Source: Singulisphaera sp. GP187 | Lineage (GTDB): Bacteria; Planctomycetota; GCA-002687715 | NCBI GenBank assembly: GCA_945907755.1 | Contig: CAMDTN010000004.1 | Location: forward strand, 20,873 to 84,872 | Direction of reading: 5' to 3' | Length of the DNA: 64,000 bases | Shown here: positions 1 through 64,000 of the stretch, piece by piece | Position numbering within the stretch: position 1 is the first letter of the stretch | How the letters are laid out: the number at the start of each line of letters is the position of its first letter | The notes under the pieces: model-generated | Database searches by the model: none | Told to the model about the DNA's origin: nothing | The model's input: the letters and a program-made list of their open reading frames with translations, nothing else | Position numbers and translations under genes: made by a program

Positions 1-1326
1 GGCACCTTCGACATCAGCATCTTAGAGGTCGCTGATGCTGGCCCTGAGGGGCGCACTTTCGAAGTGCTGGCCATCAATGGTGATACCCATTTAGGTGGTG
101 ATGACTTCGACCAGGCCCTCATCGATCACGTTGCGGAGGAGTTCCGCAAGCAGCAAGGCATCGATGTGCGCAAGGATCAGATGGCGCTGCAGCGCCTGAA
201 GGAAGCCTGCGAGAAGGCTAAGTGCGAACTCAGCGCGTCCATGCAGACCGAGATCAACTTACCGTTCATCACGGCGGATGCCAGTGGCCCGAAGCACTTG
301 CAACACACCTTGCGCCGCGCCGATTTCGAACGCCTGGTCGACGGGCTCATCGAGCGCACCAAGCTGCCATGTTTGAAGGCAATGGAAGACGCGAAGCTCA
401 CGCCAGAGCAAGTGGACGAAGTCATCTTGGTGGGTGGATCAACCCGCATTCCTGCGGTGCAGGCTATGGTGAAGAGCCTGTTCCGGAAGGAACCCAACCG
501 CAGCGTCAACCCCGACGAAGTGGTGGCCATGGGTGCGGCCATTCAAGGCTCCATTCTTGCGGGTGAGCGCACTGATGTGTTGCTGCTGGATGTCACGCCG
601 CTCTCGTTGGGCATCGAGACTTATGGAAGCGTCTTCACCAAGCTCATCGAGCGCAACACCACGATCCCCAGCCGCAAGTCCCAGGTGTTCAGCACTGCCG
701 CCGACAACCAGCCGGCGGTGACAATCCATGTCCTCCAAGGCGAGCGCCCCATGGCAGGGGATAACCGTACGCTGAACCGCTTCGACTTGGATGGGATCCC
801 TGCCGCAACGCGAGGGACGCCACAAATCGAAGTCAGTTTCGACATCGATGCCAACGGCATACTGAATGTGTCAGCCAAAGACCTTGGTACTGGCAAGGAA
901 CAGCACGTGCGTATCACTCCGTCGAGCGGACTCAGCAAGGACGACGTCGAGCGCATGAAGCGCGACGCAGATTCCCACGCTGAGGACGACCGCGCGCGTC
1001 GCGAGCTGATTGACGCACGCAACAAGGCCGAAGCCATGCTCTATGAAGTCGAGAAGACGCTGAAAGAGCACGGCGACAAGTTGTCCGAGAGCGAGAAGGC
1101 TGCGGTGGATGATGCTTCCAAGTTGCTCAAAGCCTCCACTGAGGGCGACAACGCCGGCGACATCGAGCGCGCCATGGAGGCTTTGCAAAAGGCGGTTATG
1201 CCGCTGTCCGAGAAGCTGTACAAGGAGGCCGCCGCCAAGGCGGGGCCCAACCCTGGGGCCACTGCTGCCTCAGGGCCATCCAACGATGACCAAGTGGTCG
1301 ATGCCGATTTCGAAGTGAAGAAGTGA
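1..1326 (+). CDS. dnaK: Molecular chaperone DnaK (Hsp70), C-terminal ~440 aa; 5' end lies outside the window
   Basis: Frame 1 is open from nt 1 ([10 protein letters not shown]...). Hsp70 signatures include [16 protein letters not shown] and the substrate-binding domain [15 protein letters not shown] helical lid and the C-terminal DADFEVKK follow. Confidence 0.97.
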
Positions 1327-1373
1327 TCTTTGCTGGGACTTGAAGGAGCAGCCACGCTCCTTCAGACTCTTCA

Positions 1374-1413
1374 GGGCCCCGACACCCCGTCGGGGCCCGT
1401 TCGCATTTTTATT
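1374..1413 (+). terminator. Rho-independent terminator after dnaK
   Basis: Perfect 10-bp stem GGGCCCCGAC / GTCGGGGCCC with loop ACCCC, followed by GTTCGCATTTTTATT. A weaker hairpin GAAGGAGC/GCTCCTTC lies at 1342-1363. Confidence 0.7.
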
Positions 1414-1421
1414 GCACTCGC

Positions 1422-2318
1422 ATGATCCAAGTCGAAAACCTCACCAAACGCTACGCTGGGTTCACGGCCCTTGATCGCGTGTCCTTCAGCGTGGCTGCCG
1501 GCACTGTGGTGGGCTTCCTTGGCGCGAACGGCGCGGGAAAGACCACAATGTTGCGCATTCTGTCGTGCTTCATGCCGCCATCTGAAGGCGTAGCGCGCGT
1601 GGGCGGCTTCGACACAGTGCGCGAGGGGCAACAGGTGAGGCGCATCATCGGCTACCTCCCCGAATCGGTACCGCTCTACACCGACATGCGCGTGCACGAG
1701 TACCTGCATTTTCGTGCGCGGCTGAAAGGCGTCGTTGCGACTGATGCTAAGGCTGCCGTAGAGCGCGTGATCAGTCGCTGCCGCCTCGTGGAGAAGCGCC
1801 GCAACCTCATCGGTGCATTGTCCAAGGGCCAACGGCAACGCGTGGGCATCGCCGACGCGTTGGTGCACGATCCGCGCCTGTTGATTTTGGATGAACCCAC
1901 TTCGGGGCTGGACCCTGATCAGCGCATCGAGGTGCGGAATCTGATTCACGAGTTGGGCGCCGAACGCACGGTGCTGTTGTCTACGCACATCTTGCCGGAA
2001 GCGGAAGCCACTTGCAGCCACGTGGTGATCATTCACCGTGGCCGTGTGCGTGCCAGCGCCGCGACAGCGTCATTGCGCAGCGCCTTCGGTCACTGGCGCT
2101 TGGTCCATTCTGGAGCGCCGCTGCCGGACGCTGCGAATGCAGCGCACGATGCTCACGGCGACCGCACCACCGTTCGCTGCGAATCTCAAGAAGCCGGCGC
2201 CGCGCACGCTGCGGCAGCTGTGCGCGCGGGACGCTCGGTAATGGAATTGTCGTGCCAAGGGCAAACCCTCGAAGCGGTGTTCTTAGAGATCGCGAGTAGC
2301 GCTGAGGGTGCGGCATGA
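1422..2318 (+). CDS. ABC transporter ATP-binding protein (ABC-2 / GldA-like subfamily)
   Basis: Walker A GANGAGKTT, signature LSKGQRQRV and Walker B LLILDEPTSGLD. It is the first gene of a 4-gene overlapping operon. Confidence 0.93.
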   Translation: MIQVENLTKRYAGFTALDRVSFSVAAGTVVGFLGANGAGKTTMLRILSCFMPPSEGVARVGGFDTVREGQQVRRIIGYLPESVPLYTDMRVHEYLHFRARLKGVVATDAKAAVERVISRCRLVEKRRNLIGALSKGQRQRVGIADALVHDPRLLILDEPTSGLDPDQRIEVRNLIHELGAERTVLLSTHILPEAEATCSHVVIIHRGRVRASAATASLRSAFGHWRLVHSGAPLPDAANAAHDAHGDRTTVRCESQEAGAAHAAAAVRAGRSVMELSCQGQTLEAVFLEIASSAEGAA

Positions 2319-3043
2319 GTCGTGTTGCCATTCTGTTCCGCCGCGAGTTGATGGCACAGCTGACGGCTCCGGGCACTTGGGTGTTGCTAGGGTTGTCATG
2401 GTTGTGGCTCGGCGCGCTGTTCCGCTGGCAGGTGATGCCCAGCGCAGGCCATGGCGACCTTCAGTTCATGTTGTGGCAGGGCACCTTGCATGCCGTGAAC
2501 ATGCAAATCCTCTTTGTGCCTCTCATCACCATGCGCTGCCTAGCCGAAGAGAAACGCAGCGGCACCATCGAAATGTTGGTGACGGCACCTTTGGCCGACC
2601 ACGAGATCATCATCGCGAAATTTGGGGCGGCTTGGTTCGTGGACACGCTGCTGTGGTGTGTGCTGCCGTTGTACATGCTGGTTGCGCGCCAAGCAGGAGG
2701 CGACCCCGATTGGGGGCCCGTGCTGGCGGCATGTTTCGCGCTGCTCGGAGCCGGCGCGGTGCTGACAGCGATCGGAGTATTCGCTTCGTCCATCGCGACC
2801 AACCAACTCTTAGCCGCTTTCGTTGGGCTCCTGTTGACGTTCGGTTTCTTGTACGCGCCGCGATTGGTTCCGCCAGACTGGAGCTTCACTCAGGGCATCC
2901 TCTCCAGTGGCGACCTACTGAAGCAAGTTGAAGAATCTGCCCGCGGCATCGTGGATCTTGTCGCTGTCACATTTCAGGTATCCATGTGCGCGCTGTTCCT
3001 GCTGTTTGCCACTCGTTCGCTGGAGGCTCGCAAATGGGCATGA
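2315..3043 (+). CDS. ABC-2 type transporter permease (GldF-like)
   Basis: ATGA overlap with the ATPase stop. The 242-aa protein is polytopic and hydrophobic, and sits in the position typical of gldF-like permeases. Confidence 0.8.
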   Translation: MSRVAILFRRELMAQLTAPGTWVLLGLSWLWLGALFRWQVMPSAGHGDLQFMLWQGTLHAVNMQILFVPLITMRCLAEEKRSGTIEMLVTAPLADHEIIIAKFGAAWFVDTLLWCVLPLYMLVARQAGGDPDWGPVLAACFALLGAGAVLTAIGVFASSIATNQLLAAFVGLLLTFGFLYAPRLVPPDWSFTQGILSSGDLLKQVEESARGIVDLVAVTFQVSMCALFLLFATRSLEARKWA

Positions 3044-4629
3044 AACCGGGCGGCATGACCAAAGCGTGGCGCACCGGTGTGTTTGCCAACGTGGTGCTGA
3101 TCTGTGCGCTGGGTGTGTTTGTGGCCATCGGCAGCGTCACGCTCGTGCGGAAGCTTTCGTGGCGGCATGATTTGCGCTTCGACATGACTGCCGAACGGAC
3201 TTACAGCATGTCCGATGGCGATCGCTCCATGCTGCGGGCGCTGGAAGCTCCTGTGAGCGTGGTCTTTGCCTGGGGCTTTGACCGCGACATCTTGCAGCGC
3301 GTGCTTGATGCGCAAGGCGCACCGCGTGCGGACTTGTTGGCGCAGCACTATCGCCCATTAATGGAAGACGCAGCGCGCCGCGTGCACCGGGTGCTGGAGG
3401 AGTGGAGCCATGTCACCCCGCAATTGACCTACAGCGTCATCGATGCGGACAGTGCTCCGCGTGAACTGGAACTGGAAGCGCGCAGGCTCGGGCGTCACCC
3501 CGAGGAGCTGTTGAACAAAGTCCTGTTAGTGCAGGGGACACGCCGGCGCGAGGTGCCGCTCAGTCGCATGATGCGCGATGTGCAATGGGGCTTCTTCCCT
3601 GCGATGCCTGGGGCCAGCCCGCGCTTTCCCCAGCCACCATCCAGTTGGGGCATGAGCGCGGAATTGGGCTCTGCTGTCCGTGCGCTTGGCAGCGGCAGCA
3701 TGCCGTTGGTCGGGGTCGTCGTAGGCCACGACGGTCTGATGGAGCCTGGTTCGCGCGCGTTTGCAGATCTTGGCGGGTTCCTGCAATCGGAAGGCTATGA
3801 ATGCCGTGGATTGGAGTTGATGCGCACCGAAGACTTGCGGCAGTTTGCCTGCATCATCGTGCCTGCTCCGAAAAAATTGCTGGCTGCGCGAGAAACAGAA
3901 CTGCTGCGCGACTACGAACAAACTGGAGGGCGCCTGCTGCTGTGCGCAGACCCACGCTTTGCAGAAGACTACGCCCGCATCATCGAACCATTCGGCGTCA
4001 CTTTGACTGCGGCAGTCATCGATGATCGCCGTCTGCGCGAACCATCACGCGAGAGCGGCGTCGATTTGCAGTCCATGAGTTTTTGTGTTGGGCAACATCC
4101 TGTGGATGCGCCCCTCAAAGATCGGGTTGCTCTTTACCTTGGGCCAACACGGCCTCTTGTACTGCGCGCTGAGCACGCTCCGGCGGTAGAGCGCGTTGCG
4201 CTGCTGCGCGCGTCAGCCGATGCTGACGCTATTCCAGTCACGCATGACAGCAGTCGCGGCACTTACAGCGCCATGGAAGGCAAACGCGAGAAGGCACCGC
4301 AAGCGCTGCTCGCGGCAGCGCTCCGCCGCACCCATGCGGGCAGCCCGCGCGAAAGCCGCACCATCTTGCTGGGTGGTGGCGGCGCCTTCGCCCCCGATGA
4401 ACTGGCCTTGCCGACGCACTTCGGGAATCGCGATTTTCTGCTGAATTGCATGACATGGTTGTGCGAACGACCCTTCAGCACACAAGCCACGCTGCGCGAA
4501 GAGTCGCGCCCGCGCTTAGTCTCTGTTGGCGCGTTCGCAGAGCCCATGCGCTGGATCGGCGTGATCGGGCTGCCGCTGTTGGCGTTCGCAATTGCCGCAA
4601 GTGTGTTTTTTGCTCGCCGCAGCACCTGA
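3034..4629 (+). CDS. GldG-like ABC-transporter auxiliary protein (large extracytoplasmic domain between two TM helices)
   Basis: N-terminal TM VFANVVLICALGVFVAIGSV and C-terminal TM WIGVIGLPLLAFAIAASVFF. It directly follows the ABC-2 ATPase and permease. Start ATG 3034 or 3040 (ATGA overlap with the permease stop) is preferred over the ORF-track start 2986. Confidence 0.7.
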   Translation: MGMKPGGMTKAWRTGVFANVVLICALGVFVAIGSVTLVRKLSWRHDLRFDMTAERTYSMSDGDRSMLRALEAPVSVVFAWGFDRDILQRVLDAQGAPRADLLAQHYRPLMEDAARRVHRVLEEWSHVTPQLTYSVIDADSAPRELELEARRLGRHPEELLNKVLLVQGTRRREVPLSRMMRDVQWGFFPAMPGASPRFPQPPSSWGMSAELGSAVRALGSGSMPLVGVVVGHDGLMEPGSRAFADLGGFLQSEGYECRGLELMRTEDLRQFACIIVPAPKKLLAARETELLRDYEQTGGRLLLCADPRFAEDYARIIEPFGVTLTAAVIDDRRLREPSRESGVDLQSMSFCVGQHPVDAPLKDRVALYLGPTRPLVLRAEHAPAVERVALLRASADADAIPVTHDSSRGTYSAMEGKREKAPQALLAAALRRTHAGSPRESRTILLGGGGAFAPDELALPTHFGNRDFLLNCMTWLCERPFSTQATLREESRPRLVSVGAFAEPMRWIGVIGLPLLAFAIAASVFFARRST

Positions 4630-4631
4630 AC

Positions 4632-6464
4632 ATGAATCAGCGCACCACATTGATTCTGTTGGCTGCTGGCGCCGTTGTTGCACTGGTGTGGTTCTTGCAA
4701 CCTGATCCGCCGAAAAACCAACGCACACTGTTTGCCGACTGGAGCACATCCAGCGCCGTGCGCGTCGTGGTGAGGCATGTGGACTCTCCTGCGTTCACAG
4801 TGGAACGCAACAAACTGGGAGTTTGGATGTTGACGGATGCGGTGCCGCCACTGCGCGCGAAACAGTTGTTGCTGGCGCAACTCCTGCAATCACTGCGTGA
4901 AGTATCGGCCTTACGCACGGTTGCAGAGCATGCTGGCGAAGCAGATCTCGAACGCTACGGATTGCATTCAGGCATGAGCTCCGCGGTGACGGCTACAGCT
5001 GCCGACGGCACTGTCGTCAGTCTGAGCATGGGTGCTGCGCTGGGCACCGGCGGTGTCGCCGCGCGTACCAACCGCAGCGACGCCGTTGTAGCTGTGCCGT
5101 CAGAGATCTTGCCGTTGCTGCTGCCTGATCGTGCAGATTGCGTCGACCCGCAATTGCTTGCGCTGAATCCGTTGGATGTGACCAGTATTCGATTCCACCG
5201 CGCGGGAGTTCTGGCGTTCAGCTTAGAACGACGCTTTTCCCGCTGGGTGATTGGCAGCCAAGGCGACGCTCCAGCCGATGCCGGCCAGTGCGACCGGATG
5301 CGCAACATGCTGGCCACAGTTTGTTCGGTGCTGCGCCACACGCCTTCAGAAGCCACCAGCGCGTTGTGGACGGCAGCAGCGCTCAATTCCCAAATGGTGG
5401 AGTTGCAGGAACGCAGCGGCGTTGTTCGCAGCATCGAATTCCGACTCGCGCCCAGTGGCGAATTGCTTGCGCGCACGCCAGAAGACGCCTGTGTGCACCA
5501 AGTGGCAACCGAAGTGAAACTTGTATTGGCCTTGGACGCGAGCCAGCTTCGCGATCGCCGCGTGGTGCTTGCGGAGTCCGGCGACATTGTGGCCGTCACG
5601 GTCAAGAACGCGGGGGCCACCACAGAGTGGAAACTGGCACGCACTGGCACGCTGTGGGATGTCGTGCTGCCAGCGCGAGAAGCGAGCGCAAACCTCGCGC
5701 AACCTTCCACTGTGCTGCTGCCAGCAGACGCGCTTGCGCGCTCTAAGTTCATCGAGCGTCTGGCATCTCTGCAATATGACGCAGGGAGTGTGCAACGCAC
5801 GACTGCGTCAGCGGCGAACCCTGTTGTGGTAACGATCGCATCGGGGGAGCGCGCGGATCGTATCCAAACACTGGCGTTTGCGGGCGACTCAAGTGGAAGC
5901 GTCGTCATGGACGACCGCGAATCCGCTTGCTCTGGAAGCATCGCTGCAGCAAGCCTCGACTTCCTGAGAGCAACGCCGTTGGATCTACTGGAACGACTTG
6001 CTATCGGAGCAGGCGCCTACTTTGCCATTGGTGGCATTCGCTTGCGCATGGAAGGCGAAGAAGAAGTGGAAATCCGCACCACGATTCCGGCACCAGGGGA
6101 AGACCTGCAAGGTGCGCTAGTCACAGCTCAAGGTCCACGGCCGATCCCGGAGGAAGTGATTCGTCCGGTGGTGCATCGCTTAGTCGTGCCTACGGTGAAA
6201 CGCTTTGTCGGATGTGGATCTGCCCCCGAACATGGGTTCGAGCGCCCACTGGTGGACGCAGCATTTTATGAACTGACGAAACCAGATGCTGATCAGGTGG
6301 ACCCTAACGGCGACGGCCGCTGGCGCTCGCTGCGTATTGGTGCGCCTTGTGGATCGGAGGGTTTCTACGCGCGCTTCGATGGCGACCCGGCCGATTTAGT
6401 GTTCATTCTGGAGCAACAGGATTTGGCCGTGTTCAGCAACTTGCTGCGCTTTGCGCGGCAGTGA
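4632..6464 (+). CDS. Membrane-anchored extracytoplasmic protein, probably DUF4340 family
   Basis: Start moved to ATG 4632 (MNQRTTLILLAAGAVVALVWF, a single TM), 2 nt after the upstream stop. It occupies the slot normally held by DUF4340 proteins after GldG-like genes. The family name is from memory. Confidence 0.6.
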   Translation: MNQRTTLILLAAGAVVALVWFLQPDPPKNQRTLFADWSTSSAVRVVVRHVDSPAFTVERNKLGVWMLTDAVPPLRAKQLLLAQLLQSLREVSALRTVAEHAGEADLERYGLHSGMSSAVTATAADGTVVSLSMGAALGTGGVAARTNRSDAVVAVPSEILPLLLPDRADCVDPQLLALNPLDVTSIRFHRAGVLAFSLERRFSRWVIGSQGDAPADAGQCDRMRNMLATVCSVLRHTPSEATSALWTAAALNSQMVELQERSGVVRSIEFRLAPSGELLARTPEDACVHQVATEVKLVLALDASQLRDRRVVLAESGDIVAVTVKNAGATTEWKLARTGTLWDVVLPAREASANLAQPSTVLLPADALARSKFIERLASLQYDAGSVQRTTASAANPVVVTIASGERADRIQTLAFAGDSSGSVVMDDRESACSGSIAAASLDFLRATPLDLLERLAIGAGAYFAIGGIRLRMEGEEEVEIRTTIPAPGEDLQGALVTAQGPRPIPEEVIRPVVHRLVVPTVKRFVGCGSAPEHGFERPLVDAAFYELTKPDADQVDPNGDGRWRSLRIGAPCGSEGFYARFDGDPADLVFILEQQDLAVFSNLLRFARQ

Positions 6465-6465
6465 T

Positions 6466-7974
6466 TCAGCCCTCGGCTTTGCCGTATTTCGCATCGCCAG
6501 CGCGTACATCCGCCACATGCACAACGCGATTTGGGCCACAGCGTTTGGCGCGCTGCAACGCGCGGTTAGCTGCGGCGAAGAGTGTGTCGCGGTCGGTTCC
6601 ATCTTCGGGGAATACAGCAACTCCCGCAGAGATGGTTACTTTGCCCTTGAGCCTCGGGATCTGCACGCTGAAATCGTGGCGCTCCACCGCGCTGCGCACG
6701 CGATTCACAGGGTCTGCATGTTCACTCAAGCCAATCGTGGCGGGATTTCCACCCACCGACTCGGGCAGCAGCACAGCAAATTCGTCACCGCCCCAACGCG
6801 TCACAGTGTCTTCCGAGCGGAAGCCGCGCAAAATGACATCGGCCACAGAACGAATCACGGCGTCGCCAGTCGAGTAACCGTTCAGGTCGTTGATGGTCTT
6901 GAACTTGTCCACATCCAGCAACACCAAAGTCAGCTTGCGCATGTGGCGCTTGGCCCGCTGCAATTCGCGAACGAAGATGCGGTCGAAGTAGCGCCGATTG
7001 AACAAGCCAGTCAGTGGGTCCACCACGGCCATGTTGTCCAGTTCTTTCAGCCGGCTCGCGTTTGTCAGGTTGGCCACGAATTGCAACGCGAGCGCCTCTA
7101 GTTCGGGGAAAACCAATGTGGTGAATGGCTCTCCGTGCGGTTCTGCCAAGGCGACCAGCCCATGGTGGTCCTGCTGGTCTATCAAAGGGATCAGCAGCAG
7201 CGGTGCGCGCAGCAGGGTCGCAGACGCTGGCAGCAGTTCACTGGTCGTCAGCGCTGGATGACCGTGCAACAACGCCGCTGCGGCGGCACCAGAGATTGGA
7301 ACCGCATCGCTGAGTTCGTCACCCGGTGCCGATTGCTCGACCAAGTCCCAAGATTCGCCATTGCCAACCTTGAGCCAAAGCGCACCAGAATTCGCAGATC
7401 CAATGTCCATGAACATTTGGAGGGCGAGGGTGATCAGCTTCGCGCGGTCGCGTTCTTCGCAGCTCAAACGCCGCGCAAACTCAGCAACACGCTGCCACTC
7501 ACCGTTGGCACCCGCGTTGAGCAGTACTGCACCAGTGGCTGGATTGGGGCCAAATACTTCTGCAGGAATTGCCGACCCGCGCTCGGTAGGCCGGCGCAAA
7601 CGATCACGCTTGGTGTTGCCGCATTCCACCGCGTCCTTAAACGCCGAGTACAAGTACGGTTCGCGCAGCACGAGATCCACCATGGAATCGCAGGCGCTGA
7701 CATCAACTTCAGCTCCGACGCTGATAAGGATAAATGCCTCGGTCTGCAGAGCGCGGGCCTGGCGCAAGAAGTCTGCAGCGTCAGCACCAAGCAGTTCGTG
7801 GCGCACTAACAGCACGCTGCGCTCGTAGCGCGCGAGCTGCGCAATAGCGTCGTAGGGTCGCGCGGTTGCAAGCACACGGATTCCCTCCGAGCGGAGCAAA
7901 TCCATGTAGTGTGCCAGATTGGCTTCCCCGTCCGTGAGGACGATGAGAACTGCTTGGGGCTGTGCGGAAGTCAC
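6466..7974 (-). CDS. Diguanylate cyclase: degenerate receiver domain, GAF-like middle domain and GGDEF domain
   Basis: The GGDEF domain has an intact GGDEF motif (TRWGGDEFAVLLPE). An RxxD I-site (RSED) lies 5 residues upstream. The N-terminal REC-like fold lacks the DD pair and the phospho-acceptor Asp (VLLVRHELLG). Confidence 0.88.
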   Translation of the reverse strand: MTSAQPQAVLIVLTDGEANLAHYMDLLRSEGIRVLATARPYDAIAQLARYERSVLLVRHELLGADAADFLRQARALQTEAFILISVGAEVDVSACDSMVDLVLREPYLYSAFKDAVECGNTKRDRLRRPTERGSAIPAEVFGPNPATGAVLLNAGANGEWQRVAEFARRLSCEERDRAKLITLALQMFMDIGSANSGALWLKVGNGESWDLVEQSAPGDELSDAVPISGAAAAALLHGHPALTTSELLPASATLLRAPLLLIPLIDQQDHHGLVALAEPHGEPFTTLVFPELEALALQFVANLTNASRLKELDNMAVVDPLTGLFNRRYFDRIFVRELQRAKRHMRKLTLVLLDVDKFKTINDLNGYSTGDAVIRSVADVILRGFRSEDTVTRWGGDEFAVLLPESVGGNPATIGLSEHADPVNRVRSAVERHDFSVQIPRLKGKVTISAGVAVFPEDGTDRDTLFAAANRALQRAKRCGPNRVVHVADVRAGDAKYGKAEG

Positions 7975-9020
7975 TCAGTGGCCTCCACAGCGGTCTGAGC
8001 ATTTCGCAATGTGAGTTGCAGTGTGGTGTGCCCATCGTGATGCGTGACGGCCACAGCGCCTCCGCAATCTTCAGCGGTTTTTACCAAGAGGGCCCAAGCC
8101 AAGGCGCGGGGTGGGCGAACATCACGCAGGAGCGCTGCAAGGGACTGCGCGCGTTGCGCGAGCGGCTTCAATAAATCGCTTTCTTCTTGCAGTACCAAGA
8201 CCACTCCATGGGCGGTGTGCTGCGCGGTAAGCGTCAATTCGCGGACGCGTGTGCGCTCGTCGCAAAAAGAGCTGAACAACAGTTTGAGGGCGGTGTCCAG
8301 CACTGCAGCATCGGCACAGACCATGAGCTTCGAGCCGTCTATATGCCATTCGATGGGGAAAGCCTCCGCGTCCGCTTCGCGTCGGCGTGCGGCAAGCAGC
8401 GCCGCCAAGTCTGCATATGCAGCGTTTGCTACGGGCTGCGTGCCCAGCAAGGCCATGGCATGCAACATTGTTGCCAGACGCTGCAATTCGTTGCGGACTT
8501 GTTTGAGCGGCCGTGCAGCGGGGTCTTCGGGGCCATGGCCCTGTGCAAGCAGCTGTAGCCACCCATCAGCACCAGCCAACGGATTTTTAAGTCCGTGGGC
8601 AAGGGAACGCAATAAATCGCCGGTGGAAGCATCTGGAACCAAAGTTCCGTGGGGAGGCCCGGCAGAAGCGCGACGTGGACCGCCACGGGGCGTCAGGCTT
8701 GGGCGGAGCGCGTCCAAAATATCCGCCGGGAAATAGGGGATGTCAAACCGTTGCCGCAGCTCGGGGAACTCAACTGAGCGCTGGCGACCGAGTACGAAAA
8801 TAGGGTGGTCGCGGAGGAATCCGGCGCTGCCTAATCCAGCCGCACTCTCTTCGTGCAGGATGAAAACCAGCGGCTCCGTGAATCCCCCTGCATGGGTAAG
8901 TTCGTCTCGCAACCCGTCCCCTGCGGAAACGGCTAACAGTTCGTCGACTTCACTGCGCAGGAAGGACGCCAGAGCATCTCGGTCTGGGCCTGGCGGATGA
9001 ATCAGGATGATGCTGGACAA
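7971..9020 (-). CDS. Histidine-kinase-like protein with degenerate receiver and degenerate ATPase domain
   Basis: HisKA-type H-box LLRSLAHGLKNPLAGADGWLQLL. The C-terminal region is collinear with HATPase_c, but I cannot find the N-box Asn or the G1/G2 boxes. The N-terminal REC-like fold has FILHEES at the acceptor position. There is a 4-nt overlap with the downstream GGDEF gene. Confidence 0.65.
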   Translation of the reverse strand: MSSIILIHPPGPDRDALASFLRSEVDELLAVSAGDGLRDELTHAGGFTEPLVFILHEESAAGLGSAGFLRDHPIFVLGRQRSVEFPELRQRFDIPYFPADILDALRPSLTPRGGPRRASAGPPHGTLVPDASTGDLLRSLAHGLKNPLAGADGWLQLLAQGHGPEDPAARPLKQVRNELQRLATMLHAMALLGTQPVANAAYADLAALLAARRREADAEAFPIEWHIDGSKLMVCADAAVLDTALKLLFSSFCDERTRVRELTLTAQHTAHGVVLVLQEESDLLKPLAQRAQSLAALLRDVRPPRALAWALLVKTAEDCGGAVAVTHHDGHTTLQLTLRNAQTAVEATE

Positions 9021-9285
9021 CGGAACGCCTCATGCTCGCTGCCGTCGTACGCAGATGAGCCGTAACTCGAAACAGAGTCACGATTTCTGGAACCCGCGCG
9101 GCAGACGAAGTTTACTCCGAGCAGCACAGATCGCGCAAGTTATAGCCCTTTAGGTCGCGAGCCTGCAGCCCCGATAGACTCCTGCTAGGCACCGATGTCT
9201 GTGAACAGCGGGGCCGCCATGGAATTTTGTGGTAAACCCCGCAACCCAGAATCAGACCGAATTGCCTCAGGGCCAGTGACTTGCG

Positions 9286-10233
9286 ATGAGCGCCTCCCCA
9301 GAAGTCTCCGTCGTTATCCCCATCTACAACGAGGAGGAAGCTCTGCCTCACCTTTTCACAGCTATGGACGCTTTCATCAGTAGCTTTGAACGCAGTTGTG
9401 AAATCGTGACCGTGGACGACGGCAGCAAGGACCGGTCCATGGACCTGCTTCGACAGGCCGTCCAGACGAGGCCTTGGCTTGTGGTGGCACGACTTCGTGC
9501 CAACCGCGGGCAGACTGCTGCGATGGCAGCAGGTCTCGAACTGGCGCGCGGCAGCATCGTTGTGTTCATGGACGCAGATCTGCAGAACGACCCCAACGAT
9601 ATCCCGCGACTCGTCGCGAAGTTGGATGAGGGCTACGACTTAGCTTCCGGCTGGCGGCGTCAACGCAAAGACCGGGCATTCACACGCAAGTTTCCCAGCT
9701 GGATTGCCAACCGTTTGATCGGGCGGTTCATCGGTGTGCGCGTGCATGATTACGGCTGCACGCTGAAGGCCTACCGCGCGAGTGTCATCAAACCGTTGCA
9801 TTTGTATTCCGATATGCACCGCTTTTTGCCGGCCCTATGTTCATCGGCGGGTGCGCGCATCACTGAAGTGGAAGTGCGACACCATCCGCGCACGCACGGC
9901 AACAGCAAGTACGGTTTGAATCGCGTCTTGAAAGTGATGTGCGACATGTTGGTAATCAAACTCATTGTGGCGTTTGCGGACAGACCCATGCATTACTTCG
10001 GCCCCTTCAGCGTCGCGTTCTTGATGGTTGGAGGCTCAGCCATCACGCTGCATCTGGTGAACATCGCGGCCGGCTGGCGTGAACAGAGTATTGTGCTTCC
10101 CGCGCTGTCTGTGCTGGCACTTGTGTCCTGCATTTACTTCCTGTTCATGGGACTCCTAGCTGAACTGATCGTGCGGGTTGGCCGCCGGGACGCCCGCGCC
10201 CTGACACGCGGCGCGGCGGAAGCAACATGCTGA
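9286..10233 (+). CDS. GT2 polyprenyl-phosphate glycosyltransferase (DPM1/GtrB/ArnC-like) with two C-terminal TM helices
   Basis: Motifs VVIPIYNEE, VTVDDGSKDRS, NRGQTAA and the DxD motif FMDADLQNDP. The C-terminal end has hydrophobic helices. Confidence 0.88.
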   Translation: MSASPEVSVVIPIYNEEEALPHLFTAMDAFISSFERSCEIVTVDDGSKDRSMDLLRQAVQTRPWLVVARLRANRGQTAAMAAGLELARGSIVVFMDADLQNDPNDIPRLVAKLDEGYDLASGWRRQRKDRAFTRKFPSWIANRLIGRFIGVRVHDYGCTLKAYRASVIKPLHLYSDMHRFLPALCSSAGARITEVEVRHHPRTHGNSKYGLNRVLKVMCDMLVIKLIVAFADRPMHYFGPFSVAFLMVGGSAITLHLVNIAAGWREQSIVLPALSVLALVSCIYFLFMGLLAELIVRVGRRDARALTRGAAEATC

Positions 10234-11195
10234 AGACTGGCAGCGTCGACATTTCCGTGATCATCATTTGTTCGGAACCGCGTCGTACGGCGCTGTTCAA
10301 GGAACTCATGGTCTCGTTCCGCCAAGTCTTGGAACGCATGGGCCGCAGCCATGAAGTGCTGGTGGTGGATGACGGTGCCGGTGCCACCTTTGCCCAAGCT
10401 GTATTGGAAGTTCGTGAAACGTGGCCCGCAGTGTCGTTGTTGCGTTTCCGGCGCACGTTTGGAACTAGCGTGGCCCTCGACGCAGCGGTGGAGCGCACCC
10501 GCGGACGTTATGTGATCGTGTCCACTTGGTATTTGCAGGTCGACCCAGAAGGCCTCACGGAAATGGTGCGCCGGTTGGACGAAGGCATGGATTACGTTGC
10601 CGTGCGACGTGAACCACGCTGCGATGGAACTTTAGGGCGCATCCAGTCGTGGCTTTTCAACGCCTACACGCGGCGCCTCACCGGAATGGATGTGCGCGAT
10701 TTGAATTGCGCGTTTCGCGCCTTCCGCCGCGAAGTCTTAGAGGAAATCGCACTCCACGGGGATCTGTTCCGATTCCTATCCATCTTGGCATTGCGCCGCG
10801 GTTTCCGCGTCGTGGAGATCCCCTTGCGGCATTTGCGCGAGGAGGGCACCAAGGGGGTGATTCACCCGGGCCTCTATGTTCGCCGCTTCTTGGACATCTT
10901 GTCCTTATTCTTCTTGGTCAAGTTCACCAACAAACCGTTGCGTTTCTTCGGGCTTGCTGGCTTGAGCTTCGCTGGAATCGGCTCAGTGATTTGTGTGTGG
11001 ATGGCGTGGCTGCGCATCTTCGACGACAAGGGGCTGGCCGAGAAACCACTGCTGATCCTCGGGCTCTTCTTGATCATCCTCGGCTTCATCATCGGAAGCA
11101 TCGGGCTGATCGGCGAGATCATCATTTTCACCCAAGGGCGCAGTCTGCGTGATTATCACATCGACGAAGTCATCGGTCGCGAGGATGAGGCGTGA
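10227..11195 (+). CDS. GT2-fold paralogue of the upstream transferase with lost catalytic motifs
   Basis: It aligns collinearly with 9286-10233 and keeps the C-terminal TM helices. However, YNEE becomes CSEPR, NRGQTAA becomes TFGTSVA, and MDADLQNDP becomes STWYLQVDP. It overlaps the upstream stop. Confidence 0.75.
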   Translation: MLKTGSVDISVIIICSEPRRTALFKELMVSFRQVLERMGRSHEVLVVDDGAGATFAQAVLEVRETWPAVSLLRFRRTFGTSVALDAAVERTRGRYVIVSTWYLQVDPEGLTEMVRRLDEGMDYVAVRREPRCDGTLGRIQSWLFNAYTRRLTGMDVRDLNCAFRAFRREVLEEIALHGDLFRFLSILALRRGFRVVEIPLRHLREEGTKGVIHPGLYVRRFLDILSLFFLVKFTNKPLRFFGLAGLSFAGIGSVICVWMAWLRIFDDKGLAEKPLLILGLFLIILGFIIGSIGLIGEIIIFTQGRSLRDYHIDEVIGREDEA

Positions 11196-12235
11196 GCGGG
11201 GCAACCATCAGAGAATTGACTCCCGAGCGCGAGGGTGCGTGGCAAGCCTATGTCTTGGCGCACCCACACGGGACTCTCTTTCACGACCTCGCGTGGCGCC
11301 ACATGCTGCGCAAGACTTTCCGTCATCGGTGCTGCTACCTCATGGCCGAACAAGATGGCCAGATACGCGGCGTGCTGCCCTTGGTGATCATTCGCTCGAT
11401 TTTTTTCGGCACTTCCGTTGTCAGTGTGCCCTTTGGCGTCTACGGGGGCGTGCTTGCCGATGATGCGGCCAGCACCGTAGCCTTGTGCGACGCTGCAACG
11501 GAGGCTGCCGCAGATGCGGGCGCCGCCTACGTGGAATTGCGCCATTTGCATTTGCCGCCCGCATGCGACCTCCCGGAATCCGGGCTGCACTGCACCTTCA
11601 TCAAAGACTTGCCGAATACCGTCGAGGAAGTGCTGCCCAGCATCCCACGAAAGGCGAGGGCAGAAGTGCGCAAGGCACGCACTGCGGGAGTGCTGACGGT
11701 CAATACCAAGCCGGTGACCATCCCAGAGTTCCACTCGCTCTTCGCTGAAAACAAGCGCAAGCTCGGTTCGCCGATCTTTCCGAAGTCGATGTTTTGGAAC
11801 TTGCACGAAGCCTTGCCGGGCCGCGTGCACACCATGGCTGTAGAAAAAGATGGCCGCGCCATCGCAGTACTGATGAGCTTTCTGTGGCGCGACACGTTTA
11901 TGGCCTATTACTCCGGCGCTGATGACACAGCGAATGCTTCATCTGCCAACAACCTGCTCTACGCGGCGGCAATGGAAGAGGCCGTGCGGCTGGGTGCGAA
12001 GACATTTGACTTCGGTCGTTCGCGGCGCGACACAGGGCCCTACGCCTTCAAGGTGAATCAAGGATTCGAACCGCTCCCGCTGCACTACCAGTTTGTCACC
12101 AAGCGTGGTGCGCGGCTGCCCTCGATCAACGCTAGCAACCCGCGTTATGACTTTGCCAAGAAGCTGTTCCGCTCGCTCCCAATGATGGCAGCGGAAAAGC
12201 TGGGTTCGTTTGTTGCAAAGCGCATGCCAGTGTGA
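11192..12235 (+). CDS. FemAB-like / GNAT (Acetyltransf_6-type) protein
   Basis: The 347-aa length and N-terminal pattern (W..YV..HP.GTLFH...W) resemble the FemAB-related proteins found in exopolysaccharide loci. GTGA overlap with the upstream stop. Assignment is from memory. Confidence 0.65.
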   Translation: MSGATIRELTPEREGAWQAYVLAHPHGTLFHDLAWRHMLRKTFRHRCCYLMAEQDGQIRGVLPLVIIRSIFFGTSVVSVPFGVYGGVLADDAASTVALCDAATEAAADAGAAYVELRHLHLPPACDLPESGLHCTFIKDLPNTVEEVLPSIPRKARAEVRKARTAGVLTVNTKPVTIPEFHSLFAENKRKLGSPIFPKSMFWNLHEALPGRVHTMAVEKDGRAIAVLMSFLWRDTFMAYYSGADDTANASSANNLLYAAAMEEAVRLGAKTFDFGRSRRDTGPYAFKVNQGFEPLPLHYQFVTKRGARLPSINASNPRYDFAKKLFRSLPMMAAEKLGSFVAKRMPV

Positions 12236-12251
12236 CATCGCCGGGTAACCT

Positions 12252-13640
12252 GTGCCCATGAGTGAGGCGAGTTTCTTGCTGGCGTTGCGCGCTGCCGTCG
12301 GGTCATCCTTGGCCACCGACGAAGATTCGTTGCAACGAGCTTCCAGCGACTGGTCCGGCCGCAAGGGTTCGTGCAGCGCGGTTGTGTGCGTGCGCTCCGA
12401 GGCTGATGTCGTCGCGGTGCTCACGCTTGCCGCAGCGCACCAATTTGCGGTCGTGCCGCGTGGCGCCGCAACTTCTGCCACCGGCGCGGCCGTACCGCTG
12501 AACGGTGCCGTGGTACTGGACTTCACTGGCATGAACCGCATCTTGGCGCTGGATGTTGCGGACATGGTTGCGGAGGTCGAACCGGGAGTGGTGACGCATC
12601 AACTGCAAGCGCGAGCCGAAGAAGTGGGTTTGCTGTATCCGCCGGACCCGGCGTCAAGCGATCAATGCACTCTGGGCGGCAACGTGGCCACCTGTGCTGG
12701 CGGTTTGCGCGCGGTGAAGTATGGCGTCACACGTGACTATGTGCTTGGCCTGCGCTGCGTATTGCCTGGAGGCGAAGTGTTTGAAACCGGCGGCCGCAAC
12801 CTGAAGGATGTCAGTGGCTACGATCTCACGCGCTTGTTGGTCGGATCCGAAGGCACGCTTGCAGTGATCACACGCATCACGCTGAAACTGGTGCCGCTGC
12901 CGCCCGGGCGCAGCACGCTGTTGGCATCTTTCGCCAATGACGACGGCGCGTTTGCTGCCGCAGATCTTCTCCTTGCGAATGGCGTGTGGCCACGAGCACT
13001 TGAGACGATGGATGCGCAAGCGCTGCGTCTCGCAGCGACAGCAGTAGGCGAGGCGGTGCACGACAGCGTGCGTTCGCGCTTGCTGGTTGAATTGGACGGC
13101 GAAGTAGGCGCCGTGGCCGAAACGGAAGCGCGCGTGCTGCGGCTTCTGACAGCACACGCAACGGCTGTAGACATGGCCAATACTGCGACGGCACATGCCC
13201 TTGTTTGGGCAGGGCGCCGTGCCATCTCCGCTGCGGTGCTGACCATCACCCCGGCGAAGCGCTCGGAGGACTTGGGCGTGCCACGAGGCCAACTGGCTGC
13301 AGCGGTGAGGGAATTGCGCGCCATCGGCAAGAACTACGGCATCGGCGTTCTTGTTTATGGTCATGCGGGCGATGCGAACTTGCACTGCAATTTCCTGTAC
13401 GACCCCATAGAAAACGGCAGTGCGAAGCGCTTGGAAGCCTGTGTTCAAGCCGCTTATGCAGCCGTGTTGCGGCGTGGTGGCACGCTGACAGGCGAGCACG
13501 GCGTGGGGTTGCGCAAGCGCGTTGCAGTTAGCGCAGCCCTTGGTCCGGTACGCTGCCGCCTGATGCGCGCGATCAAACATGCATTCGACCCCAATAACCT
13601 GCTGAACCCCGGCAAGGTGTTGCCCCCGGAGCAACCATGA
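12252..13640 (+). CDS. FAD-linked oxidase (GlcD / D-lactate dehydrogenase family)
   Basis: FAD_binding_4 pattern VVPRGAATSATGAAVP...VVLDFTGMNRIL...EPGVV and TLGGNVATCAGGLRAVKYGVTRDYVLGL. The C-terminal GEHGVG is present. ATG 12258 is an alternative start. Confidence 0.88.
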   Translation: MPMSEASFLLALRAAVGSSLATDEDSLQRASSDWSGRKGSCSAVVCVRSEADVVAVLTLAAAHQFAVVPRGAATSATGAAVPLNGAVVLDFTGMNRILALDVADMVAEVEPGVVTHQLQARAEEVGLLYPPDPASSDQCTLGGNVATCAGGLRAVKYGVTRDYVLGLRCVLPGGEVFETGGRNLKDVSGYDLTRLLVGSEGTLAVITRITLKLVPLPPGRSTLLASFANDDGAFAAADLLLANGVWPRALETMDAQALRLAATAVGEAVHDSVRSRLLVELDGEVGAVAETEARVLRLLTAHATAVDMANTATAHALVWAGRRAISAAVLTITPAKRSEDLGVPRGQLAAAVRELRAIGKNYGIGVLVYGHAGDANLHCNFLYDPIENGSAKRLEACVQAAYAAVLRRGGTLTGEHGVGLRKRVAVSAALGPVRCRLMRAIKHAFDPNNLLNPGKVLPPEQP

Positions 13641-14989
13641 AAGTCCTGCTTGCAGACGACGAACGCACAATCACAGTGCCGCTACGGGACGACCTGATAG
13701 ATGCAGGACATGATGTGACCGTGGTGGATCGTGGCGATACTGCCGTCGAGAAACTAGCGGCGGATCACTACGATGTGCTGATCACAGACATCAACATGCC
13801 CGGCGTGCGTGGTGACGAACTGCTGGTGAAAGCTACCGAGTTGCGCCCAGGGATCGCCGTGGTGATTGTCACAGGCTTCGGCACGGTGCAGTCCGCCGTG
13901 CAGGCCATGAAGAATGGCGCAGCGGACTATGTGCTGAAACCATTCGTGAATGAACAGATTGTGCTGCTCCTCGGGCGTATCGCGCACTTGAACGACTTAG
14001 AGGCGGAAAACCGCAACCTCCGCCATCAGATCACCGACCTGACGGGATTCGAGCATGTGGTTGGTTCCAGCGAACAGATGCAGCAAGTGTTCCGCACCAT
14101 CCGCACCGTTGCGCCGTCCGATTCCACTGTGCTGATCATGGGTGAGACGGGCACCGGCAAGGAGATTTTCGCGCGGGCACTTCACAATCTGTCGGGGCGT
14201 TCCAGTGGCCCTTTGGTGGCGATTTCCTGTGCCGCCATTCCCAGCACCTTGCTGGAAGACGAACTCTTTGGGCACGAGAAGGGTGCTTTCACGGACGCAC
14301 GCGAACGCAAGCTCGGACGCATCGAGCGCTCCAACGGCGGCACATTCTTCTTAGATGACATCGACGACATGCCACTCGCCACGCAAGTTAAACTGCTACG
14401 CGTGTTGCAAGAGCGCGAAGTGGAGCGCTTAGGCGGCGACCGCGTGTTGCACGTGAATATCCGCGTGGTTGCTGCCACCAAAGTCGATCTGCGCAGCATG
14501 GTGCGCGACGGGCGCTTTCGCGAGGATTTGTTCTACCGTCTGAATGTGGTGCCGATTCGTTTGCCGCCGCTGCGCGAGCGCGTGGGGGACGTACCTCTCT
14601 TAGTGCGGCATTTCATGCGCAAGTTTAGCCATGGTGAAAGCTATGTCGTGAAGGCCGATGTGATGGCCATGCTGGAACGCCATCATTGGCCCGGGAATGT
14701 GCGCGAACTCGAGCACTCGGTGGAACGCGCCATTGCCATGTCTGGTCCGGAACATGTGCTGCGTCGCGAACACATGTTGGACAAGGATCCGCTGCATCCA
14801 CATTCGACACCTGCGCCCACGAATATTGATTCGTTGAAAGTTGTGCTGGAGCGTGCGGAGCGGGATGCCGTCGTTCGGGCGTTGAATCTGTGTGACAGCA
14901 AGTCGCAAGCTGCGGACGCACTTGGGATCAGCCGCAAATCGCTTTGGGACAAGTTGCGCTTGCACAGCATCGAGGACTCCAAGCCGTGA
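13637..14989 (+). CDS. Sigma-54-dependent response regulator (NtrC/AtoC family enhancer-binding protein)
   Basis: REC domain with DD pair and acceptor Asp (VLITDINMPG). AAA+ domain with Walker A GETGTGKE. The sigma-54 contact loop reads GAFTDA (canonical GAFTGA). A C-terminal Fis-type HTH (SKSQAADALGISRKSLWDKL) is present. ATGA overlap with the upstream gene. Confidence 0.93.
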   Translation: MKVLLADDERTITVPLRDDLIDAGHDVTVVDRGDTAVEKLAADHYDVLITDINMPGVRGDELLVKATELRPGIAVVIVTGFGTVQSAVQAMKNGAADYVLKPFVNEQIVLLLGRIAHLNDLEAENRNLRHQITDLTGFEHVVGSSEQMQQVFRTIRTVAPSDSTVLIMGETGTGKEIFARALHNLSGRSSGPLVAISCAAIPSTLLEDELFGHEKGAFTDARERKLGRIERSNGGTFFLDDIDDMPLATQVKLLRVLQEREVERLGGDRVLHVNIRVVAATKVDLRSMVRDGRFREDLFYRLNVVPIRLPPLRERVGDVPLLVRHFMRKFSHGESYVVKADVMAMLERHHWPGNVRELEHSVERAIAMSGPEHVLRREHMLDKDPLHPHSTPAPTNIDSLKVVLERAERDAVVRALNLCDSKSQAADALGISRKSLWDKLRLHSIEDSKP

Positions 14990-14997
14990 CAAGCACC

Positions 14998-15741
14998 ATG
15001 CCGGTGCTGCCACCGGTGCTGTTCGTCAGCGATGTGCATCTGCGGCAGGGTGACAACGCCTATCTCGAAGCGTTCTTGCGCTTCCTCCGCGTGGATGCCA
15101 GCGACGCGAGTGCGCTGTTCATCCACGGAGACTTATTCGAGTTCTATGTTGGCCCGAGACAGGGACGCTCGGCCTTTTATGCGCCGCTGCGTGAGGCGTT
15201 GCGCCAGCTAACGGCTGCCGGCACACAAGTCACTCTGCTGCACGGCAATCGCGACTACCTCTTGGCGCACGCTTTTGAAGACACTGGAGCGCGAGTTGTT
15301 GCTGATCAGGTTGTGATAACCCTTGGCACGAGCCGTGTGCGCGTCAGTCATGGCGACGAACTCTGCATCCACGACCGGAGTTACCAGATCTGGGGGCGTG
15401 GGGTGCTGCGCTGGCAGGTGCTGCAAACCCTGTTCCGCCTGCTGCCCCTTGTCGTCGGAACTTGGATCGCAAGGCGTTACCGCATGGTCTCCGCCCGTAA
15501 GCACGGTCGCAGTGTTCGCACGGGCCGCCTCGGCTCGATATTGGATGGCGCTAAGGCCGTTGCGCCAGATTTCGATGTCCTCGTTTGCGGGCACATCCAC
15601 CAATTGGCATCCACGCCTGTGGGCACGGCGGTTCGGCCCTGCACGCTGCTGACCACTGCTGCTTGGGAGGACGGTCCCAACCACATCCGCTGGGACGGAT
15701 TGAAATTTCATCTGATTGGCCCGATCATGCCGCAATCTTGA
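14998..15741 (+). CDS. lpxH: UDP-2,3-diacylglucosamine diphosphatase
   Basis: Calcineurin-like metallophosphoesterase motifs FVSDVHL, GDLFEF, LHGNRDYL, HGDE and GHIH. GTG 14986 (GTGA overlap) is an alternative start. Confidence 0.85.
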   Translation: MPVLPPVLFVSDVHLRQGDNAYLEAFLRFLRVDASDASALFIHGDLFEFYVGPRQGRSAFYAPLREALRQLTAAGTQVTLLHGNRDYLLAHAFEDTGARVVADQVVITLGTSRVRVSHGDELCIHDRSYQIWGRGVLRWQVLQTLFRLLPLVVGTWIARRYRMVSARKHGRSVRTGRLGSILDGAKAVAPDFDVLVCGHIHQLASTPVGTAVRPCTLLTTAAWEDGPNHIRWDGLKFHLIGPIMPQS

Positions 15742-15840
15742 GCGTTTGTGCCCATCCGCTGGACGCAGCGCTGGTTTGGGATTTGATCAGGCGGCGCTAA
15801 GCTGCGCGTCCTCGCGGGCATCAGAAGATGTTCGCCCTGC

Positions 15841-16518
15841 ATGCCAAAAATCATCGCCATTGACGGGCCCGCCGGAGCGGGCAAGAGCACGGTCGCGCGC
15901 CAAGTGGCGCAGCGCCTTGGCTGGCACTTCCTAGATTCCGGAGCGCTTTACCGCGCGCTCAGCCTTGCTGCCTTGGAACATGGATTGCAACCCACCGATG
16001 GGCACCACGTGGCTGCACTGGGGGCGCAATTGGATTTGCGCCAGGGGCCCGATGGGCGCACCTATTTGGGCGCGCGCGATGTCTCTTCGGCGATCCGCAC
16101 GGAAGCAGTGACGGCGTTTGCTAGTCGCGCCAGCGCGCAGCCTGAAGTCCGTGCAGCGCTGTTGGGTCTGCAGCGGGCCGCTGCGCGCGATGCCGACCTC
16201 GTGTGCGAAGGCCGCGACATGGGCAGCGTGGTGTTTCCAGACGCAGCACTGAAAATATTCTTAGATGCGCAGCCGCAGGTGCGTGCTGGGCGTCGCACTT
16301 TGGAACTTGCAGGGCAGGGCGGCAGCGTCGATGCCAAGGCTGTACAACAAGACATGGAACAGCGCGACCACGCTGATAGCAGCCGTGCCGTGGCCCCCTT
16401 GCAATGCGCAGCAGATCAACAACCGCTCGACACCACAGGAATGACTGTGGACGAAGTGGTGAATCGTATTCTCGAACTCTTTGCGGAGCGTCTCCGCGAA
16501 GGTGTGGCTCGCAGATAG
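15841..16518 (+). CDS. cmk: Cytidylate kinase
   Basis: IIAIDGPAGAGKSTVARQVAQRLGWHFLDSGALYRA. The classical cmk-rpsA gene order is present. Confidence 0.95.
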   Translation: MPKIIAIDGPAGAGKSTVARQVAQRLGWHFLDSGALYRALSLAALEHGLQPTDGHHVAALGAQLDLRQGPDGRTYLGARDVSSAIRTEAVTAFASRASAQPEVRAALLGLQRAAARDADLVCEGRDMGSVVFPDAALKIFLDAQPQVRAGRRTLELAGQGGSVDAKAVQQDMEQRDHADSSRAVAPLQCAADQQPLDTTGMTVDEVVNRILELFAERLREGVARR

Positions 16519-16643
16519 CGAGCAGGGCGTGGCGGTGCGAGAGGAGCCCCTCGCATTGCAAGGCCTGCCAGACGGTGTGCGTCTGGTGAACGGTAAGGCG
16601 GCCCGCAGGAGTGTCCTTAGGGACAACTCTCGCGCAGGACAAT

Positions 16644-18402
<1,759 letters not shown>

Positions 18403-18425
<23 letters not shown>

Positions 18426-19446
18426 GCGCGACGCGGAGTCGGCCTCTGGTCGGCTCCGCATTTGCGTGCGCTTGCTTGCAACTGTGCTGGGGTTGATGTG
18501 CTGGACGGCCTGTGTGGCGCCAGAAACGGACCCCAGCACGGAGCAGGCTGTTCCTGCTCCTTTGCCGGTTGATGTAGCAACTGAAGCGCCGCTGCCACTG
18601 GAAACGCTGCTGTTCAACGCGCGCCAGTGGATTGCTGACGGCGACTATGCCCGAGCGCTGGATCTGCTGGCTGGCCCTGTCGCAGCCGACGCTGCGGCGG
18701 ATCAAGTGCGCGAGCGCGCATTGCTGCGCACGGAAGCGCGTCGGCACTTGCTGCAATCCCGCGTGGTCGATGTTTGGGTGCAGGTGAAAGATGTGCCCAT
18801 CACATTGGGTGAACAGGCCCCTGTGGAATTGTGCATGGCCAACATCAGCAGCCAGCAACTACGAATCGGCGGCGTGGGTGCCAGTGGCGCGAGCGCCTTT
18901 CGCGTGGAAGCCATGTGCGAAGAATTCCCAGCGGATGGCACGCAAGTGCAGCACAAGCTGACGACAACTTTGTCGTTGGGCCCAGAACTGGTCTTGGAAC
19001 CAGGCTGCCGCCAAGCCTTTCCGTTCACCATCGATAGCAGCGAAGTGTCGCCGGAGAGCCCCACCGCGCGCATCTACACCATCGCCGCCACCTTGCACAC
19101 TGGCTCTCTTCAGTCGGAAGGTTCGCAGCAACTGGCGGCACTGATTTTTCGCCCCGCGCGCCTGTTGGTGCTGCCACGCAACTGGGAACCGTTGCAAGTG
19201 AAACCGTTGGAGCAGTTGGAGAGCGCACTAGTACGAGGCGCAGCCTTGCATTTGCCCGTGGTTGCGGCGCTTCTCCCCGCGAATGAACGCGCACAAGGCT
19301 TAGCGCGATTGCAACGCGCACAGGCAGACCCAGCTACGCCGCCGCAACTGCACACAGCACTTCGCGTCGCAGTGCAACTCTGCAAGCGTCTCGCCGAGCG
19401 CGTAGTATTTCCGCCGAGCGGTGTTTCTGACCGCCAGCCCCTATGA
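18403..19446 (+). CDS. Hypothetical exported or lipoprotein-like protein
   Basis: A hydrophobic N-terminal segment RLLATVLGLMCWTAC follows a basic stretch. I recognise no domain. The start is uncertain and overlaps the rpsA end. The stop overlaps the tyrS start (ATGA). Confidence 0.5.
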
Positions 19447-20675
19447 ACGAAACTGCCCCGCTGGAAGATCCAAGAGTCAGCGCACAACTCGCGTTGTTGC
19501 AGCGCGGTGTGCACGACCTCATTTCACGCACGGAATTAGCGGCAGCGCTCACCAAGTCAATGGCAACGGGCCGACCGCTGCGCGTCAAACTTGGGGTAGA
19601 CCCAACTTCCGCATCGCTGCATCTGGGATTCACCTTGGGGCTGCGCAAACTGCGGCAGTTTCAAGATCTCGGGCACCAAGCCGTGCTGATCATCGGCGAC
19701 GCCACAGCCATGGTGGGGGACCCAACCGGCCGCAACAAGGCGCGCCCGCGCTTGGATGCGTCCACTGTGGATGCGCACGCAAAGCACTACTTGGAGCAGG
19801 CCTGCCGCATTCTGAACCGCGAGACATTGGAAGTGCGCCGCAACGGCGAATGGCTGAAGGCCCTCGATTTCAGTTCATTCATCGAACTCGCCTCGCGCAG
19901 CACCGTCGCTCGGATGCTGGAGCGGGACGATTTTCAGAAGCGTTGGAAAGAGGGCACGGCAATTCAGTTGCATGAATTCCTTTACCCCTTATTGCAGGGC
20001 CAAGACAGTGTCGCAGTGCAGGCTGATGTTGAACTTGGCGGTAGAGACCAGTTGTTCAATCTGCTAGTGGGGCGCGATCTTCAACAGCAGCATGGCCAGA
20101 CCCCACAGGTGTGCATGACAACGCCTCTGCTCATAGGCACGGATGGCGTGCGCAAGATGAGCAAGTCCTACGACAACCACGTCGGCATCGACGAAAGTGC
20201 GGATGACATGATCTTGAAAGTCATGCGCATCAACGATGCCATGCTGCGCGATTGGATGCTGCATTTGACGCGCTTTGACGATGCGCAGATTGAAGCGTTG
20301 CTTGGCGCAGGAACCAACCCGCGCGACGCGAAGCTGGCGCTTGGCAAGTCTATTGTGGCCGACTACCACGGTGCGGAAGCAGCGGATCAGGCTGCGGAAG
20401 GCTGGCTACGGCGCGTGTCGCGCAAAGAAACCGACGAGAGCCTTGCGCTGTTAGTGGTTCCCAGCGCATGGGCCGGCCAAGACATCAGCGTGCTGGAGTT
20501 GCTGATGCACAGCGGTTGGTTTGCCAGCAAGGGCGAAGCCCGGCGGCAGTTGGAACAAGGCGCTGTGAACATCGGCGCGGAACGCATCAGCGGGCATCAG
20601 GCACATGCAACCTTGCACGGTGGCGAGGTGCTTCGTGTGGGACGCCAGCGCAGCGCACGCATCAGCTTCTCATGA
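19443..20675 (+). CDS. tyrS: Tyrosine--tRNA ligase
   Basis: Class I HIGH-type motif (SLHLGF), KMSKS present, and a C-terminal S4-like domain. Confidence 0.93.
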   Translation: MNETAPLEDPRVSAQLALLQRGVHDLISRTELAAALTKSMATGRPLRVKLGVDPTSASLHLGFTLGLRKLRQFQDLGHQAVLIIGDATAMVGDPTGRNKARPRLDASTVDAHAKHYLEQACRILNRETLEVRRNGEWLKALDFSSFIELASRSTVARMLERDDFQKRWKEGTAIQLHEFLYPLLQGQDSVAVQADVELGGRDQLFNLLVGRDLQQQHGQTPQVCMTTPLLIGTDGVRKMSKSYDNHVGIDESADDMILKVMRINDAMLRDWMLHLTRFDDAQIEALLGAGTNPRDAKLALGKSIVADYHGAEAADQAAEGWLRRVSRKETDESLALLVVPSAWAGQDISVLELLMHSGWFASKGEARRQLEQGAVNIGAERISGHQAHATLHGGEVLRVGRQRSARISFS

Positions 20676-22006
20676 GCACTCCAACGATGGACCTGTTGAT
20701 CACTGGTGCACAGATCTTTCATGAGGGGGCGCTGCGCCGTGGAAACTTGGCTGTTGCGGGCGGGCGCATCGTGCTCGTCGGTAATGAAACGCCGGCCGCG
20801 GCGCAAGTGATTGATGCCCCGGGCTGCTGGGTGTTGCCGGGCATGATCGACACTCATGTGCATTTCCGCGAGCCGGGGCGCACGGACAAAGAGGACTTTG
20901 AATCCGGTACGCGGAGCGCGGTGCTCGGCGGCGTCACCAGTGTCCTCGAAATCCAAAACAACGAACCGTTGATCACCGATGTGGACAGTCTGCGCGCCAA
21001 GCATGCGTTGGTGGGGCCCAAAGCGCGTTGCCATTACGGCATCTACGCCAATGTGGGCTTAGAAAACCTGCACAAATTGCAAGCGATGGCCGCTGACGCC
21101 TGCGCCTTCAAGGTGTTCATGACGCAAAGCGTGGGCCCATTGACCGTCACTGGCATCGGCGATCTGTGGCGCGCAATGCAAGCCGTGCGGCCAACCGGGC
21201 GCGTACTGGCGGTGCATGCCGAAGCGGACAGCGTGTGCAAGGTGGCGAAGGAAGGCCTTCCCGATGACTTTGCATCGCACGCGCGCTCGCGCCCTGCGCT
21301 CGCCGAAGCGATAGCGGTAGGGGAGGCGCTCGAACTGTGCGCCGCCACGGGCACCCCCATCAACCTCGCCCACCTTTCCACCGCACGTTCAGTGGAACTC
21401 GTAGCGGACGCCAAACGCCGGGGGTTGCCGATCAGCGCAGCCACCTGTGCGCATTATTTGGCCTGGACCGAAGCCGACACCGCACGCAGTGGAAGCGTGT
21501 TCAAGGTGAATCCTCCGATCAAGTCAGAGTCCGACCGCGTGGCTTTGTTGCAAGGCCTGCGCGACGGCTGTATCGATCATTTGCACAGCGACCACGCGCC
21601 GCACACGCCCGCAGAGAAATCCCTGAGTTGGCGGAAGTCCCCGTCGGGCATCGCAGGGATTCAGCACCAGTTGCAGTTCCTGTTGCAACTCGAACGCACT
21701 GGCGAGCTGCCGTTAGCCGATCTTGTGCGCTGCACAGGCACTGCGCCCGCCGCGGCATTTGGCCTGCGCGAGCGCGGAGAGATTCGCACGGGGTTCCATG
21801 CGGACATCGTGCTGGTGGACCCAAACCGCGCCGTGGTCGTGACACGCGAGGATTTAGCTACCCGGGCAGCTAACACGCCGTGGATGGGGCACCGGTTTGA
21901 ATCTTCGATTCGCGCGACCATCGTGGGTGGGAGAGTCGCTATGCTGGATGGCGTTGTTTCCGAAGGTTTTCATGGGCAGCGTCTTCAGCCCGCCACGGTG
22001 CCGTGA
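20672..22006 (+). CDS. pyrC: Dihydroorotase (cyclic amidohydrolase family)
   Basis: Start at ATG 20672 (ATGA overlap with the tyrS stop). Metal-binding MIDTHVHFREPG. Typical amidohydrolase length (444 aa). Confidence 0.85.
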   Translation: MSTPTMDLLITGAQIFHEGALRRGNLAVAGGRIVLVGNETPAAAQVIDAPGCWVLPGMIDTHVHFREPGRTDKEDFESGTRSAVLGGVTSVLEIQNNEPLITDVDSLRAKHALVGPKARCHYGIYANVGLENLHKLQAMAADACAFKVFMTQSVGPLTVTGIGDLWRAMQAVRPTGRVLAVHAEADSVCKVAKEGLPDDFASHARSRPALAEAIAVGEALELCAATGTPINLAHLSTARSVELVADAKRRGLPISAATCAHYLAWTEADTARSGSVFKVNPPIKSESDRVALLQGLRDGCIDHLHSDHAPHTPAEKSLSWRKSPSGIAGIQHQLQFLLQLERTGELPLADLVRCTGTAPAAAFGLRERGEIRTGFHADIVLVDPNRAVVVTREDLATRAANTPWMGHRFESSIRATIVGGRVAMLDGVVSEGFHGQRLQPATVP

Positions 22007-22075
22007 AGACGGCTCAATGGCAGCGGCCATGGCTTCGGTAGTGCAAAGACCAGTGTTCGCTGGAAGGAGTCGACT

Positions 22076-23551
22076 ATGTTGCGCCTTTCGCTGGCTGTGG
22101 TGTGCTTGTGCGCGCTCGTTCGTGCTGACGACATCACGCTGAAAAACGGGACCGTTCACAAAGACCTTACTTTGGTGAAGGATGGCACGAAGTCCATTGA
22201 GTTTGTCACTCTGGATGGGCGGAAGCTGAGCTTCAGTAAAGACTCCATCAAAGAGCGCATCGTCAAGGCAACGGCCTTAGACGAGTTCAAACCCAAGCGC
22301 GCCGCGCTGAATCTGAAGGACAAGGCCGCGGTCTTGACTTTGGCAGCTTGGGCCAAGGAGCAAGGCATTTCGCGCGAAGCAACGCTCTTGTTTGAAAGTG
22401 TGTTGAAGCAGGATGGCGAAGATCAGGCGGCGCGTGCAGCCTTGGGTTTCCGCAAGATTGATGGCAAGTGGATCACGGAAGCAGAAGCCGCGAAAGCTGA
22501 TGCCGTCAAGCTCGAAGCCGCCTACAAGAACCGCGGCTGGAGGAAAGTGAAGGATCGCTGGATGCGCCCGGTGGATGCTTTCCGCGCGGAAAAAGAAATG
22601 GTGCAAGTTGATGGGCATTGGGTGCTGCCTGCTGTCAAGAAGAAAATTGACGAATCCAAACTGAGCTACGCCGAAGGCGAATGGCTGAACGCCGAAGACA
22701 AGGCGCGCTTCGACCAAGGCCTGCGCAAGCAAGGCACTAAGTGGCTGCCCTTAGCAGACCTTGACACGGCCCATGCGCAATTCACCGACCCATGGAACCT
22801 GCGCAGCGAGCATGTGCACTTGGTGACAACCTTGCGCCACGAGCGCGCGATGAAAGTGTTGGCTGTCGCGGAAGATATTTACTCTGGCATGGCCGCAGTG
22901 TTTGGTGAGCACCAGGATCTCTACGACAAGCGCGGTCGCTTGCTGCTGATGATGGGACGCGGCGTGAAGGCCTATCAAACTCTTGGAGCGGGTTTCGGGG
23001 GCAGCGATCGCGAAGCGGAGCACTCTTCAAATTACGGCGTGTTCTTCAGCGCAAAGATTCTCAGCGGCGCCGCCGCCGGTTACGACAACGATGACGACGA
23101 CTGGATGCGCGTATGGGTGGGCCATGGGCTCGCGCATGCGTTCCTCGACCGCTACAAACCGGAAGAAATGCTCGATGAGCGCATGGTGGAAGCCTTTGCT
23201 GGTTACGCATCCGGACTGCACGCCGGCAGTTGGCAACCGACTTGGTGGCAATGGGCCCGTTGGTTGAAAGAGACAACCATGCCAGAAGCCACACGCATTC
23301 TCGATGTGGTCACCTACAGGGATGACAAGTCATTGGCGGCCAGCGGCTTCTTGCTGCATTATTTGCAGCGTCGGAACCCCGCTGCTTTCTCCGCGTTCTG
23401 GGAGGCCTTCGCAATGGGCCGTGGGAACGCACTGGATCTACTGACGGCCTGTGCCGGCACCAACGGCAAGCTGGACGCGAAAGCCTTGGATGCGGAATAC
23501 CAGCAGTACTTTCAAAAGGAACGGGCCACCTTCAAGCCCTGGGACAAATGA
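22076..23551 (+). CDS. Hypothetical secreted protein (491 aa)
   Basis: Signal peptide MLRLSLAVVCLCALVRADD. GGAG lies 8 nt upstream of the ATG. I recognise no domain. The C-terminal half contains WVGHGLAHAF. Confidence 0.6.
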   Translation: MLRLSLAVVCLCALVRADDITLKNGTVHKDLTLVKDGTKSIEFVTLDGRKLSFSKDSIKERIVKATALDEFKPKRAALNLKDKAAVLTLAAWAKEQGISREATLLFESVLKQDGEDQAARAALGFRKIDGKWITEAEAAKADAVKLEAAYKNRGWRKVKDRWMRPVDAFRAEKEMVQVDGHWVLPAVKKKIDESKLSYAEGEWLNAEDKARFDQGLRKQGTKWLPLADLDTAHAQFTDPWNLRSEHVHLVTTLRHERAMKVLAVAEDIYSGMAAVFGEHQDLYDKRGRLLLMMGRGVKAYQTLGAGFGGSDREAEHSSNYGVFFSAKILSGAAAGYDNDDDDWMRVWVGHGLAHAFLDRYKPEEMLDERMVEAFAGYASGLHAGSWQPTWWQWARWLKETTMPEATRILDVVTYRDDKSLAASGFLLHYLQRRNPAAFSAFWEAFAMGRGNALDLLTACAGTNGKLDAKALDAEYQQYFQKERATFKPWDK

Positions 23552-23868
23552 TGCGACGCTGCCACAAATGCGGGCAGGCTTACAAAGAGCCAGCGCAGCC
23601 AGGTTTCAACAACCTCTGCGCCTGCGGTACAGCGTTGCATGCCTGTGCCAATTGCCAGCACTATGTGCCGAAGGGCAAGCTGTGGTGCCTGAAGCCGGGG
23701 ATGCCGGAGATCCGCGATCCAGCCGCTGCCAACCGTTGTGACGGGTTTGAGTTTTGCAGCGACCACCGCGAGGGTGGTAGCGGACCAATTGGCCCACGCA
23801 CAACCGGAGGACTGGACGACGGGCCCGACGCAGCACGCAAGCGTTGGGAAGATCTGTTCCGCGAATAG
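23548..23868 (+). CDS. Cys-rich zinc-ribbon-like small protein (106 aa)
   Basis: CxxC...CxC...CxxC...C...C...C pattern (RCHKCG, CACG, CANC). ATGA overlap with the upstream gene. Confidence 0.6.
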   Translation: MMRRCHKCGQAYKEPAQPGFNNLCACGTALHACANCQHYVPKGKLWCLKPGMPEIRDPAAANRCDGFEFCSDHREGGSGPIGPRTTGGLDDGPDAARKRWEDLFRE

Positions 23869-23956
23869 CCCGCGTGCCGTCCATACATAACAATGATTAT
23901 CGGACGTTGTGCATCTGCGCAATGCGCTGTTCCTAAGCTTCCTGGAAGTTGCTGTT

Positions 23957-25189
23957 TCAGCCCCGCTTCGTCGCGGCTGCGACGTAGTCCGTCAACTTGT
24001 GGAACTGCTTGTGCAGGTCGTCTTCTGCCACCCCAACGGGGGCTTTGAAGAACACTGCGAGGTGTTCGAGCGCGCCACGCTCGCCCCTATCCGAGGCCAA
24101 GACAGCCAGGCGCACCATGTCCAGCACTAACGGCGCGGCCAAGATGCTGTCGGTGCCAGCCCATGTGAATTGCAACGACATGCGATGCCCGAGGAACCCG
24201 GCAAAATGCACGAAGTCCCAAGCGGTCTTGTTGTCTTCCAAGCTGGGCACGTAATCGATGCGTACCAGCGAGGTTGGCGCGTACCCCAAAATGCGCTGCA
24301 AGATGCCGTCCTTGTTGCGGATCTTCGAGGCCCGGTGCGCAGGGTTTGCCAACACTTGGCCATCCCGGTCGCCCAGCAGGTTGTAGCCCAGCCATGACAG
24401 CACTTTGAGGTTGCGATAACGGAACATCGGCGCCAATGCGCTCTTCACCAGCGTCTCGCCTGTCTTGCCGTCGTTACCCATGAACACCACACCGGCTTCT
24501 GTGGCCAGTTCGCGCACTGCGGCGCTGAGCATGCCTTCATTGGGCGTGAAGTTGATGATGGCATCGGCTTCGAGCGCAGCAGCCGCTCCGTAGAGTTCTG
24601 AAGCTCGTAGGCGCCGGTCGTTGGCAGCGATTGCTTGCAGCAGTTTGCTACCGCTCTTGCGGAAAGGCGCTTCAGGCAGCAAGGGTTCGGTGCTGGCGGC
24701 GTTCACCACAACCAAGCGGCGCAGTTTCTGCGAGCGCCGGAATGCCTTCAAATCGCTGCGCAATTTGGCGAACACGGTTTTGGGCGAACCGTGCAAGCAC
24801 GCGCGCTCTTCCGTGAGCGCTTGCACCGCTGGGCCGCAGTTGATCGCGACACCGGGTTTGACGTTGCGCTCGCTGCGCGCCAATGCTGGGCGCACCGCTC
24901 GCAGCGCGGCATCAGGAAAACTGTGCGTCGCCAGTTGGATCGCGCTGGCACTGTCCCACAGCGAAGTTCGGCGCACATCGTGCCCGCCGAAAATAAACTG
25001 CTTCGCATGCGGCAACGGCAGTTCCGCAAACTCCGGTGTGCTCGTGATCAATCCCGTGCTGTCCGTAAGTCCGCGCGCCAGCATGTGCGTTCCGGTGATC
25101 AGCGTTGTGGCTAAACCACCGCGTGCACCGATGATCCAAATGCCAACTTTTCCTGTTGCCGTGCTCATGGGTTCTGAGTGTTGTAGCAA
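23957..25189 (-). CDS. ino1: myo-Inositol-1-phosphate (inositol-3-phosphate) synthase
   Basis: N-terminal Rossmann motif KVGIWIIGARGGLATT. Conserved NDGKTGETLVKSALAPMF...LGYNLLGDRDG block. The start may be the internal MSTATGK. Confidence 0.85.
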   Translation of the reverse strand: MLQHSEPMSTATGKVGIWIIGARGGLATTLITGTHMLARGLTDSTGLITSTPEFAELPLPHAKQFIFGGHDVRRTSLWDSASAIQLATHSFPDAALRAVRPALARSERNVKPGVAINCGPAVQALTEERACLHGSPKTVFAKLRSDLKAFRRSQKLRRLVVVNAASTEPLLPEAPFRKSGSKLLQAIAANDRRLRASELYGAAAALEADAIINFTPNEGMLSAAVRELATEAGVVFMGNDGKTGETLVKSALAPMFRYRNLKVLSWLGYNLLGDRDGQVLANPAHRASKIRNKDGILQRILGYAPTSLVRIDYVPSLEDNKTAWDFVHFAGFLGHRMSLQFTWAGTDSILAAPLVLDMVRLAVLASDRGERGALEHLAVFFKAPVGVAEDDLHKQFHKLTDYVAAATKRG

Positions 25190-25210
25190 CTTGCTCAGTG
25201 CAAACGGCTG

Positions 25211-26875
25211 CTATGAAATGCCGGTGCCATCGCGCAGCCAGTCGTGAAAGGCCCTGCTAGCGGCCACCAGCGGGATGCGGCGCCCTGTTCCGAAGGCCTT
25301 GGCGGACACCTTGAGCCCAGGAGCTGCCTGACGCCGCTTGTGCTCGCTGCCGGCGACCAAGCGCAGCACCTGTTCCACCAGCGCTGGTTGCAGCAATGGC
25401 GCCGCTTCAATAATCGCCCGCGCACCCATGCCGTTCTCGATGTGAAATCGCAGGATTTGATCCAGCATTTCATAGGGCGGCAAGGAATCTTGGTCGGTCT
25501 GATTTGGCCGCAACTCCGCACTCGGTGCCTTGTCGATGCTTGCGCGTGGCAGTAGTCCTTCGGCCGCGTAGCCCTCTGCAAGCGCGTACACCTCTGTCTT
25601 CCATACATCGCCGATGGGCGCGAGGCCGCCGCACATGTCGCCATAAAGCGTGCAGTATCCCGTGGCCAGTTCGGACTTATTTCCCGTCGTGACCAACATC
25701 CAGCCGGTGCTGTTGCTCATGCCCATCAGCAGTAACCCACGCACGCGGGCTTGCAGATTCTCTTGCATGAGACCGAACGGTTGCGTTCCGAGCACTCGTT
25801 CCAATCCCGATAATGCTGCGCGGTTGGTCGCGTCAATCGGTAACTCGTCGGACGGCATGCCTAAGGCCTTCGTCAGCGCACGAGCATCGGTGAGGCTCCC
25901 CTCGGAGCTAAATTCGGACGGCAACAACAACCCGCGCACGCGTTTCGGCCCGAGCGCCTCGGCACACAAACATGCGCACACCGCAGAATCGATGCCGCCG
26001 GATAGCCCCAGCAACACGCCTGGAAAGCCACACTTGTTGACATAGTCGCGGATCCCCAGCACCAACGCTGCGCGCACTTCAGCAACAGACCCCGCCACGG
26101 CGCTACTGGCCACTGTGTGGCCGAGCACAACTGCACTCGAACAGTGTGGCCCTTGCGCAATCACACTGCCGTCCGCACGCAGCACCACGGAGTTCCCATC
26201 GAAGATGAGTTCGTCGTTCCCGCCAACCAAATTGCACAATGCCACGGGCACGCCCAAGCGCAGCGCCGTGCCATGCACCAGTTCATGACGCACTGCGGGC
26301 TTGCCGCGGCTGTAAGGAGACGCGGACAGGTTGATGATCAGCTCCGCCCCAGCCGCCACAGCGCTGGCCGCCGGATCGAGGCTGTAGCGCGGCACTTCCA
26401 AGTCTTGCTGCTGCACCCACAGGTCTTCGCAAATGGTGACTCCGATTCGAGTGCCAGCCACAGTGACCACCGGGCCCTGTGGCCCGGGTTCGAAGTAACG
26501 GGCCTCGTCGAAGATGTCATAGTTCGGCAGCAGCCGCTTCTCCCACCTAGCCCGCTCTTGGCCGCCTTCCAGCAACACCGCAACATTTGAGAAAGGACGC
26601 CCTCTCCCAGTCCGAAGGGCGACCGTACCCACTATGAGTGGAATGCTGACCTCCCCCGCCAAGGCGCGCATTCTGTCTGCGGCGGCTTCGACGAATCGTC
26701 GCCTGAACAGGAGATCTCGTGGCGAGTACCCAACTAAGGCCAGCTCTGGCGTTACCGCTAACTGAGCGCCGGCAGCGGCCGCTTCATGGGCCGCGGCAAG
26801 GATGGCCGCGTAGTTCCCGTCGATGTCCCCTGGGGTCGTGTTCAGCTGCAGCAAGGCCACCCGGGAGAGGTCCAT
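25211..26875 (-). CDS. nadE: Glutamine-dependent NAD+ synthetase
   Basis: N-terminal CN-hydrolase domain (VTPELALVGY). C-terminal PP-loop synthetase domain (GLSGGIDSAV). 554 aa. Confidence 0.93.
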   Translation of the reverse strand: MDLSRVALLQLNTTPGDIDGNYAAILAAAHEAAAAGAQLAVTPELALVGYSPRDLLFRRRFVEAAADRMRALAGEVSIPLIVGTVALRTGRGRPFSNVAVLLEGGQERARWEKRLLPNYDIFDEARYFEPGPQGPVVTVAGTRIGVTICEDLWVQQQDLEVPRYSLDPAASAVAAGAELIINLSASPYSRGKPAVRHELVHGTALRLGVPVALCNLVGGNDELIFDGNSVVLRADGSVIAQGPHCSSAVVLGHTVASSAVAGSVAEVRAALVLGIRDYVNKCGFPGVLLGLSGGIDSAVCACLCAEALGPKRVRGLLLPSEFSSEGSLTDARALTKALGMPSDELPIDATNRAALSGLERVLGTQPFGLMQENLQARVRGLLLMGMSNSTGWMLVTTGNKSELATGYCTLYGDMCGGLAPIGDVWKTEVYALAEGYAAEGLLPRASIDKAPSAELRPNQTDQDSLPPYEMLDQILRFHIENGMGARAIIEAAPLLQPALVEQVLRLVAGSEHKRRQAAPGLKVSAKAFGTGRRIPLVAASRAFHDWLRDGTGIS

Positions 26876-26923
26876 TCGGGCTCAGCATAGGTGCAGCGGG
26901 CCTCTCAACCAGCCTCGCAAAAC

Positions 26924-26959
26924 GTTACCGTTCGGTAACAAGTGCGCGTTTCGGTAACA
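26924..26959. promoter_or_regulatory. Candidate protein-binding site: 16-bp palindrome plus a third half-site
   Basis: GTTACCG-TT-CGGTAAC at 26924-26939. TTCGGTAACA is repeated exactly at 26931-26940 and 26950-26959. The site is 49 bp upstream of the nadE start and about 165-180 bp upstream of the sigma-54 promoter at 27104. Confidence 0.45.
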
Positions 26960-27103
26960 CTTTCCAACTTGAAAACGGCCTCACGCGACTACCCACAAGT
27001 GTCAGGAAAAGTAATCTGAACGGCCATAAATAGCATTGGCGCAATGGGATGCAGCAGACTCGCTCTCATTTATCAAGTTTTTCGGCCCCAATTTGACCCC
27101 ATT

Positions 27104-27119
27104 TGGTACGGGACTTGCT
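27104..27119 (+). promoter_or_regulatory. Sigma-54 (-24/-12) promoter
   Basis: TGGTACGGGACTTGCT versus the consensus TGGCACG-N4-TTGCW, with one mismatch and exact GG-N10-GC spacing. It is intergenic, 66 nt upstream of ATG 27185. Confidence 0.6.
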
Positions 27120-27184
27120 TACATACCCCTCGCTGGAACTCACACCCTGTGAAAGAACCAGCGAACCACACGGAGATGATGAAC

Positions 27185-29122
27185 ATGCGCAAGACAGTGT
27201 TTGCAGCGGCGACGGTCCTCGCTCTCGCGATGATCGCCGAAATCGCGCTCGCCCACGGCGGCACCTATCAGGGCCCCGCAGGCGGCGGCACCCCGGGCTA
27301 TAGCGGCCCAATTGGGGGTGGAACCATTGGACCTCAGCCAGGTGGCACAACGCCTCCCTCGACGGGTGGCGCAACGCCGCCTCCCGCGGGTGGCGCAACG
27401 CCGCCCCCGAGCTCGGCACCCACGCCTCGCCCTGCGGCTCGCGGCACCGGCCCTGCCGGTGGTCGTGGCTTCGGCGGCTCCACGGGTGGCCGCGCGAAGG
27501 CCAAGGTCGAAGACCGCACCACCGATTGGGATTGGTGGTGGGATCTGAACGAAGAGCGCTTCTTGATGCTCAAGAACAAAGTTCGTTCACAGGAAGCCAG
27601 CTCGGATAACAAGGACACCTTCCTCGGTGGTTCCTTGGGCGGCGGTGCCTCTAAGGTGACCACCACTCAGATCCGCAAGGACATCCTCCCCAGCTTGCGT
27701 CTCGCACTGAAGGACCCCTACTACGACGCACGTGCAGGTGCCGTGATCGCGTTGGGCAAGGTCGGCGACAAGACGATGCCTGAAACCCTGAACGACCTCC
27801 GTGCGATGCTTGCTGACAAGGACAAAATCGTCCAAGAGTCCGCGTGCCTCGCGTTGGGCGTGCTCGGCAACAAGGAATCCTTGGCGGACCTGCTCGATGT
27901 AGCCAAGAACACCAAGACTGGCCAGAAGCTCGCAGGCAAGGAGGGCGCTGAAGTCCCGACTCGCATGCGCTCTTTCGCCGCTGTGTCCATCGGCCTGATC
28001 GGTGGCCGTGAAGGCTTCGGCGCTGGCGAGAACTACATCAAGGAACTGGTGACCATGGCTACCACCAAGGCCCCCAACCAAGATCTCCAGGTTGGCCCCG
28101 CGGTGGCGCTGCAAGTTGCGAAGTCGCAAGAAGCGGTGCCGGCGCTGATCGCCATGTACAAGGATGAAGATTTGGATAAGTGGGTGCGCGCACACGCCGG
28201 TGTGGCTCTGGGCAAGATTGGTGCCAAGGCCGCGATTCCTGAGCTGGTGAAGGGTTTGGATGACAAGGAGGGCTTCGTTGCCAACTCCGCCGCCATCTCC
28301 CTCGGCCTGCTCACGGACCCCAGCGACCGCGAGACCATCAACAAGCTCATCCGCTACGCCAAGAGCGCTCCTGAGCGTTCGACGCGCAACTTCTGCATGA
28401 TCGCGCTGGGCGAAATCGGCGATGCCAAGGGCAAGGCTCTCCTTCTGGAGAACCTGAGCAAGGGGCAAATGCACGATCGCACCTTCTCCGCACTGGCCCT
28501 CGGCATCATGGGCAACAAGTTCGAAGAAGGCCGCAGCGAATCCGGTCAGGCGCTGCTCGCGACCTACAAGGATCTGAAGAGCGACCAAGAGAAGTCGGCC
28601 ATGGCCATCGCCCTCGCATTGTGCGAGTACGAACCGGCCCGTGCTGCGCTGGCAGAAGACCTCGTGAAGGGTCAGGGCAACCAAGACCTGAAGGGTCACC
28701 TCTGCACCGCGCTGGGTCTGCTGAACCATGCGGACAGCATCCCCGCGATCCAGGAGCTGGCACGCCAGAAGGGCGACCAAGATCTGCGCAAGCGCGCTTC
28801 CATCGCACTCGGCCTGTTGAAGGACCCGGATGCAGTGGATGTGCTTGAGAAGGTCATTCGCGAGTCTGGCGCCAGCAAGGCGATCCTCGGCGCAGCCACT
28901 GTGGCCCTCGGCTACATCGGCGACCGCCGCGCTGTGCCTATCCTCGTCGCCATGGTCGAGAACAAGGCTGGTGAAGTGCAGGACGTGTCCCGCGCTTTCG
29001 CCACGGTTGCTCTCGGCTTCCTCGGTGACAAGGACGACATCCCATGCTTGTCCAAGATTCAGGAGAACTCCAACTACCTCGCTCAAACCGAGGCGTTGGC
29101 TGAGCTCTTGACCATCCTCTAG
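27185..29122 (+). CDS. Exported HEAT-repeat protein 1 (signal peptide, Gly/Pro-rich linker, Trp-rich motif, about 12 HEAT-like repeats)
   Basis: Signal peptide MRKTVFAAATVLALAMIAEIALA. The ATG is 9 nt after GGAG. A low-complexity GGTPG/TPPP region is followed by DWDWWWDLNEERF. Repeated A..ALG.iGd..a.p.L units (PBS-lyase HEAT-like) follow. Confidence 0.8.
   Translation: MRKTVFAAATVLALAMIAEIALAHGGTYQGPAGGGTPGYSGPIGGGTIGPQPGGTTPPSTGGATPPPAGGATPPPSSAPTPRPAARGTGPAGGRGFGGSTGGRAKAKVEDRTTDWDWWWDLNEERFLMLKNKVRSQEASSDNKDTFLGGSLGGGASKVTTTQIRKDILPSLRLALKDPYYDARAGAVIALGKVGDKTMPETLNDLRAMLADKDKIVQESACLALGVLGNKESLADLLDVAKNTKTGQKLAGKEGAEVPTRMRSFAAVSIGLIGGREGFGAGENYIKELVTMATTKAPNQDLQVGPAVALQVAKSQEAVPALIAMYKDEDLDKWVRAHAGVALGKIGAKAAIPELVKGLDDKEGFVANSAAISLGLLTDPSDRETINKLIRYAKSAPERSTRNFCMIALGEIGDAKGKALLLENLSKGQMHDRTFSALALGIMGNKFEEGRSESGQALLATYKDLKSDQEKSAMAIALALCEYEPARAALAEDLVKGQGNQDLKGHLCTALGLLNHADSIPAIQELARQKGDQDLRKRASIALGLLKDPDAVDVLEKVIRESGASKAILGAATVALGYIGDRRAVPILVAMVENKAGEVQDVSRAFATVALGFLGDKDDIPCLSKIQENSNYLAQTEALAELLTIL
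27364..27411 (+). repeat. Tandem 24-nt duplication inside the low-complexity linker of HEAT protein 1
   Basis: GGGTGGCGCAACGCCGCCTCCCGC followed by GGGTGGCGCAACGCCGCCCCCGAG. This encodes (T/A)GGATPPP twice. Confidence 0.85.
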
Positions 29123-29129
29123 TTCGGTC

Positions 29130-31022
29130 ATGAGCACCACACGGCATCCAACTGCAGCAATGCTCGGTTGGGTGCCGTGCTTCATTTTTCTGGTGACAAC
29201 GGCGCTGCTGCCAACAGTGTGCGCGCAAGATCCCTTTGGTTCGGCCTTCGGTGTTGCGTCTGGGTCTGGTTCCTATTCGGCACCGCCGGGCACTGCCCCG
29301 CCAATGGGCCAAGTCGATCCCGTGGGCGAACCCACAGACCCTGCGGCACCTGGAAGTGGCGCTGCAAGCGGAGCCCCTGTCGGCAAGACAAAATTTGGTG
29401 TGGCCGGCCGCGCGCGCGCGCGCTCGACTGCGCGCACGCCCACATGGCAACTGTGGTGGGGCATGAATGGCGAGCATTGGTTGCGCTCGCGTTCGCTCAC
29501 GCGTCAGCACGGGCTGGCTGGCTCCGTAGATGCTGCATTTTCCGCACTGCCGCGTTTCGAACCCATCGGACAGTCCCGCGCGCGCCGCGAGATTGTGCCG
29601 TTCCTCTTGCAACAACTGAACGCCGAATCACCAGCCATGCGCGCCTCCACGGTGATCGCGCTCGGGCGCATCTGCACTCACAAAGACAGCGCCGTGCAAT
29701 CGCGCGTGCGTTTGATGTTGACCGATCCCCAGTTGGATGTGCGTGCCGCGTGCCTCTTGGCGCTTGGTTTCATCGGATCAGAAGCGACGCTTCCAGAACT
29801 CATGGCCGTTGCGTTAGACGCCCCCTTCGGGCGCATGCTGCTGCACCAAAACAGAGAGATCCCAAATCAGTTGCGCTCGGTCGCGTGCATCGCACTGGGC
29901 ATGGTGTGCGCACGCAGCGGCAGCCCTTTGGCGACGAGTGCCACCCAGATGTTGCTGCGCATTGCTGCTGGCAACGAGCCTTCCGGAGACCTGAGAGGTT
30001 CCGCCATCTTGGCACTGGCTTTGTATTCGCCGCACAGTGCAGTGCCGCGGCTGATCGCGCTTGCGGGCGACACGGAACTCGAGCAGTCCTTGCGGGCTCA
30101 TGCCCTCACGACGCTGGGGCGCATCGGGGACCCGGCAGCAATCAAGCCTGTCGTTGCTGCTTTGCAGGATGAGCGCGGCCTCGTAGTCGCTGCTGCTGCA
30201 ACAGCTCTCGGCTTCCTCTGCAAACCTGACGATGACACTTCCTTAGCTGCGCTGCGCGCTGTAGCTGAAGGCAACGGCGACCGCCTCGCTGTGTCCGCCG
30301 CGATTCTCGCGTTGGGTGAATGTGGGCCAGCAGACACGCGCGAATTCTTGATGCAATTGCTGCAAGCTGATGCTCCATTCACCAGTGCTCACGCGGCACT
30401 CGCGTTGGGCGTGCATTGCAAGCGCTTGCCTCATGCGGCAACGGCCAGCGCCCTCACGGCAGCGTGGAACCGGTGCTCGAACTTGCAAGAAAAAGGCGCA
30501 TTCGGTGTGGCCTTGGCTATGGCGAAAGCTCCGGATGCAGCGCGGCTACTTGAAGCAGAGCTCAGCGCACGCTCTGTCGATCGTGAACTCGCAGCGTTTT
30601 TGAGCACAGCCTTAGGGATGCTGGGCGACCGACGCAGCGCCTTGGCTTTGCTGCCATGGATTTCACAAACCCGCGATCTGCACATGCGCGTGCGCGCCAC
30701 GCAAGGCGCGCTGATGCTGCACAGCGAGGAAGCTGTGCCGTTGTTGATTCAATTGCTGCCTGCAAGCCGCTCGTCCCAGGGATCATTCACCGCGACAGTG
30801 CATGCGCTGGGACTTAGCAGCGATGCGCGCGCGCTGCCCCCGTTGATCCAAGGTGCCGTCGATGAATCTGGCACGCTGCCCGAACTGTCCCGCGCAGCAG
30901 CCGTAGCTGCCTTGGGGATATTGGCTGACAAGGACCACGACTCGTTGCTGCTGGGTTTGCGCCGTGGGGCGCTGTATGGCGCGACAGGCGGCGCGTTGTC
31001 AGCACTGCTCAGAGTGCAGTAG
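29130..31022 (+). CDS. Exported HEAT-repeat protein 2 (paralogue of 27185-29122)
   Basis: Same architecture as protein 1: signal peptide (MLGWVPCFIFLVTTALLPTVCAQ), low-complexity region, Trp motif TWQLWWGMNGEHW, HEAT-like repeats and a similar C-terminal end. It starts 7 nt after the upstream stop. ATG 29160 is an alternative start. Confidence 0.78.
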   Translation: MSTTRHPTAAMLGWVPCFIFLVTTALLPTVCAQDPFGSAFGVASGSGSYSAPPGTAPPMGQVDPVGEPTDPAAPGSGAASGAPVGKTKFGVAGRARARSTARTPTWQLWWGMNGEHWLRSRSLTRQHGLAGSVDAAFSALPRFEPIGQSRARREIVPFLLQQLNAESPAMRASTVIALGRICTHKDSAVQSRVRLMLTDPQLDVRAACLLALGFIGSEATLPELMAVALDAPFGRMLLHQNREIPNQLRSVACIALGMVCARSGSPLATSATQMLLRIAAGNEPSGDLRGSAILALALYSPHSAVPRLIALAGDTELEQSLRAHALTTLGRIGDPAAIKPVVAALQDERGLVVAAAATALGFLCKPDDDTSLAALRAVAEGNGDRLAVSAAILALGECGPADTREFLMQLLQADAPFTSAHAALALGVHCKRLPHAATASALTAAWNRCSNLQEKGAFGVALAMAKAPDAARLLEAELSARSVDRELAAFLSTALGMLGDRRSALALLPWISQTRDLHMRVRATQGALMLHSEEAVPLLIQLLPASRSSQGSFTATVHALGLSSDARALPPLIQGAVDESGTLPELSRAAAVAALGILADKDHDSLLLGLRRGALYGATGGALSALLRVQ

Positions 31023-31554
31023 GCACTTTGCCGGCACGCCACAGTAGCCAGGCCACGCTGCAGGCGGCGCAAATGCCAAGCAACAAAGTCCATAGTTGTG
31101 CGTGATGCGCTTCTTCCATGCGTTGCTGCAGAGCGTTGGCTTGGGCCCACGCAGCACGGCGCAAGTCACCAGCTTGCGAGAAGGCCAGCAGCGCACCTTT
31201 GCGCTCGAAGCTCAACAGCAGCAAGTCGCCTTCCAGTGCGCGCAAGGCAGCCGCATTCGGGTCGGCATGCAGCAGAAGCTGAGCATCCGCCATGGCAGGC
31301 CCGAGCAGCTTCATCTCACTGAGCGCGACGGCGCGCCAGTAGCGCACAACTGGATCATCGGTGACCAGCACCTCACTCGCCTGCTGCACGAAGCCGCGCA
31401 GCCCAGCACTGCTCTCACGAAACTCTTGCAGCGCCCGCTGCAGCACCGACGAGCGCTGGCCGTTGTCCTGCACTCCCGCAAGCCGCTCTTGCAGACTCAC
31501 TTGGCCCGGCAACAGCGCCGCAACGACCCACAACGCAAGCAGACAACGCCGCAT
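31009..31554 (-). CDS. Hypothetical protein with signal peptide and C-terminal TM anchor
   Basis: Start at MRRCLLALWVVAALLPGQV. C-terminal TM LWTLLLGICAACSVAWLLW. The ATG is 1 nt after the upstream stop. Confidence 0.55.
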   Translation of the reverse strand: MRRCLLALWVVAALLPGQVSLQERLAGVQDNGQRSSVLQRALQEFRESSAGLRGFVQQASEVLVTDDPVVRYWRAVALSEMKLLGPAMADAQLLLHADPNAAALRALEGDLLLLSFERKGALLAFSQAGDLRRAAWAQANALQQRMEEAHHAQLWTLLLGICAACSVAWLLWRAGKVPTAL

Positions 31555-31555
31555 G

Positions 31556-33103
31556 TCAGCGTTCCCTCGCGAGCTGTTCGAGTGGCGCGAGATCATCGGT
31601 CAGAACCCGTGCGGTAGAGGCGGCGGACGGTGTCCAACGCACGCCGCGCGCGCTAATCAACACCGATTGCAGAACTGCGGGCGCGGCCAGCGGCAGCATG
31701 TTGCGCCCTGGCTCCACTGAGCAGAGCAAGATCACGCTCCAAGCGCCAGGCACACTGATGGCTTCGATGCTCGCAAACTGTTCCTGCAGCGTGGCCAGCA
31801 GCGCACGCATCAATGGCGATTCCAGATCCTGCGTGCTGACATTCACTGCGCAGAGGCCCATCGGCGCCAAATGACTGCGTGCCAGTTCGAGAAACTCGCG
31901 TGTGAAGAGATGCGCCGGAATGGCCAGTTGGCGTGCAAAGGCATCCAATACGATCAAATCGAAACGCTGATCCAACGCCGCAAGGCAGCGGCGCGCGTCG
32001 GCGGCAAGCACACGATCACAGGGCGCTGTTGGTGTGCCCATCGCTGTTGCAACTGCGCTGACAGCCGGGTCCAGTTCTACCGAAGTGATGGCACCCAAGC
32101 GCGCTCCAGCGGTGCTGCGCAGCAAGTGCGTCAATGTGCCTGCGCCTCCGCCCAAAATCAAAGTCTGCGGTTGTGTGCGCTGTTCGCATGCTGTCAAGGC
32201 AGCAAGGGCGAGCGTGTCGTAGTACTGGCCCGTGAGTGCTTGGCCTTCGACGCGCAGCGAATGAAACTCCCCGAGTCCCTCATCCAGTGCGAGCCGCAGT
32301 TCTGTTCTTCCTTGGTCAGTGCGCACGCGGGACAAGTGCAGGTGCTGGTAATCCGATTCTTGCAGCAGCAGGCGCTCGATTTCGACATCGTCAGTTCCAT
32401 CCGCAGGCCATGCGCGCGCATCGGGCCCCGCTGCGGCATTCATGAAAAGCCCAGCAAGCACGAATAGACAGAGTGCGATCCCACGCCATGATCCACGAGT
32501 CAGCAACAGCACTACTAACGCGTAGCACACGGCCGCACAGCTCAGCACACCGCGCGGTCCGAGGGCATGAAGCGCTGCACCATTCACTGCAAACACAGCC
32601 AGCAGTCCTCCACAGGTAGAAGCCGTCAGCAGAGCACCGAGCGACTGCTTTCCATACGACACCAACAAGGGTGTCAACGCGCTCATGCACATCACTGGAG
32701 TGGCCAACACCGACAATGAAAGCGCCAGACTGCCGAGGGTGAGCGCGCTGCGTGCTTCCGGCGGCGTGCTGCCCACGGGCAACACGAGGCCTTCCGCAAT
32801 CCAAGGAACGAGCAGTGCGCCAAGCACCAAGGTCACGCATGCGCCCCCGCCGACCAGAACAGCACGTGCCCGCAATTGACCGCACCGCGTCATGCGTCCG
32901 CCCAGCAGTGCGCCAGCGGCACCAGCAGCAAGCAGCACGGCGATGACGTTGCTCCAGACCGGTGCTGAAGTGCCGAACCAAGGGGCGAACGCGCGCACCG
33001 CTGTGATTTCTGTGCCTAACCAGCCCGCACCGCAAAGAAACGCTGCGCCCAGCGCCGTGTGCCGGCTGATCCCTGCCTCGCTTTGTGCAGCAGCGTCACT
33101 CAC
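31556..33103 (-). CDS. Membrane-fused spermidine-synthase-like protein (polytopic N-terminal domain plus SAM-fold aminopropyltransferase-like domain)
   Basis: About 6 hydrophobic helices, then LILGGGAGTLTHLL, VELDPAV and DLIVLDAF, which resemble SpeE motifs. The start is uncertain: GTG 33103 lies 10 nt after the upstream stop, while the ORF-track start 33280 would overlap the upstream gene by 167 nt. Confidence 0.7.
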   Translation of the reverse strand: MSDAAAQSEAGISRHTALGAAFLCGAGWLGTEITAVRAFAPWFGTSAPVWSNVIAVLLAAGAAGALLGGRMTRCGQLRARAVLVGGGACVTLVLGALLVPWIAEGLVLPVGSTPPEARSALTLGSLALSLSVLATPVMCMSALTPLLVSYGKQSLGALLTASTCGGLLAVFAVNGAALHALGPRGVLSCAAVCYALVVLLLTRGSWRGIALCLFVLAGLFMNAAAGPDARAWPADGTDDVEIERLLLQESDYQHLHLSRVRTDQGRTELRLALDEGLGEFHSLRVEGQALTGQYYDTLALAALTACEQRTQPQTLILGGGAGTLTHLLRSTAGARLGAITSVELDPAVSAVATAMGTPTAPCDRVLAADARRCLAALDQRFDLIVLDAFARQLAIPAHLFTREFLELARSHLAPMGLCAVNVSTQDLESPLMRALLATLQEQFASIEAISVPGAWSVILLCSVEPGRNMLPLAAPAVLQSVLISARGVRWTPSAASTARVLTDDLAPLEQLARER

Positions 33104-33113
33104 GCCGCTGCTA

Positions 33114-34547
33114 TTAGCCGCCACTCTTGGGCGCTTCGGGCTGTTCGGGCGCGGGAACGGTGATGCGCAACTCACCCACGACCATAGCGCTCGGGTCAGT
33201 GGGGTTGTCGTCGGAGAACCCCAGCATGTAATCAAGGCTGCGCTCAACCTTGGCTTCAAGAACTTCCTTGTCGTTGACAAATACCTTCACCGGCTTGTCC
33301 AAATCCAGCATGCGGTCGTTCAGATACAAACGGCATGCCTGTAGGTTCTGGCTCTTAATGCGTACGGCGTTGGCAGCACGGTCCAATTCAGCGGACACGA
33401 CCACGCTGAGCCCGGCTTCTTTGTCAGCATCACCGCGATCGATCACCAACCACGCAGTACGGCGATAACGGCTGAGGTCGTCAGTGACATACGCGAGGGA
33501 ATCAGGGAAGGGTTTACGCTGCCGCGCCGCAAAGAAAGCAAGTATCTCAGCACTAGCGTCGACCACAGGGTCCACCTTCTGCGAACCTAACGCTGCCTTG
33601 ACTTTACCGGGATCTAACGCCGGAAACGTCTTCAACTCGAGGTCTAATGCATTCGCGGCCTTCAGGGCATCCAACTGGGTGCGCAGCGTCTTGCCGTCCT
33701 CGGATGCGAACAATTGATCCTCGCGGCTCACGATCATAATGCCCGCTTGGCTCTTCAAGTTCACCAAAAAGTTCTGCGCTTTGGGGCTCGCATTGCGCAC
33801 CGCCACCGCCGCAAACAATTTTGGTTGCAGCGACGCGAGGTCCAATCCTGCACGGCCCCCTTCACCGCAGCCTTCCAAGAAGATTCGAGTGGTGTCGATG
33901 TTGCAGAGCTTCAGCGCTTCGCTGATGCACTTGGCGATGCCGAAGTAATGCACCGGCCCATACCAGTCCACGCGCATTTGGTCGCTGGCTTTCTTGCCCA
34001 CGGTGCGCTCACCGATGGATGGAGCGATGATCACAAACTGGTCGCGCAGCTCGCGCAGTTCTTTGTCGTTGCGCAGCAAGACTTCGTTCAGGTACTTCTC
34101 GCCGTTGCTGCCTTTGTCGTGGAGCGCAACAATCAAAGGCCAAGTCTTACGGCCGTCATACAGCGGCGGCACATACAAAGTGAAATCGAAACCGATTTCC
34201 TTGCCGCGCTCTGCATGGTCCGCACGCAGATTGCGCGCGCGCCCGCAGCCGTCAGGTTTCTGCACTTTGCCCTTTGCATTCACCCGCGCAAATACGTCCA
34301 CCCAAGAATCCACATGGCGCAGGATGTCTTCGCCCTTGTGGGCCTCGCGCACTTTTTCGATGGCGAGCTTCTGGGCGTCACGGGCCTTGTCCAAGGCCTT
34401 CTCTGCTTTTGCCCCAACCCCACCCTTGGCACCGCGCACATCGCTCACAACCCCAGCCAACGTCTCACGCTCCGCTTCGGTCAACCCGGGCTGCTGCGCG
34501 CACACGACGGGCAACAACATGACCAAACACAACATCGCGATTTTCAT
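33114..34547 (-). CDS. Secreted alpha/beta-hydrolase-like protein (esterase/PHB-depolymerase fold) apparently lacking the nucleophile Ser
   Basis: Signal peptide MKIAMLCLVMLLPVVCAQQ. YVPPLYDGRKTWPLIVALHDKGSNG resembles esterase N-terminal motifs. The nucleophile elbow reads FLEGCGEGG (Gly where GxSxGG has Ser). A C-terminal extension of about 200 aa follows. Confidence 0.55.
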   Translation of the reverse strand: MKIAMLCLVMLLPVVCAQQPGLTEAERETLAGVVSDVRGAKGGVGAKAEKALDKARDAQKLAIEKVREAHKGEDILRHVDSWVDVFARVNAKGKVQKPDGCGRARNLRADHAERGKEIGFDFTLYVPPLYDGRKTWPLIVALHDKGSNGEKYLNEVLLRNDKELRELRDQFVIIAPSIGERTVGKKASDQMRVDWYGPVHYFGIAKCISEALKLCNIDTTRIFLEGCGEGGRAGLDLASLQPKLFAAVAVRNASPKAQNFLVNLKSQAGIMIVSREDQLFASEDGKTLRTQLDALKAANALDLELKTFPALDPGKVKAALGSQKVDPVVDASAEILAFFAARQRKPFPDSLAYVTDDLSRYRRTAWLVIDRGDADKEAGLSVVVSAELDRAANAVRIKSQNLQACRLYLNDRMLDLDKPVKVFVNDKEVLEAKVERSLDYMLGFSDDNPTDPSAMVVGELRITVPAPEQPEAPKSGG

Positions 34548-34641
34548 GAGTGGTTCCGAGAGCGGCACGCACGATTCGTGCGTCCGCAAGTGGATGGTAC
34601 GGGGGCGGCTTCTGCGCCGTCAACCGCGGTGGTGCGGAGCG

Positions 34642-36168
34642 TCAATTGCTGGCTCCGACAACCCACGGATGGGCGGCTCTGATGCGTGCATACAGCGCGC
34701 GCGGCCGTCCAGGTTCGCGCTCCAAAGCAGCACCCGACTCACCCAGCGATTCGTCGCGCCGCCCTTGCACCGCCAGCAACATCGCAAGATTCTCCCGCGC
34801 ATCCACGCTGCCATCGTGCACGCTCAGGCTCTTCTTCAGCGCCGCTTCAGCGCCGGCTGCGTCGCCCGTGCCGGCCAAGGCCAGCCCAAGAAAGTTCCAA
34901 GCCTTTGCGTTGGTCGGCGGATCGACATCCTCACGCGCAGCAAGCGCCCGATACACGCGCAGGCCTTCGTCGCGCCGCCCTGCTTGGTAGAGCAGCACTC
35001 CAAGGTTGAGTTCATCCAGCGCGTCTTGGCTCATAGCCGCGACGATGCCTTGGATGCCGCAAGACGACGCGAATTGCTGCTTGGCAACCAGCGCGCCGAC
35101 TAACCCGCGGAGCGCAGCGGCAACGGCGGCGGGATCCAAAGTCCCAGCAGCGTGGGCACGCAGCAATTCGGCACGAGCATCTTCCAAACGATTCAGCCCC
35201 AACAGCGTGGTGCCGAGTTTGAAATGACCTTCGGCGGCCCCGGGACGGCGTTGGAGGTAGGCCTCAAAACAAATCAGCGCTGCGCTGTAGCGCCCAGCCG
35301 CTTCGTCAAGGGCACCTCGATACCAAAGCAACACGGCACCCTTCTCTGCGCTGATGAATTCCGCTGCTTGCGCCAGTGCGCGCTGTAACCATGCATCGGG
35401 CCGCTCTGCTTCATATGCGCCGATGAAGCTTGTGTACAACTCTGGAGATTCCGGAAAGCGCTGGGCACTGGCAAGAAAGACTTCCAGCACCTGCTCTCGC
35501 TGGCGGCCAGCAAGGGCAACGCGCAGTTGCAGCAAGGCTAGCGCTTGGTCTGCGGGATGCTGCGCCACGGCAAGTGCAAGCGCAGTGGCAGCAGCAGCCG
35601 TACGCCCGGCGTCACGCAAAATCGTTGCGCGCAGCCGCGCCACCGACAACTGGTTTGCGCGAGCCCCTTCGGCCGCGTCAATGGCATCCAGCGCTGCATC
35701 GAACTCCCCTGCCATGTGGCGCGCCTCTGCTTCCCACGACGCCGTATCAAACACCGGCCCGCCCAATCGCCTTGCCTCTTTGTAGGCCGCGGCGGCGTCG
35801 CCAAAGGTGGCACGGATCAGTCCACCACCGCCCCGCGCCCGCGCAGCGCTGTCTTCACCGAGAGCGAATAGGACATGCCCAACCGAAGTGTGAGTTGCTG
35901 GATCTTCAGGAGCTTTCGCCACCGCGAGATCCGCCATCCCGCGCGCATGCGGGAACTGGCCCAAAGCGAGCGCTGCTTCTGCTGCGATCATGCACATCCC
36001 AGCGCTGGCCGCATCGCTACCAAGAGCACGGCGCACATGGTCCAACACCCCGACCGCATCCCCGCGATCCAACTGGGCGCGCAATGCCACAACTTGGGAG
36101 TCTTGCGCAAACGCGCTTTGCGCCACCAGCCACGCGCAACAGCAAACGATTTGGGAAATGCGTTTCAT
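34642..36168 (-). CDS. Secreted TPR-repeat protein
   Basis: Signal peptide MKRISQIVCCCAWLVAQSAFAQD. The protein is Ala/Leu-rich with TPR-like helical repeats throughout. Confidence 0.7.
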   Translation of the reverse strand: MKRISQIVCCCAWLVAQSAFAQDSQVVALRAQLDRGDAVGVLDHVRRALGSDAASAGMCMIAAEAALALGQFPHARGMADLAVAKAPEDPATHTSVGHVLFALGEDSAARARGGGGLIRATFGDAAAAYKEARRLGGPVFDTASWEAEARHMAGEFDAALDAIDAAEGARANQLSVARLRATILRDAGRTAAAATALALAVAQHPADQALALLQLRVALAGRQREQVLEVFLASAQRFPESPELYTSFIGAYEAERPDAWLQRALAQAAEFISAEKGAVLLWYRGALDEAAGRYSAALICFEAYLQRRPGAAEGHFKLGTTLLGLNRLEDARAELLRAHAAGTLDPAAVAAALRGLVGALVAKQQFASSCGIQGIVAAMSQDALDELNLGVLLYQAGRRDEGLRVYRALAAREDVDPPTNAKAWNFLGLALAGTGDAAGAEAALKKSLSVHDGSVDARENLAMLLAVQGRRDESLGESGAALEREPGRPRALYARIRAAHPWVVGASN

Positions 36169-36273
36169 AGGCCCTCAGCATGTATCTACGGCATACATCG
36201 GTTTGATGCACAACGGCCGCACGGTACGATACGCGCGATTCTAAACCTTCGGGGCAGCTTGATTTAGCCGCAC

Positions 36274-37416
36274 ATGCAGAAAGTCGCCATCTTTGGCTCT
36301 ACCGGTTCCGTGGGCCGTCAGGCACTGGCGGTAATCGATGCCCACCCGGGTGAATTCCAGGTGGTTGTTCTGGCTGCAGGCTCTTCCGCCGCGGCGTTGG
36401 CCGAGCAGGTGCGCCGCTTTCGCCCTGCTCATGTCGTGCTCGGAGACGAAGCGGCCCTTCCTGCCCTGCGCGCTGCTCTGAGCGGGGTGGATGTTGCAAT
36501 CCATGCCGGAGCAGAAGACTTGGCTGCGTGCGCTGCACTGCCTGAAGTCGATTGTGTGATTGCTGCCATGACAGGGGTGCGAGGGCTTCCCGTTTCCTTG
36601 GCGGCGGTCACTGCGGGCAAGCGCTTGGCGCTTGCGAATAAAGAAAGCATGGTCGCGGCGGGTCCACTCCTACGCGCCGCCGCCGCGCGCAGCGGTGCGC
36701 AAATCTTGCCTGTGGATTCCGAGCACTCCGCTATTCACCAGTGCCTCAGCGCCGGAACGCCCGAAGAAGTGGCGCGCATCATCCTCACCGCCTCAGGCGG
36801 CCCGTTCCGCACTCGCAGCGCCGACACATTTGCCCAAATCACCGTTGCCGAAGCCCTACGCCACCCAACTTGGTCGATGGGCCCAAAGATTTCCATCGAT
36901 TCCGCAACCATGATGAACAAGGCACTCGAAATCGTCGAGGCCCGTCACTTGTTCGATATCGAGGCCGAGCGCATCGCCGTCACCGTTCATCCTCAGTCTG
37001 TGGTGCATTCACTCGTGGAATTCCGCGATGGAACTGTCATGGCGCAGATGAGCGCACCAGACATGCGCTTGCCGCTGCAATATGCGATGTCTTGGCCGCG
37101 ACGCATGGCCTTCCCCGCACCTGGCTTTCAAGTGAGCCTGTTCCAAACACTCACTTTCGAAGAGCCGGATTTCCAGCGCTTCCCTAGCCTGCTGTTGGGT
37201 ATGGATGCAGCTCGCCGCGGCGGCACGGCAGGTGCAGTGCTGAATGCTGCCAATGAAATTGCGGTAGAACGATTTGTCGCTGGGGAAATCAACTTCCCTG
37301 CGATCTCCGAACATGTGGGTCGGGTGCTGGCGCGTCACCGCTGCGTAGCTGCCGATTCCGTGCGCACGGTGCTGGATGCCGATCACTGGGCCCGAGAAGA
37401 GATGCTGCGATGCTAA
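36274..37416 (+). CDS. dxr: 1-Deoxy-D-xylulose-5-phosphate reductoisomerase
   Basis: MQKVAIFGSTGSVGRQAL NADPH-binding motif, LANKESMV, and SEHSAIHQC. Confidence 0.95.
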   Translation: MQKVAIFGSTGSVGRQALAVIDAHPGEFQVVVLAAGSSAAALAEQVRRFRPAHVVLGDEAALPALRAALSGVDVAIHAGAEDLAACAALPEVDCVIAAMTGVRGLPVSLAAVTAGKRLALANKESMVAAGPLLRAAAARSGAQILPVDSEHSAIHQCLSAGTPEEVARIILTASGGPFRTRSADTFAQITVAEALRHPTWSMGPKISIDSATMMNKALEIVEARHLFDIEAERIAVTVHPQSVVHSLVEFRDGTVMAQMSAPDMRLPLQYAMSWPRRMAFPAPGFQVSLFQTLTFEEPDFQRFPSLLLGMDAARRGGTAGAVLNAANEIAVERFVAGEINFPAISEHVGRVLARHRCVAADSVRTVLDADHWAREEMLRC

Positions 37417-39284
37417 ATGACATTTTTTTCTACTTTCTCACCGCGTTTGGCATCGGGTTCATCATCTTTGTGCACGAGTTAGGCCACTTCATGGCTGCAC
37501 GTGCCGTCGGTGTCCGCGTTGAAGCCTTTTCCATCGGCTTCGGGCCGAAGCTCTTCTCATTCCATCGCGGCGACACGGAATATCGTTGTGGTCTCGTTCC
37601 TCTGGGGGGCTATGTGAAAATGGCGGGCGAGGATCCGACGCGCCCCACCACCGGCAAACCCGATGAGTTTGGATCTAAGACTGTTGCGCAGCGCGTCTTG
37701 GTGATCAGTGCAGGCGTGATCATGAACATGATCTTCGCGTTGATTGCCATTCCACTGGCGTTCACCATCGGCGTTCCCTTCGAAAGCCCCGAGATCGGCG
37801 GCACCCAGCGCTTGGGCCCCGCGTGGAAAGCAGGCCTTCGCACAGGAGATCGTGTCGTTTCCATCGACGACAAACCCGTACTGACTTTCGAGGACATTCC
37901 GCTCGACCTCGCAGTTGCAGGTGGCCCTGTGGAAGTTGAAATCAAGCGCGGCGAGCGCGTGTTCCGCACCGTCATCGCCCCAGAACCGGACCCTGTCCGC
38001 GGCGTACCCGCCATCGGCATCGCACCGATCGCGTCCAGTGTGAGCATTCCTGCGGCTGCACTGAAGACCAACGAAGACGATGCTTCAAGCGCTGCGCGTG
38101 CTGCCGCGCTGCTCGCAGCAGGCATCGAAGCGGGTGATCAGGTGCTGCGCTTGAACGGCTTGCCGTACAGCCGCGCGTGGTGGGAAGCTGAAGCCCAGCG
38201 CATCCGCACCAACGACGCTCCTGCAGAATTGATTGTTCGCCGCGGTGTTGGGCCCGAACGCACCGTGCGCTTAGCACCGCTGTGGAGCCCTCCCGCAGAC
38301 GCCAGCGACCGACAAATCGGTGTGCAAGCACGGGCCAACCGCGTTGCGGTGCTGCGTCCGGGCTACGCCAGCAGCGGCCTGCTGGTTGGTGATGTGTTGT
38401 TGCGCGTTGACAACACAGCGATCGCACACATGGATGACTTCGCAGCGTTAGTCGGCGGCGGTATCGACCCGCGCCGCGACGGAGCCACTCCAGGCAGCGC
38501 AAAGGCAACTCTCACGGTGCTGCGCGCCGGCTCCGAGCATGCAGTTGAGCTGCTCACTGCAGATGCAGCGCAGCGTTGCGACTTCCTCGAAGATGTTGTG
38601 TTGGACGCACCCTCTGCACTACTGGTGGATGTCAATCCGAGCGGGGCGGCCGCTGCTGCCGGGATGCAAAGCGGCGATCGTATCCACAGCATGAACGGTA
38701 GAGCCGTTGCCGATTGGGATGCGCTGAAAGCGGCCATCCGTGAATCCGCAGGCAATGCGCTGCGTGTTGAAGTGCTACGCGGCGATACGACTGTCGCGTT
38801 CAGTTTGGAAGCGCAACCTCGGCGCACGAATGTCGCCTTGCCAGTGTTTGCGGAGACCCCAAAAAGTGAGACGGTGCGACTGTCGGCTGGCGCGGCGATC
38901 GCTGCAGGCATCGCACACACAGGGCGGGTGGCCAGCCGCGTGTTGCAAACGCTGCGCTCTGTGTTCACCGGCACCGTTTCCAGTAAACACCTCGGCGGCA
39001 TCATCACCATCTTCCGCGCCTCAGTGACTTACTCGCAAATCGCCTTCACCCGCGGGCTGCTGTTCCTCGCGCTCGTTTCCATCAATCTCGCCATCTTGAA
39101 CATTCTGCCCATACCCGTGCTGGACGGCGGCTGGCTGATGTTCCTGATGATCGAAAAAATTCGCGGTTCTCCTCTGCCAGAGCGTGCCATGGCTTGGTTC
39201 CAGTGGGGCGGGCTTGCAGCAGTGCTCAGCCTGATGCTCTATGTCACTTGGAATGACATCGCGCGTCTCGTGGGTTGGATGTGA
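37410..39284 (+). CDS. rseP: RIP (site-2) zinc metalloprotease RseP with an extended PDZ region
   Basis: HELGH in the first TM (FVHELGHFMAARAVGV). A C-terminal LNILPIPVLDGG motif is present. At 624 aa it is longer than the usual ~450 aa. It overlaps the dxr stop. Confidence 0.9.
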   Translation: MLNDIFFYFLTAFGIGFIIFVHELGHFMAARAVGVRVEAFSIGFGPKLFSFHRGDTEYRCGLVPLGGYVKMAGEDPTRPTTGKPDEFGSKTVAQRVLVISAGVIMNMIFALIAIPLAFTIGVPFESPEIGGTQRLGPAWKAGLRTGDRVVSIDDKPVLTFEDIPLDLAVAGGPVEVEIKRGERVFRTVIAPEPDPVRGVPAIGIAPIASSVSIPAAALKTNEDDASSAARAAALLAAGIEAGDQVLRLNGLPYSRAWWEAEAQRIRTNDAPAELIVRRGVGPERTVRLAPLWSPPADASDRQIGVQARANRVAVLRPGYASSGLLVGDVLLRVDNTAIAHMDDFAALVGGGIDPRRDGATPGSAKATLTVLRAGSEHAVELLTADAAQRCDFLEDVVLDAPSALLVDVNPSGAAAAAGMQSGDRIHSMNGRAVADWDALKAAIRESAGNALRVEVLRGDTTVAFSLEAQPRRTNVALPVFAETPKSETVRLSAGAAIAAGIAHTGRVASRVLQTLRSVFTGTVSSKHLGGIITIFRASVTYSQIAFTRGLLFLALVSINLAILNILPIPVLDGGWLMFLMIEKIRGSPLPERAMAWFQWGGLAAVLSLMLYVTWNDIARLVGWM

Positions 39285-39979
39285 AACTTGCAGAGTTCGG
39301 CTCGTTCCTGCGCGCGCCGAACGGGCTGACGGCGGCCGCCGATGTATTGGCCGGCGCCGCCATCGCGGGCGCCGCGCTGGACGCACGCCTCGCGTTGGCC
39401 GCTGCTGGCGCGGTGGCGCTTTACTGCGGCGGCATCGTTCTGAACGATGCTATGGACGCCGCTAAGGATGCGCAGACGCACGCCGAGCGAGCGATTCCAT
39501 CGGGCAAAATCAGCGCCCTAGCGGCAGTGTTTGTTGCCGCAGGGCTTCTCTTTCTCGGCGCGCTGCCTGCGCTGCTGCAACCCGAACGCATCCCCTTAGT
39601 CGCGGCACTCATCGGCTGCATCGTGCTCTACGACATCATTCCAGAACGATGGTCTTGGGGTGCGCTTTTTTTCATGGGCGCATGTCGTGCGCTCAACTTG
39701 GCCTGCGGCGTGGCGCTTGGGGTGGAACACTGGTCGGTATTGGCCAGCGTTGCGGTGGCCGCGCAGTTCAGCCTGATCGCTGCGCTCACATGGGTTAGTC
39801 AACAAGAAGGAAAGCTCGCTTGCGCGCCGCGCGTTGTGCGCACCACGCTGCTGCTGCTCATCCCATGGAGTGCTTGCTGGGGTTTCGCTGGCACCAACGA
39901 ATGGTTCCCACTCATCATTCTCGCATTATGGCCGCTGCAATTAGGCTTGCGACGGTTGCTGCAGTTCAAGACAAGTTGA
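39275..39979 (+). CDS. Short UbiA-family prenyltransferase-like membrane protein
   Basis: First Asp-rich motif NDAMDAAKD and the following RAIPSGKIS. Only about 234 aa. The start is TTG 39275 or GTG 39281 (GTGA overlap with the rseP stop). Confidence 0.6.
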   Translation: MDVKLAEFGSFLRAPNGLTAAADVLAGAAIAGAALDARLALAAAGAVALYCGGIVLNDAMDAAKDAQTHAERAIPSGKISALAAVFVAAGLLFLGALPALLQPERIPLVAALIGCIVLYDIIPERWSWGALFFMGACRALNLACGVALGVEHWSVLASVAVAAQFSLIAALTWVSQQEGKLACAPRVVRTTLLLLIPWSACWGFAGTNEWFPLIILALWPLQLGLRRLLQFKTS

Positions 39980-41204
39980 GGGCGCCGCGTTGGCGCAGCC
40001 AGACCAGCGCGTCATCTGCGGACGCAAGCTGCCCTTGCAACTGCAGCCAACGCACGCGCCGCAACCAGTGGCCTAAGCGTGGGCCAGCGGCCATGCCCTG
40101 CTGTTGCAACACCTTGCCATCGATGAGAGGCAGTGGTCGCTCTGACATGCCTTGGGCGCGCACGGCACTTAGGAGTTCCAACGCCGCAGCGGCGTCGCCC
40201 TCTGCTTGCAAGAGATCTTCGTGCTGCGTGGCATCGGCGCGCGTCGCTGCGAGGACTTGCCGTGCGCGCGCGCAAGCGTGCAGCCCCCGATAGCGCCGCC
40301 GCGAGCGCAACAATGCCTGCAACACCCGCGCTTCCTCCGTGGAAAGGCGCAATTGCAGAGCCACCTGCGCGCATTGAGCATCCAGCGCCGACGCCGCTGC
40401 CCATTCGTTGCGCCGCAATACCACCGCAAGGAACAACGGGAACTCACGCAAGCTAAGACGATCCAACACTGTGGCGTGCTCGGCGCAGGCGGCAGGATCC
40501 GATTGCGGCAGCACATGCTGCAACAGACCCGTGTCGCGCAGCAAAAGCATGGCGTCACCGCGTCGCGATGCGCTGCGCGTAGCGATCTTCACGAGCTCGT
40601 CCCGCACCCGCTCGGCGGACACTGCACCAATTCCTGCCTGCTCCGAACGCACCGCTTCGAGAGTGCTCGCTTCTAGTTGGAAATCGCCACTGCTGCCAAA
40701 TCGCACAGCGCGCAAAAGGCGCAGGCCATCTTCCTTCAGTCGTTGGCGTGCGTCCCCGATGGCGCGGATGCGTCGTTGGCGAATGTCTTCAACGCCGCCA
40801 ACGAGGTCCAGCACTTTGTCGTTCAGTGGGTTCCACAGCACGCCGTTGGCCGTGAAATCGCGCCGCTGCACATCTTCGGCAGCACTGCCGTAGTGCACAC
40901 TCGTGGGGCGCCTGCCATCGATGTACTCGCCATCGGAACGGAATGTGGCGACCTCAGTCCACTGGCCAAGCGTGCCCACGCGCACCACGCCGAAAGCCTT
41001 GCCAACGTCGATGGTGCGGCGGAACAGTGCACACAAGCGCTCGGGCACCGCATCGGTGGTGATGTCTAACTCTGCAGCGGTGGTGACATCTTGGCCCAAG
41101 ATGTGGTCGCGCACGGCCCCGCCAACGAGCCACGCTTCGTGGCCGTTCCTGCGCAAGTGGTGCAGCACTTCCAAAGCTGCTTCGTAGGGGGTTCCGCGTT
41201 CCAT
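39966..41204 (-). CDS. cca: tRNA nucleotidyltransferase / poly(A) polymerase family protein (CCA-adding type)
   Basis: Start at MERGTPYEAALEVL. WLVGGAVRDHILG and ELDITTD nucleotidyltransferase motifs. ORF-track residues upstream of the chosen start were judged non-coding. Confidence 0.8.
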   Translation of the reverse strand: MERGTPYEAALEVLHHLRRNGHEAWLVGGAVRDHILGQDVTTAAELDITTDAVPERLCALFRRTIDVGKAFGVVRVGTLGQWTEVATFRSDGEYIDGRRPTSVHYGSAAEDVQRRDFTANGVLWNPLNDKVLDLVGGVEDIRQRRIRAIGDARQRLKEDGLRLLRAVRFGSSGDFQLEASTLEAVRSEQAGIGAVSAERVRDELVKIATRSASRRGDAMLLLRDTGLLQHVLPQSDPAACAEHATVLDRLSLREFPLFLAVVLRRNEWAAASALDAQCAQVALQLRLSTEEARVLQALLRSRRRYRGLHACARARQVLAATRADATQHEDLLQAEGDAAAALELLSAVRAQGMSERPLPLIDGKVLQQQGMAAGPRLGHWLRRVRWLQLQGQLASADDALVWLRQRGALNLS

Positions 41205-41281
41205 GCTGGGCCCCAGCCTACAGCCGTGTCTGCGTGCAGCAAGGAGTGGCGTCTGCTGCCGTTGCGTGCGAACATCCGGCC

Positions 41282-41860
41282 ATGCAATGGAACACCCGAG
41301 GCACGATACGCATCGAAGTGTTGGCAATATTGCTGCTCACATCGGTTGCTGCCTTGCTGCTGTGGCCGGAGCGGGCTGGCTTCGCTGTCGCTCAGCGCGA
41401 TGCCGCTGCGATAGCGCAACTGCGCGCGCTGCGGGCCACGGTCTTGCAGCACCATGCCCGAACCGGCCGTTATCCCATAGCAAGCGAGCTCACTGACTTG
41501 CCCAGCGGTGTGCGCTTCGAGCGCAACAGCGACTCGCTTGCAGCTGACGGCTACATTTTCAAGCTGTGGATCCCCTCCGAATTGGGAGGCGCCACCGGCA
41601 ATGCGGCGCAACGCTCTGCCAACCGCGGCGAACAAACTTGCGCCCTGATGGCATGGCCGCAGACGCGCGCGCCAGGCATGGGGCGGATCTTTGCCTGGAT
41701 TCCTGATGAGACATGGGCCGTGGACAACCTGAACACGCCGTATGTCGGCAATGGCGACGCACCCCCTCCGACACTCTTGGGTGGACGATTGGCCGGGCGT
41801 GCGCTTGGGCTGCCCATCCGTTGGGCCGATCGATTGCCTTGGCAACGCGTGGAGTTGTAG
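41282..41860 (+). CDS. Pilin/pseudopilin-like protein with a non-canonical class III signal
   Basis: MQWNTRG|TIRIEVLAILLLTSVAALLLWP has Gly, then Glu at +5, then a hydrophobic helix as in prepilins. Thr replaces the usual Phe/Met at +1. 192 aa. Confidence 0.5.
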   Translation: MQWNTRGTIRIEVLAILLLTSVAALLLWPERAGFAVAQRDAAAIAQLRALRATVLQHHARTGRYPIASELTDLPSGVRFERNSDSLAADGYIFKLWIPSELGGATGNAAQRSANRGEQTCALMAWPQTRAPGMGRIFAWIPDETWAVDNLNTPYVGNGDAPPPTLLGGRLAGRALGLPIRWADRLPWQRVEL

Positions 41861-41862
41861 GC

Positions 41863-43275
41863 TCAGCCTTCCTTGCGCGCGGCGAGATCCAACAAACGCA
41901 ACTGCTGTTCACACAGTGTCGGAAACCGCTTGTGCGCTTGCAGCACCGCTGCGCGCGCTTCGGATCCATCGATGGCACCGAGCACCCCGATCAAGAACGC
42001 AGCGCGTGCTTCGTCGGATGTAGCGCTCAATCGTTGGGCAACGGCGGGCACCATCGTGCTGTTGTTGCCGCTGCAAACAGGCGCAATTTGCCCAGGGTGC
42101 GAGAGGGTGCTGTCTAACAGCGCCGCGAATAGTGCATCCGTGGGCACCCCGCCTCGTGCGGCCAATCCGCTCACCACGGCTTCAGCATCACCGGGCCGGT
42201 GCTCTGCAACCAGCGCGCCTACTCTCTCGATGTCAGATGCGTTGCCAGCCGCCGCAATCACTTGGAGTGCCAAGAGTCTCTTCGTGCTCGCCGGGGCCCC
42301 AGAGGTCAGCCCCTCGCGTGCATGCTGCAACACCTCCGCGTCGCCAAGCAGCGCTAGTGTGCTCAGGACCAGCCCTTCGAGGCTTGGCGGCACCTCACCG
42401 CGGAATTGACGGAGCCGTGGGATGTAGCTGCTGAGCCGCAAGTCGACCATCGCTTCTAAGGCTGCATGCAGCTCTGGCATCAAGCGCGCATCTAGCCCTT
42501 GGGCGTAAAACCCGTCAGGTGCTGGGCGGCCGAGGCGGCCAAGAGCGTGCGCAGCGCGAACGCGAACGCCTAACTCTTCATCCTGTAGCAATTCCACCAA
42601 CCGTGGCAGGAATGACTTCAATTGCAGCCTCGCGACATAATCAATCGCGTCGGCGCGCACGGTCGCAATGGAGTCCTTTAAGGCTCGATCGAGAATCAAC
42701 GGCGTTTCAGGCCCACCGCAGGCCAGCGCCGCATCCAAGATGATCAAACGCGTTTGCGTCCCCGCATTGGGATGGTCGCGGTTGATCTCGTCATAAAACT
42801 TGCACAGCAGTGGAACGAATGCAGGATCGCGCTGAGTGCGCGCAACAATCGGGCCCTTTGAGCGCACTTCGAAGTCTGGGTGCTGGAAGATCTCTTTGCT
42901 TGGGCCGACAAAATCAGCGCTGCGCACCAGGGCAAATATGTCCGCGAAGGCGCTCGCTTCGTACTTCGAAATGTTGGTTCGCCCTGCCCACGCGTTCAAC
43001 ACAGCGCGACGGGTCGATTCCTCGTTGCACAGCAGTGCGATGTCGTCCTTCATGCCACCAATCAGTCCGGCTGCGCCGGACGTGAGCTGATCGAGGCACT
43101 GCTGCACCGCGCGCTGGCGCTCGGCCGGAGCGGCAAACAAATGAAATGACGGCGTGCGGCCGCTCGGTAGTGTTCGAACTGGCGGAGCCTCGGGTTCGCC
43201 GCGAAAAGCGAGGAATGCGTAAGCCAGCCCAATGGCTACCAAGATGACCAGCAAGATGCGCGCGAGTTGTGGCAT
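41863..43275 (-). CDS. Membrane-anchored HEAT-like repeat protein
   Basis: N-terminal TM ILLVILVAIGLAYAFLAF. HEAT-like units such as LQDEELGVRVRAAHALGRLG. It starts 3 nt after the upstream stop. Confidence 0.65.
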   Translation of the reverse strand: MPQLARILLVILVAIGLAYAFLAFRGEPEAPPVRTLPSGRTPSFHLFAAPAERQRAVQQCLDQLTSGAAGLIGGMKDDIALLCNEESTRRAVLNAWAGRTNISKYEASAFADIFALVRSADFVGPSKEIFQHPDFEVRSKGPIVARTQRDPAFVPLLCKFYDEINRDHPNAGTQTRLIILDAALACGGPETPLILDRALKDSIATVRADAIDYVARLQLKSFLPRLVELLQDEELGVRVRAAHALGRLGRPAPDGFYAQGLDARLMPELHAALEAMVDLRLSSYIPRLRQFRGEVPPSLEGLVLSTLALLGDAEVLQHAREGLTSGAPASTKRLLALQVIAAAGNASDIERVGALVAEHRPGDAEAVVSGLAARGGVPTDALFAALLDSTLSHPGQIAPVCSGNNSTMVPAVAQRLSATSDEARAAFLIGVLGAIDGSEARAAVLQAHKRFPTLCEQQLRLLDLAARKEG

Positions 43276-43278
43276 CGC

Positions 43279-44499
43279 TCACCCTCCTCGTTGTGCGTTG
43301 CGTGCAGCGCGCCGCAGCGCTTCGACGCTCAGGAATGCAGGCGTCAATAGTCGATTGAGCAGTTCCACGCGGGCATTCTCCTCCGGCAGCAAGCGCATCT
43401 GAGCGAGCACTCGTTCGAGGACTTCGCGGCCTCTCAAGCCATCCACGCGCGCAATGGCTGTCAAGGTGGCGTCGAGAATATCGCGTTGCGGCAACAGCGC
43501 CACAAGTGCATCCAGACTTTCTGGGCCCGCCAGTTTGCCCACAGCTTCAACGCGTGCGCTGCGTTCAGCGCGCTCAGCGCTTGCCGGAATGTCCAGTAAT
43601 TTCGCGACGCTCGCTTCGCTGCCAAGGTCGCCTAGCAAAAGCGCGGATTCTTGACGGAGGTGCCCAGCCGTAGCCCCGAGCAGTGCCTCCAATGCCGAGC
43701 GTCCGCGAGCCGCGAAGCGCGCTGCAAATGCGCCCAAGAACTCTGGCTGCCTTGATGCGTGCGCGCGCAAAGTGCGCTCTAAGAGCCGCACCCAAGCGTC
43801 GCGCTCGTCACCTTCCTTGACTGTAGTTTCTGTTCCGTAGCAGACACCCAACACGCTCTTGCGAATACGCTGCGACAAAGCCGTTGCAATGTGGCGGTCT
43901 TCGAGCGGCAAAGATGCCCCGGCCCGATGGACGGTGCCTGCGTCTTCCCACTGCAGGCAGACCGCGTTCATCTCGCTCAGTCGGCACAACTCGCGAAGTC
44001 CTGCTCGCTGTGCGAAAGTCGAAGTGGAGCGCACGCCGCTGAGGGAAAGTTCGCGCAGAGTTTCGTGGAGCTGCGGACCGTTGGGCTGCGCCGCAAGGCG
44101 CAGGGTGCTTTCGACCAGCACTGGTCCGATCACTGAATCGTCAGCAGTGAGATCGATCAAGTCCACTGCTGCGAAAACACTCGACTTCGGATCGCCCTTG
44201 AGGAACAGCAGCTTGGACAATTCTGGGTACGCGGCGCCGCGCGTGCCCAAGCCGCCCACGCGCACTTCACTCAGCTTGCCGCCCTTGAAACAGCGCTCGA
44301 CCTTGAAGACAGTCAACTGAACACTGGCGGACACCAGGCGATCGCTTACCCAGCGCCCCTGCACGATGACATCGGAGCGGTCGAGCAGCGCTCCGCACAG
44401 CCAAGGCTTGGTTTGGCCCCATGCGGCTACGACACAACAAAGCAGCATTATGCAAACCCGCATGAGAGGCCATTCTATGCCTCCCAACCGGCTCGCCAC
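43279..44499 (-). CDS. Hypothetical secreted protein with a C-terminal alpha-helical (HEAT-like) region
   Basis: Signal peptide MRVCIMLLCCVVAAWGQ. The start is GTG 44499 or ATG 44463. I recognise no domain. Confidence 0.55.
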   Translation of the reverse strand: MASRLGGIEWPLMRVCIMLLCCVVAAWGQTKPWLCGALLDRSDVIVQGRWVSDRLVSASVQLTVFKVERCFKGGKLSEVRVGGLGTRGAAYPELSKLLFLKGDPKSSVFAAVDLIDLTADDSVIGPVLVESTLRLAAQPNGPQLHETLRELSLSGVRSTSTFAQRAGLRELCRLSEMNAVCLQWEDAGTVHRAGASLPLEDRHIATALSQRIRKSVLGVCYGTETTVKEGDERDAWVRLLERTLRAHASRQPEFLGAFAARFAARGRSALEALLGATAGHLRQESALLLGDLGSEASVAKLLDIPASAERAERSARVEAVGKLAGPESLDALVALLPQRDILDATLTAIARVDGLRGREVLERVLAQMRLLPEENARVELLNRLLTPAFLSVEALRRAARNAQRGG

Positions 44500-44512
44500 A
44501 GGCGCGTTCTGC

Positions 44513-44707
44513 TCAGACAGCCCGAACTTGGTTCAAGATGGCGGCTTCAGCTGCGTCGCGCTCACGGATCTTGTGCTCATGGATTTCAACGAAGCGTTGC
44601 ACTTCGTCGATTGCACCCGTGAATAGGCGCTCGCCGTTGGCCGTAACGGTGTACATCTTCTTGCCGCGAACAGAGGCTACAAAAGTAATGCGCATGTGAT
44701 TCTCCAT
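44513..44707 (-). CDS. Small hypothetical protein (60-64 aa)
   Basis: First ORF after the sigma-54 promoter. Start ATG 44707, or ATG 44695 preceded by GGAG at 6-nt spacing. No signal peptide. Confidence 0.45.
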   Translation of the reverse strand: MENHMRITFVASVRGKKMYTVTANGERLFTGAIDEVQRFVEIHEHKIRERDAAEAAILNQVRAV

Positions 44708-44709
44708 GC

Positions 44710-44727
44710 GGCTCCGGGAAAGGAGCC
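44710..44727 (-). promoter_or_regulatory. Leader hairpin sequestering the Shine-Dalgarno of the small ORF
   Basis: Minus-strand RNA GGCUCC-UUUCCC-GGAGCC. The 3' arm contains GGAG 4 nt before ATG 44707. Confidence 0.35.
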
Positions 44728-44742
44728 AAGCCCTTGATATGA

Positions 44743-44758
44743 AGCAAACCCCGTGCCA
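44743..44758 (-). promoter_or_regulatory. Sigma-54 (-24/-12) promoter
   Basis: Minus strand reads TGGCACGGGGTTTGCT, a full match to TGGCACG-N4-TTGCW. It is intergenic, 35 nt upstream of ATG 44707. Confidence 0.65.
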
Positions 44759-44902
44759 CGGTGGTTGCCGTGGCGGCCCCTAATTGCGCAACTCTTGTAC
44801 TGCCAGCGAGTTGCACCGGTTTGCGCATCGAACGCAGTGTTGCCTCAGCGCGAAGCAGTTGACGCATGCGTGCACTCTGGATCTGCGGCGTGCCTGCAGG
44901 CG

Positions 44903-45394
44903 TCAAATCCGCTTGTGCGCGTAAGCCTCGAGCTCCGCAAAAACGCCGTTGGGCACGCCTCTACCAAGTTCCAAGTGCAACAACCTGCGCTGATCGGGAG
45001 TGTGGCCAAGGTGCACACGAACAGCGGGCGGTGCCATCTCGTCGGGGAGCGTCTCAGGCCACTCAACAAGTGCCAGCGATTCGGGCTCGTCCAGAGGTTC
45101 GAGCACGCCTTGATGCACCAATGCGGCGCTGGAACTCACTCGGTAGAGATCCATGTGATTGAAGACGAGCCGACCGCCTTCGTAGCGGTGGTGTAGTGCA
45201 AACGTCGGGGAACAGAGCTCACGAGGATCGGGGTGGCCCAAACCACGCAGCACGCCGCGCGCGAAAGTCGTCTTGCCTGCGCCCAACTCGCCGATGCAGT
45301 CAATGCGAGCTCCCGCTGGCAGTAGACGCCCGAAGATTTCGCCGATTGATTCGGTCTCTTCAGCGCAGGTGCAGATTAATTCAACGGTGGACAT
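44903..45394 (-). CDS. tsaE: tRNA threonylcarbamoyladenosine biosynthesis ATPase TsaE
   Basis: Start at MSTVELICT. P-loop GELGAGKTTFARG. Typical ~160 aa length. Confidence 0.85.
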   Translation of the reverse strand: MSTVELICTCAEETESIGEIFGRLLPAGARIDCIGELGAGKTTFARGVLRGLGHPDPRELCSPTFALHHRYEGGRLVFNHMDLYRVSSSAALVHQGVLEPLDEPESLALVEWPETLPDEMAPPAVRVHLGHTPDQRRLLHLELGRGVPNGVFAELEAYAHKRI

Positions 45395-46304
45395 GGCCTT
45401 GCTCGCAAACTGTCCAAGGAGCACCACCGCGCACGACGCGCCTTGCCCCAGCACTCATCACGCCCACACGGGTTAGCGGCGTTGCGTGAACCCAATGTGC
45501 TTGAAGTTTGGCCCATGCACTTGCCGGCAGCGTGAACAACAGTTCGAAATCTTCGCCCTCCGTGCAGGCACGCAGCACCGCGTCGCCGCCCGCTTGCAAG
45601 GCATCGTCATGCACGGGCACTAGGTCAGCATCCAGTTCGAAGCCACAGCCGCTGGCCTCTGCGAGACGAGTCAAGTCCAAGAGCAGTCCGTCAGAAACGT
45701 CGATCATGGCGCTGGGGCGCACGAGTTCTAGGATGGCCGCGATCTCATCGATACGCGGAGTGATGCGCAGATGGCGCCCAAGTCCGGAGCCTCCGAAACT
45801 GCCGGTCACAACAACAACATCCCCAGCTACGGCGCCACAACGCGTCAGCGCTTGCTCCGCCATCGGGCGCCCAAGCATGCTGACATTCACCACGATGCCG
45901 CCGTCATGAGTGGTGGTGTCGCCGCCAAAAAGCGGACACGAAAACAGTGCCCCAGCCGCGCGGGCGCCTTGAGTGATCTGTTGCGGCAGTGCGTCAGGGC
46001 AACCGCGTGGCAGCACCAACGCCAGCAGCATGCCCACGGGTGCGGCGCCCATCGCCGCGAGGTCCGACAAGTTGCGTGCCACGGCTTTGTGCCCAATCAA
46101 CACTGGATCGATGCCTGCAACAAAATGTGTTCCTTCGGCCACCGTGTCGCAGCACCAGACCAAGGGCTTCGTCTGTGGCGGCAGCACCGCCGCATCGTCC
46201 CCGAGCGGCACCAAGGCCGCGTTGGGTGGTTCCGTCCTGCGCAACCAAGCGTGAAAGCTGCGCTCATCCATGCGGGGGCGATAGTAGCCGCTCATCCGAA
46301 GCAT
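45381..46304 (-). CDS. thiL: Thiamine-monophosphate kinase
   Basis: AIR-synthase-like fold with LGDDAAVL, DLAAMGA and GEDFELLFT. Confidence 0.88.
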   Translation of the reverse strand: MLRMSGYYRPRMDERSFHAWLRRTEPPNAALVPLGDDAAVLPPQTKPLVWCCDTVAEGTHFVAGIDPVLIGHKAVARNLSDLAAMGAAPVGMLLALVLPRGCPDALPQQITQGARAAGALFSCPLFGGDTTTHDGGIVVNVSMLGRPMAEQALTRCGAVAGDVVVVTGSFGGSGLGRHLRITPRIDEIAAILELVRPSAMIDVSDGLLLDLTRLAEASGCGFELDADLVPVHDDALQAGGDAVLRACTEGEDFELLFTLPASAWAKLQAHWVHATPLTRVGVMSAGARRVVRGGAPWTVCEQGHVHR

Positions 46305-46840
46305 CGAATGCCGGCGAGCCCACTAGCACCGCAGGCGCGCAACATTGCCGTGTCCTGTGGACCCAACCCACCAATCGCGATCAACGGCACTGGACCTGCC
46401 GCATGCGCCGCCGCGCGGAGTGCATCGAAACCGCAACCCGGCAGCAGAACCCCACCCTTCGGCGTAGCGCGCACCGGCCCGAAAACGATCCAGTCAACAC
46501 CGAGGTCACGCAACGCTGCCACCCCAGCCAGAGCATGCGCCGATCCGCCCACAGCGAGTCCGCTCTGCCTCGCGGCGACCACGCCAGAAGCGCGCTCAGA
46601 GTTATCCGCCAAGTGCACTCCGTGAACTCCGACCCGCTGCGCAATTGCTGCGCTAACACTCGCGATGACAGCGATGCGCACCTGCAACACAGTGTTGCGC
46701 AGCAGTTCTTCCAGAGCTGGCGAAGCCATGTTTTTCTCGCGCACCCACAAGACATCGATGGAATGTTCCGCGCAGCGCTCGGTTAGGCGCTGCGCGCGAG
46801 CGTCCGCAACCAGCATGCGCCCCCAATTCGTCGGCGTCAT
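46292..46840 (-). CDS. thiE: Thiamine-phosphate synthase (ThiE/TenI family)
   Basis: Start at MTPTNWG (ATGA overlap with the ddl stop). Motifs LWVREK, VHGVHL, GGSAH, IVFGPVRATPKG and LIAIGGL. ORF-track residues upstream of the chosen start overlap ddl and were rejected. Confidence 0.75.
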   Translation of the reverse strand: MTPTNWGRMLVADARAQRLTERCAEHSIDVLWVREKNMASPALEELLRNTVLQVRIAVIASVSAAIAQRVGVHGVHLADNSERASGVVAARQSGLAVGGSAHALAGVAALRDLGVDWIVFGPVRATPKGGVLLPGCGFDALRAAAHAAGPVPLIAIGGLGPQDTAMLRACGASGLAGIRCFG

Positions 46841-47901
46841 CCGCAGCGCGCGGCCCGTGCGTCCAAACCGTCCTGAATAAGCAGTTCCATCAGTGCTGCC
46901 ATGCTGTATCCAGCCACAGCAGCAGAACGCGGCACGAGAGATTCCGCTGTCATGCCGGGCAGCGTATTGATCTCTAACACCGCGATGGATCCATCGGCGT
47001 GCTGCATGATATCGGTGCGAGTGACGCCGCGAGCACCGATGAGTCGATGCAGCGCAACAGAAGCAGCAGCCAGTGCAGCAGCCGTGGTGGCGTCCACCTG
47101 CGCTGGGCAAACCTCCTCTGCTCCGCCGGGTGTGTACTTGCTCGCAAGGTCGAAGAAATCGCCCAGTTTGGGCACGATTGAGATAGCGGGAAGTGCTCGT
47201 GCATTCAGCCCATGCCCAAGAACAGGAACACTGAACTCACGCCCCCGCACACAATCTTCAACGAGGACTTGCGCTTCCGTGCTGAGTTTGTGCAGCGCAT
47301 CGGCAACGGCCGACGCGTCCTTGCAGACGAACACACCCACCGAAGAGCCGAGCCCAACGGCTTTCACTACCACTGGCAGTCCATGAGTCGTCACGATCTC
47401 CGCAACCGCTGCAGAAGTGCGGCCCCCTGCGCACTGCACCACACTCCAGCGCGGCGTGGGAATGTCCGCACTGCGCATGAGATGTTTGGTCAGAATCTTG
47501 TCCAGCGCAACAGCACTCGCGCCGACGCCGCAGCCGGTGTAGGCCAAGCCACTCACCTCCAGAAAGCCTTGAATTGCACCGTCTTCGCCACCGCGGCCGT
47601 GCAAGCCAAGTGCAACACAGCGGACACCGCGCTGCTTCCAGCGAGCAACGGCTTCCAGCGCGTCGCCGCGCCACACTGCGGCGCTGCATTCGTTGTCCAC
47701 GCGCATCGAACGCTGCGACAAACCCCGAGCCAGCTCGTTCCACACTCCGTCCGTGCCAATCACCATTTCCACAACTTCACACCCAGACGACTCCATGGCT
47801 GCACGCATGGTTGCGCCGGTGCGCAACGAAATCTCGTGCTCGGATGCGTGTCCGCCGGAGAGCAAACCTACAGGCCCAGCATCTGCAACCGACATCGCCA
47901 T
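46837..47901 (-). CDS. ddl: D-alanine--D-alanine ligase
   Basis: LLSGGHASEHEISL N-terminal pattern, an ATP-grasp core, and the C-terminal EINTLPGMT. Confidence 0.9.
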   Translation of the reverse strand: MAMSVADAGPVGLLSGGHASEHEISLRTGATMRAAMESSGCEVVEMVIGTDGVWNELARGLSQRSMRVDNECSAAVWRGDALEAVARWKQRGVRCVALGLHGRGGEDGAIQGFLEVSGLAYTGCGVGASAVALDKILTKHLMRSADIPTPRWSVVQCAGGRTSAAVAEIVTTHGLPVVVKAVGLGSSVGVFVCKDASAVADALHKLSTEAQVLVEDCVRGREFSVPVLGHGLNARALPAISIVPKLGDFFDLASKYTPGGAEEVCPAQVDATTAAALAAASVALHRLIGARGVTRTDIMQHADGSIAVLEINTLPGMTAESLVPRSAAVAGYSMAALMELLIQDGLDARAARCG

Positions 47902-47937
47902 CTCCTCGAGGTCGCAAGCCGCGCCCCGTCGAGGAGT

Positions 47938-49317
47938 TTACAGCAAGATGTCTTGGTTCCGCGTGAATGGTTGGAGCCGCAGCGCGCTGATGTCCTCGGG
48001 GCCAAGCGCGGTGAGTGGTGAAATCTCGACGCGGACCGCCAGCGCGCCAGTCGCATCACGCGGAACGGCAAACCCAGCGCGCTCCAGCCAGCAAGCATGC
48101 AATTCCATACTGTCGCGACGACAAGAATCCGGGGAGTCGTCGCCACTGCGATTCTTGATGGGTGAGAATTCGACGCGGCGCTCCACTTCCATCACCATGA
48201 TGCGTTGCGCCAATGGCATGGCGTCGAAGATGAAGAGTTCGAACTTGGTTCCAACGCGGCTGCTGTTTCCCACTGCGGCATCGAAGCAAGGAATTTCTTT
48301 GCGAGCACGGTGCCATGGCAGTTGCAGCGAACCAGTCACAAAGCGTTCAATGAAAGCGCAATCCAGCACATGCACCGCGATGTTGCCCGCACGGAAGCGT
48401 AGTTGGCCATCGGCGTCGCGAGCTTCTCGCAGATGAGCGGGAAGATCTGAGTACTCGATGACGCCCGCAGCGCCATCCAAGCGCCCCAGCACTCCGACTT
48501 TCTCATCGGCTGCGCGCTTCGGTACGGCTTTCGAAGAAAACTCAGACAGCGTCAACTGATGCCGGCCCAAGAACACAGGGTCGCACATGTCCACCAGCGG
48601 GTTGTCGACTTGAAAGTAGAAGAGCTGTTCAACGCCGCGAGCACGCAACTGCTGCAGCGCGCCAGACTGGTGCAGCGCGCGCAACGATCCGCCGTGGCCA
48701 TCGGGGCTGCGGAACAACGCGGTGGCGGAGCGCAGCAATAGACGCCCCGCGTCATCCAAGGCGGGTAGTGTCCCCTGCTGAAAGAACAGCACATCGTTAG
48801 GGTCGAGTCCGAAGAACGCGTGCTGTGCGAAAAACTCTTGGGTGTCGCTGTCGTTTTCGGGGCTGGTCATGACGCACCAAGGAATGGCGCGCCCCGCTTT
48901 GCGCCCGCGGTGTAACAGCTTCTCAGCGAACACTTGAAACAAGCTGGCACCGCTGATCGCTGCCGCTGGGTGTTTGCCCTTGGGGCCGCTGGCGCCCAAG
49001 CGCGTGCCTTGTCCGCCCGCAACCACGAATGCAGCAACGCGCCCCGCTTTGAGCATGGCTTCGCCACGCACGCGAGCTGCGGAGTCGCCAGCAGCATCAG
49101 CACCGCGAACCAATTGAGGCAGTGGTTCGATCACTTGTGGCGCCGCAGGCGGCCCGCTGCGCAGTGATTGTTGCAAGGTGCGCAGGAGCGCGAAATCCAG
49201 CGAGGCGATATCAGCCGCAAAGCGCGCGGCTTCATGGGCGGCAAGCCCAGCAGCGTGCTGCACCAAATGCTCTTGTCCGTGCGACTTCAGTTGCTGCGCT
49301 AACGCTTCGGGCAACAT
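47938..49317 (-). CDS. UDP-sugar pyrophosphorylase (UDPGP family, UAP/USP-like)
   Basis: VVAGGQGTRLGASGPKG nucleotide-binding loop. 459 aa with eukaryote-type UDPGP architecture. Confidence 0.8.
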   Translation of the reverse strand: MLPEALAQQLKSHGQEHLVQHAAGLAAHEAARFAADIASLDFALLRTLQQSLRSGPPAAPQVIEPLPQLVRGADAAGDSAARVRGEAMLKAGRVAAFVVAGGQGTRLGASGPKGKHPAAAISGASLFQVFAEKLLHRGRKAGRAIPWCVMTSPENDSDTQEFFAQHAFFGLDPNDVLFFQQGTLPALDDAGRLLLRSATALFRSPDGHGGSLRALHQSGALQQLRARGVEQLFYFQVDNPLVDMCDPVFLGRHQLTLSEFSSKAVPKRAADEKVGVLGRLDGAAGVIEYSDLPAHLREARDADGQLRFRAGNIAVHVLDCAFIERFVTGSLQLPWHRARKEIPCFDAAVGNSSRVGTKFELFIFDAMPLAQRIMVMEVERRVEFSPIKNRSGDDSPDSCRRDSMELHACWLERAGFAVPRDATGALAVRVEISPLTALGPEDISALRLQPFTRNQDILL

Positions 49318-49323
49318 GACGAG

Positions 49324-50562
49324 TTAATGCGCTCGGAATGCCAGGGTGCAGTTGTGCCCGCCGAAACCAAGGCTGTTCGACAGCGCGGCACGCAAGCGGC
49401 GCTCGCGCGTGCCTTCCTTCACATAATCGAGAGTGCAGCCTTCACCAGGCACTTCATGGTTCAGCGTGCGGTGCACTACTCCGCGTTGCAGCGACATGGC
49501 ACACACCGCAGCTTCCACTGCGCCCGAAGCGCCTAACAAGTGCCCGAGCATGCTCTTGGAGCTGTTCACCCACAGACGCTCTGCATCGGCACCGAACACA
49601 GCGCAGATGGCGGCGCTCTCGTTGGGGTCGTTGATAGGCGTCGATGTGCCGTGCGCGTTGATGTAATCGACATCGCTGGTGTTCAACTGGGCGTCCGCGA
49701 GGGCAAGTCGCATGGAGCGCTGCGCACCTTCCGCGTTTTCGGCCGGAGCAGTGATGTGATGCGCATCTGCGGTGGCCCCGAAACCAGCGATCTCGCAATA
49801 GATCCTCGCGCCACGAGCTTGCGCGTGTTCCAGCGTTTCCAAGACCAAGAATGCAGCGCCTTCGCCCATGACGAAGCCGTCGCGATCCTTGTCGAACGGG
49901 CGCGAAGCGCGCTCCGGTTCATCGTTGCGCGTGCTCATTGCACGCAGCGCACAAAACCCGCCGATACCCAGCACACAAACGGTTGCTTCAGAACCGCCGC
50001 TCAAAACCACATCAGCTTCACCATGGCGCAAAGTGCGCAACGCGGTGCCCAGTGCGTGCGATGCTGACGCACAAGCCGAAGCCGTGACCCAGTTCGGCCC
50101 CTTCAAACCAAGCTCGATGCTCAGTTCGCCGCTGAGGGCGTTCATCATGAGACGCGGGATGAAAAACGGGCTCATGCGGGACGGCCCTTTGGTGAGCACC
50201 ACATTGTGCTGCTCTTCCATGGTGCTCAGCCCGCCGATGCCAGACCCTGCGATGACACCGACGCGTTCGGGGTTGAGACGCTCGACATCGAGGCCGCTGT
50301 CTTTCCAGGCAGCGATACCAGCAACCATTCCCAGTTGCGCGAAGCGGTCGAGTTTCTTAGCGCGCTGTGGGCCGAGGACCTCTGCTGGATCCAGCCCGCG
50401 CACTTCGCCCGCGATCCGCGTAGTGAATGCCGCCGCGTCGAACCGTGTGATGGGCCCGATACCCGAACGGCCCGCGAGCAGGCCGTCAAATGTGGACGCG
50501 GCATCGAGCCCCAAAGGGGACACGATGCCAATTCCGGTCACTACTACGGTGCGCGGGTTCAT
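49324..50562 (-). CDS. fabF: 3-Oxoacyl-ACP synthase II
   Basis: Active-site Cys context SACASASHA, HGTSTP and GHLLGASG. Confidence 0.95.
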   Translation of the reverse strand: MNPRTVVVTGIGIVSPLGLDAASTFDGLLAGRSGIGPITRFDAAAFTTRIAGEVRGLDPAEVLGPQRAKKLDRFAQLGMVAGIAAWKDSGLDVERLNPERVGVIAGSGIGGLSTMEEQHNVVLTKGPSRMSPFFIPRLMMNALSGELSIELGLKGPNWVTASACASASHALGTALRTLRHGEADVVLSGGSEATVCVLGIGGFCALRAMSTRNDEPERASRPFDKDRDGFVMGEGAAFLVLETLEHAQARGARIYCEIAGFGATADAHHITAPAENAEGAQRSMRLALADAQLNTSDVDYINAHGTSTPINDPNESAAICAVFGADAERLWVNSSKSMLGHLLGASGAVEAAVCAMSLQRGVVHRTLNHEVPGEGCTLDYVKEGTRERRLRAALSNSLGFGGHNCTLAFRAH

Positions 50563-50605
50563 CTCAGTGCGTCAGGCTCCAAGGCGCAGCCTCAGAGCAA
50601 GTCCG

Positions 50606-50848
50606 TCACTTGGCGCCCTTGGCCTTGATGTAGTCCACCGCGGAACCCACCGTTTGAATTTTCTCGGAATCCTCTTGCGGGATCGTTACCGAGAAAGCCT
50701 CTTCCAGCGCCATGACCAACTCCACCGTGTCGAGGGAGTCTGCGCCGAGGTCGTTCACGAAGGACGACTTTATGGTCACATTCTCCTTCTTCTGGCTGAG
50801 AGTCTTGCAGACAATGTCGATCACTTTTTCTTCAAGGTTTGAAGCCAT
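50606..50848 (-). CDS. acpP: Acyl carrier protein
   Basis: [19 protein letters not shown] phosphopantetheine-attachment motif. 80 aa. Confidence 0.97.
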
Positions 50849-50951
50849 CTGTCATATCCCCTGTGACCATGCACGCGACAACCGCCCCAGCGGCACCACG
50901 CACGGCATTGTTCTTACCACGCAACTTCTGCTGCATCAATCATTCCAGCCA

Positions 50952-51698
50952 TCAGAGTTTGAGCCCACCATCCACCACAAGGACCTGCCCCGTGATGTAG
51001 CTGGACAGCCCAGACGACAAGAACAGGACACCGTTCGCGATGTCCTCCCCCGTCCCGGCACGGCCGAGGACGATGTTTTTCTGCATCTCTGCGCGTTGCT
51101 CTTCTGTCAGCGCGGAGGTCATGTCAGTAGAGATGAAACCAGGCGCGATGGCGTTCACCAACACTCCCCGCGCCCCAAACTCCTTCGCAAGTGCACGCGT
51201 CATCGCGATCAGACCGCCCTTGCTGGCAGCATAATTCGCCTGTCCCGCGTTGCCCGCGAGCCCGACGACTGAGGCCATGTTGATGATGCGAGCGCCGCGG
51301 TTCTTCAGCATTGAGCGCGAGAGCGCACGAATGAGTGCGAAGGCACCCTTGAGATTGACATCCAGCACTTGATCCCAATCCGCTTCAGCCATGCGCATGA
51401 GCAACCCGTCGCGCGTGACGCCGGCGTTGTTCACCAAAATGTCGACGCGTTCGAAATCGGTGAGGATTTGTTGCCCCAAGGCTTGCACCGCTTCAAAGCT
51501 GGCCATGTCGGCGCCGTAGCACTGCACGCGCACCCCGTGAGCGCGGCACAACGCGGCGGTGGCTTCTGCATTCGCTGCCGTGCTGGCAACGAGAGCCAGT
51601 TGGACTCCTTCAGCAGCGAGCGCCGTGGCCACCGCCCGGCCAATGCCGCGCGAAGCCCCAGTCACCACAGCGTGCCGCCCATTGAGTGCGAGGTCCAT
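50952..51698 (-). CDS. fabG: 3-Oxoacyl-ACP reductase
   Basis: SDR motifs TGASRGIGRA, NNAG and YAASKGG. Confidence 0.93.
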   Translation of the reverse strand: MDLALNGRHAVVTGASRGIGRAVATALAAEGVQLALVASTAANAEATAALCRAHGVRVQCYGADMASFEAVQALGQQILTDFERVDILVNNAGVTRDGLLMRMAEADWDQVLDVNLKGAFALIRALSRSMLKNRGARIINMASVVGLAGNAGQANYAASKGGLIAMTRALAKEFGARGVLVNAIAPGFISTDMTSALTEEQRAEMQKNIVLGRAGTGEDIANGVLFLSSGLSSYITGQVLVVDGGLKL

Positions 51699-51701
51699 GG
51701 C

Positions 51702-52616
51702 TTAGTCCGCCTCCTCGATCGCTTGCACCACAACACCGTCGAGCGTCTTGCGAGCCAAGCCCGCAAGCACACGCCCCGGCGGTGGTTCTGAAAACTCAGT
51801 GAACCCATCTGCAGCCAACTGGCGCAGTGAGTCTTCCCACAACACCGGTGCGACAACCTGCTGCACCAACAGTGCACCAATTGCCGCAGCATCTACTACT
51901 GGCTGCGCGGTGACATTGGAGTAAACCGGAATGCGCGGTGCACTGAAATGTGTTGCGCTGATGGCCTGTTGCAGAGCGGCGCGCGCTGGCGCCATCACGG
52001 GAGAATGGAACGCACCCGCAACCACCAACGCGATGGCGCGACGCACTCCCAATGCCGCAGCAGCCTCGGGCACCCGCGCCAAAGCGGCGAGATCGCCGGA
52101 AACCACGATCTGCCCCGGTGCGTTGATATTCGCAACCACCAGCACCCCGTCGCCGCGTGCGCGTTCACAAACGGCTTTAGCGGTGGCGCGGTCAGCACCC
52201 AGCAATGTCGTCATGCCCGAGGGCGTGGCATCCGCCGCAGATTGCATGGCAACACCTCTCCGGTGCACCAAGTTCAACCCCTCCTCGAACGAGAACGCGC
52301 CAGCAAACCAAAGCGCGGTGTATTCACCGAGGCTCAAGCCCGCGGTGGCCGCGAAGCGTGCAGGGTCGAACAGGCCAGCCTCACGGCGCCCCTCCAGCAC
52401 AGCAATGGAAGTGACAAAAATGGCCGCCTGCGCGTGGGCAGTGCGCGTCAGCGTCGCTGCGGGCCCGGCATGGCACAGCTCGGACAACTTGTAGCCCAGC
52501 ACCTCATCAGCACGGGCAAACATGCGAGCAGACGCAGGCCAGCGCTGAGTCGCCTTCAGCCCCATTCCGACTTCCTGAGCCCCTTGGCCCGGAAAAAGCA
52601 GTGCTGCCTTGCTCAT
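51702..52616 (-). CDS. fabD: Malonyl-CoA-ACP transacylase
   Basis: FPGQGAQ and GLSLGEY active-site motifs. Confidence 0.93.
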   Translation of the reverse strand: MSKAALLFPGQGAQEVGMGLKATQRWPASARMFARADEVLGYKLSELCHAGPAATLTRTAHAQAAIFVTSIAVLEGRREAGLFDPARFAATAGLSLGEYTALWFAGAFSFEEGLNLVHRRGVAMQSAADATPSGMTTLLGADRATAKAVCERARGDGVLVVANINAPGQIVVSGDLAALARVPEAAAALGVRRAIALVVAGAFHSPVMAPARAALQQAISATHFSAPRIPVYSNVTAQPVVDAAAIGALLVQQVVAPVLWEDSLRQLAADGFTEFSEPPPGRVLAGLARKTLDGVVVQAIEEAD

Positions 52617-52622
52617 GGCTGT

Positions 52623-53609
52623 CTACCAGCGCAGAAGCACCGAAGCCCAAGTGAGTCCGGCACCGAATGCCAGCAACGAAACATATTTGCCTTCAACCAA
52701 GCGTCCGGCGCGGTGCGCTTCATCCAACGCAATGCCCACACTGGCGCCCGACGTGTTGCCGTATTTCTCGAGGTTCATGAAGATCTTCTCTTCAGGAATG
52801 TCAATGCGGCGCAAGGCCGATTCGATGATGCGGTAATTCACTTGGTGCGGGATCACCAGCCCGAAATCATCCGGCGTCAACGAATGCTCGCGCATCTGAC
52901 GCTCGACCAATTCGCGAAACTTGTCCACAGCGAAGCGGTAGGTCTCGTTGCCCTTAATCCGCAGCTTATGCTCGCGAGCATCAACCGTTGCAGCGCTTGC
53001 TGGCTTGCGCGAACCGCCAGCGCGGATGTACATCGTTTCGACACCGTTGCCGTCGGCGCACAGAAAGCTGGTGAGCACACGCCCGCGCGGGGCATCGGCC
53101 CCCAGCACCACAGCGCCTGCGCCATCGCCGAAGAGGATGCAACTGGAGCGGTCTTCGTAATCGGTGATGCGACTCATGCATTCCGCACCAATTACGAGCG
53201 CGCGCTCTGCACGGCCGCATTCGACCATGCCAGTGCCAAGGCTCAGCGCAGTCACGAAGCCTGGGCAAGCCGCGTTGATATCGATGCACGCGGCGTTTGT
53301 CAGCCCCAAAGCCTTCTGCACGAAGCAGGCGGCTGATGGCACCGGTTGATCGGGTGTCACCGTTGCAAGAATGATGAGAGTGATGGTCTTGGGATCGACA
53401 CCGGATGCCTCGATAGCTCTGCGCCCCGCAGCAATTGCGAGGTCGCTCGTGGCTTGGTCAGGCGCGGCGATGCGGCGCTCGCGCATGCCAGTTCGCGTGA
53501 AGATCCACTCGTCACTGGTGTCCACCAGCTTTTCGAGATCTGCGTTGCTGAGCACTCTCTCCGGCACATACGAACCCGTGCCAAGAATCCCAACGGAGCG
53601 CAAGTTCAT
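52623..53609 (-). CDS. fabH: 3-Oxoacyl-ACP synthase III
   Basis: INAACPGF active-site Cys, HQVNYRI and GNTSGASV. Confidence 0.94.
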   Translation of the reverse strand: MNLRSVGILGTGSYVPERVLSNADLEKLVDTSDEWIFTRTGMRERRIAAPDQATSDLAIAAGRRAIEASGVDPKTITLIILATVTPDQPVPSAACFVQKALGLTNAACIDINAACPGFVTALSLGTGMVECGRAERALVIGAECMSRITDYEDRSSCILFGDGAGAVVLGADAPRGRVLTSFLCADGNGVETMYIRAGGSRKPASAATVDAREHKLRIKGNETYRFAVDKFRELVERQMREHSLTPDDFGLVIPHQVNYRIIESALRRIDIPEEKIFMNLEKYGNTSGASVGIALDEAHRAGRLVEGKYVSLLAFGAGLTWASVLLRW

Positions 53610-54610
53610 GCGTGCGCACCGTCTTGGGTGGCTGCAATGTCAGCAGTCATAGCCGCCAACGCACCGCTGCGGTGGAGGCGCGTGGCCTGAAGCAAAGCGT
53701 TCTTGATGGGCCTAGCCTTCGATCGGCCATGTGCGATCAGGACGAGTCCGTCGATGCCCAGCAACGGTGCCCCACCGTGTTCTTCGTAGTCCAGCGCGCC
53801 ATGGAAACGGCGGATACCTTCCGCAGCTTGGGCATCGGATCCGAAGATGTCGCGCGCTAGTTGGGAGAGGCGCCCGAAGATCATCTCGTTCAGGCCTTCG
53901 GATGCCTTCAAGATGACATTGCCCACAAAGCCCTCACACACCACCACATCGCAAGAACCGTTGAAGATATTGTTGCCTTCAACGTTGCCAATGAAGTTCA
54001 GGTGCTTGACGCCCGCAAGGAGCGCACCGGTCTCTTGCAACAGCGCAGTGCCCTTGCCCTCTTCGCTGCCGATGTTCATGAGGCCGACACGAGGTGACTT
54101 CACCCCGAACATGCGGCGCGAATACTCAGCAGCAAGAATGCCGTAGTGAAATAGGTGGATGGGTTTGCAGTGCAGATTCGCACCGGCATCACACATCACT
54201 GCGTGTCCGTGCGCACTCGGCAATCCGACGGCGATGCCTGGCCTGCGCACTCCGGGGATGAGTTTGATCACCACAGTGGCAGCAGCAACCGCGGCACCAG
54301 TGTTCCCAGCAGCAACTAATCCATCGCAGGCGCGGCTGCGCACTAACTGTGCAGCACGATAGATCGATGAATCCGTCTTATGGACGGCATCCGTTGCAGC
54401 GTCTCCGCCAGCCACCACTGTGGCCGCATGGACGATCTCGATACGCTCGTGGTGAACACCACCCAATTCGCGTTCAATGGCATCCTGCTGCCCAACTAGC
54501 ACAACCGCGAGGTCGGTGTCTTGTGCGATGGCTTCCAGCGCTCCGCGAACGGTCTCGCGAGGAGCGTGGTCGCCGCCCATGGCATCAAGGGCAATTCTGG
54601 CAGTCACCAT
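53606..54610 (-). CDS. plsX: Phosphate acyltransferase PlsX
   Basis: IALDAMGGDHAP N-terminus. Canonical position between rpmF and fabH. 4-nt overlap with fabH. Confidence 0.93.
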   Translation of the reverse strand: MVTARIALDAMGGDHAPRETVRGALEAIAQDTDLAVVLVGQQDAIERELGGVHHERIEIVHAATVVAGGDAATDAVHKTDSSIYRAAQLVRSRACDGLVAAGNTGAAVAAATVVIKLIPGVRRPGIAVGLPSAHGHAVMCDAGANLHCKPIHLFHYGILAAEYSRRMFGVKSPRVGLMNIGSEEGKGTALLQETGALLAGVKHLNFIGNVEGNNIFNGSCDVVVCEGFVGNVILKASEGLNEMIFGRLSQLARDIFGSDAQAAEGIRRFHGALDYEEHGGAPLLGIDGLVLIAHGRSKARPIKNALLQATRLHRSGALAAMTADIAATQDGAHA

Positions 54611-54635
54611 GCTGAAGTTTGAGCGCGTCTATGGC

Positions 54636-54818
54636 TCAGGCTTCGCCGACTTCAACTACCGCCTTGCCGGCGTAGTGGCCACAGTTGTGGCAAATGCGGT
54701 GCGCCGGAATGGCCGCGTTGCAGTGTGAGCAGCGAGCCAAACAGCTCTTGGTGATGGCTTGGTGGGAACGGCGCATACGGCGGCGCATCTTGCTGGTCTT
54801 TTTCTTTGGAACGGCCAT
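54636..54818 (-). CDS. rpmF: 50S ribosomal protein L32
   Basis: MAVPKKKTSKMRRRMRRSH plus a CxxC...CxxC zinc ribbon. Confidence 0.95.
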   Translation of the reverse strand: MAVPKKKTSKMRRRMRRSHQAITKSCLARCSHCNAAIPAHRICHNCGHYAGKAVVEVGEA

Positions 54819-55018
54819 GGGAAGACTCCTCGCAGCATGTTCCGACAGTGCCCTCCCCGGGAGAGCCGCCTCGTGGCGTCACGCGGACATCGCTTGGTGG
54901 GGGCGATTGTGCCACGATTTGGAGATTTTTCACCCTCTGTCAGAAATCTGCGAATTCAGTTCGTGGTGGACCCGCCACACATGCCAGCTCCACTCACGAA
55001 CCTTTGTGCATCAAAGAC

Positions 55019-56260
55019 TTAGGCTGCCCCGTCGCTCTTGCCAGGCACTTGGTCGCCCTTGGCCAGCACAGCAGCACGGATCTTGGCCATCAGCGCCGGG
55101 TTCTCTTTCAGGACATCGCGGCTGCGTTCACGGCCCTGTCCCAGTTTCTCATCCCCGTAACTGAACCATGAGCCCGACTTGTCCACCACCCCGGCCGTGA
55201 CAGCCAGATCAAGGATGTCCCCAGCAGTAGAAATGCCCTCGCTGTAGATGATGTCGAATTCCACCACCCGGAACGGTGGGGCAATCTTGTTTTTGACCAC
55301 CGTCACCTTAGTGCGGTTGCCGATCACCTCTTCGCCTTCCTTGATCTTGCCGATGCGGCGGATGTCGAGGCGGCATGTTGCATAGAACTTCAGCGCGCGC
55401 CCGCCGGTGGTGGTTTCAGGGCTTCCGAACATGACGCCAATCTTCTCGCGAATCTGGTTGATGAAGATGAGGACGCAATTGGATTTGGACACAGCAGCAG
55501 TGAGCTTGCGCAGCGCTTGAGACATCAAGCGCGCTTGCAGTCCAACGTGGGAATCGCCCATCTCGCCTTCAAGCTCGGCGCGAGGAACGAGTGCCGCCAC
55601 GGAGTCCACCACGATCACATCCACTGCGTTAGAGCGCACCAGCATTTCGGTGATTTCGAGGGCCTGCTCCCCCGTGTCCGGTTGGCTGACCAGCACATTC
55701 TGGAAGTCCACGCCAAGTTTGCGCGCATACGACGGATCCAGCGCGTGCTCTGCATCGATGAAGGCGCACACGCCACCTTCGCGCTGCGCACAGGCCACCA
55801 CATGCAATGTGAGCGTTGTCTTGCCGGAAGATTCCGGCCCATAGATTTCGATGATGCGCCCGCGTGGCAGGCCCTTGCCGCCGAGTGCGAGATCCAGTGA
55901 CAGCGCACCCGTGCTGATGCCGCGAATGCCTTCCATGTGACTCTCGCCGAGTCGCATAATGGAGCCCTTGCCGAATTGCTTCTCGATCTGTTGCAAGGTC
56001 GAAGTGAGCAACTGGTTCTTGCCAGATTGCTGTTTGGCCATCGACGCTTCATGCGCGCTTGGCACAACATTTGTCGGCCCGGCCGCAGCAACCTTTGGAA
56101 CCACCCGCTCAAGCGGCTTCGCAGCCGGTTGAAGCATCGGCTGCTTCGCTGCCGTTTCCAAAATCGGCTGCTTCGCAGCCACCACTCCGCTTCGTTCAGG
56201 TCCAAGCATGTCGAGTTCTCCCCTTTTGGGCCCGGCCGCTCCGCCAGGCACCTGCGCCAT
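55019..56260 (-). CDS. recA: Recombinase RecA, possibly with a 73-aa N-terminal extension (core starts at ATG 56041)
   Basis: The core runs from [10 protein letters not shown]...[15 protein letters not shown], with P-loop [12 protein letters not shown] 56260 is preceded by AGGAG at 6-nt spacing, whereas ATG 56041 has no SD. The ORF-track start 56443 would overlap ligT and was rejected. Confidence 0.9.
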
Positions 56261-56321
56261 CAGGGTCTCCTGAGGCGCCCGCGATCCTATCAGGCACCAC
56301 CGACAAGTGCCATACAAATAC

Positions 56322-56894
56322 CTAACAGGCTGAGAAAGTCTGCAAGGGGGTGTAACTAACTCCCTCCCTGCCATGGAAAGACTCAAAAAGAACCACTTCG
56401 GAGCAGGTGAAATGGCCGAATTCCCGCCGGGCCGCTGGACCAATGCGCTCCCCCAGCAACTCCACCTGCAAATCCCCGCGCACCCTTCCTAAGGTGACAT
56501 GAGGTCGCCAAACCTCGCGCTCAGGCTTCCAGCCGGCCTCATCTAACGCAGCGTCCACCTTCGCGCGCAAGGCCAGCAACGCCGTCTGCGCAGCCTCTCC
56601 GTCGCCACGCACGCCGCAAACAACCACCCGCGGATGCTCGCGATCAGGGAACGCATCCAAACCCACCGCAACCAAGGGCAAACGCTTCATGCCTTGCAGC
56701 GCCTGCTTCCCCGCTTGAAGCACTTCGAGCAGATTGCGCTCATGCACTTCACCGACGAAGCGCAGAGTGATGTGCAAGTTCTCGGCTTTGGCCCACAGCA
56801 CGCGCGCCCCTGCTCGATCGAGGCGCGTCGCTTCTTCGGCGAAGCGCGCACACAATTTGCTCGGCACTCGAAAGGAGAAGAACAGCCGCGACAT
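56322..56894 (-). CDS. thpR: RNA 2',3'-cyclic phosphodiesterase (2H family, LigT/ThpR)
   Basis: Two HxT motifs (HITLRF, HVTLGR). About 190 aa, starting at MSRLFFSF. The stop-start junction with the upstream gene reads TGATG. Confidence 0.85.
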
Positions 56895-58792
56895 CAGGGC
56901 ACGACAACGTTCAGCGCATGCTGCGTCAATCCCGCTGCCGTCAACACTTCGATGCGAAACACCCATGCACCGCTGGCGAGGCCTTGCATCACTTGCAACT
57001 CCAAACTGAAACAGTTGCCGCTGCTGTGCAACTGCGGCGACAGGTAAGCGACGAGCGGCAACAAATCTGCGCCTTGGATGCCATAGGCGAGCGCGTCGGC
57101 TTCCAGCCCGAGCCACTGCAAGCTGCCGATACCAGCAGGAAGTTCGAGGGCAAACTCCAACTTCCACGCCTGCCCGGCGGCAGCGGCAACAGTGTCTGCC
57201 TGCGCAGCCACATGCACGCTGCCTGTTGGCGCATTGAATGCGAGGAGTTCGGCTCCGGCCGTTGTTAACCCTGCAGGATCGCGCACGACAGGGCGCGCTC
57301 TGTAAAACCCACCAGCCGCCAAGTTTTGAAGTTGTTCCGATTGCACCGCGCGGTGCCCGCTCGTGCCGACGAGTTGCTGCGACAGCAGCGGTGCCAAGCC
57401 CCAAGTGCCTTCCAAACGCACGGGGTCAGCCGCGCGGCCAAGGGTGTCGACACTCGCACGCAGCGTTGCACTGGTCGCGCCGTTCATAATCCACTGAACA
57501 GTGGGCACGGGAGGCGGCAGTGTGTCGATGACCAGCACCTTGCCCGGTGGCAGTGGGCAGTACAGCGGATCGCCGATGGCGATGGAGCGCCACAAAAGCG
57601 AAGGATCGGAAATGGCGGCAGATTCCGCAAAGGTCCGCCCATCTAACAGGCTGCGGATGAAGATCTCGGGAAAATGGTGCCCGTTCAGATAAGGCTCGGC
57701 GATGCAGCCGACGCCGCAAGTCAACCCACGGCGCAGTGCACTGCCACCAAAGTTGGACGGAGCCAGCGCACGCACACTCGCAAACGAGTTGCTGTTCAAG
57801 TCGCAGGCGGCGCTCCCAGGCAGCCAAGTCCATGCATCGTGATAAGTCGCAAAGTTGTACCAGCCGTAATAAAACAACGCGTCAGGAGCGGCGGCAGCAC
57901 TGACGCCATTCGCAAACAACGCTCCGGGCTGGCCGATTTCCAAATCATTCGCAGTGTTTTCCCACCACAGCGGGAAGCCTGTCATCCACTGCGTCGCGTA
58001 GGCCATGTCGCTGTCAGCGTTGCTGTAACTCGGAGCGTGAAACTGCGGCCAGTTCAGCGCGGCAAGATTGGGGTAGTTAGAAAAGCGCGTGTCCACGTAG
58101 ATGCGCCCCGCGTAGCCACCTTGTGCCGTGTGCAAATAAAGATCGCCGTAGCGCGCGCCCTCCACCAAGTCCAACGCGGCTTCCGGAGTGGGGCCGTCGA
58201 TGCGCGCCACCAAATACATGAGCTGTCCGGCGTAGAAAGTCTGGTGCAAGAAATGCGGGATGTCCGGCGCAAATCCAGGCATGGCATCGAAGAATGGGTT
58301 CGCTTGCCAGTAGGTGGCGAAGGCTGGCGTGGTCACCGTGCCCAAGGCCAACGGTGTCATCAGCGCTTGGTCCACAGAACGCACTCCGTGAGCCGCAGTC
58401 GAAACTTCATAAGGCACGCCATGGCACAACAGGATGGTTAGCACCGTGGTGTTGCCCAACGCTTGAATGCGGTTCACCAAGGGTGTGCGCAATTCGTTCC
58501 AGAACGATGCCCAAGAGCCAAAGGAAGTGCCGCTGGAAGTGAGCGCTAACGGAAGGATGTTGGAAGAAGGCACACCGCGCAGCGCTGCGTAGCGCAGTGC
58601 GACCTCCATGGAATCGCCCACGCCGTTGCCGTTGGCATCGCCCATAGACGAATTCGCGACCACGATGATGCGCGCGGGATCCAGCCAGTAAGGAGTCTGC
58701 GCGGATGCGACGGGCGCTAACAGCACCAGCGCGCACAGCCACGCCAGCGCCCCGTCAGTCCTCCAACAAACTGGCAGAAGTCTCTGGATCAT
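56894..58792 (-). CDS. Secreted protein, TIGR03790-like N-terminal region plus C-terminal beta-sandwich-like region
   Basis: Signal peptide LAWLCALVLLAPVASAQ. Blocks IIVVANSS...ALRYAALRGVP, FYYGWYNF and GCIAEPYL...IGDPLYCP match what I recall of the TIGR03790 family (unverified). Confidence 0.55.
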   Translation of the reverse strand: MIQRLLPVCWRTDGALAWLCALVLLAPVASAQTPYWLDPARIIVVANSSMGDANGNGVGDSMEVALRYAALRGVPSSNILPLALTSSGTSFGSWASFWNELRTPLVNRIQALGNTTVLTILLCHGVPYEVSTAAHGVRSVDQALMTPLALGTVTTPAFATYWQANPFFDAMPGFAPDIPHFLHQTFYAGQLMYLVARIDGPTPEAALDLVEGARYGDLYLHTAQGGYAGRIYVDTRFSNYPNLAALNWPQFHAPSYSNADSDMAYATQWMTGFPLWWENTANDLEIGQPGALFANGVSAAAAPDALFYYGWYNFATYHDAWTWLPGSAACDLNSNSFASVRALAPSNFGGSALRRGLTCGVGCIAEPYLNGHHFPEIFIRSLLDGRTFAESAAISDPSLLWRSIAIGDPLYCPLPPGKVLVIDTLPPPVPTVQWIMNGATSATLRASVDTLGRAADPVRLEGTWGLAPLLSQQLVGTSGHRAVQSEQLQNLAAGGFYRARPVVRDPAGLTTAGAELLAFNAPTGSVHVAAQADTVAAAAGQAWKLEFALELPAGIGSLQWLGLEADALAYGIQGADLLPLVAYLSPQLHSSGNCFSLELQVMQGLASGAWVFRIEVLTAAGLTQHALNVVVP

Positions 58793-59993
58793 ATTGACCC
58801 TCCGGTGCGACGATGATCCAGTCAGTGAGGCGCTCTAGCGGCTGCCAATATTCTGTGCCCGTTTCGAGGCTGGGGACATCGCGCGGTGCACTCAGCAGCT
58901 TGCCACGCACGCGCCCGGGTTTCAGTTCCAACGCTTCAAACCAGAGGTACTCACAGAACTCCGGTGCAGAAGCGCGCTCGAAGGCCAGTTTCACGCGGAA
59001 CAGCCAGCCTTCGTTGCGTTTCATGGTGAAGAGCTGCCCAAACACGCCGAAGCGGTGCTGCGAGAACTCGCGCTGCCTCTGCGTTTCCTTCGAGGATTTG
59101 TACAGCACCACATCCTCGCCCATGCGCGAGATGGCTGCACGCGGCGTGGTGTCGGCGTTCGCATCCAACAGCACCCAAGAGTTCAGCGCATGCTCACCGC
59201 GATCATCAACACCACCAGAGCAGTCCTTCGGCAGCAGCGGTAGAGCCTCGGTAGCCCCCATGATGCGCACGCTCAAATCGTCACCCAATTGCAGCAAGCC
59301 CTGTTCGGAGGGCTCAGTGCCTCCAAGCAATGCGTCAGCGGCTGCATCCAACAGATCCGTCGCTTCCGCTTGGTCGTCGGCTGGCACACACAACAGTTCC
59401 AGTTCTGGAACGCCCGCTCGGACCAACCCATGGGTGTGGATCCAATTGCCGCCGCGGCCGGGCAATGTGTGAATGGCGTACAGCGCGCTGCTGCGCGGTG
59501 GCACTGTGGCCGAGGCGATGTCGCGCACGCGCTTGCCCGAGTGCATACACAGGGCGCCGTCGTCGTACACCGCAGGCAAACCTGGCACACAGGCCGTCAC
59601 CAAGAGACGCAGCAACTGTTGATAGGACTGCGTGGGCTGCTTCCCGTCCAAGATGGTCTCGACACCCAGCAACCAGCGACACTGCTGCGCTGGTGCGCGC
59701 TCGCGTTGATCGTCGATCCAAGAGTCGATGAATTCGTTGCTGAGGTCACCGCGTTCCTCAATCCACACCATGACCGGAGCATCCATGCCTGGAACTGCAA
59801 AAGCCTTGCACCACGGAGAATCTGGCGTGGCCTCCAACTCATGCGCTTCCTTGATGCCGCTGTAGGCGGCTTCCAAGGCACTGCGCACTTCCTCTTCGTT
59901 GGGGCACTCCGGCTCGGGCCAGAGTCCTAGCAGCGCACACGGCTCGGGGCCGCTCTGCTCGTTCTCGTCACTGCTTTCGCGCTCATGGTCCAT
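58755..59993 (-). CDS. Cytoplasmic two-domain protein (DUF4026-like N-terminus, DUF2314/YegJ-like C-terminus)
   Basis: Acidic N-terminus without a signal peptide. The C-terminal EYLWFEALELKPGRVRGKLLSAPRDVP...LTDWIIV resembles DUF2314. Family names are from memory. Confidence 0.5.
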   Translation of the reverse strand: MDHERESSDENEQSGPEPCALLGLWPEPECPNEEEVRSALEAAYSGIKEAHELEATPDSPWCKAFAVPGMDAPVMVWIEERGDLSNEFIDSWIDDQRERAPAQQCRWLLGVETILDGKQPTQSYQQLLRLLVTACVPGLPAVYDDGALCMHSGKRVRDIASATVPPRSSALYAIHTLPGRGGNWIHTHGLVRAGVPELELLCVPADDQAEATDLLDAAADALLGGTEPSEQGLLQLGDDLSVRIMGATEALPLLPKDCSGGVDDRGEHALNSWVLLDANADTTPRAAISRMGEDVVLYKSSKETQRQREFSQHRFGVFGQLFTMKRNEGWLFRVKLAFERASAPEFCEYLWFEALELKPGRVRGKLLSAPRDVPSLETGTEYWQPLERLTDWIIVAPEGQYDPETSASLLED

Positions 59994-61240
59994 TACTCGT
60001 CTTCGGGCTCAGAGTCAGCCACACTACCCGGAAGCTGCTTGGCGAAAAAATAGAACAAGCGCCCTTCTTCTTGGGTGAAGCCCGCGAGGCGTTCGGCCTC
60101 TGGGCCAGTACCGATGAAGATGTCCGCGCGGCCAGCAGCTTTGATGGCGCCGCCGCGGTCTTGATCGAAGAGGAGACTGGTGGCCGGGCGGAACTCGACC
60201 CCTTGAGCCTCTACCGGCGACACCACCGGCAAGCGCGTCACTGCAAGACAAGGCGCCGCGCGGGGATAGATGTCCTTATCGGTGGCCACGCTGTGGAAGG
60301 CTGTCACCTTGCTGCCCAAGCAACCCCACGGCCCGGGTTCACACTCACGGAAGAACACGAAGCTCTTGTTCTGCCACAGCGCAGGCTGCAGCTCTTCCGG
60401 GCGCTCGGCGAAGAACTGTTTCAAACGGGTCAGCGACAGTTCGCCCTTGGTCAGTTTGTTCTGTTGCACCAACACTTGACCTACGCTGGTGTAGTCGTGC
60501 TGCGTCTTGCCGGCGTAGCCGATGCACAACTGGCGACCGTTCGGCAAGTTGATGCGCGCCGAACCCTGCACATGCACGATGTAAGACTCGAAAGCGTCTT
60601 TCAGCCAAACCAATTCCAAGCCGGCGAGTGAACGCCCCTGTTCCAGTTCTTGCCGCGAGGGATAGGGACGCAACGAGCCGTCGATTTGGCGCTGCCCGAT
60701 GCAACGGCCTTCGGCATCTTTCTCTAAGTCTGTAGGCAACACATACAGCGGATGACAGAAGACTTCGTCGCGCGTGAGACGCCCTTCGTAGATGGGCTCG
60801 CAGTAAGCGGTGTACAGCACACGCCCTGTGCGCCCTGCTCCAACCGACGCGTACACATCGAACGAGTACAAGCACCAGCCTTGGAACTCATCTGCACTGC
60901 CACACTTCTGCAACACATCCCGCAGTGTGGTCAGCGTGCGCAGCATGCGCTCGTGGGTGATCACGCTGTCATTGGCGCGGTAAGGGAAATACTTCTGCGA
61001 CGAAGGTTTGCCCAGATAGACAATGCTCTGATCCAACGCGGCGAGCGAACCTTCGCGGTCCAAAAACGCCGGGCGAAAATCCGGCAAGTCGGCTGGGTTG
61101 GTGACGCGTTCCAAGTAGGGCCAGCGACTCTCCTCGCTGAAATCCAGCGCTGCGACGGGCGCAGGTTCAGAAGCGCAGCCTCCGAGAATCAAAAGCACAC
61201 ACGCGGCGGCAAAACTACTAACTGAGACAAAGCGATGCAT
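59993..61240 (-). CDS. mltA: Membrane-bound lytic murein transglycosylase A (lipoprotein)
   Basis: Start at MHRFVSVSSFAAACVLLILGGC (lipobox LGGC). MltA-specific and 3D domains are present (DRGGAIKAAGRADIFIGTG). Confidence 0.88.
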   Translation of the reverse strand: MHRFVSVSSFAAACVLLILGGCASEPAPVAALDFSEESRWPYLERVTNPADLPDFRPAFLDREGSLAALDQSIVYLGKPSSQKYFPYRANDSVITHERMLRTLTTLRDVLQKCGSADEFQGWCLYSFDVYASVGAGRTGRVLYTAYCEPIYEGRLTRDEVFCHPLYVLPTDLEKDAEGRCIGQRQIDGSLRPYPSRQELEQGRSLAGLELVWLKDAFESYIVHVQGSARINLPNGRQLCIGYAGKTQHDYTSVGQVLVQQNKLTKGELSLTRLKQFFAERPEELQPALWQNKSFVFFRECEPGPWGCLGSKVTAFHSVATDKDIYPRAAPCLAVTRLPVVSPVEAQGVEFRPATSLLFDQDRGGAIKAAGRADIFIGTGPEAERLAGFTQEEGRLFYFFAKQLPGSVADSEPEDE

Positions 61241-61365
61241 CGTTGGACTCCCCACGGGTCCGTACCTTTGCACGGCCCCCGTCCCGTGGCGGATCCTACC
61301 ACTGAGCCCATGACACACAGCTCGCGACACAGGCCCACTCGCAGGGGCTATCCTCTTGCCACGCC

Positions 61366-63300
61366 ATGCCCGCCCGACCAGACTTTCTGCAGACTCTGAA
61401 GCAACGCCCCTTGGTGTTTGACGCTGCGATGGGCACCAGCCTTTACGAGCGGGGCTACTTCATCAACCGGCCTTTCGATGAAGCCAATTTGATCCGCGCT
61501 GAAACGGTGCGCCAAATTCATGAAACCCAGCGGGCTGCGGGCGCGGAGATCTTGGAGACCAACACCTTCTCCGCCAACCGTTTGTTGCTGGCGCGCTACG
61601 GCATCGCCGATGCGGTGCGCGACATCAACATTGCTGGCGTGCACTTGGCGCGGGCTGCTGCAGGAGATGCCGCTTGGGTCGCCGGGTCCGTCGGACCCAC
61701 AGGCGAAGGCTTGGGCGTTCTCAGCGAAGACAAGTTGCAAGAACTGCGCGCGATCTTCGAAGAACAAATCAAGATCCTTGTCGACAACAAAGTGGATTTG
61801 CTGGTGCTGGAAACATTCCACCACACCGGCGAAATGCTAGCGGCGTTGCAAGTAGCGCGTTCGCACTTCACCGGCCCCATCGTGGCCCAAATGAGTTTCG
61901 AAGAAGACGGCCACCTACGCGATGGCACAGCGCCCGATCGCGTGGCACATATCTTGGCTCACGCAGGGGCCGATGTGGTTGGCGTCAATTGCTGCGACGG
62001 GCCTGCCTTGGTGCACGAAATCGCCACCAGCATGTTGAGTGCCGGCGTGCCCGTGAGCGCGCAACCCAACGCAGGCCGCCCGCGCCGTTTGGATCAACGC
62101 ACTCTGTACATGGCCACGCCTGAATACTTTGGCGTTTATGCGCGCCGCTTGTTCAAGGCAGGCGTGCGGCTGGTGGGTGGTTGTTGCGGCACACGCCCTG
62201 AACATGTTGCAGCCATCGCAGCGGCCGCACGCATGATCGGAGCCGCCGACGCTTCGTCTGCGCCAGGCCCTGGCGCAACGCTGGATCGCATCCCAGCGCA
62301 GGTGAAGCAAGTGACGGCGATGCCAGAAGTCGCCTTGGCTGAGCGCTCGCGCTTCGCTGCCAAAATCGAAACTATCTTCGAGCACCGCTTAGCCCGCGGC
62401 GAGCGCACTCAGGCCCCAAAGGGTCGCGAAGACTTTGCGGTGAGTGTGGAATTGAATCCGCCCGCAGGCTTGAACCCAGCGAAAGCGCTGGCCGTAGGCA
62501 AAGGACTGGTGGCCGCTGGTGTCGATGTGATCAATGTTCCTGATGGCCCCCGCGCCGCAGTGCGCATGAGCAATGTCGCATTCGCACATTTGCTGGAACG
62601 CGAAAACGGCCACGAAACCATCGTGCATGTGTGTTGCCGCGATCGCAATCTCGTGGGCTTGCAGTCGGACATCCTCGGCGCGCATGTCTTAGGCCTGCGC
62701 AATTTGGTGGTCATCACGGGCGACCCGCCGAAGCTCGGCGACTACCCCAAGGCCACCGCAGTGTTCGATCTCGATTCCGTCGAGTTGCTGAAACTGGTGC
62801 GCAGCTTGAACCAAGGCATTGACCCCGCTGGCAAACTCGTTGGCGAGCAAACGCGGTTCTTTCTTGGCAGTGGAGTCGAGCCCGCCGCCGTGGATTACGA
62901 CCGCGAGATGCGCCGCCTAGAACAAAAAGTTGCCGCGGGTGCGCAAGTGATCATGACGCAACCGGTGTATGACCGCGCTACGGTGCAGCGTTTCCTCAAG
63001 GACACGCGCTCGCTGCGCGTTCCAATTCTGTTGGGACTGTGCCCGCTGGTGTCCGCGCGCAACGCAGACTTTTTACACAACGAAGTGCCCGGCATGAGTG
63101 TGCCCGATGCGATCCGTGCGCGCATGCAAGCCGCTGGCGGTGGCCCCTCTGGGCAACAAGAAGGCGTGCGCATCGCGCGCGAGATGCTTGACGAGTTCGC
63201 CTCCTCCATTGTGGGTTGCTACATCATTCCGCAACTGGGGCGGACCAACGCCGCGCTCGAAGTGCTGTCCGGTCTTGGTTACGGCCAGCCCACGGCATGA
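61366..63300 (+). CDS. Bifunctional homocysteine S-methyltransferase / 5,10-methylenetetrahydrofolate reductase (YitJ-like fusion)
   Basis: The N-terminal Hcy-binding domain has Zn-ligand cysteines (VGVNCC, GGCCGT). The C-terminal MTHFR domain follows. 644 aa. Confidence 0.88.
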   Translation: MPARPDFLQTLKQRPLVFDAAMGTSLYERGYFINRPFDEANLIRAETVRQIHETQRAAGAEILETNTFSANRLLLARYGIADAVRDINIAGVHLARAAAGDAAWVAGSVGPTGEGLGVLSEDKLQELRAIFEEQIKILVDNKVDLLVLETFHHTGEMLAALQVARSHFTGPIVAQMSFEEDGHLRDGTAPDRVAHILAHAGADVVGVNCCDGPALVHEIATSMLSAGVPVSAQPNAGRPRRLDQRTLYMATPEYFGVYARRLFKAGVRLVGGCCGTRPEHVAAIAAAARMIGAADASSAPGPGATLDRIPAQVKQVTAMPEVALAERSRFAAKIETIFEHRLARGERTQAPKGREDFAVSVELNPPAGLNPAKALAVGKGLVAAGVDVINVPDGPRAAVRMSNVAFAHLLERENGHETIVHVCCRDRNLVGLQSDILGAHVLGLRNLVVITGDPPKLGDYPKATAVFDLDSVELLKLVRSLNQGIDPAGKLVGEQTRFFLGSGVEPAAVDYDREMRRLEQKVAAGAQVIMTQPVYDRATVQRFLKDTRSLRVPILLGLCPLVSARNADFLHNEVPGMSVPDAIRARMQAAGGGPSGQQEGVRIAREMLDEFASSIVGCYIIPQLGRTNAALEVLSGLGYGQPTA

Positions 63301-64000
63301 AACCTGTCGTCTTGTTGGATGTGGTGGGGCTGACGCCTGCGCTGGTCGGTTCGGAAACACCGCACCTGCAAGCTCTGGCCGCGCGTGGTTGCATGGCACC
63401 ACTGCAAGCGGCATTCCCCGCTGTCACGCTGAGCGGGCAAGCTTCACTGAGCACGGGCCTGCCGCCTTCGGCCCACGGCATCGTGGGCAACGGTTGGTAC
63501 CACCGCGAATTGGAAGAAGTGCACTTCTGGAAGCAGCCGCACCGTTTGCTGCAGGCGCCGACACTCGCGGAAAGACTGCGCCAGCGCGCACCAGACTTGC
63601 GTTCGGCACATCTCTTCTGGTGGTTTGCGATGCAGGCCCCCGCAGACATCAGCGTGACACCACGGCCGATGTATCCCGCCGATGGCCGCAAGATCCCAGA
63701 CATTCACACCTCGCCGGCGGCGTTGCGCAGCAGCTTGCAGCAACGCTTCGGCACATTTCCCCTCTTCCATTTCTGGGGCCCCGCCGCGGGCATCCAAAGC
63801 ACACAGTGGATTACGCAAGCGTCGTGCGCACTCATTCGTGAGCAACGCCCCCATCTGACGCAGGTGTACCTGCCGCATTTGGACTACGACTTCCAGCGTT
63901 ATGCCGCCGACGATGCACGCTGCGCAGCGGCGCTCTGTGAAGTAGACAGCGCAGTGGGCCAATTGGTTGCTGCGGCGCAAGCCATCGAAGCGCGCGTCAT
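63297..64000 (+). CDS. Alkaline-phosphatase-superfamily protein (nucleotide pyrophosphatase/phosphodiesterase type), 5' part; runs off the window
   Basis: This open frame is absent from the ORF track because it has no stop in the window. ATGA overlap with the upstream stop. Translation begins MKPVVLLDVVGLTP...FPAVTLSGQASLSTGLPPSAHGIVGNGWY, which matches the metal/nucleophile-Thr region of PF01663-type enzymes. Confidence 0.7.
   Translation, partial: MKPVVLLDVVGLTPALVGSETPHLQALAARGCMAPLQAAFPAVTLSGQASLSTGLPPSAHGIVGNGWYHRELEEVHFWKQPHRLLQAPTLAERLRQRAPDLRSAHLFWWFAMQAPADISVTPRPMYPADGRKIPDIHTSPAALRSSLQQRFGTFPLFHFWGPAAGIQSTQWITQASCALIREQRPHLTQVYLPHLDYDFQRYAADDARCAAALCEVDSAVGQLVAAAQAIEARV

Follow-up and report, generated by a model that had tools for sequence, protein, structure and literature searches.

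TGGTACGGGACTTGCT is very probably a real sigma-54 promoter in front of a pair of HEAT-repeat genes in the 64-kb stretch of DNA analysed here (the window), and we put the probability that it functions as such at about 0.85, based on the conservation of the motif and of an upstream dyad before genes of the HEAT family. Observed across this protein family were the motif, the place where it lies and the joint conservation of motif and dyads. The element would be a standard enhancer-dependent sigma-54 promoter and is ordinary in kind; what appears to be new is the conserved promoter-plus-dyad module of an uncharacterised, phylum-wide family of apparently exported proteins.

The candidate promoter and its intergenic region

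Inspection of the window located TGGTACGGGACTTGCT on the forward strand at 27104..27119, with the GG at 27105-27106, the GC at 27117-27118 and a spacer of exactly 10 nt. Compared to the consensus TGGCACG-N4-TTGCW, a single departure was found, a T instead of C at the fourth consensus position (27107). The GG-N10-GC core of a sigma-54 (-24/-12) promoter within TGGCAC-N5-TTGCW is thus present with one departure, on the sense strand, in non-coding DNA and at a workable distance from a start codon. The site lies in a 309 bp gap (26876..27184) with the divergent nadE gene (-) on one side and the HEAT1/HEAT2 pair (+) on the other; this gap has a GC content of 51.5%, lower than that of the whole window (61.2%) and of the genes on either side (about 63%). 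An earlier note on this DNA had described the motif with its one exchange and exact spacing, its location in an AT-richer gap, the 66 nt between the last base of TGGTACGGGACTTGCT and ATG 27185, and a GGAG at 27172. All of these details were recovered from the sequence, and the N-termini of orthologues (MRK/MRT...) back ATG 27185 as the start. The features of the region are as follows:

25211..26875, - strand: nadE, glutamine-dependent NAD synthase (Pfam NAD_synthase and CN_hydrolase)
26924..26939: enhancer-like dyad 1, GTTACCgttcGGTAAC, a perfect 6-N4-6 palindrome starting 180 nt before the first T of the promoter
26943..26958: enhancer-like dyad 2, TGCGCGtttcGGTAAC, 3 nt after dyad 1, with a degenerate left half and a perfect right half
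27104..27119, + strand: predicted sigma-54 (-24/-12) promoter TGGTACGGGACTTGCT, from consensus, family matrix and conservation before relatives
27129..27131, + strand: predicted transcription start, taking C27118 as position -12 in the standard -24/-12 geometry
27130..27164, + strand: stem-loop TCGCTGG...CCAGCGA with inner CAC/GTG (inverted repeat I1), at the predicted start of the transcript
27172..27175, + strand: Shine-Dalgarno-like GGAG, 9 nt before ATG 27185
27185..29122, + strand: HEAT1, 645 aa (Pfam HEAT_2, 2e-45, 153 bits)
29130..31022, + strand: HEAT2, 630 aa (Pfam HEAT_2, 7e-35, 120 bits), likewise with a signal-peptide-like N-terminus, and carrying a WQLWWGMN motif
31556..33280 and 33114..34589, - strand: neighbouring genes in conserved synteny (loci L001-L076)

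A promoter scan of 26700..31700 detected no sigma-70-like promoter, and no RNA family scored above threshold in the gap 26876..27184 when it was searched against Rfam. The sole Rfam match there was a eukaryotic IRES below threshold, which was dismissed as spurious. The stem-loop at 27130..27164 is predicted to fold with -15.2 kcal/mol (z = -3.4) and would sit right at the start of the transcript. A similarly shaped hairpin with other stem bases is present in the closest relative, L001, though its fold was not significant (z -1.1), and in L002 a different fold was obtained at this position.

HEAT2 starts 7 nt past the stop codon of HEAT1, and co-transcription of the two genes is therefore presumed. 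A scan of this 7-nt junction revealed no terminator-like hairpin. In L002 the same arrangement was found with a gap of 11 nt and an intact pair, preceded by an extra HEAT1 paralogue. In L001, only C-terminal fragments of the HEAT2 orthologue (residues ~349-629) are left, in three frames at 8069..8855, so that the gene is a pseudogene or was wrongly assembled.

Conservation of the motif before HEAT-family genes

A search with HEAT1 yielded 282 homologues (E<=1e-10), from Planctomycetota wherever a source is named. The family genes often stand in tandem, with 2-5 copies per locus. Upstream regions were compared in 76 loci obtained from a scan of one genome per species, nearly all of them labelled Planctomycetota MAGs, with gene starts estimated from alignments. 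These relatives are metagenome bins with the sole exception of the cultured Rohdeia mirabilis Pla163, which carries distant family genes with sigma-54-like sites. Closest to the window are L001 (MAG Baikal-deep-G176, GCA_009691765.1, 93% amino-acid identity) and then L002 (87%). At the position aligned to TGGTACGGGACTTGCT, L002 reads TGGCACAGACTTTGCT and L001 reads CGGCACCGTATTTGCT, with a C in place of the promoter's first T; the element stays in register while the flanks diverge. At distant loci the upstream sequence around promoter and dyads does not align.

Given that a matrix derived from the family is trained on the very regions it scores, counts of fixed patterns, which were not trained on the data, are reported alongside it. 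The pattern GG[CT]A[CT]-N5-TTGC precedes 65 of the 110 family genes, at 51 loci, when the 250 nt before each gene are read on the sense strand; the antisense strand of these regions has none. Its density was 2.11/kb upstream of family genes vs 0.012/kb elsewhere in the loci, where it is thus about 170-fold rarer. The pattern TGG[CT]A[CT]N5TTGC, scored on the sense strand from -250 to +30, occurred before 32 of 110 family genes with no antisense match, and only four times in the other 1.56 Mb outside upstream regions, an enrichment of about 400-fold. The iterated matrix, circular in that its training and scored regions are the same, placed a site before 79 of 108 family genes, compared to one of 108 reverse-strand controls that passed the threshold. 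Among the 79 matrix sites GG and TTG are invariant, the family consensus is yGGCAC-N5-TTGCw, and the median distance from the promoter's first T to the start codon is 88 nt. Of the 29 genes below threshold, about eight are operonic followers less than 100 nt behind another family gene, like HEAT2, and another 14 or so carry weaker GG-N10-GC sites, located at the usual 50-140 nt. Conservation before orthologues and paralogues, the lack of which the earlier note had named as grounds for abandoning its promoter reading, was therefore strongly borne out by the fixed pattern as well as by the matrix.

The upstream double dyad and a candidate activator

Activators of sigma-54 classically bind tandem palindromes located 100-200 nt upstream, e.g. 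NtrC at glnAp2. In the window, GTTACCgttcGGTAAC is the sole 12/12 match to GTTWCC-N4-GGWAAC, and this dyad aligns with L001 and L002. The start-to-start offset from dyad 1 to dyad 2 is 19 nt, and a direct-repeat spacing of 19 was found as well. The same 19-nt register is seen in the GTTACC-N4-GGAAAC-N3-GTTTCC-N4-GGTAAC element of eight other loci (L003, L005, L007, L008, L009, L016, L018 and L021). Across the family the double palindrome takes the form GTTACC-N4-GGwAAC-N3-GTTwCC-N4-GGTAAC and is located at a median of 154 nt (IQR 138-168) before the promoter's first T; in nearly all of the closer relatives it lies some 150-180 nt ahead of the promoter. When dyads with 10 or more of the 12 positions matched are counted, their density is 1.70/kb at that place vs 0.11/kb over all loci, an approximately 15-fold enrichment. 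A dyad was found at nearly all family genes with at least 38% identity to HEAT1, dyads were also present between tandem family genes (e.g. L007, L016, L018, L020 and L021), and more distant members of the family carry the variant GTTwCG-N4-CGwAAC. The double dyad and the promoter together form the layout expected for the site of an enhancer-binding protein, and the dyads at 26924..26958 are, in our estimate, probably the enhancer of the sigma-54 promoter. A literature search did not return the GTTACC-N4-GGTAAC dyad as a known activator site, and the dyad is not known to be one.

Metagenome contigs scanned for the exact double dyad gave only 13 loci, the pattern being too strict to reveal more members. 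Two of them (L084 and L086) are family loci, and in both a sigma-54 site follows 171 nt downstream. The remaining loci comprise one low-GC phage-like contig and otherwise unrelated 19-bp tandem repeats. On the phage-like contig (L077 11900..12060, SDBU01000182.1) the same GTTACC-N4-GGTAAC double dyad is flanked by the sigma-54-like sites TGGCACGTTTTTTGCT, which is perfect, and TGGCGCGACGTTTGCA; no activator gene was detected in this 13-kb locus. An IHF site was also considered: TATCAAGTTTTTC at 27071 has one mismatch and was rejected as a conserved part, as the family showed no convincing excess of the IHF consensus (5 sites with <=1 mismatch in 10.7 kb), nor was an AT-rich peak obtained.

The window encodes one candidate for an activator of this class:

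13637..14989, + strand: NtrC-family enhancer-binding protein gene (receiver, Sigma54_activat with E 1.3e-69, AAA lid and HTH_8)

In NCBIfam it comes closest to AtoC, PEP-CTERM-box and NtrC without reaching any of their cut-offs, and its GAFTGA loop reads GAFTDA. An AAA+ enhancer-binding activator with a loop variant is thus encoded in the genome, and by its predicted domains the gene shows that sigma-54 machinery is used in the source organism. It overlaps the stop codon of a FAD-linked oxidase gene (12252..13640) by 4 nt, and no histidine kinase gene is adjacent to it. No rpoN was detected in the 64-kb window when practically every ORF of 150 aa or more was scanned against Pfam. In Rhodopirellula baltica, rpoN is RB6491 (PMC2754498), and according to the supplement of a 2025 survey, rpoN with the full AID-CBD-DBD architecture is present in all ~73 Planctomycetota genomes surveyed (PMC12316311). 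The proposal of the earlier note that TGGTACGGGACTTGCT is a sigma-54 promoter gains support from the conservation before relatives, the enhancer-like double palindrome upstream and the lack of a sigma-70-type promoter in the scanned region, and further from the NtrC-family gene in the window and the generality of rpoN in Planctomycetota.

When the window's activator was used in tblastn searches, no linked activator was detected within 6 kb of family genes in the 76 loci, and no match was obtained in the dyad-containing metagenome loci. The cognate activator would therefore be unlinked, and since no activator gene lies near the family genes, we connect an activator with the dyads purely by inference. 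In the mechanism that we propose, RNA polymerase with sigma-54 would occupy the GG (27105-6) and GC (27117-8) as a closed complex. An AAA+ activator, encoded away from the operon, would bind at 26924..26958, where the double palindrome lies about 180-200 nt before the start, contact the polymerase via DNA looping and spend ATP to open the promoter. Transcription would then run from about 27130 through HEAT1 (27185..29122) and HEAT2 (29130..31022) as a two-gene operon.

A short GC-rich consensus may be matched by chance in a 61% GC genome without any promoter function, and by the match itself TGGTACGGGACTTGCT is indeed not exceptional. With up to one mismatch the consensus is found 4 times in the window vs 2.0 expected, which is not significant, and similar high-scoring sites lie within genes at 12214..12229 (-) and 30010..30025 (+). 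For TGGYAY-N5-TTGCW, 3 matches were obtained vs 0.45 expected, a number reached in one of 100 shuffles, and the family-derived matrix returned 3 sites with at least the score of TGGTACGGGACTTGCT vs 0.09 expected per 64 kb of first-order Markov sequence. In a full scan with this matrix TGGTACGGGACTTGCT scored 20.5, the second-best site in the window. The two top sites, TGGTACGGGACTTGCT and TGGCACGGGGTTTGCT at 44743..44758 (-), are both intergenic and both face HEAT-like operons; intergenic DNA makes up about 4% of the window. Consequently, it is position, orientation and conservation before relatives, not the match, that make TGGTACGGGACTTGCT convincing. A chance match, which would leave no reason for position, orientation and start-codon distance to be kept before most of the 110 family genes at no fewer than 51 loci, is very unlikely in view of the zero antisense matches, the 170- to 400-fold enrichment and the site's alignment in L001 and L002 between diverging flanks. 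A different factor, such as an ECF-type sigma or a repressor, might alternatively read the bipartite element, since a few distant members have GGGAAC-N5-TTGC, which resembles an ECF -35 box. ECF promoters require about 16-17 nt between their boxes, though, and the invariant GG and TTGC, the GG-N10-GC spacing and the agreement of yGGCAC-N5-TTGCw with the sigma-54 consensus, as quoted in the survey (PMC12316311), make this reading highly improbable.

The remaining alternative accepts the sigma-54 site as real and takes the dyads for an ordinary transcription-factor operator, e.g. for nadE, with the activator site elsewhere or activation from solution. The dyads are indeed 49-83 nt from the nadE start codon, the family genes lack a linked activator gene, and exact copies of the double dyad exist as 19-bp tandem repeats on unrelated AT-rich contigs without sigma-54 sites. 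Yet nadE is the neighbour of the HEAT genes in just 16 of 76 loci, while the dyads stay 138-168 nt from the HEAT promoter and recur between tandem HEAT genes in the five loci named above. An operator role is thus unlikely, and a sigma-54 promoter served by a double-dyad enhancer is the reading we prefer.

The HEAT proteins, their neighbourhood and known systems

With 153 and 120 bits, HEAT1 and HEAT2 score far above the Pfam HEAT_2 gathering cut-off of 27.7; HEAT2 is a divergent paralogue of HEAT1 with ~27-30% identity. Both proteins appear, to judge from their N-terminal sequences, to be exported. In an N-terminal alignment of the HEAT1 family the N-terminus is basic, then hydrophobic and ends in A/G, and directly after the predicted signal-peptide cleavage site a His-Gly-Gly is invariant (..A/G|HGG.Y.GP.GGG, alignment A1; HEAT1 residues 1-140 correspond to 27185..27600 of the window). 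In HEAT1, as in the rest of the family, this is followed by a Gly/Pro/Thr-rich linker of about 85 aa that is disordered in the AlphaFold model, a basic patch, a WDWWWDLN helix and then an alpha-solenoid of about 480 residues (residues 160-645). The mean pLDDT of the model is 80, with values mostly >90 in residues 160-645. Foldseek retrieved generic solenoids for HEAT1, with alphaRep on top and also Rpn1/Rpn2, karyopherin-beta2 and the PP2A A subunit, and an assignment of function from structure was rejected as these PDB matches are generic. An identity as NblB or CpcE was likewise rejected: NCBIfam scores were 70.5 bits vs 300 (NblB) and 62.8 vs 330 (CpcE), and since all scores were far below the cut-offs, HEAT1 is placed outside these families. 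HEAT1 shares repeat type and fold with PBS-lyase-type HEAT proteins (HEAT_2/HEAT_PBS; NblB, CpcE-like; alphaRep), and differs from NblB, CpcE and alphaRep by its predicted signal peptide, the His-Gly-Gly, the long Gly/Pro linker and the WDWWWDLN helix. The natural guess for proteins of the HEAT1 family would be that they serve in binding or as scaffolds outside the cytoplasm, and the invariant N-terminal histidine hints at metal binding.

Next to the HEAT genes, a large membrane protein with a spermidine-synthase-like domain is encoded in 44 of the 76 loci and an esterase/PHB-depolymerase-like protein in 38; among the more distant loci, about 20 have sdhABC genes as neighbours. Many of the tandem family copies have their own promoter, and some have a dyad as well. 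A syntenic family with often 2-5 tandem copies, many with a promoter of their own, suggests that dosage or the choice of variant matters.

Classical sigma-54 promoters (glnAp2/NtrC, nifH/NifA, pspA/PspF) are enhancer-dependent and follow the consensus TGGCAC-N5-TTGC. The region described here resembles them in its -24 GG and -12 GC, the tandem palindromes ~100-200 nt upstream, the absence of -35/-10 boxes and the presence of an NtrC-family AAA+ activator gene in the same genome segment. In contrast to the classical systems, the activator is not encoded beside its target, no conserved IHF-type site lies between dyads and promoter, the GTTACC-N4-GGTAAC dyad was not found as a known activator site, and the module is a prediction from sequence. 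In Planctomycetota, an in-silico sigma-54 regulon of Pirellula sp. strain 1 was reportedly described by Studholme and Dixon in 2004 (cited in PMC12316311). The 2025 PLoS One survey ties sigma-54 to envelope, secretion and stress genes in Planctomycetia (PMC12316311); phylum and promoter type of those regulons are the same as here, and its main text and accessible supplements do not mention HEAT-repeat proteins. A literature search returned nothing that ties sigma-54 or the GTTACC dyad to this HEAT family.

Taken together, these results may be read as a dedicated, phylum-wide module of double-dyad enhancer and sigma-54 promoter in front of nearly every transcription unit of the HEAT family. Its products, secreted and tandemly amplified solenoids with an invariant N-terminal histidine and a Gly/Pro tether, would form a so far undescribed, signal-gated component of the planctomycetal cell envelope or periplasm under a single unlinked activator. 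We hold this joint reading only tentatively, at slightly less than even odds. A sigma-54 promoter stays silent unless a specific activator switches it on. If the promoter is confirmed, abundant, conserved and uncharacterised exported HEAT proteins would be made only on a signal, and the conserved dyad would offer a handle for finding the activator, and thereby the signal and the condition of HEAT production. With its distant family genes and sigma-54-like sites, the cultured Rohdeia mirabilis Pla163 makes the question testable.

Several further sigma-54-like sites were noted in the window. A third high-scoring site, TGGCATGCGCTTTGCA at 12214..12229 (-), lies antisense within the final codons of a GNAT/FemAB-like gene (11192..12235 +). 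No gene on the minus strand follows this site, and it is either a chance match or an intragenic/antisense sigma-54 site. TGGCACTGGCTTTGTA at 30010..30025 (+), within the HEAT2 coding sequence, scores well and has TTGT for TTGC; lacking the invariant GC, it is probably not functional. A weak site, AGGCATGCCGTTTGTA, is located at 33325..33340 (-). Genes for a GGDEF diguanylate cyclase and a HisKA-domain protein, a signalling pair, adjoin each other at 6466..9020 (-).

The second promoter candidate, TGGCACGGGGTTTGCT, matches the sigma-54 consensus perfectly and lies 36 nt before a 64-aa ORF. The genes behind it are:

44707..44513, - strand: 64-aa ORF
44499..43279, - strand: HEAT-like protein with a hydrophobic N-terminus
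43275..41863, - strand: HEAT-like protein with a hydrophobic N-terminus

For the 406-aa protein of this operon only two homologues were found in the protein database. The TGGCACGGGGTTTGCT promoter is conserved in the Baikal MAG (L091 3713..3728, TGGCACGATACTTGCG) before an orthologous small ORF and gene pair (56% identity). Upstream of TGGCACGGGGTTTGCT other palindromes were observed, TGCGCAA...TTGCGCA, and as these differ from the GTTACC dyads, a different activator is suggested for this operon.

Follow-up and report, generated by a model that had tools for sequence, protein, structure and literature searches.

The most conserved and defining feature of a family of predicted exported HEAT repeat proteins in Planctomycetota appears to be an N-terminal histidine motif, predicted from the sequence, that is carried on a tether of constrained length. 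This feature is absent from the preliminary description of this DNA. The family is represented by two adjacent genes, here called A and B, in the window (the whole stretch of 64,000 nucleotides that was analysed); it is large, uncharacterised, found almost only in Planctomycetota, and annotated only as "HEAT repeat protein".

The gene pair and its family

The following features of the pair were delimited:

27185..29122, plus strand: gene A, 645 aa (open reading frame and ribosome-binding site), a canonical family member with the plan signal peptide, His1 motif, Gly/Pro tether, Trp helix, HEAT solenoid
27185..27253, plus strand: predicted Sec signal peptide of A, residues 1-23, ending ...EIALA directly before H
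27254..27298, plus strand: predicted mature N-terminus of A with the His1 motif, HGGTYQGPAGGGTPG, from conserved columns
27299..27511, plus strand: Gly/Pro/Thr-rich disordered tether of A (pLDDT <50)
27512..27604, plus strand: basic patch and Trp motif helices of A, DWDWWWDLNEERFLMLKNKV..., from conserved columns and pLDDT
27662..29119, plus strand: HEAT (PBS-lyase type) alpha-solenoid of A, about 13 hairpins (AF2 pLDDT >90)
29130..31022, plus strand: gene B, 630 aa, a fast-evolving paralogue without the His motif; its signal peptide is predicted to end ...VCA before QDPFG

The ATG of gene A stands 10 nt past a GGAG, and the gap between A and B is 7 nt. BLASTP aligns the two proteins collinearly over about 600 residues (31% identity, E 5e-69), with linker, Trp motif and C-terminus all inside the aligned stretch. 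Both pass the Pfam thresholds for HEAT_2 (cut-off 27.7 bits) and HEAT_PBS (cut-off 20.9 bits), A with 153.4 bits (E 2e-45) and 68.4 bits (E 1.8e-19), and B with 119.7 and 36.1 bits. A and B are collinear paralogues built on one plan, in which a Gly/Pro/Thr linker follows the signal peptide and leads to a Trp motif and some 13 HEAT hairpins. The preliminary description had proposed an exported paralogous pair of these sizes and this spacing, with HEAT repeats and similar C-termini; the coordinates, the alignment, the Pfam scores and the hairpins in the AF2 model of A bear this out, export being predicted. The family is not built of pairs, since its loci carry one to four tandem copies in which canonical members alternate with divergent ones, nor are A and B equivalent. 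In the nearest relative, L123, the orthologue of A is 85% identical and that of B just 40%; the His motif is missing from B. Between the same two regions rpsA is 89% and seven housekeeping enzymes are 59-70% identical. B forms a long branch in a neighbour-joining tree. The preliminary description had likened the codon usage of A to that of highly expressed genes, and this remark holds: its bias is the strongest among the 25 window genes (ENC 37.4, GC3 0.76), the ENC of the remaining genes being 41.5-53.6 and that of B 46.5. A is under strong constraint and B evolves fast, and we count the conservation and codon bias of A as an indirect pointer to abundance.

We collected 450 homologues of 600-720 aa. 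Among the 150 profile matches listed, all had E <=1e-144 and nearly all were single full-length matches. Searching with a degenerate nucleotide pattern of the Trp motif retrieved 120 genome loci, nearly all from Planctomycetota MAGs plus Rohdeia; there are several family loci per genome, and the cultured carriers of the family are Rohdeia and Engelhardtia. The N-terminal module is covered by no Pfam or NCBIfam model, and searches of Pfam/NCBIfam, PDB, Foldseek and the literature found no characterised relative of these HEAT proteins and no paper on them, which upholds the earlier view of an uncharacterised layout. One family fragment is named "transmembrane domain-containing protein" at NCBI.

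The predicted His1 head, its tether and the Trp helix

Downstream of the predicted cleavage site the family shows H-G-G-x-Y-x-G-P...V-P-P, a head of about 15 conserved residues; HGGTYRGPGDTVPPGG is the His1 head peptide of the predicted mature protein. Across 205 family members the residue at -1 before the His is A (158) or G (37), i.e., A/G in 195/205, and the residue at -3 is A, S, L or V. This pattern is that of a classic SPase I site, so that the mature protein is predicted, from sequence, to begin with His. In a subset of 16 sequences Y28 never varies, and H24, G25, G26, G30 and P31 reach 90% conservation or more. Of the 215 members sampled, 205 have A or G followed by HGGx[Y/F]xGP; overall the His1 motif is carried by 84-95% of family members and by 87-105 of 125 cluster representatives (50% identity). 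It is missing in B, which has ASGSGSY where A has AHGGTY, and in some tandem copies. His is missing in about 15% of the 50%-identity cluster representatives, where the Trp motif is still found in 98%, which suggests that the solenoid and the Trp helix can work without the His. His/Cys variants also occur, namely DHC in P0051, P0053, P0055, P0057 and P0058, and CGG in P0054.

The tether of A consists of 36% G, 22% P and 11% T. Despite this low-complexity composition its length is held constrained, as 303 of 309 distinct sequences place the His 70-103 residues from the Trp. It leads to the motif W-x-x-W-W-x-x-N, in which W115, W118, W119 and N122 hardly vary or do not vary at all. The motif is degenerate in B (TWQLWWGMNGEHWL). 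The preliminary description had staked its proposal on conservation of the Trp motif and the linker in orthologues, and both are conserved, W..WW..N being counted in 116 of 120 homologues and, among the 125 full-length cluster representatives, in 122.

Two independent AF2 runs, for A and for the Engelhardtia homologue, used MSAs of 117 and 122 sequences. The model of A (pLDDT 85, pTM 0.82) shows residues 19-99 as disordered, Trp helices at 115-127 and 129-140 (pLDDT about 86-91) and a solenoid of 27 helices (about 13 hairpins) from residue 160 to 614, with a conserved C-terminal end (R603 / N630-Y631 / L-x-I-L). The Trp helix of the Engelhardtia homologue has a pLDDT of 87-95, and in both models this helix is disordered on both flanks. 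The head has pLDDT values of 32-40 (about 35 in A) and is not docked on its own solenoid in either model, which covers the intramolecular case; no docking signal in the models indicates a partner site. The undocked head thus appears free to act in trans. Foldseek matches of the A model include alphaRep, Rpn1/2, karyopherins and PP2A-A, and all PDB and Foldseek matches are generic solenoids.

The convergent cluster and its 7-TM protein

Downstream of B, four genes on the opposite strand form a convergent cluster:

31009..31596, minus strand: convergent with B, small protein (195 aa) that has a hydrophobic segment at the C-terminus and a predicted signal peptide
31556..33280, minus strand: 7-TM protein with a spermidine-synthase-fold (SpdS-fold) domain (NF037959), from profile, topology and motifs
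33114..34589, minus strand: alpha/beta-hydrolase-like protein, 491 aa, predicted secreted
34642..36168, minus strand: TPR protein, 508 aa, predicted secreted (Pfam TPR_16, TPR_14, TPR_19)

The gene for the 195-aa protein overlaps B by 14 nt. Its product has no family match in Pfam or NCBIfam; most linked loci have an ORF of similar size at this place, and the counterpart in L127 shows a faint TPR match. The 491-aa protein gives sub-threshold matches to PHA depolymerases/esterases and a match to LC-Est1C (2.4e-7), and its gene is never found without the 7-TM gene, occurring in 17 of the 32 loci having at least 4 kb downstream. The gene for the 508-aa TPR protein is the first of the convergent cluster in the clade of the window and takes the same position in L001, L123, L124 and L127. 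Every protein encoded by this conserved cluster bears export or membrane signals, which makes an envelope system plausible. To this extent the envelope scaffold or sensor system suggested in the preliminary description may hold as regards the envelope; its link to a second operon (41863-44499, minus strand) is not supported, since that region shows only generic HEAT similarity to A (E 0.002) and a search found no N-terminal module there.

The 7-TM/SpdS-fold gene lies downstream of the HEAT gene, in convergent orientation, in 26 of 53 loci. It is a distinct possibility, if probably not the case, that this linkage is no more than gene order passed down by descent, with no bearing on function, and that the HEAT proteins act alone. 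The orientation is convergent and not operonic, the neighbour is missing at half of the loci, different genes adjoin in the DHC and L002 clades, and according to the NCBIfam description NF037959 proteins range far outside the HEAT family. Against this, the block persists between clades in which both the HEAT and the 7-TM proteins are only about 30% identical, the spacing is rigid (470-700 nt), and the other flank is wholly changed (nadE/ino1 versus sdhCAB upstream). With several family loci per genome, linkage below 100% would also be expected.

The product of 31556-33280 matches NF037959 with 154.7 bits (cut-off 40). The gene probably starts close to 33110, as the ORF in its listed extent runs into the upstream gene. 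An alignment of 28 homologues shows seven hydrophobic segments N-terminal to the soluble domain. The K/R counts per loop of the 7-TM domain alternate (2.5/1.0/3.1/1.1/2.3/0.7/2.0), a pattern that puts the N-terminus on the inner side and the soluble domain on the outer side, in the predicted periplasm. PDB relatives of the latter are SpdS and the METTL13 C-domain. The GxG(D/E)G motif reads GGGDG or GGGEG in the true SpdS structures of the PDB and GLGGG in METTL13; it reads GGGAG in the window protein, and the (D/E) position is A, G, S or T in 28/28 homologues, never acidic. E402, D404, D428 and D446 are invariant. Spermidine synthase or another aminopropyltransferase was rejected as an identity for this protein, as the dcSAM-selecting acidic residue is missing and the scores are far below the cut-offs (19 versus 249.55 for speE TIGR00417, 31.7 versus 260 for PRK00811).

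A closer parallel is the fungal N-terminal histidine methyltransferase NHMT (AN4663), which acts on His1 of secreted proteins (PMC10349129). NHMT has about 550 aa; its N-terminal part is a 7-TM domain, behind which comes a soluble domain resembling spermidine synthase and METTL13, and it has Ile in GxG(D/E)G while the SAM-binding acid is kept; its authors found the 7-TM domain only in Pezizomycotina (PMC10349129). The product of 31556-33280 is likewise about 550 aa long with 7-TM and SpdS-fold domains, a likeness taken from the published description. The non-acidic residue in the motif (Ile there, Ala/Gly/Ser/Thr here) and the retained SAM-binding acid (E402, D404) are shared as well. We therefore regard it as a membrane protein of NHMT-like architecture and, by analogy, a putative enzyme. 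Its gene adjoins genes for predicted His1 proteins, and methylation of these can be suggested by analogy only. Unlike the genes of a co-transcribed pair, the 7-TM gene is convergent with the HEAT genes, and we know of no periplasmic SAM supply in bacteria.

Possible roles of the His1 head

Taken together, we tentatively propose, at somewhat short of an even chance, that A is an abundant periplasmic solenoid whose tethered His1 head binds a metal and/or a partner, and that it works with the convergent cluster, B being accessory. SPase I would cut past ...A-x-A and free the conserved head as the N-terminus of a Sec-exported, abundant periplasmic protein. The head would hang on a Gly/Pro tether of about 70-100 residues, which the W-x-x-W-W-x-x-N helix, by packing on the repeats, would fix to the solenoid, itself a binding platform. 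The His1 head would be the working part, a tethered hook that may use its N-terminal amine and imidazole to chelate a transition metal, or may be recognised by a partner alongside or in place of metal. The HEAT protein may act together with the 7-TM protein and its predicted periplasmic SpdS-fold domain, the hydrolase-like protein and the TPR proteins of the envelope cluster, and B, a derivative without head, would probably serve as accessory or partner subunit.

An invariant His right behind the signal peptide predicts a metal site in any fold, and for four bacterial classes of this kind binding of Cu or Ni was demonstrated (PMC12537917), which gives a precedent for a metal site here. In the anglerases (DUF4198, DUF6702, Ang-1, Ang-2) the metal-capturing part sits on a flexible linker to another module (PMC12537917). 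The HEAT family shares with His1 metalloproteins (LPMO histidine brace, CopC, YcnI, anglerases) the His predicted at +1, which most of its members keep, and with anglerases the flexible linker between the head and a second module. In known His1 proteins, the His belongs to a folded beta-sandwich that supplies further ligands, whereas in the HEAT family it heads a disordered tether of 70-100 residues on a solenoid, and metal binding is proposed by analogy. The sole conserved strong candidate ligand in the head is His1, perhaps plus Tyr5 and Asp10. Family conservation shows no second conserved His, Met or Cys there, although most periplasmic Cu proteins do conserve further His, Met or Cys.

The conserved head of about 15 residues exceeds the need of a metal site, which favours recognition by a protein. 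Taken to its end, this leads to a pure protein-protein scaffold, in which the HGGxYRGPGDTVPP head docks on a partner and no metal is involved; partners could be an outer-membrane or cell-wall component or the solenoid of another copy, and head-to-tail or A-B assemblies could build a periplasmic matrix. Such a Pro/Gly-rich conserved head is typical of a docking motif, extended peptides are the usual ligands of HEAT and ARM solenoids, and the tandem arrays of one to four alternating canonical and divergent copies would suit assembly. The high conservation and codon bias also suit a structural protein, and the constrained tether length suggests a spacer. We nevertheless consider a pure scaffold rather unlikely, as a docking motif needs no invariant residue exactly at +1, variants of the His-to-Cys type are commoner in ligand chemistry, and the AF2 models, for the intramolecular case, leave the head undocked.

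The proposed tethered hook also has to be weighed against a tether of the TonB/TolA type, in which an uncleaved signal anchor would hold HGG at the membrane surface, the Pro/Gly stretch would span the periplasm and the solenoid would reach the wall or outer membrane. TonB and TolA have an N-terminal hydrophobic helix, a Pro-rich spacer of fixed length and a folded C-terminal domain in the same order, and the NCBI name of the fragment mentioned above would fit. This is improbable: the conserved residues at -1 and -3 are the signature of SPase I and not of an anchor, the hydrophobic core behind the K/R n-region is short (about 12-15 residues), and Pfam/NCBIfam searches and inspection of the loci revealed no TonB/TolA C-terminal domain and no ExbBD- or TolQR-type partner genes.

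A tetrapyrrole/bilin lyase or chaperone (PBS-lyase, NblB) or a deoxyhypusine hydroxylase-type di-iron enzyme that is only seemingly exported is exceedingly improbable: the best NCBIfam matches are NblB (1.4e-19), CpcE and CpeY and the PDB matches include 5n3u (phycocyanobilin lyase subunit) and 4d4z (deoxyhypusine hydroxylase, matching in the repeats only), but the scores lie far under the curated cut-offs (70.5 versus 300 for NF058502, 62.8 versus 330 for NF045915, 49.1 versus 600 for NF058505), as a shared repeat consensus predicts, the host Planctomycetota are non-phototrophic, the proteins bear predicted signal peptides, and the family consensus has no conserved His-Glu pair, the conserved E218 standing without a preceding His. 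The strongest sequence and Foldseek matches are PBS-lyase-type HEAT repeat proteins (PF13646, PF03130; CpcE/F, NblB, E. coli YibA, alphaRep), with which A shares the repeat consensus and the alpha-solenoid fold. Unlike these shorter, cytoplasmic proteins, A has a predicted signal peptide, a His1 head, a tether and a Trp helix.

Unequal constraint on two adjacent HEAT proteins with predicted export

The two paralogous genes lie in tandem in the window, which has a G+C content of about 61%:

27185-29122, + strand: gene A, 645 aa, with an ATG start 10 nt past a GGAG
29130-31022, + strand: gene B, 630 aa, starting 7 nt after gene A

The preliminary description had regarded them as a collinear paralogous pair, and BLASTP agrees: A and B align collinearly over about 600 residues with 31% identity (E 5e-69), and the aligned part takes in linker, Trp motif and C-terminus. 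Both proteins passed the Pfam thresholds for HEAT_2 and HEAT_PBS, no other Pfam model covers either of them, and they have both defining features of the HEAT/PBS-lyase repeat class. The AlphaFold2 model of A (pLDDT 85, pTM 0.82, from an alignment of 117 sequences) starts with a signal-peptide helix, which is followed by disorder at residues 19-99, by confident helices at 115-127 and 129-140 that carry the Trp motif (pLDDT about 86-91), and by a solenoid of 27 helices, or about 13 hairpins, from residue 160 to 614. Both the N-terminal architecture and the dozen or so PBS-lyase-type repeats that had been read from the sequence were therefore recovered in the model. Identity with the CpcE/NblB equivalogs was rejected, as the only NCBIfam matches (NblB, CpcE and CpeY) score far below threshold; DOHH-like and TonB/TolA-like identities were also rejected.

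Codon usage of A, already likened to that of highly expressed genes, is the most strongly biased of 25 window genes (ENC 37.4, GC3 0.76), the others ranging from 41.5 to 53.6 in ENC, with 46.5 for B. A is probably an abundant protein. We compared the window with its nearest relative, the locus L123 of identical gene order. Orthologue identity is 89% for rpsA, 85% for gene A, 70% for tyrS, 68% for the DHOase gene, 65% for dxr, 64% for nadE, 60% for ino1 and 40% for gene B; constraint on A is thus among the strongest in the region and that on B among the weakest. In this genome conservation of A is close to that of ribosomal protein S1. In B and its orthologue the leader end reads AQDPFGxAxGVASG, unlike that of A, the His is missing and the Trp motif is degenerate; their branches in a neighbour-joining tree are about six times longer than the A branches. 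Rfam gave no match between 26000 and 32000 of the window, and a scan for promoters and terminators gave no signal exceeding chance.

Three predicted exported proteins of the window are rich in Lys (7-8%), those of 22076-23551 (+), 33114-34589 (-) and gene A, while most other window genes have 1-3% Lys and 6-10% Arg; B is likewise predicted to be exported yet has just 1.4% Lys. A link of the A-B pair to a 'second operon', suggested in the preliminary description, was not supported: at 41863-44499 (-), probably the operon that was meant, similarity to A is of the generic HEAT type (E 0.002), and the His and Trp modules are absent from both proteins:

41863-43275, - strand: 470 aa, N-terminal hydrophobic segment, weak HEAT_2 match
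43279-44499, - strand: 406 aa, signal-peptide-like start, no Pfam match

The predicted mature N-terminus, its tether and the Trp motif

A feature that had been overlooked lies at the leader end. A classic signal-peptidase-I site was found there in 205 of the 215 family members with a complete N-terminus; in these 205, position -1 is mostly occupied by Ala (158) or Gly (37), and position -3 by Ala, Ser, Leu or Val. Directly after the site follows the consensus H-G-G-x-[Y/F]-x-G-P-x-[G/D]-x-V-P-P, which in the dominant subfamily reads HGGTYRGPGDTVPPGG. Since the cleavage site directly precedes H-G-G, the His is predicted to be the first mature residue (His1). From these sequence features, the proteins are probably processed at this site and are likely to reside in the periplasm. 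Rare replacements of HGG are D-H-C (P0051, P0053, P0055, P0057 and P0058) and C-G-G (P0054). The Trp motif is present in 122 of a further 125 full-length cluster representatives; a His preceded by a small residue occurs in 105 of them and the canonical head in 87, so the Trp helix is more universal than the His. Only about five complete sequences truly lack the His in the set that we examined for co-loss of the C-terminal N-Y motif.

The linker between both elements is of low complexity (G 36%, P 22%, T 11%). In 303 of 309 distinct sequences the first Trp nevertheless lies 70-103 residues from the His (median 78); the length of the tether is constrained. Trp motif and linker are thus both conserved among homologues, a point on which the preliminary description had made its proposal depend. 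A near-invariant residue placed exactly at the new N-terminus of a length-constrained tether is an unusual and testable design.

Conservation of W115, W118, W119 and N122 in the Trp motif is complete or almost complete, and a helical wheel read from the logo puts them on one face together with an aromatic residue at +11 and a Leu at +14. The helix reached pLDDT 86-95 in two independent AlphaFold2 runs, with disordered flanks on both sides. This is as expected if it were packed on the solenoid, for instance as an N-terminal cap, and the confidence values suggest such packing. The His head itself had pLDDT 32-40 in two runs, each with its own MSA, and in neither was it predicted to dock within the molecule.

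PDB sequence and Foldseek searches retrieved only generic solenoids (alphaRep, Rpn1/2, karyopherins, PP2A-A), with a best TMq of 0.42 for Rpn2. The N-terminal module lies outside all Pfam and NCBIfam models, and literature searches found nothing on the family, on periplasmic HEAT proteins in Planctomycetes or on the Saltatorellus clade. In line with the preliminary description, which named no characterised function for exported HEAT solenoids of this layout, HMM, PDB, fold and literature searches found no characterised relative, and the combination of signal peptide, His1 head, tether and Trp helix on a HEAT solenoid is undescribed in the libraries and literature searched. A profile search for the N-terminal module on other domains returned only truncated fragments of the same family; it says little on other architectures, because low-complexity words swamped the candidates.

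We tentatively favour the reading that A is an exported solenoid with a tethered His1 head, in which an abundant periplasmic solenoid would carry the head as its working part. This proposal is based on the near-invariance of the His specifically at +1 and on the precedent of such residues as metal chelators: an invariant His at that position points to a metal site whatever the fold, and four bacterial classes have been validated with Cu or Ni (PMC12537917). A shares one defining feature with secreted His1 metalloproteins, the predicted His at +1. A purely metal-binding role is harder to reconcile with a conserved head of 15 residues, with the lack of a second conserved strong ligand and with the absence of the His from about 15% of representatives. 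The main rival is a scaffold whose head serves as a docking motif, which is compatible with a tethered His1 head. HGGxYxGP as a general sorting tag was rejected, as all 122 occurrences in about 1 Mb of DNA fall within family genes; this is weak evidence, since the sample is biased towards family loci. Should the tethered His1 head prove to bind metal, the idea of the histidine brace, so far one of beta-sandwich enzymes, would also apply to a disordered tether carried by a solenoid.

In the 'DHC' subfamily locus L126 (protein P0058) the head reads A-D-H-C-x-x-Y-R-G-P. This gene has neighbours of another kind, namely a divergent 389-aa thioredoxin/AhpC-like protein and, convergently, a DHOR-like di-haem protein, a Rieske protein and a porin. 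The upstream region encodes an ECF sigma factor together with a zf-HC2 anti-sigma factor that carries HEAT repeats.

Size, range and copy number of the family

A protein search gave 450 homologues, nearly all of 600-720 aa, which, where named, are just called "HEAT repeat (domain-containing) protein" and stem from Planctomycetota MAGs. A scan of a species-representative genome set for the Trp motif, written as the degenerate DNA pattern W..WW..N.[DE]..L.LK, matched at least 120 loci. Among the matches listed, about 114 are real family genes, all from Planctomycetota, including Rohdeia mirabilis Pla163, except for one probably mis-binned contig; two Engelhardtia mirabilis copies were added by a search with the Rohdeia protein. 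At the level of 50%-identity clusters, an exhaustive profile search gave 150 representatives among the matches listed, every one with E <= 1e-144 and nearly all with a single full-length match. The family is large and almost confined to Planctomycetota, and databases label it merely "HEAT repeat protein" despite its size and conservation. The two cultured carriers, R. mirabilis Pla163 and E. mirabilis, make the hypotheses on the family experimentally approachable. In the public annotation of R. mirabilis (NZ_CP036290; locus L057, P0150) the start lies 147 residues late, giving 578 aa instead of about 725, and therefore the N-terminal module is missing (signal peptide, His head, tether and part of the Trp region).

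Family members do not generally come as an A-B pair. Locus L001 has a single copy followed by an unrelated gene, which was rejected as a B orthologue; L124 has two canonical copies and a 241-aa fragment, L127 has two copies, several MAGs have two or three copies each, and Engelhardtia has four in a row, canonical alternating with divergent. Most tandem copies are lineage-specific duplicates in the neighbour-joining tree. The four Engelhardtia genes (L125, CP036287, 10001-19432) follow sdhCAB, with N-termini alternating between canonical AHGGTYRGPGDTVPP and divergent HGA.. or QHGQH.., and a 7-TM/SpdS-fold gene and a hydrolase-like gene lie convergently downstream of the array.

A convergent neighbourhood and its likeness to fungal NHMT

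All ORFs of 120-odd loci were clustered to define the neighbourhood. A gene for a "fused MFS/spermidine synthase" (NF037959) lies downstream on the opposite strand in 26 of the 53 loci with at least 2 kb of downstream sequence, and a gene for a predicted secreted hydrolase-like protein in 17 of the 32 loci with at least 4 kb; the two always co-occur. A rigid gap of 470-700 nt, with a small ORF on the strand of the block, separates them from the HEAT gene. In the window the block comprises four genes, whose products all have a predicted export or membrane signal:

31009-31596, - strand: small protein
31556-33280, - strand: 7-TM protein (NF037959), ORF as listed
33114-34589, - strand: hydrolase-like protein
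34642-36168, - strand: TPR protein

Because the 7-TM ORF as listed shares 166 nt with its upstream neighbour, its actual start probably lies near 33110. The block is retained across clades whose HEAT proteins are only about 30% identical and whose other flank differs (nadE/ino1 in the clade of the window, sdhCAB in the dominant clade including Engelhardtia); other clades of the family are without it. At the expected nucleophile-elbow position the hydrolase-like protein reads G-C-G-E-G (G-T-G-E-S-G in L043), with no clear G-x-S-x-G; it may be an alpha/beta-hydrolase of an unusual or a non-catalytic kind.

Seven hydrophobic segments stand out when 28 homologues of the 7-TM protein are aligned, with mean K+R per loop of 2.5, 1.0, 3.1, 1.1, 2.3, 0.7 and 2.0. 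By the positive-inside rule, these alternating values place the N-terminus inside and predict a periplasmic location for the soluble domain of about 300 residues. This domain has a spermidine-synthase fold, and its PDB relatives include METTL13 (C-terminal domain), which methylates the N-terminus of eEF1A. True aminopropyltransferases have GxG(D/E)G (GGGDG in 6qmm, GGGEG in 1uir), whereas in each of the 28 homologues the dcSAM-selecting acid is replaced by Ala, Gly, Ser or Thr (the window protein reads GGGAG). Residues that serve the cofactor, among them the ribose-binding acid, are invariant (E402, D404, D428 and D446).

This resembles the fungal N-terminal histidine methyltransferase NHMT (AN4663), a 558-aa protein whose residues 1-215 form a 7-TM domain and whose soluble domain resembles SpdS and METTL13, with Ile replacing the D/E of the motif and SAM bound by E340; NHMT methylates His1 of secreted LPMOs once the signal peptide is removed (PMC10349129). 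Compared by the published description of AN4663, the 7-TM neighbour has the same architecture and the diagnostic D/E substitution, and its gene adjoins genes for predicted His1 proteins. By this analogy, the locus could correspond, in bacteria, to the system that methylates His1 of fungal LPMOs, with His1 of the HEAT protein modified by the 7-TM enzyme, which we regard as unlikely. After cleavage the SAM-type domain would methylate or otherwise modify the N-terminal His or its alpha-amine, and the result would be a protected hook, able to bind copper or nickel, on a tether of roughly 25-nm contour. If true, this would be a new class of histidine-brace-like metalloproteins on an alpha-solenoid, together with the first bacterial N-terminal-histidine-modifying enzyme and the first bacterial analogue of fungal NHMT; modification of the head by the 7-TM protein would also raise the question of how SAM gets into the periplasm. 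In the literature we found no report of a bacterial NHMT and nothing on the fused MFS/spermidine synthase.

Further genes of the region were noted. The segment 9286-14989 (+), unrelated to A and B, encodes two GT2 glycosyltransferases, a FemAB/GNAT-like protein, a FAD-linked oxidase and a sigma-54-dependent response regulator. Two relatives, L001 (3970-5523) and L124 (3947-5521), have genes for a HEAT_2+VWA protein and a deoxyhypusine-synthase-like protein inserted ahead of ino1, after the conserved upstream genes; the window and L123 lack both. A 106-aa Cys-rich ORF at 23548-23868 (+) (MMRRCHKCGQ...CACG...CANCQH), with the look of a zinc ribbon and no family match, is kept in the same position in L001 (108 aa), L123 (105 aa) and L124 (81 aa).

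Follow-up and report, generated by a model that had tools for sequence, protein, structure and literature searches.

The gap between tsaE and a small open reading frame in an uncultured freshwater planctomycete, a lineage known from MAGs alone, contains a 16-nt element (positions 44743-44758, minus strand) that has the appearance of a sigma-54 promoter. The questions raised by this locus are whether the element functions as such a promoter, and whether it is under the same control as a look-alike element, TGGTACGGGACTTGCT (27104-27119, plus strand), which precedes the genes for two exported HEAT proteins (27185-29122 and 29130-31022). Both were addressed in the window, that is, the whole 64,000-nucleotide stretch of DNA analyzed, and in orthologous loci from other genomes. 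The window is a housekeeping stretch of the chromosome with a G+C content of about 61%, and carries dnaK, ABC transporter genes, glycosyltransferases, rpsA, inositol-1-phosphate synthase, nadE, dxr, rseP, the CCA-adding enzyme, thiL/thiE, ddl, fab genes, plsX and recA. An identical locus is present in several metagenome assemblies. The 470-aa protein encoded by the last gene downstream of the element is 64% identical to its counterpart in a Lake Baikal deep-water MAG (SIAO01000001), 46% to that in a Planctomycetia MAG and 28% to others.

Read on the minus strand, from 44758 to 44743, the element is TGGCACGGGGTTTGCT and agrees at 16 of 16 positions with the sigma-54 consensus TGGCACG-N4-TTGCW, as an earlier note on this DNA had claimed. 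The GG at 44757-44756 and the GC at 44745-44744, the latter being the end of a TTGC at 44747-44744, are spaced by exactly 10 nt, which is the spacing expected of a sigma-54 core. The element is intergenic, lying in the 195-nt gap that separates tsaE (44903-45454, minus strand, recognized by its Pfam TsaE match) from the small reading frame, and it is oriented towards a three-gene operon. The distance of 35 nt between the end of the core and the start of the small reading frame, as given in the same note, is correct for the ATG at 44707. The conserved start, however, is the in-frame ATG at 44695, which is 47 nt from the end of the core; the GG is 62 nt ahead of this codon, and a Shine-Dalgarno sequence, GGAG, is 7 nt ahead of it. 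Because the usual spacing is 11-13 nt, transcription is predicted to start at about 44732, give or take 2 nt.

The segment between the core and the conserved ATG (44696-44742, minus strand) would thus include a transcribed leader of about 37 nt with the Shine-Dalgarno sequence at 44705-44702, and it is conserved in the region of this sequence and the ATG. Just ahead of the Shine-Dalgarno sequence, the leader could fold into a GC-rich hairpin of 7 bp, GGCUCC-N6-GGAGCC (about 44709-44728, minus strand). Small hairpins occur in most orthologous leaders. Neither their sequence nor their position is kept across the loci, and the idea of a functional leader hairpin was dropped for this reason. Scans of the 195-nt gap for sigma-70-like promoters and for terminators gave nothing beyond chance. 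An Rfam scan of 44400-45000 at E<=1 returned no matches, so that no known leader RNA or riboswitch is located there.

The strength of the consensus match can be compared with chance expectation. The pattern TGGYACGNNNNTTGCW has two matches in the window against 0.13 expected, and none of 100 shuffled sequences gave two. An approximate sigma-54 weight matrix of our own was also applied, with a first-order Markov model as the null. Three window sites score 16 or more against 0.6 expected (P of about 0.02), and two score 17.5 or more against 0.17 expected (P of about 0.005). TGGCACGGGGTTTGCT itself scores 17.4-17.6 and is the best or second-best site in the window. When up to two mismatches are tolerated, the 25 matches found are at the chance level of 23.5, and therefore only the top-scoring sites stand out.

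Even a top score is not sufficient proof of function, since an equally strong match, TGGCATGCGCTTTGCA (12214-12229, minus strand), is intragenic and antisense, within the final 20 nt of a GNAT/FemAB-like gene. This site is about 25 nt ahead of a gene pair (12252-14989) composed of a glcD-like gene and a gene for a sigma-54 enhancer-binding activator (bEBP). It is overlapped by a weaker plus-strand GG-N10-GC element, GGGTTCGTTTGTTGCA (12202-12217), which is aimed at the same pair. The region may represent no more than a chance or decoy match; alternatively, the bEBP may regulate its own synthesis from a promoter located here.

Conservation, rather than the consensus match, is decisive for a real site. 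Among 5.8 billion clusters, only four diverged relatives of the 470-aa protein were found. In these syntenic loci tsaE is followed by a gap of 200-240 nt and then by reading frames for a protein of 60-61 aa, one of about 390-406 aa and one of about 470 aa. Alignments of the gaps contain two conserved islands, GGC(A/C)CG-N4-TTGC and the ribosome-binding site with its ATGCG start, while the remainder has diverged. Further loci were reached through the small protein, using a metagenome scan with a 5-sequence alignment, a profile search and three context look-ups. Six of the loci collected (L001-L006) are identical copies of the window locus and are uninformative for footprinting. The loci share descent, and counts over them are not fully independent.

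The motif GGC-N7-TTGC is present on the sense strand in all 10 distinct loci of the first set, with its GG 40-95 nt before the ATG of the small reading frame, against a background of 0.058 expected per 250 nt; on the antisense strand it is found in none of these 10 upstream regions. Two additional loci, L029 (TTGGCCCGCCAGTTGCTC) and L030 (TCGGCCTGCTGTTTGCGA), also have it; in L028, the most distant of the loci, the sequence is GGT-N7-TTGC (TCGGTACGCGAGTTGCTT). In a matrix of 12 distinct loci, all from uncultured Planctomycetota, GG and TTGC are kept in 12 of 12, C at -23 in 11, and G at -20 and T at -16 in nine each. Position -22 is A or C, with A in only five of the 12, and -21 is C or T; most relatives have GGCCC, not GGCAC, at -24. 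There is no constraint on the spacer positions -19 to -17 or on either flank. As far as these alignments go, conservation is confined to the bases that sigma-54 contacts.

The homologous site is the top matrix match of the whole locus (up to 21 kb) in L007/L012, L011 and L014. In L014, where the HEAT protein is only 28% identical, a textbook element, TTGGCATGCCTTTTGCAT, is found 25 nt before the small reading frame. Eight sites score at least 16 in 251 kb of non-redundant sequence, and seven of them belong to the two promoter families, that of 44743-44758 and that of 27104-27119. Another 28% relative, L013, has a homolog of the 470-aa protein in a rearranged context, with neither the small reading frame nor the promoter, and L015 is a partial match only. 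A different sigma-54-like sequence, TGGTATCGATGTTGCA, is identical in L008 (19479-19494, minus strand) and L011 (19563-19578, minus strand) and reads TGGTGTCGATGTTGCA in the window (33890-33905, plus strand). It is antisense inside a conserved, unassigned gene of about 480-500 aa, and its conservation is probably due to coding constraint.

The DNA farther upstream contains a candidate enhancer. The only 6-mer common to the first five upstream regions is GTGCAC, located at -114, -114, -117, -136 and -136 from the core. It is a part of a dyad, TGCAC(C/G)-N4-(G/C)G(T/G)(G/C)CA, represented by TGCACCGAATGGTGCA, TGCACCGATTGGTGCA, TGCACCATTTGGTGCA and TGCACCAAATGGTGCA. The family form of this dyad is TGCACC-N4-GGTGCA. 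Written with its variable bases as TGCACS-N4-SGKSCA, the family dyad occurs at -114/-115 or -145/-148 from the GG in seven of 10 loci, and at -111/-115 in L029 and L030. Over all 12 loci, nine have the dyad in one of two distance ranges (-111 to -118, -145 to -148), and the window and L011 have a variant pair. About three helical turns separate the two positions.

In the window, the proximal candidate site, GTGCACGCATGCGTCAA (44859-44875, minus strand), lies 118 nt upstream of the -24 GG and is unique in the window. The distal site, TTGACGCCTGCAGGCAC (44890-44906, minus strand), is its inverted partner and overlaps the stop codon of tsaE. The two sequences have a length of 17 nt, are 82% complementary and are 14 nt apart. 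The same layout is found in L011, the closest relative of the window, with TTGACGCTGTGGTTGC at -146 and GTGCACGCTATCGTCAA at -115. The upstream element of the window is a degenerate copy of the family dyad (GTGCAC-N4-GCGTCAA), and the inverted pair could double as the terminal hairpin of the tsaE transcript. Enhancers of sigma-54 promoters are typically found some 80-150 bp upstream. With its fixed distance of 110-150 nt, the dyad has the geometry typical of bEBP sites and may be regarded as a candidate enhancer. Its similarity to the 17-bp consensus of NtrC sites, TGCACC-N5-GGTGCA, is a resemblance only: the spacer of the family dyad is N4, making it one base shorter, the window copy GTGCACGCATGCGTCAA is degenerate, and an assignment as an NtrC-type site was rejected.

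An activator of the required type is encoded in the same genome. The gene at 13637-14989 (plus strand) specifies an NtrC-type bEBP with a REC domain, a Sigma54_activat domain (1.3e-69), an AAA lid and an HTH_8 domain. Its sigma-54-contacting loop is GAFTDA, a variant of GAFTGA. DVU2106, an activator of D. vulgaris, has the same variant, which counts among the substitutions listed as compatible with activity (PMC4641369). The presence of this gene indicates that the organism uses sigma-54. The start of the bEBP gene overlaps the stop of an FAD-linked oxidase gene (12252-13640), suggesting that the two are cotranscribed. No histidine kinase gene adjoins the bEBP gene. About 5 kb away from it (6466-9020, minus strand), a GGDEF diguanylate cyclase of 502 aa is immediately followed by a protein containing HisKA, the two forming a c-di-GMP signaling pair.

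A protein with an RpoN box was found neither in the window nor in the approximately 400 kb of DNA searched. The organism probably possesses rpoN all the same, because a bEBP is encoded in the window and because rpoN is documented in the phylum. An in-silico sigma-54 regulon of Pirellula sp. strain 1 (R. baltica) was reportedly described by Studholme and Dixon in 2004 (cited in PMC2754498). According to PMC2754498, rpoN of R. baltica is RB6491 and sigma-54 promoters are predicted for this organism; a PSSM survey of 2025 takes in Planctomycetota (PMC12316311). Both rpoN and many bEBPs are known in planctomycetes (PMC2754498, PMC12316311).

The genes behind the promoter are tightly packed, with 49 nt between genes 1 and 2 and 3 nt between genes 2 and 3. 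Their order recurs in all relatives, and a terminator scan across the operon gave no signal beyond chance. Gene 1 (44513-44695, minus strand) encodes a cytoplasmic protein of 60 aa, MRITFVASVRGKKMYTV... (MRITF...), with no hydrophobic segment and no match to a Pfam or NCBIfam family. It belongs to a planctomycete-only family of about 60 clusters in a profile search, all of them from planctomycete MAGs or metagenomes, in which G11, F25, G27, E31 and K42 are invariant. In its AF2 model (pLDDT 94), three antiparallel beta-strands are followed by a 31-residue helix, and a fold search of the model against the PDB gave nothing below E 0.5. The matches of gene 1 to long proteins in a phmmer search of 1.84 billion representatives were discarded as WD40 or repeat artefacts. 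A weak resemblance to ALF repeats (PF03752) was uninformative and was not taken as a sign of relationship.

In each of the two larger proteins, one hydrophobic segment at the N-terminus is combined with HEAT-like repeats, in keeping with the earlier description of the operon as a small reading frame followed by two exported alpha-helical-repeat proteins. Gene 2 (43279-44463, minus strand) encodes 394 aa from its conserved start, the ATG at 44463 (MRVC...), or 406 aa from a GTG at 44499, and has a signal-peptide-like N-terminus with hydrophobic residues 5-30. Matches to HEAT-like alphaRep and PBS-lyase repeats are confined to residues 266-363 (profile E 2e-34). Its HEAT_2 score of 17.8 bits is under the Pfam cut-off, and the N-terminal two thirds are without assignment. 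Gene 3 (41863-43275, minus strand) encodes the 470-aa protein, a HEAT alpha-solenoid (HEAT_2, PF13646, 39.5 bits against a cut-off of 27.7). A transmembrane helix at residues 2-24 and a disordered linker at 25-49 precede the all-alpha solenoid (model pLDDT 82.6), and a fold search with the model returned generic ARM/HEAT solenoids only.

The surroundings of these genes differ between lineages. In distant relatives a gene for a TolC-family OEP lies between genes 2 and 3, and it is absent in the lineage of the window. In L028 (1344-3445), L029 (2704-3823) and L030 (2502-3700), an ECF sigma gene and one or two genes without a Pfam match are inserted between tsaE and the small reading frame; the latter are candidate anti-sigma factors. 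A convergent prepilin-like gene (41282-41860, plus strand), with G-TIRIE followed by a hydrophobic helix and with no Pfam match, ends 2 nt from gene 3. Its pairing with the gene for the 470-aa protein recurs in L013 (4424-5083, minus strand), where the identity is 28%.

The promoter at 27104 turns out to be a real site as well, as had been proposed. In the protein encoded at 27185-29122, strong HEAT_2/HEAT_PBS repeats accompany a signal-peptide-like N-terminus and a Gly/Pro-rich stretch, and the planctomycete family to which this protein belongs is much larger. Elements of the form GG-N10-G(C/A) precede its orthologs at five sampled sites, namely AGGCACGCGGGTTGCG in L016, GGGAATGGCAGTTGCT in L018, TGGCATCTCCTTTGCT and TGGCACCCTCTTTGCA in L019, and GGGCACGGCATTTGAT in L020. 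In L019, the unit is duplicated in tandem (sites 1401-1416 and 3893-3908), and each HEAT paralog keeps its own high-scoring sigma-54 core and its own CGTTAC(C/G) elements. The candidate upstream activator sites of the window promoter, CGTTACCGTTCGGTAAC and a second one, TTCGGTAACA, are at 26923-26959 (plus strand), 150-181 nt upstream of the -24 element. CGTTACC is found 104-181 nt upstream in all six regions of this type, the window included, in most cases with a GTAAC partner some 30 nt downstream of it; a shared 6- or 7-mer appeared in none of 300 shuffles. The IHF consensus is WATCAANNNNTTR. A near match to it, TATCAAGTTTTTC (27068-27080, plus strand), is located between CGTTACC and the -24 element, some 25-35 nt upstream of the latter.

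That 44743-44758 is a chance match devoid of function is hardly credible. Some 0.2-0.6 matches of such quality are expected per 64 kb, and one of those in the window is intragenic; chance would not, however, account for conservation in register over 12 loci, in which the neighboring HEAT protein is down to 28% identity and the flanks have diverged. On the alignments at hand, this footprint effectively refutes the chance reading. The conserved 16-mer could instead be read by a different factor, for example an ECF sigma, or a repressor or activator accompanying a sigma-70-type promoter. The ECF sigma gene next to the small reading frame in L028-L030 and the fact that rpoN was not seen directly in the window plus about 400 kb lend this idea some support. 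The conserved bases are nevertheless those that sigma-54 contacts, with nothing kept at a -35/-10 spacing. The ECF-type pattern GGAAC-N15-18-CGT is upstream of the small reading frame in none of L028-L030, and the window, L007, L008 and L011 keep the element while missing the ECF gene at this locus. Sigma-70-like hexamers are not found in the gap, and the element is not palindromic, unlike most operators. Recognition by another factor is thus very improbable, although less so than a chance match.

The earlier note had gone further and suggested one regulon for the two look-alike promoters; in its stronger form, this proposal calls for a dedicated regulon in which the same activator would respond to one signal. 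The part of this proposal that stands is that both are conserved sigma-54 promoters ahead of exported HEAT-type proteins, and their 17-mers are indeed identical at 14 of 17 positions. The shared spacer, which had been offered as evidence, does not carry this weight. Only two of the four spacer bases agree, and the spacers of orthologs of 44743-44758 read GGGGT, GATAC, GACCT, GCGCT, GCCTT and others; as the spacer is not conserved among orthologs, the extra identity of the two promoters is not under selection. Nor are the proteins of one operon close paralogs of those of the other; they have a generic HEAT similarity only (E 0.002). Furthermore, CGTTACC is upstream in six of six regions of the 27104 type and in none of five of the 44743-44758 type, GTGCAC is found in all five of the latter and in none of the six former, and within the window neither motif occurs away from its own promoter. 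Because the upstream elements, CGTTACC...GGTAAC at 27104 and dyads of the TGCACC-N4-GGTGCA type at 44743-44758, are mutually exclusive, different activators are most likely, and the part of the proposal that calls for a shared dedicated activator does not hold up. L028 hints at a limited version of it. Its core is almost the same as that of the window promoter at 27104, with GTAACG/CGTTTACGG elements upstream and no TGCACC dyad (about 3730-3760 and 3846-3863), and an activator of the 27104 type may serve the operon in some lineages. The activator may thus have been swapped between lineages, with a wiring that differs from one to another. A single regulon under one activator is unlikely on balance; most likely, to judge from the sequences, both operons belong to a sigma-54 regulon in the broad sense and are switched by different activators.

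By combining the motif, its conservation in 12 orthologous loci, the upstream dyad, the operon architecture and the bEBP gene of the same genome, we arrive at a probability of roughly 0.88 that 44743-44758 is a functional, enhancer-dependent sigma-54 promoter. The in-register conservation and the bEBP in the window thereby support the sigma-54 reading put forward earlier. From these data we infer the binding of sigma-54, the transcription start, an acting activator and a signal to which it responds, and it is possible to describe the likely course of events in some detail. The sigma-54 RNA polymerase would bind the -24 GG and the -12 TTGC and wait there as a closed complex. An AAA+ enhancer-binding activator would occupy the dyad elements about 115-150 nt upstream (44859-44906), reach the polymerase through looping of the DNA and use ATP to open the promoter. 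Transcription would then proceed from about 44732 through the three tightly packed genes and would end where the convergent prepilin-like gene meets the operon (41860/41863). The promoter at 27104 would likewise depend on sigma-54, with a different enhancer and so, probably, with a different activator.

Classical enhancer-dependent sigma-54 promoters include E. coli glnAp2, with its NtrC sites, and K. pneumoniae nifH, with its NifA upstream activator sites. The locus described here resembles them in its TGGCACG-N4-TTGC core, in the dyads about 100-150 bp upstream, in the presence of an NtrC-family bEBP in the genome and in the lack of -35/-10 hexamers. It differs from them in that exported HEAT-like proteins, not nitrogen genes, are controlled, and in that most relatives have GGCCC at -24. 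The general mechanism of such promoters is reviewed in PMC7057263. Compared with the in-silico sigma-54 regulons of Planctomycetota, the phylum, the kind of element and the evidence from motif and context are the same, whereas the organism here belongs to an uncultured freshwater clade and a cross-locus footprint and a candidate enhancer are added. The portions of PMC2754498 and PMC12316311 covered by term searches make no mention of this operon.

Sigma-54 has been described as a controller of the bacterial exterior, for example in the control of lipoproteins by Rrp2-RpoN in Borrelia (Francke et al. 2011, PMC3162934). A sigma-54 promoter before envelope-targeted proteins, with a TolC-family gene in the operon of distant relatives, fits this theme. 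The locus differs in that its genes have no evident functional connection with exopolysaccharide, LPS, flagella or lipoprotein synthesis, and the products are uncharacterized alpha-solenoids and a novel 60-aa protein.

The result leaves the knowledge of sigma-54 itself unchanged, since the element is ordinary in kind and the phylum is already documented for sigma-54 and bEBPs. What is gained is a well-supported, testable sigma-54 promoter with a candidate enhancer in a lineage whose gene regulation is almost unstudied. The locus also illustrates that a bare consensus match is inadequate, as it is conservation that separates the real site from the intragenic look-alike in the same window. A dedicated HEAT regulon made up of the two operons has become less likely, and a small phylum-restricted operon is defined that can be followed in metatranscriptomes. 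The interest of the locus lies in a clean footprint and enhancer in an uncultured lineage, in a new small-protein family and in a possible planctomycete-specific envelope module.

The composition of the operon suggests an envelope-associated complex. On a more speculative note, a hitherto undescribed envelope module specific to planctomycetes may be under the control of this promoter, a proposal that we regard as tentative and somewhat doubtful. Its parts may be the 60-aa beta3-alpha protein, the periplasmic or secreted HEAT-like protein, an ancestral TolC-family protein and the anchored alpha-solenoid; in many lineages an ECF sigma gene and a prepilin-like gene adjoin the module. If the proposal is true, these proteins would form one trans-envelope apparatus, in which the small protein would serve as a cytoplasmic regulator or chaperone and which an NtrC-like activator would switch on via sigma-54. 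The operon would then represent a novel cell-surface system under sigma-54 control, in a phylum whose envelope is unusual.
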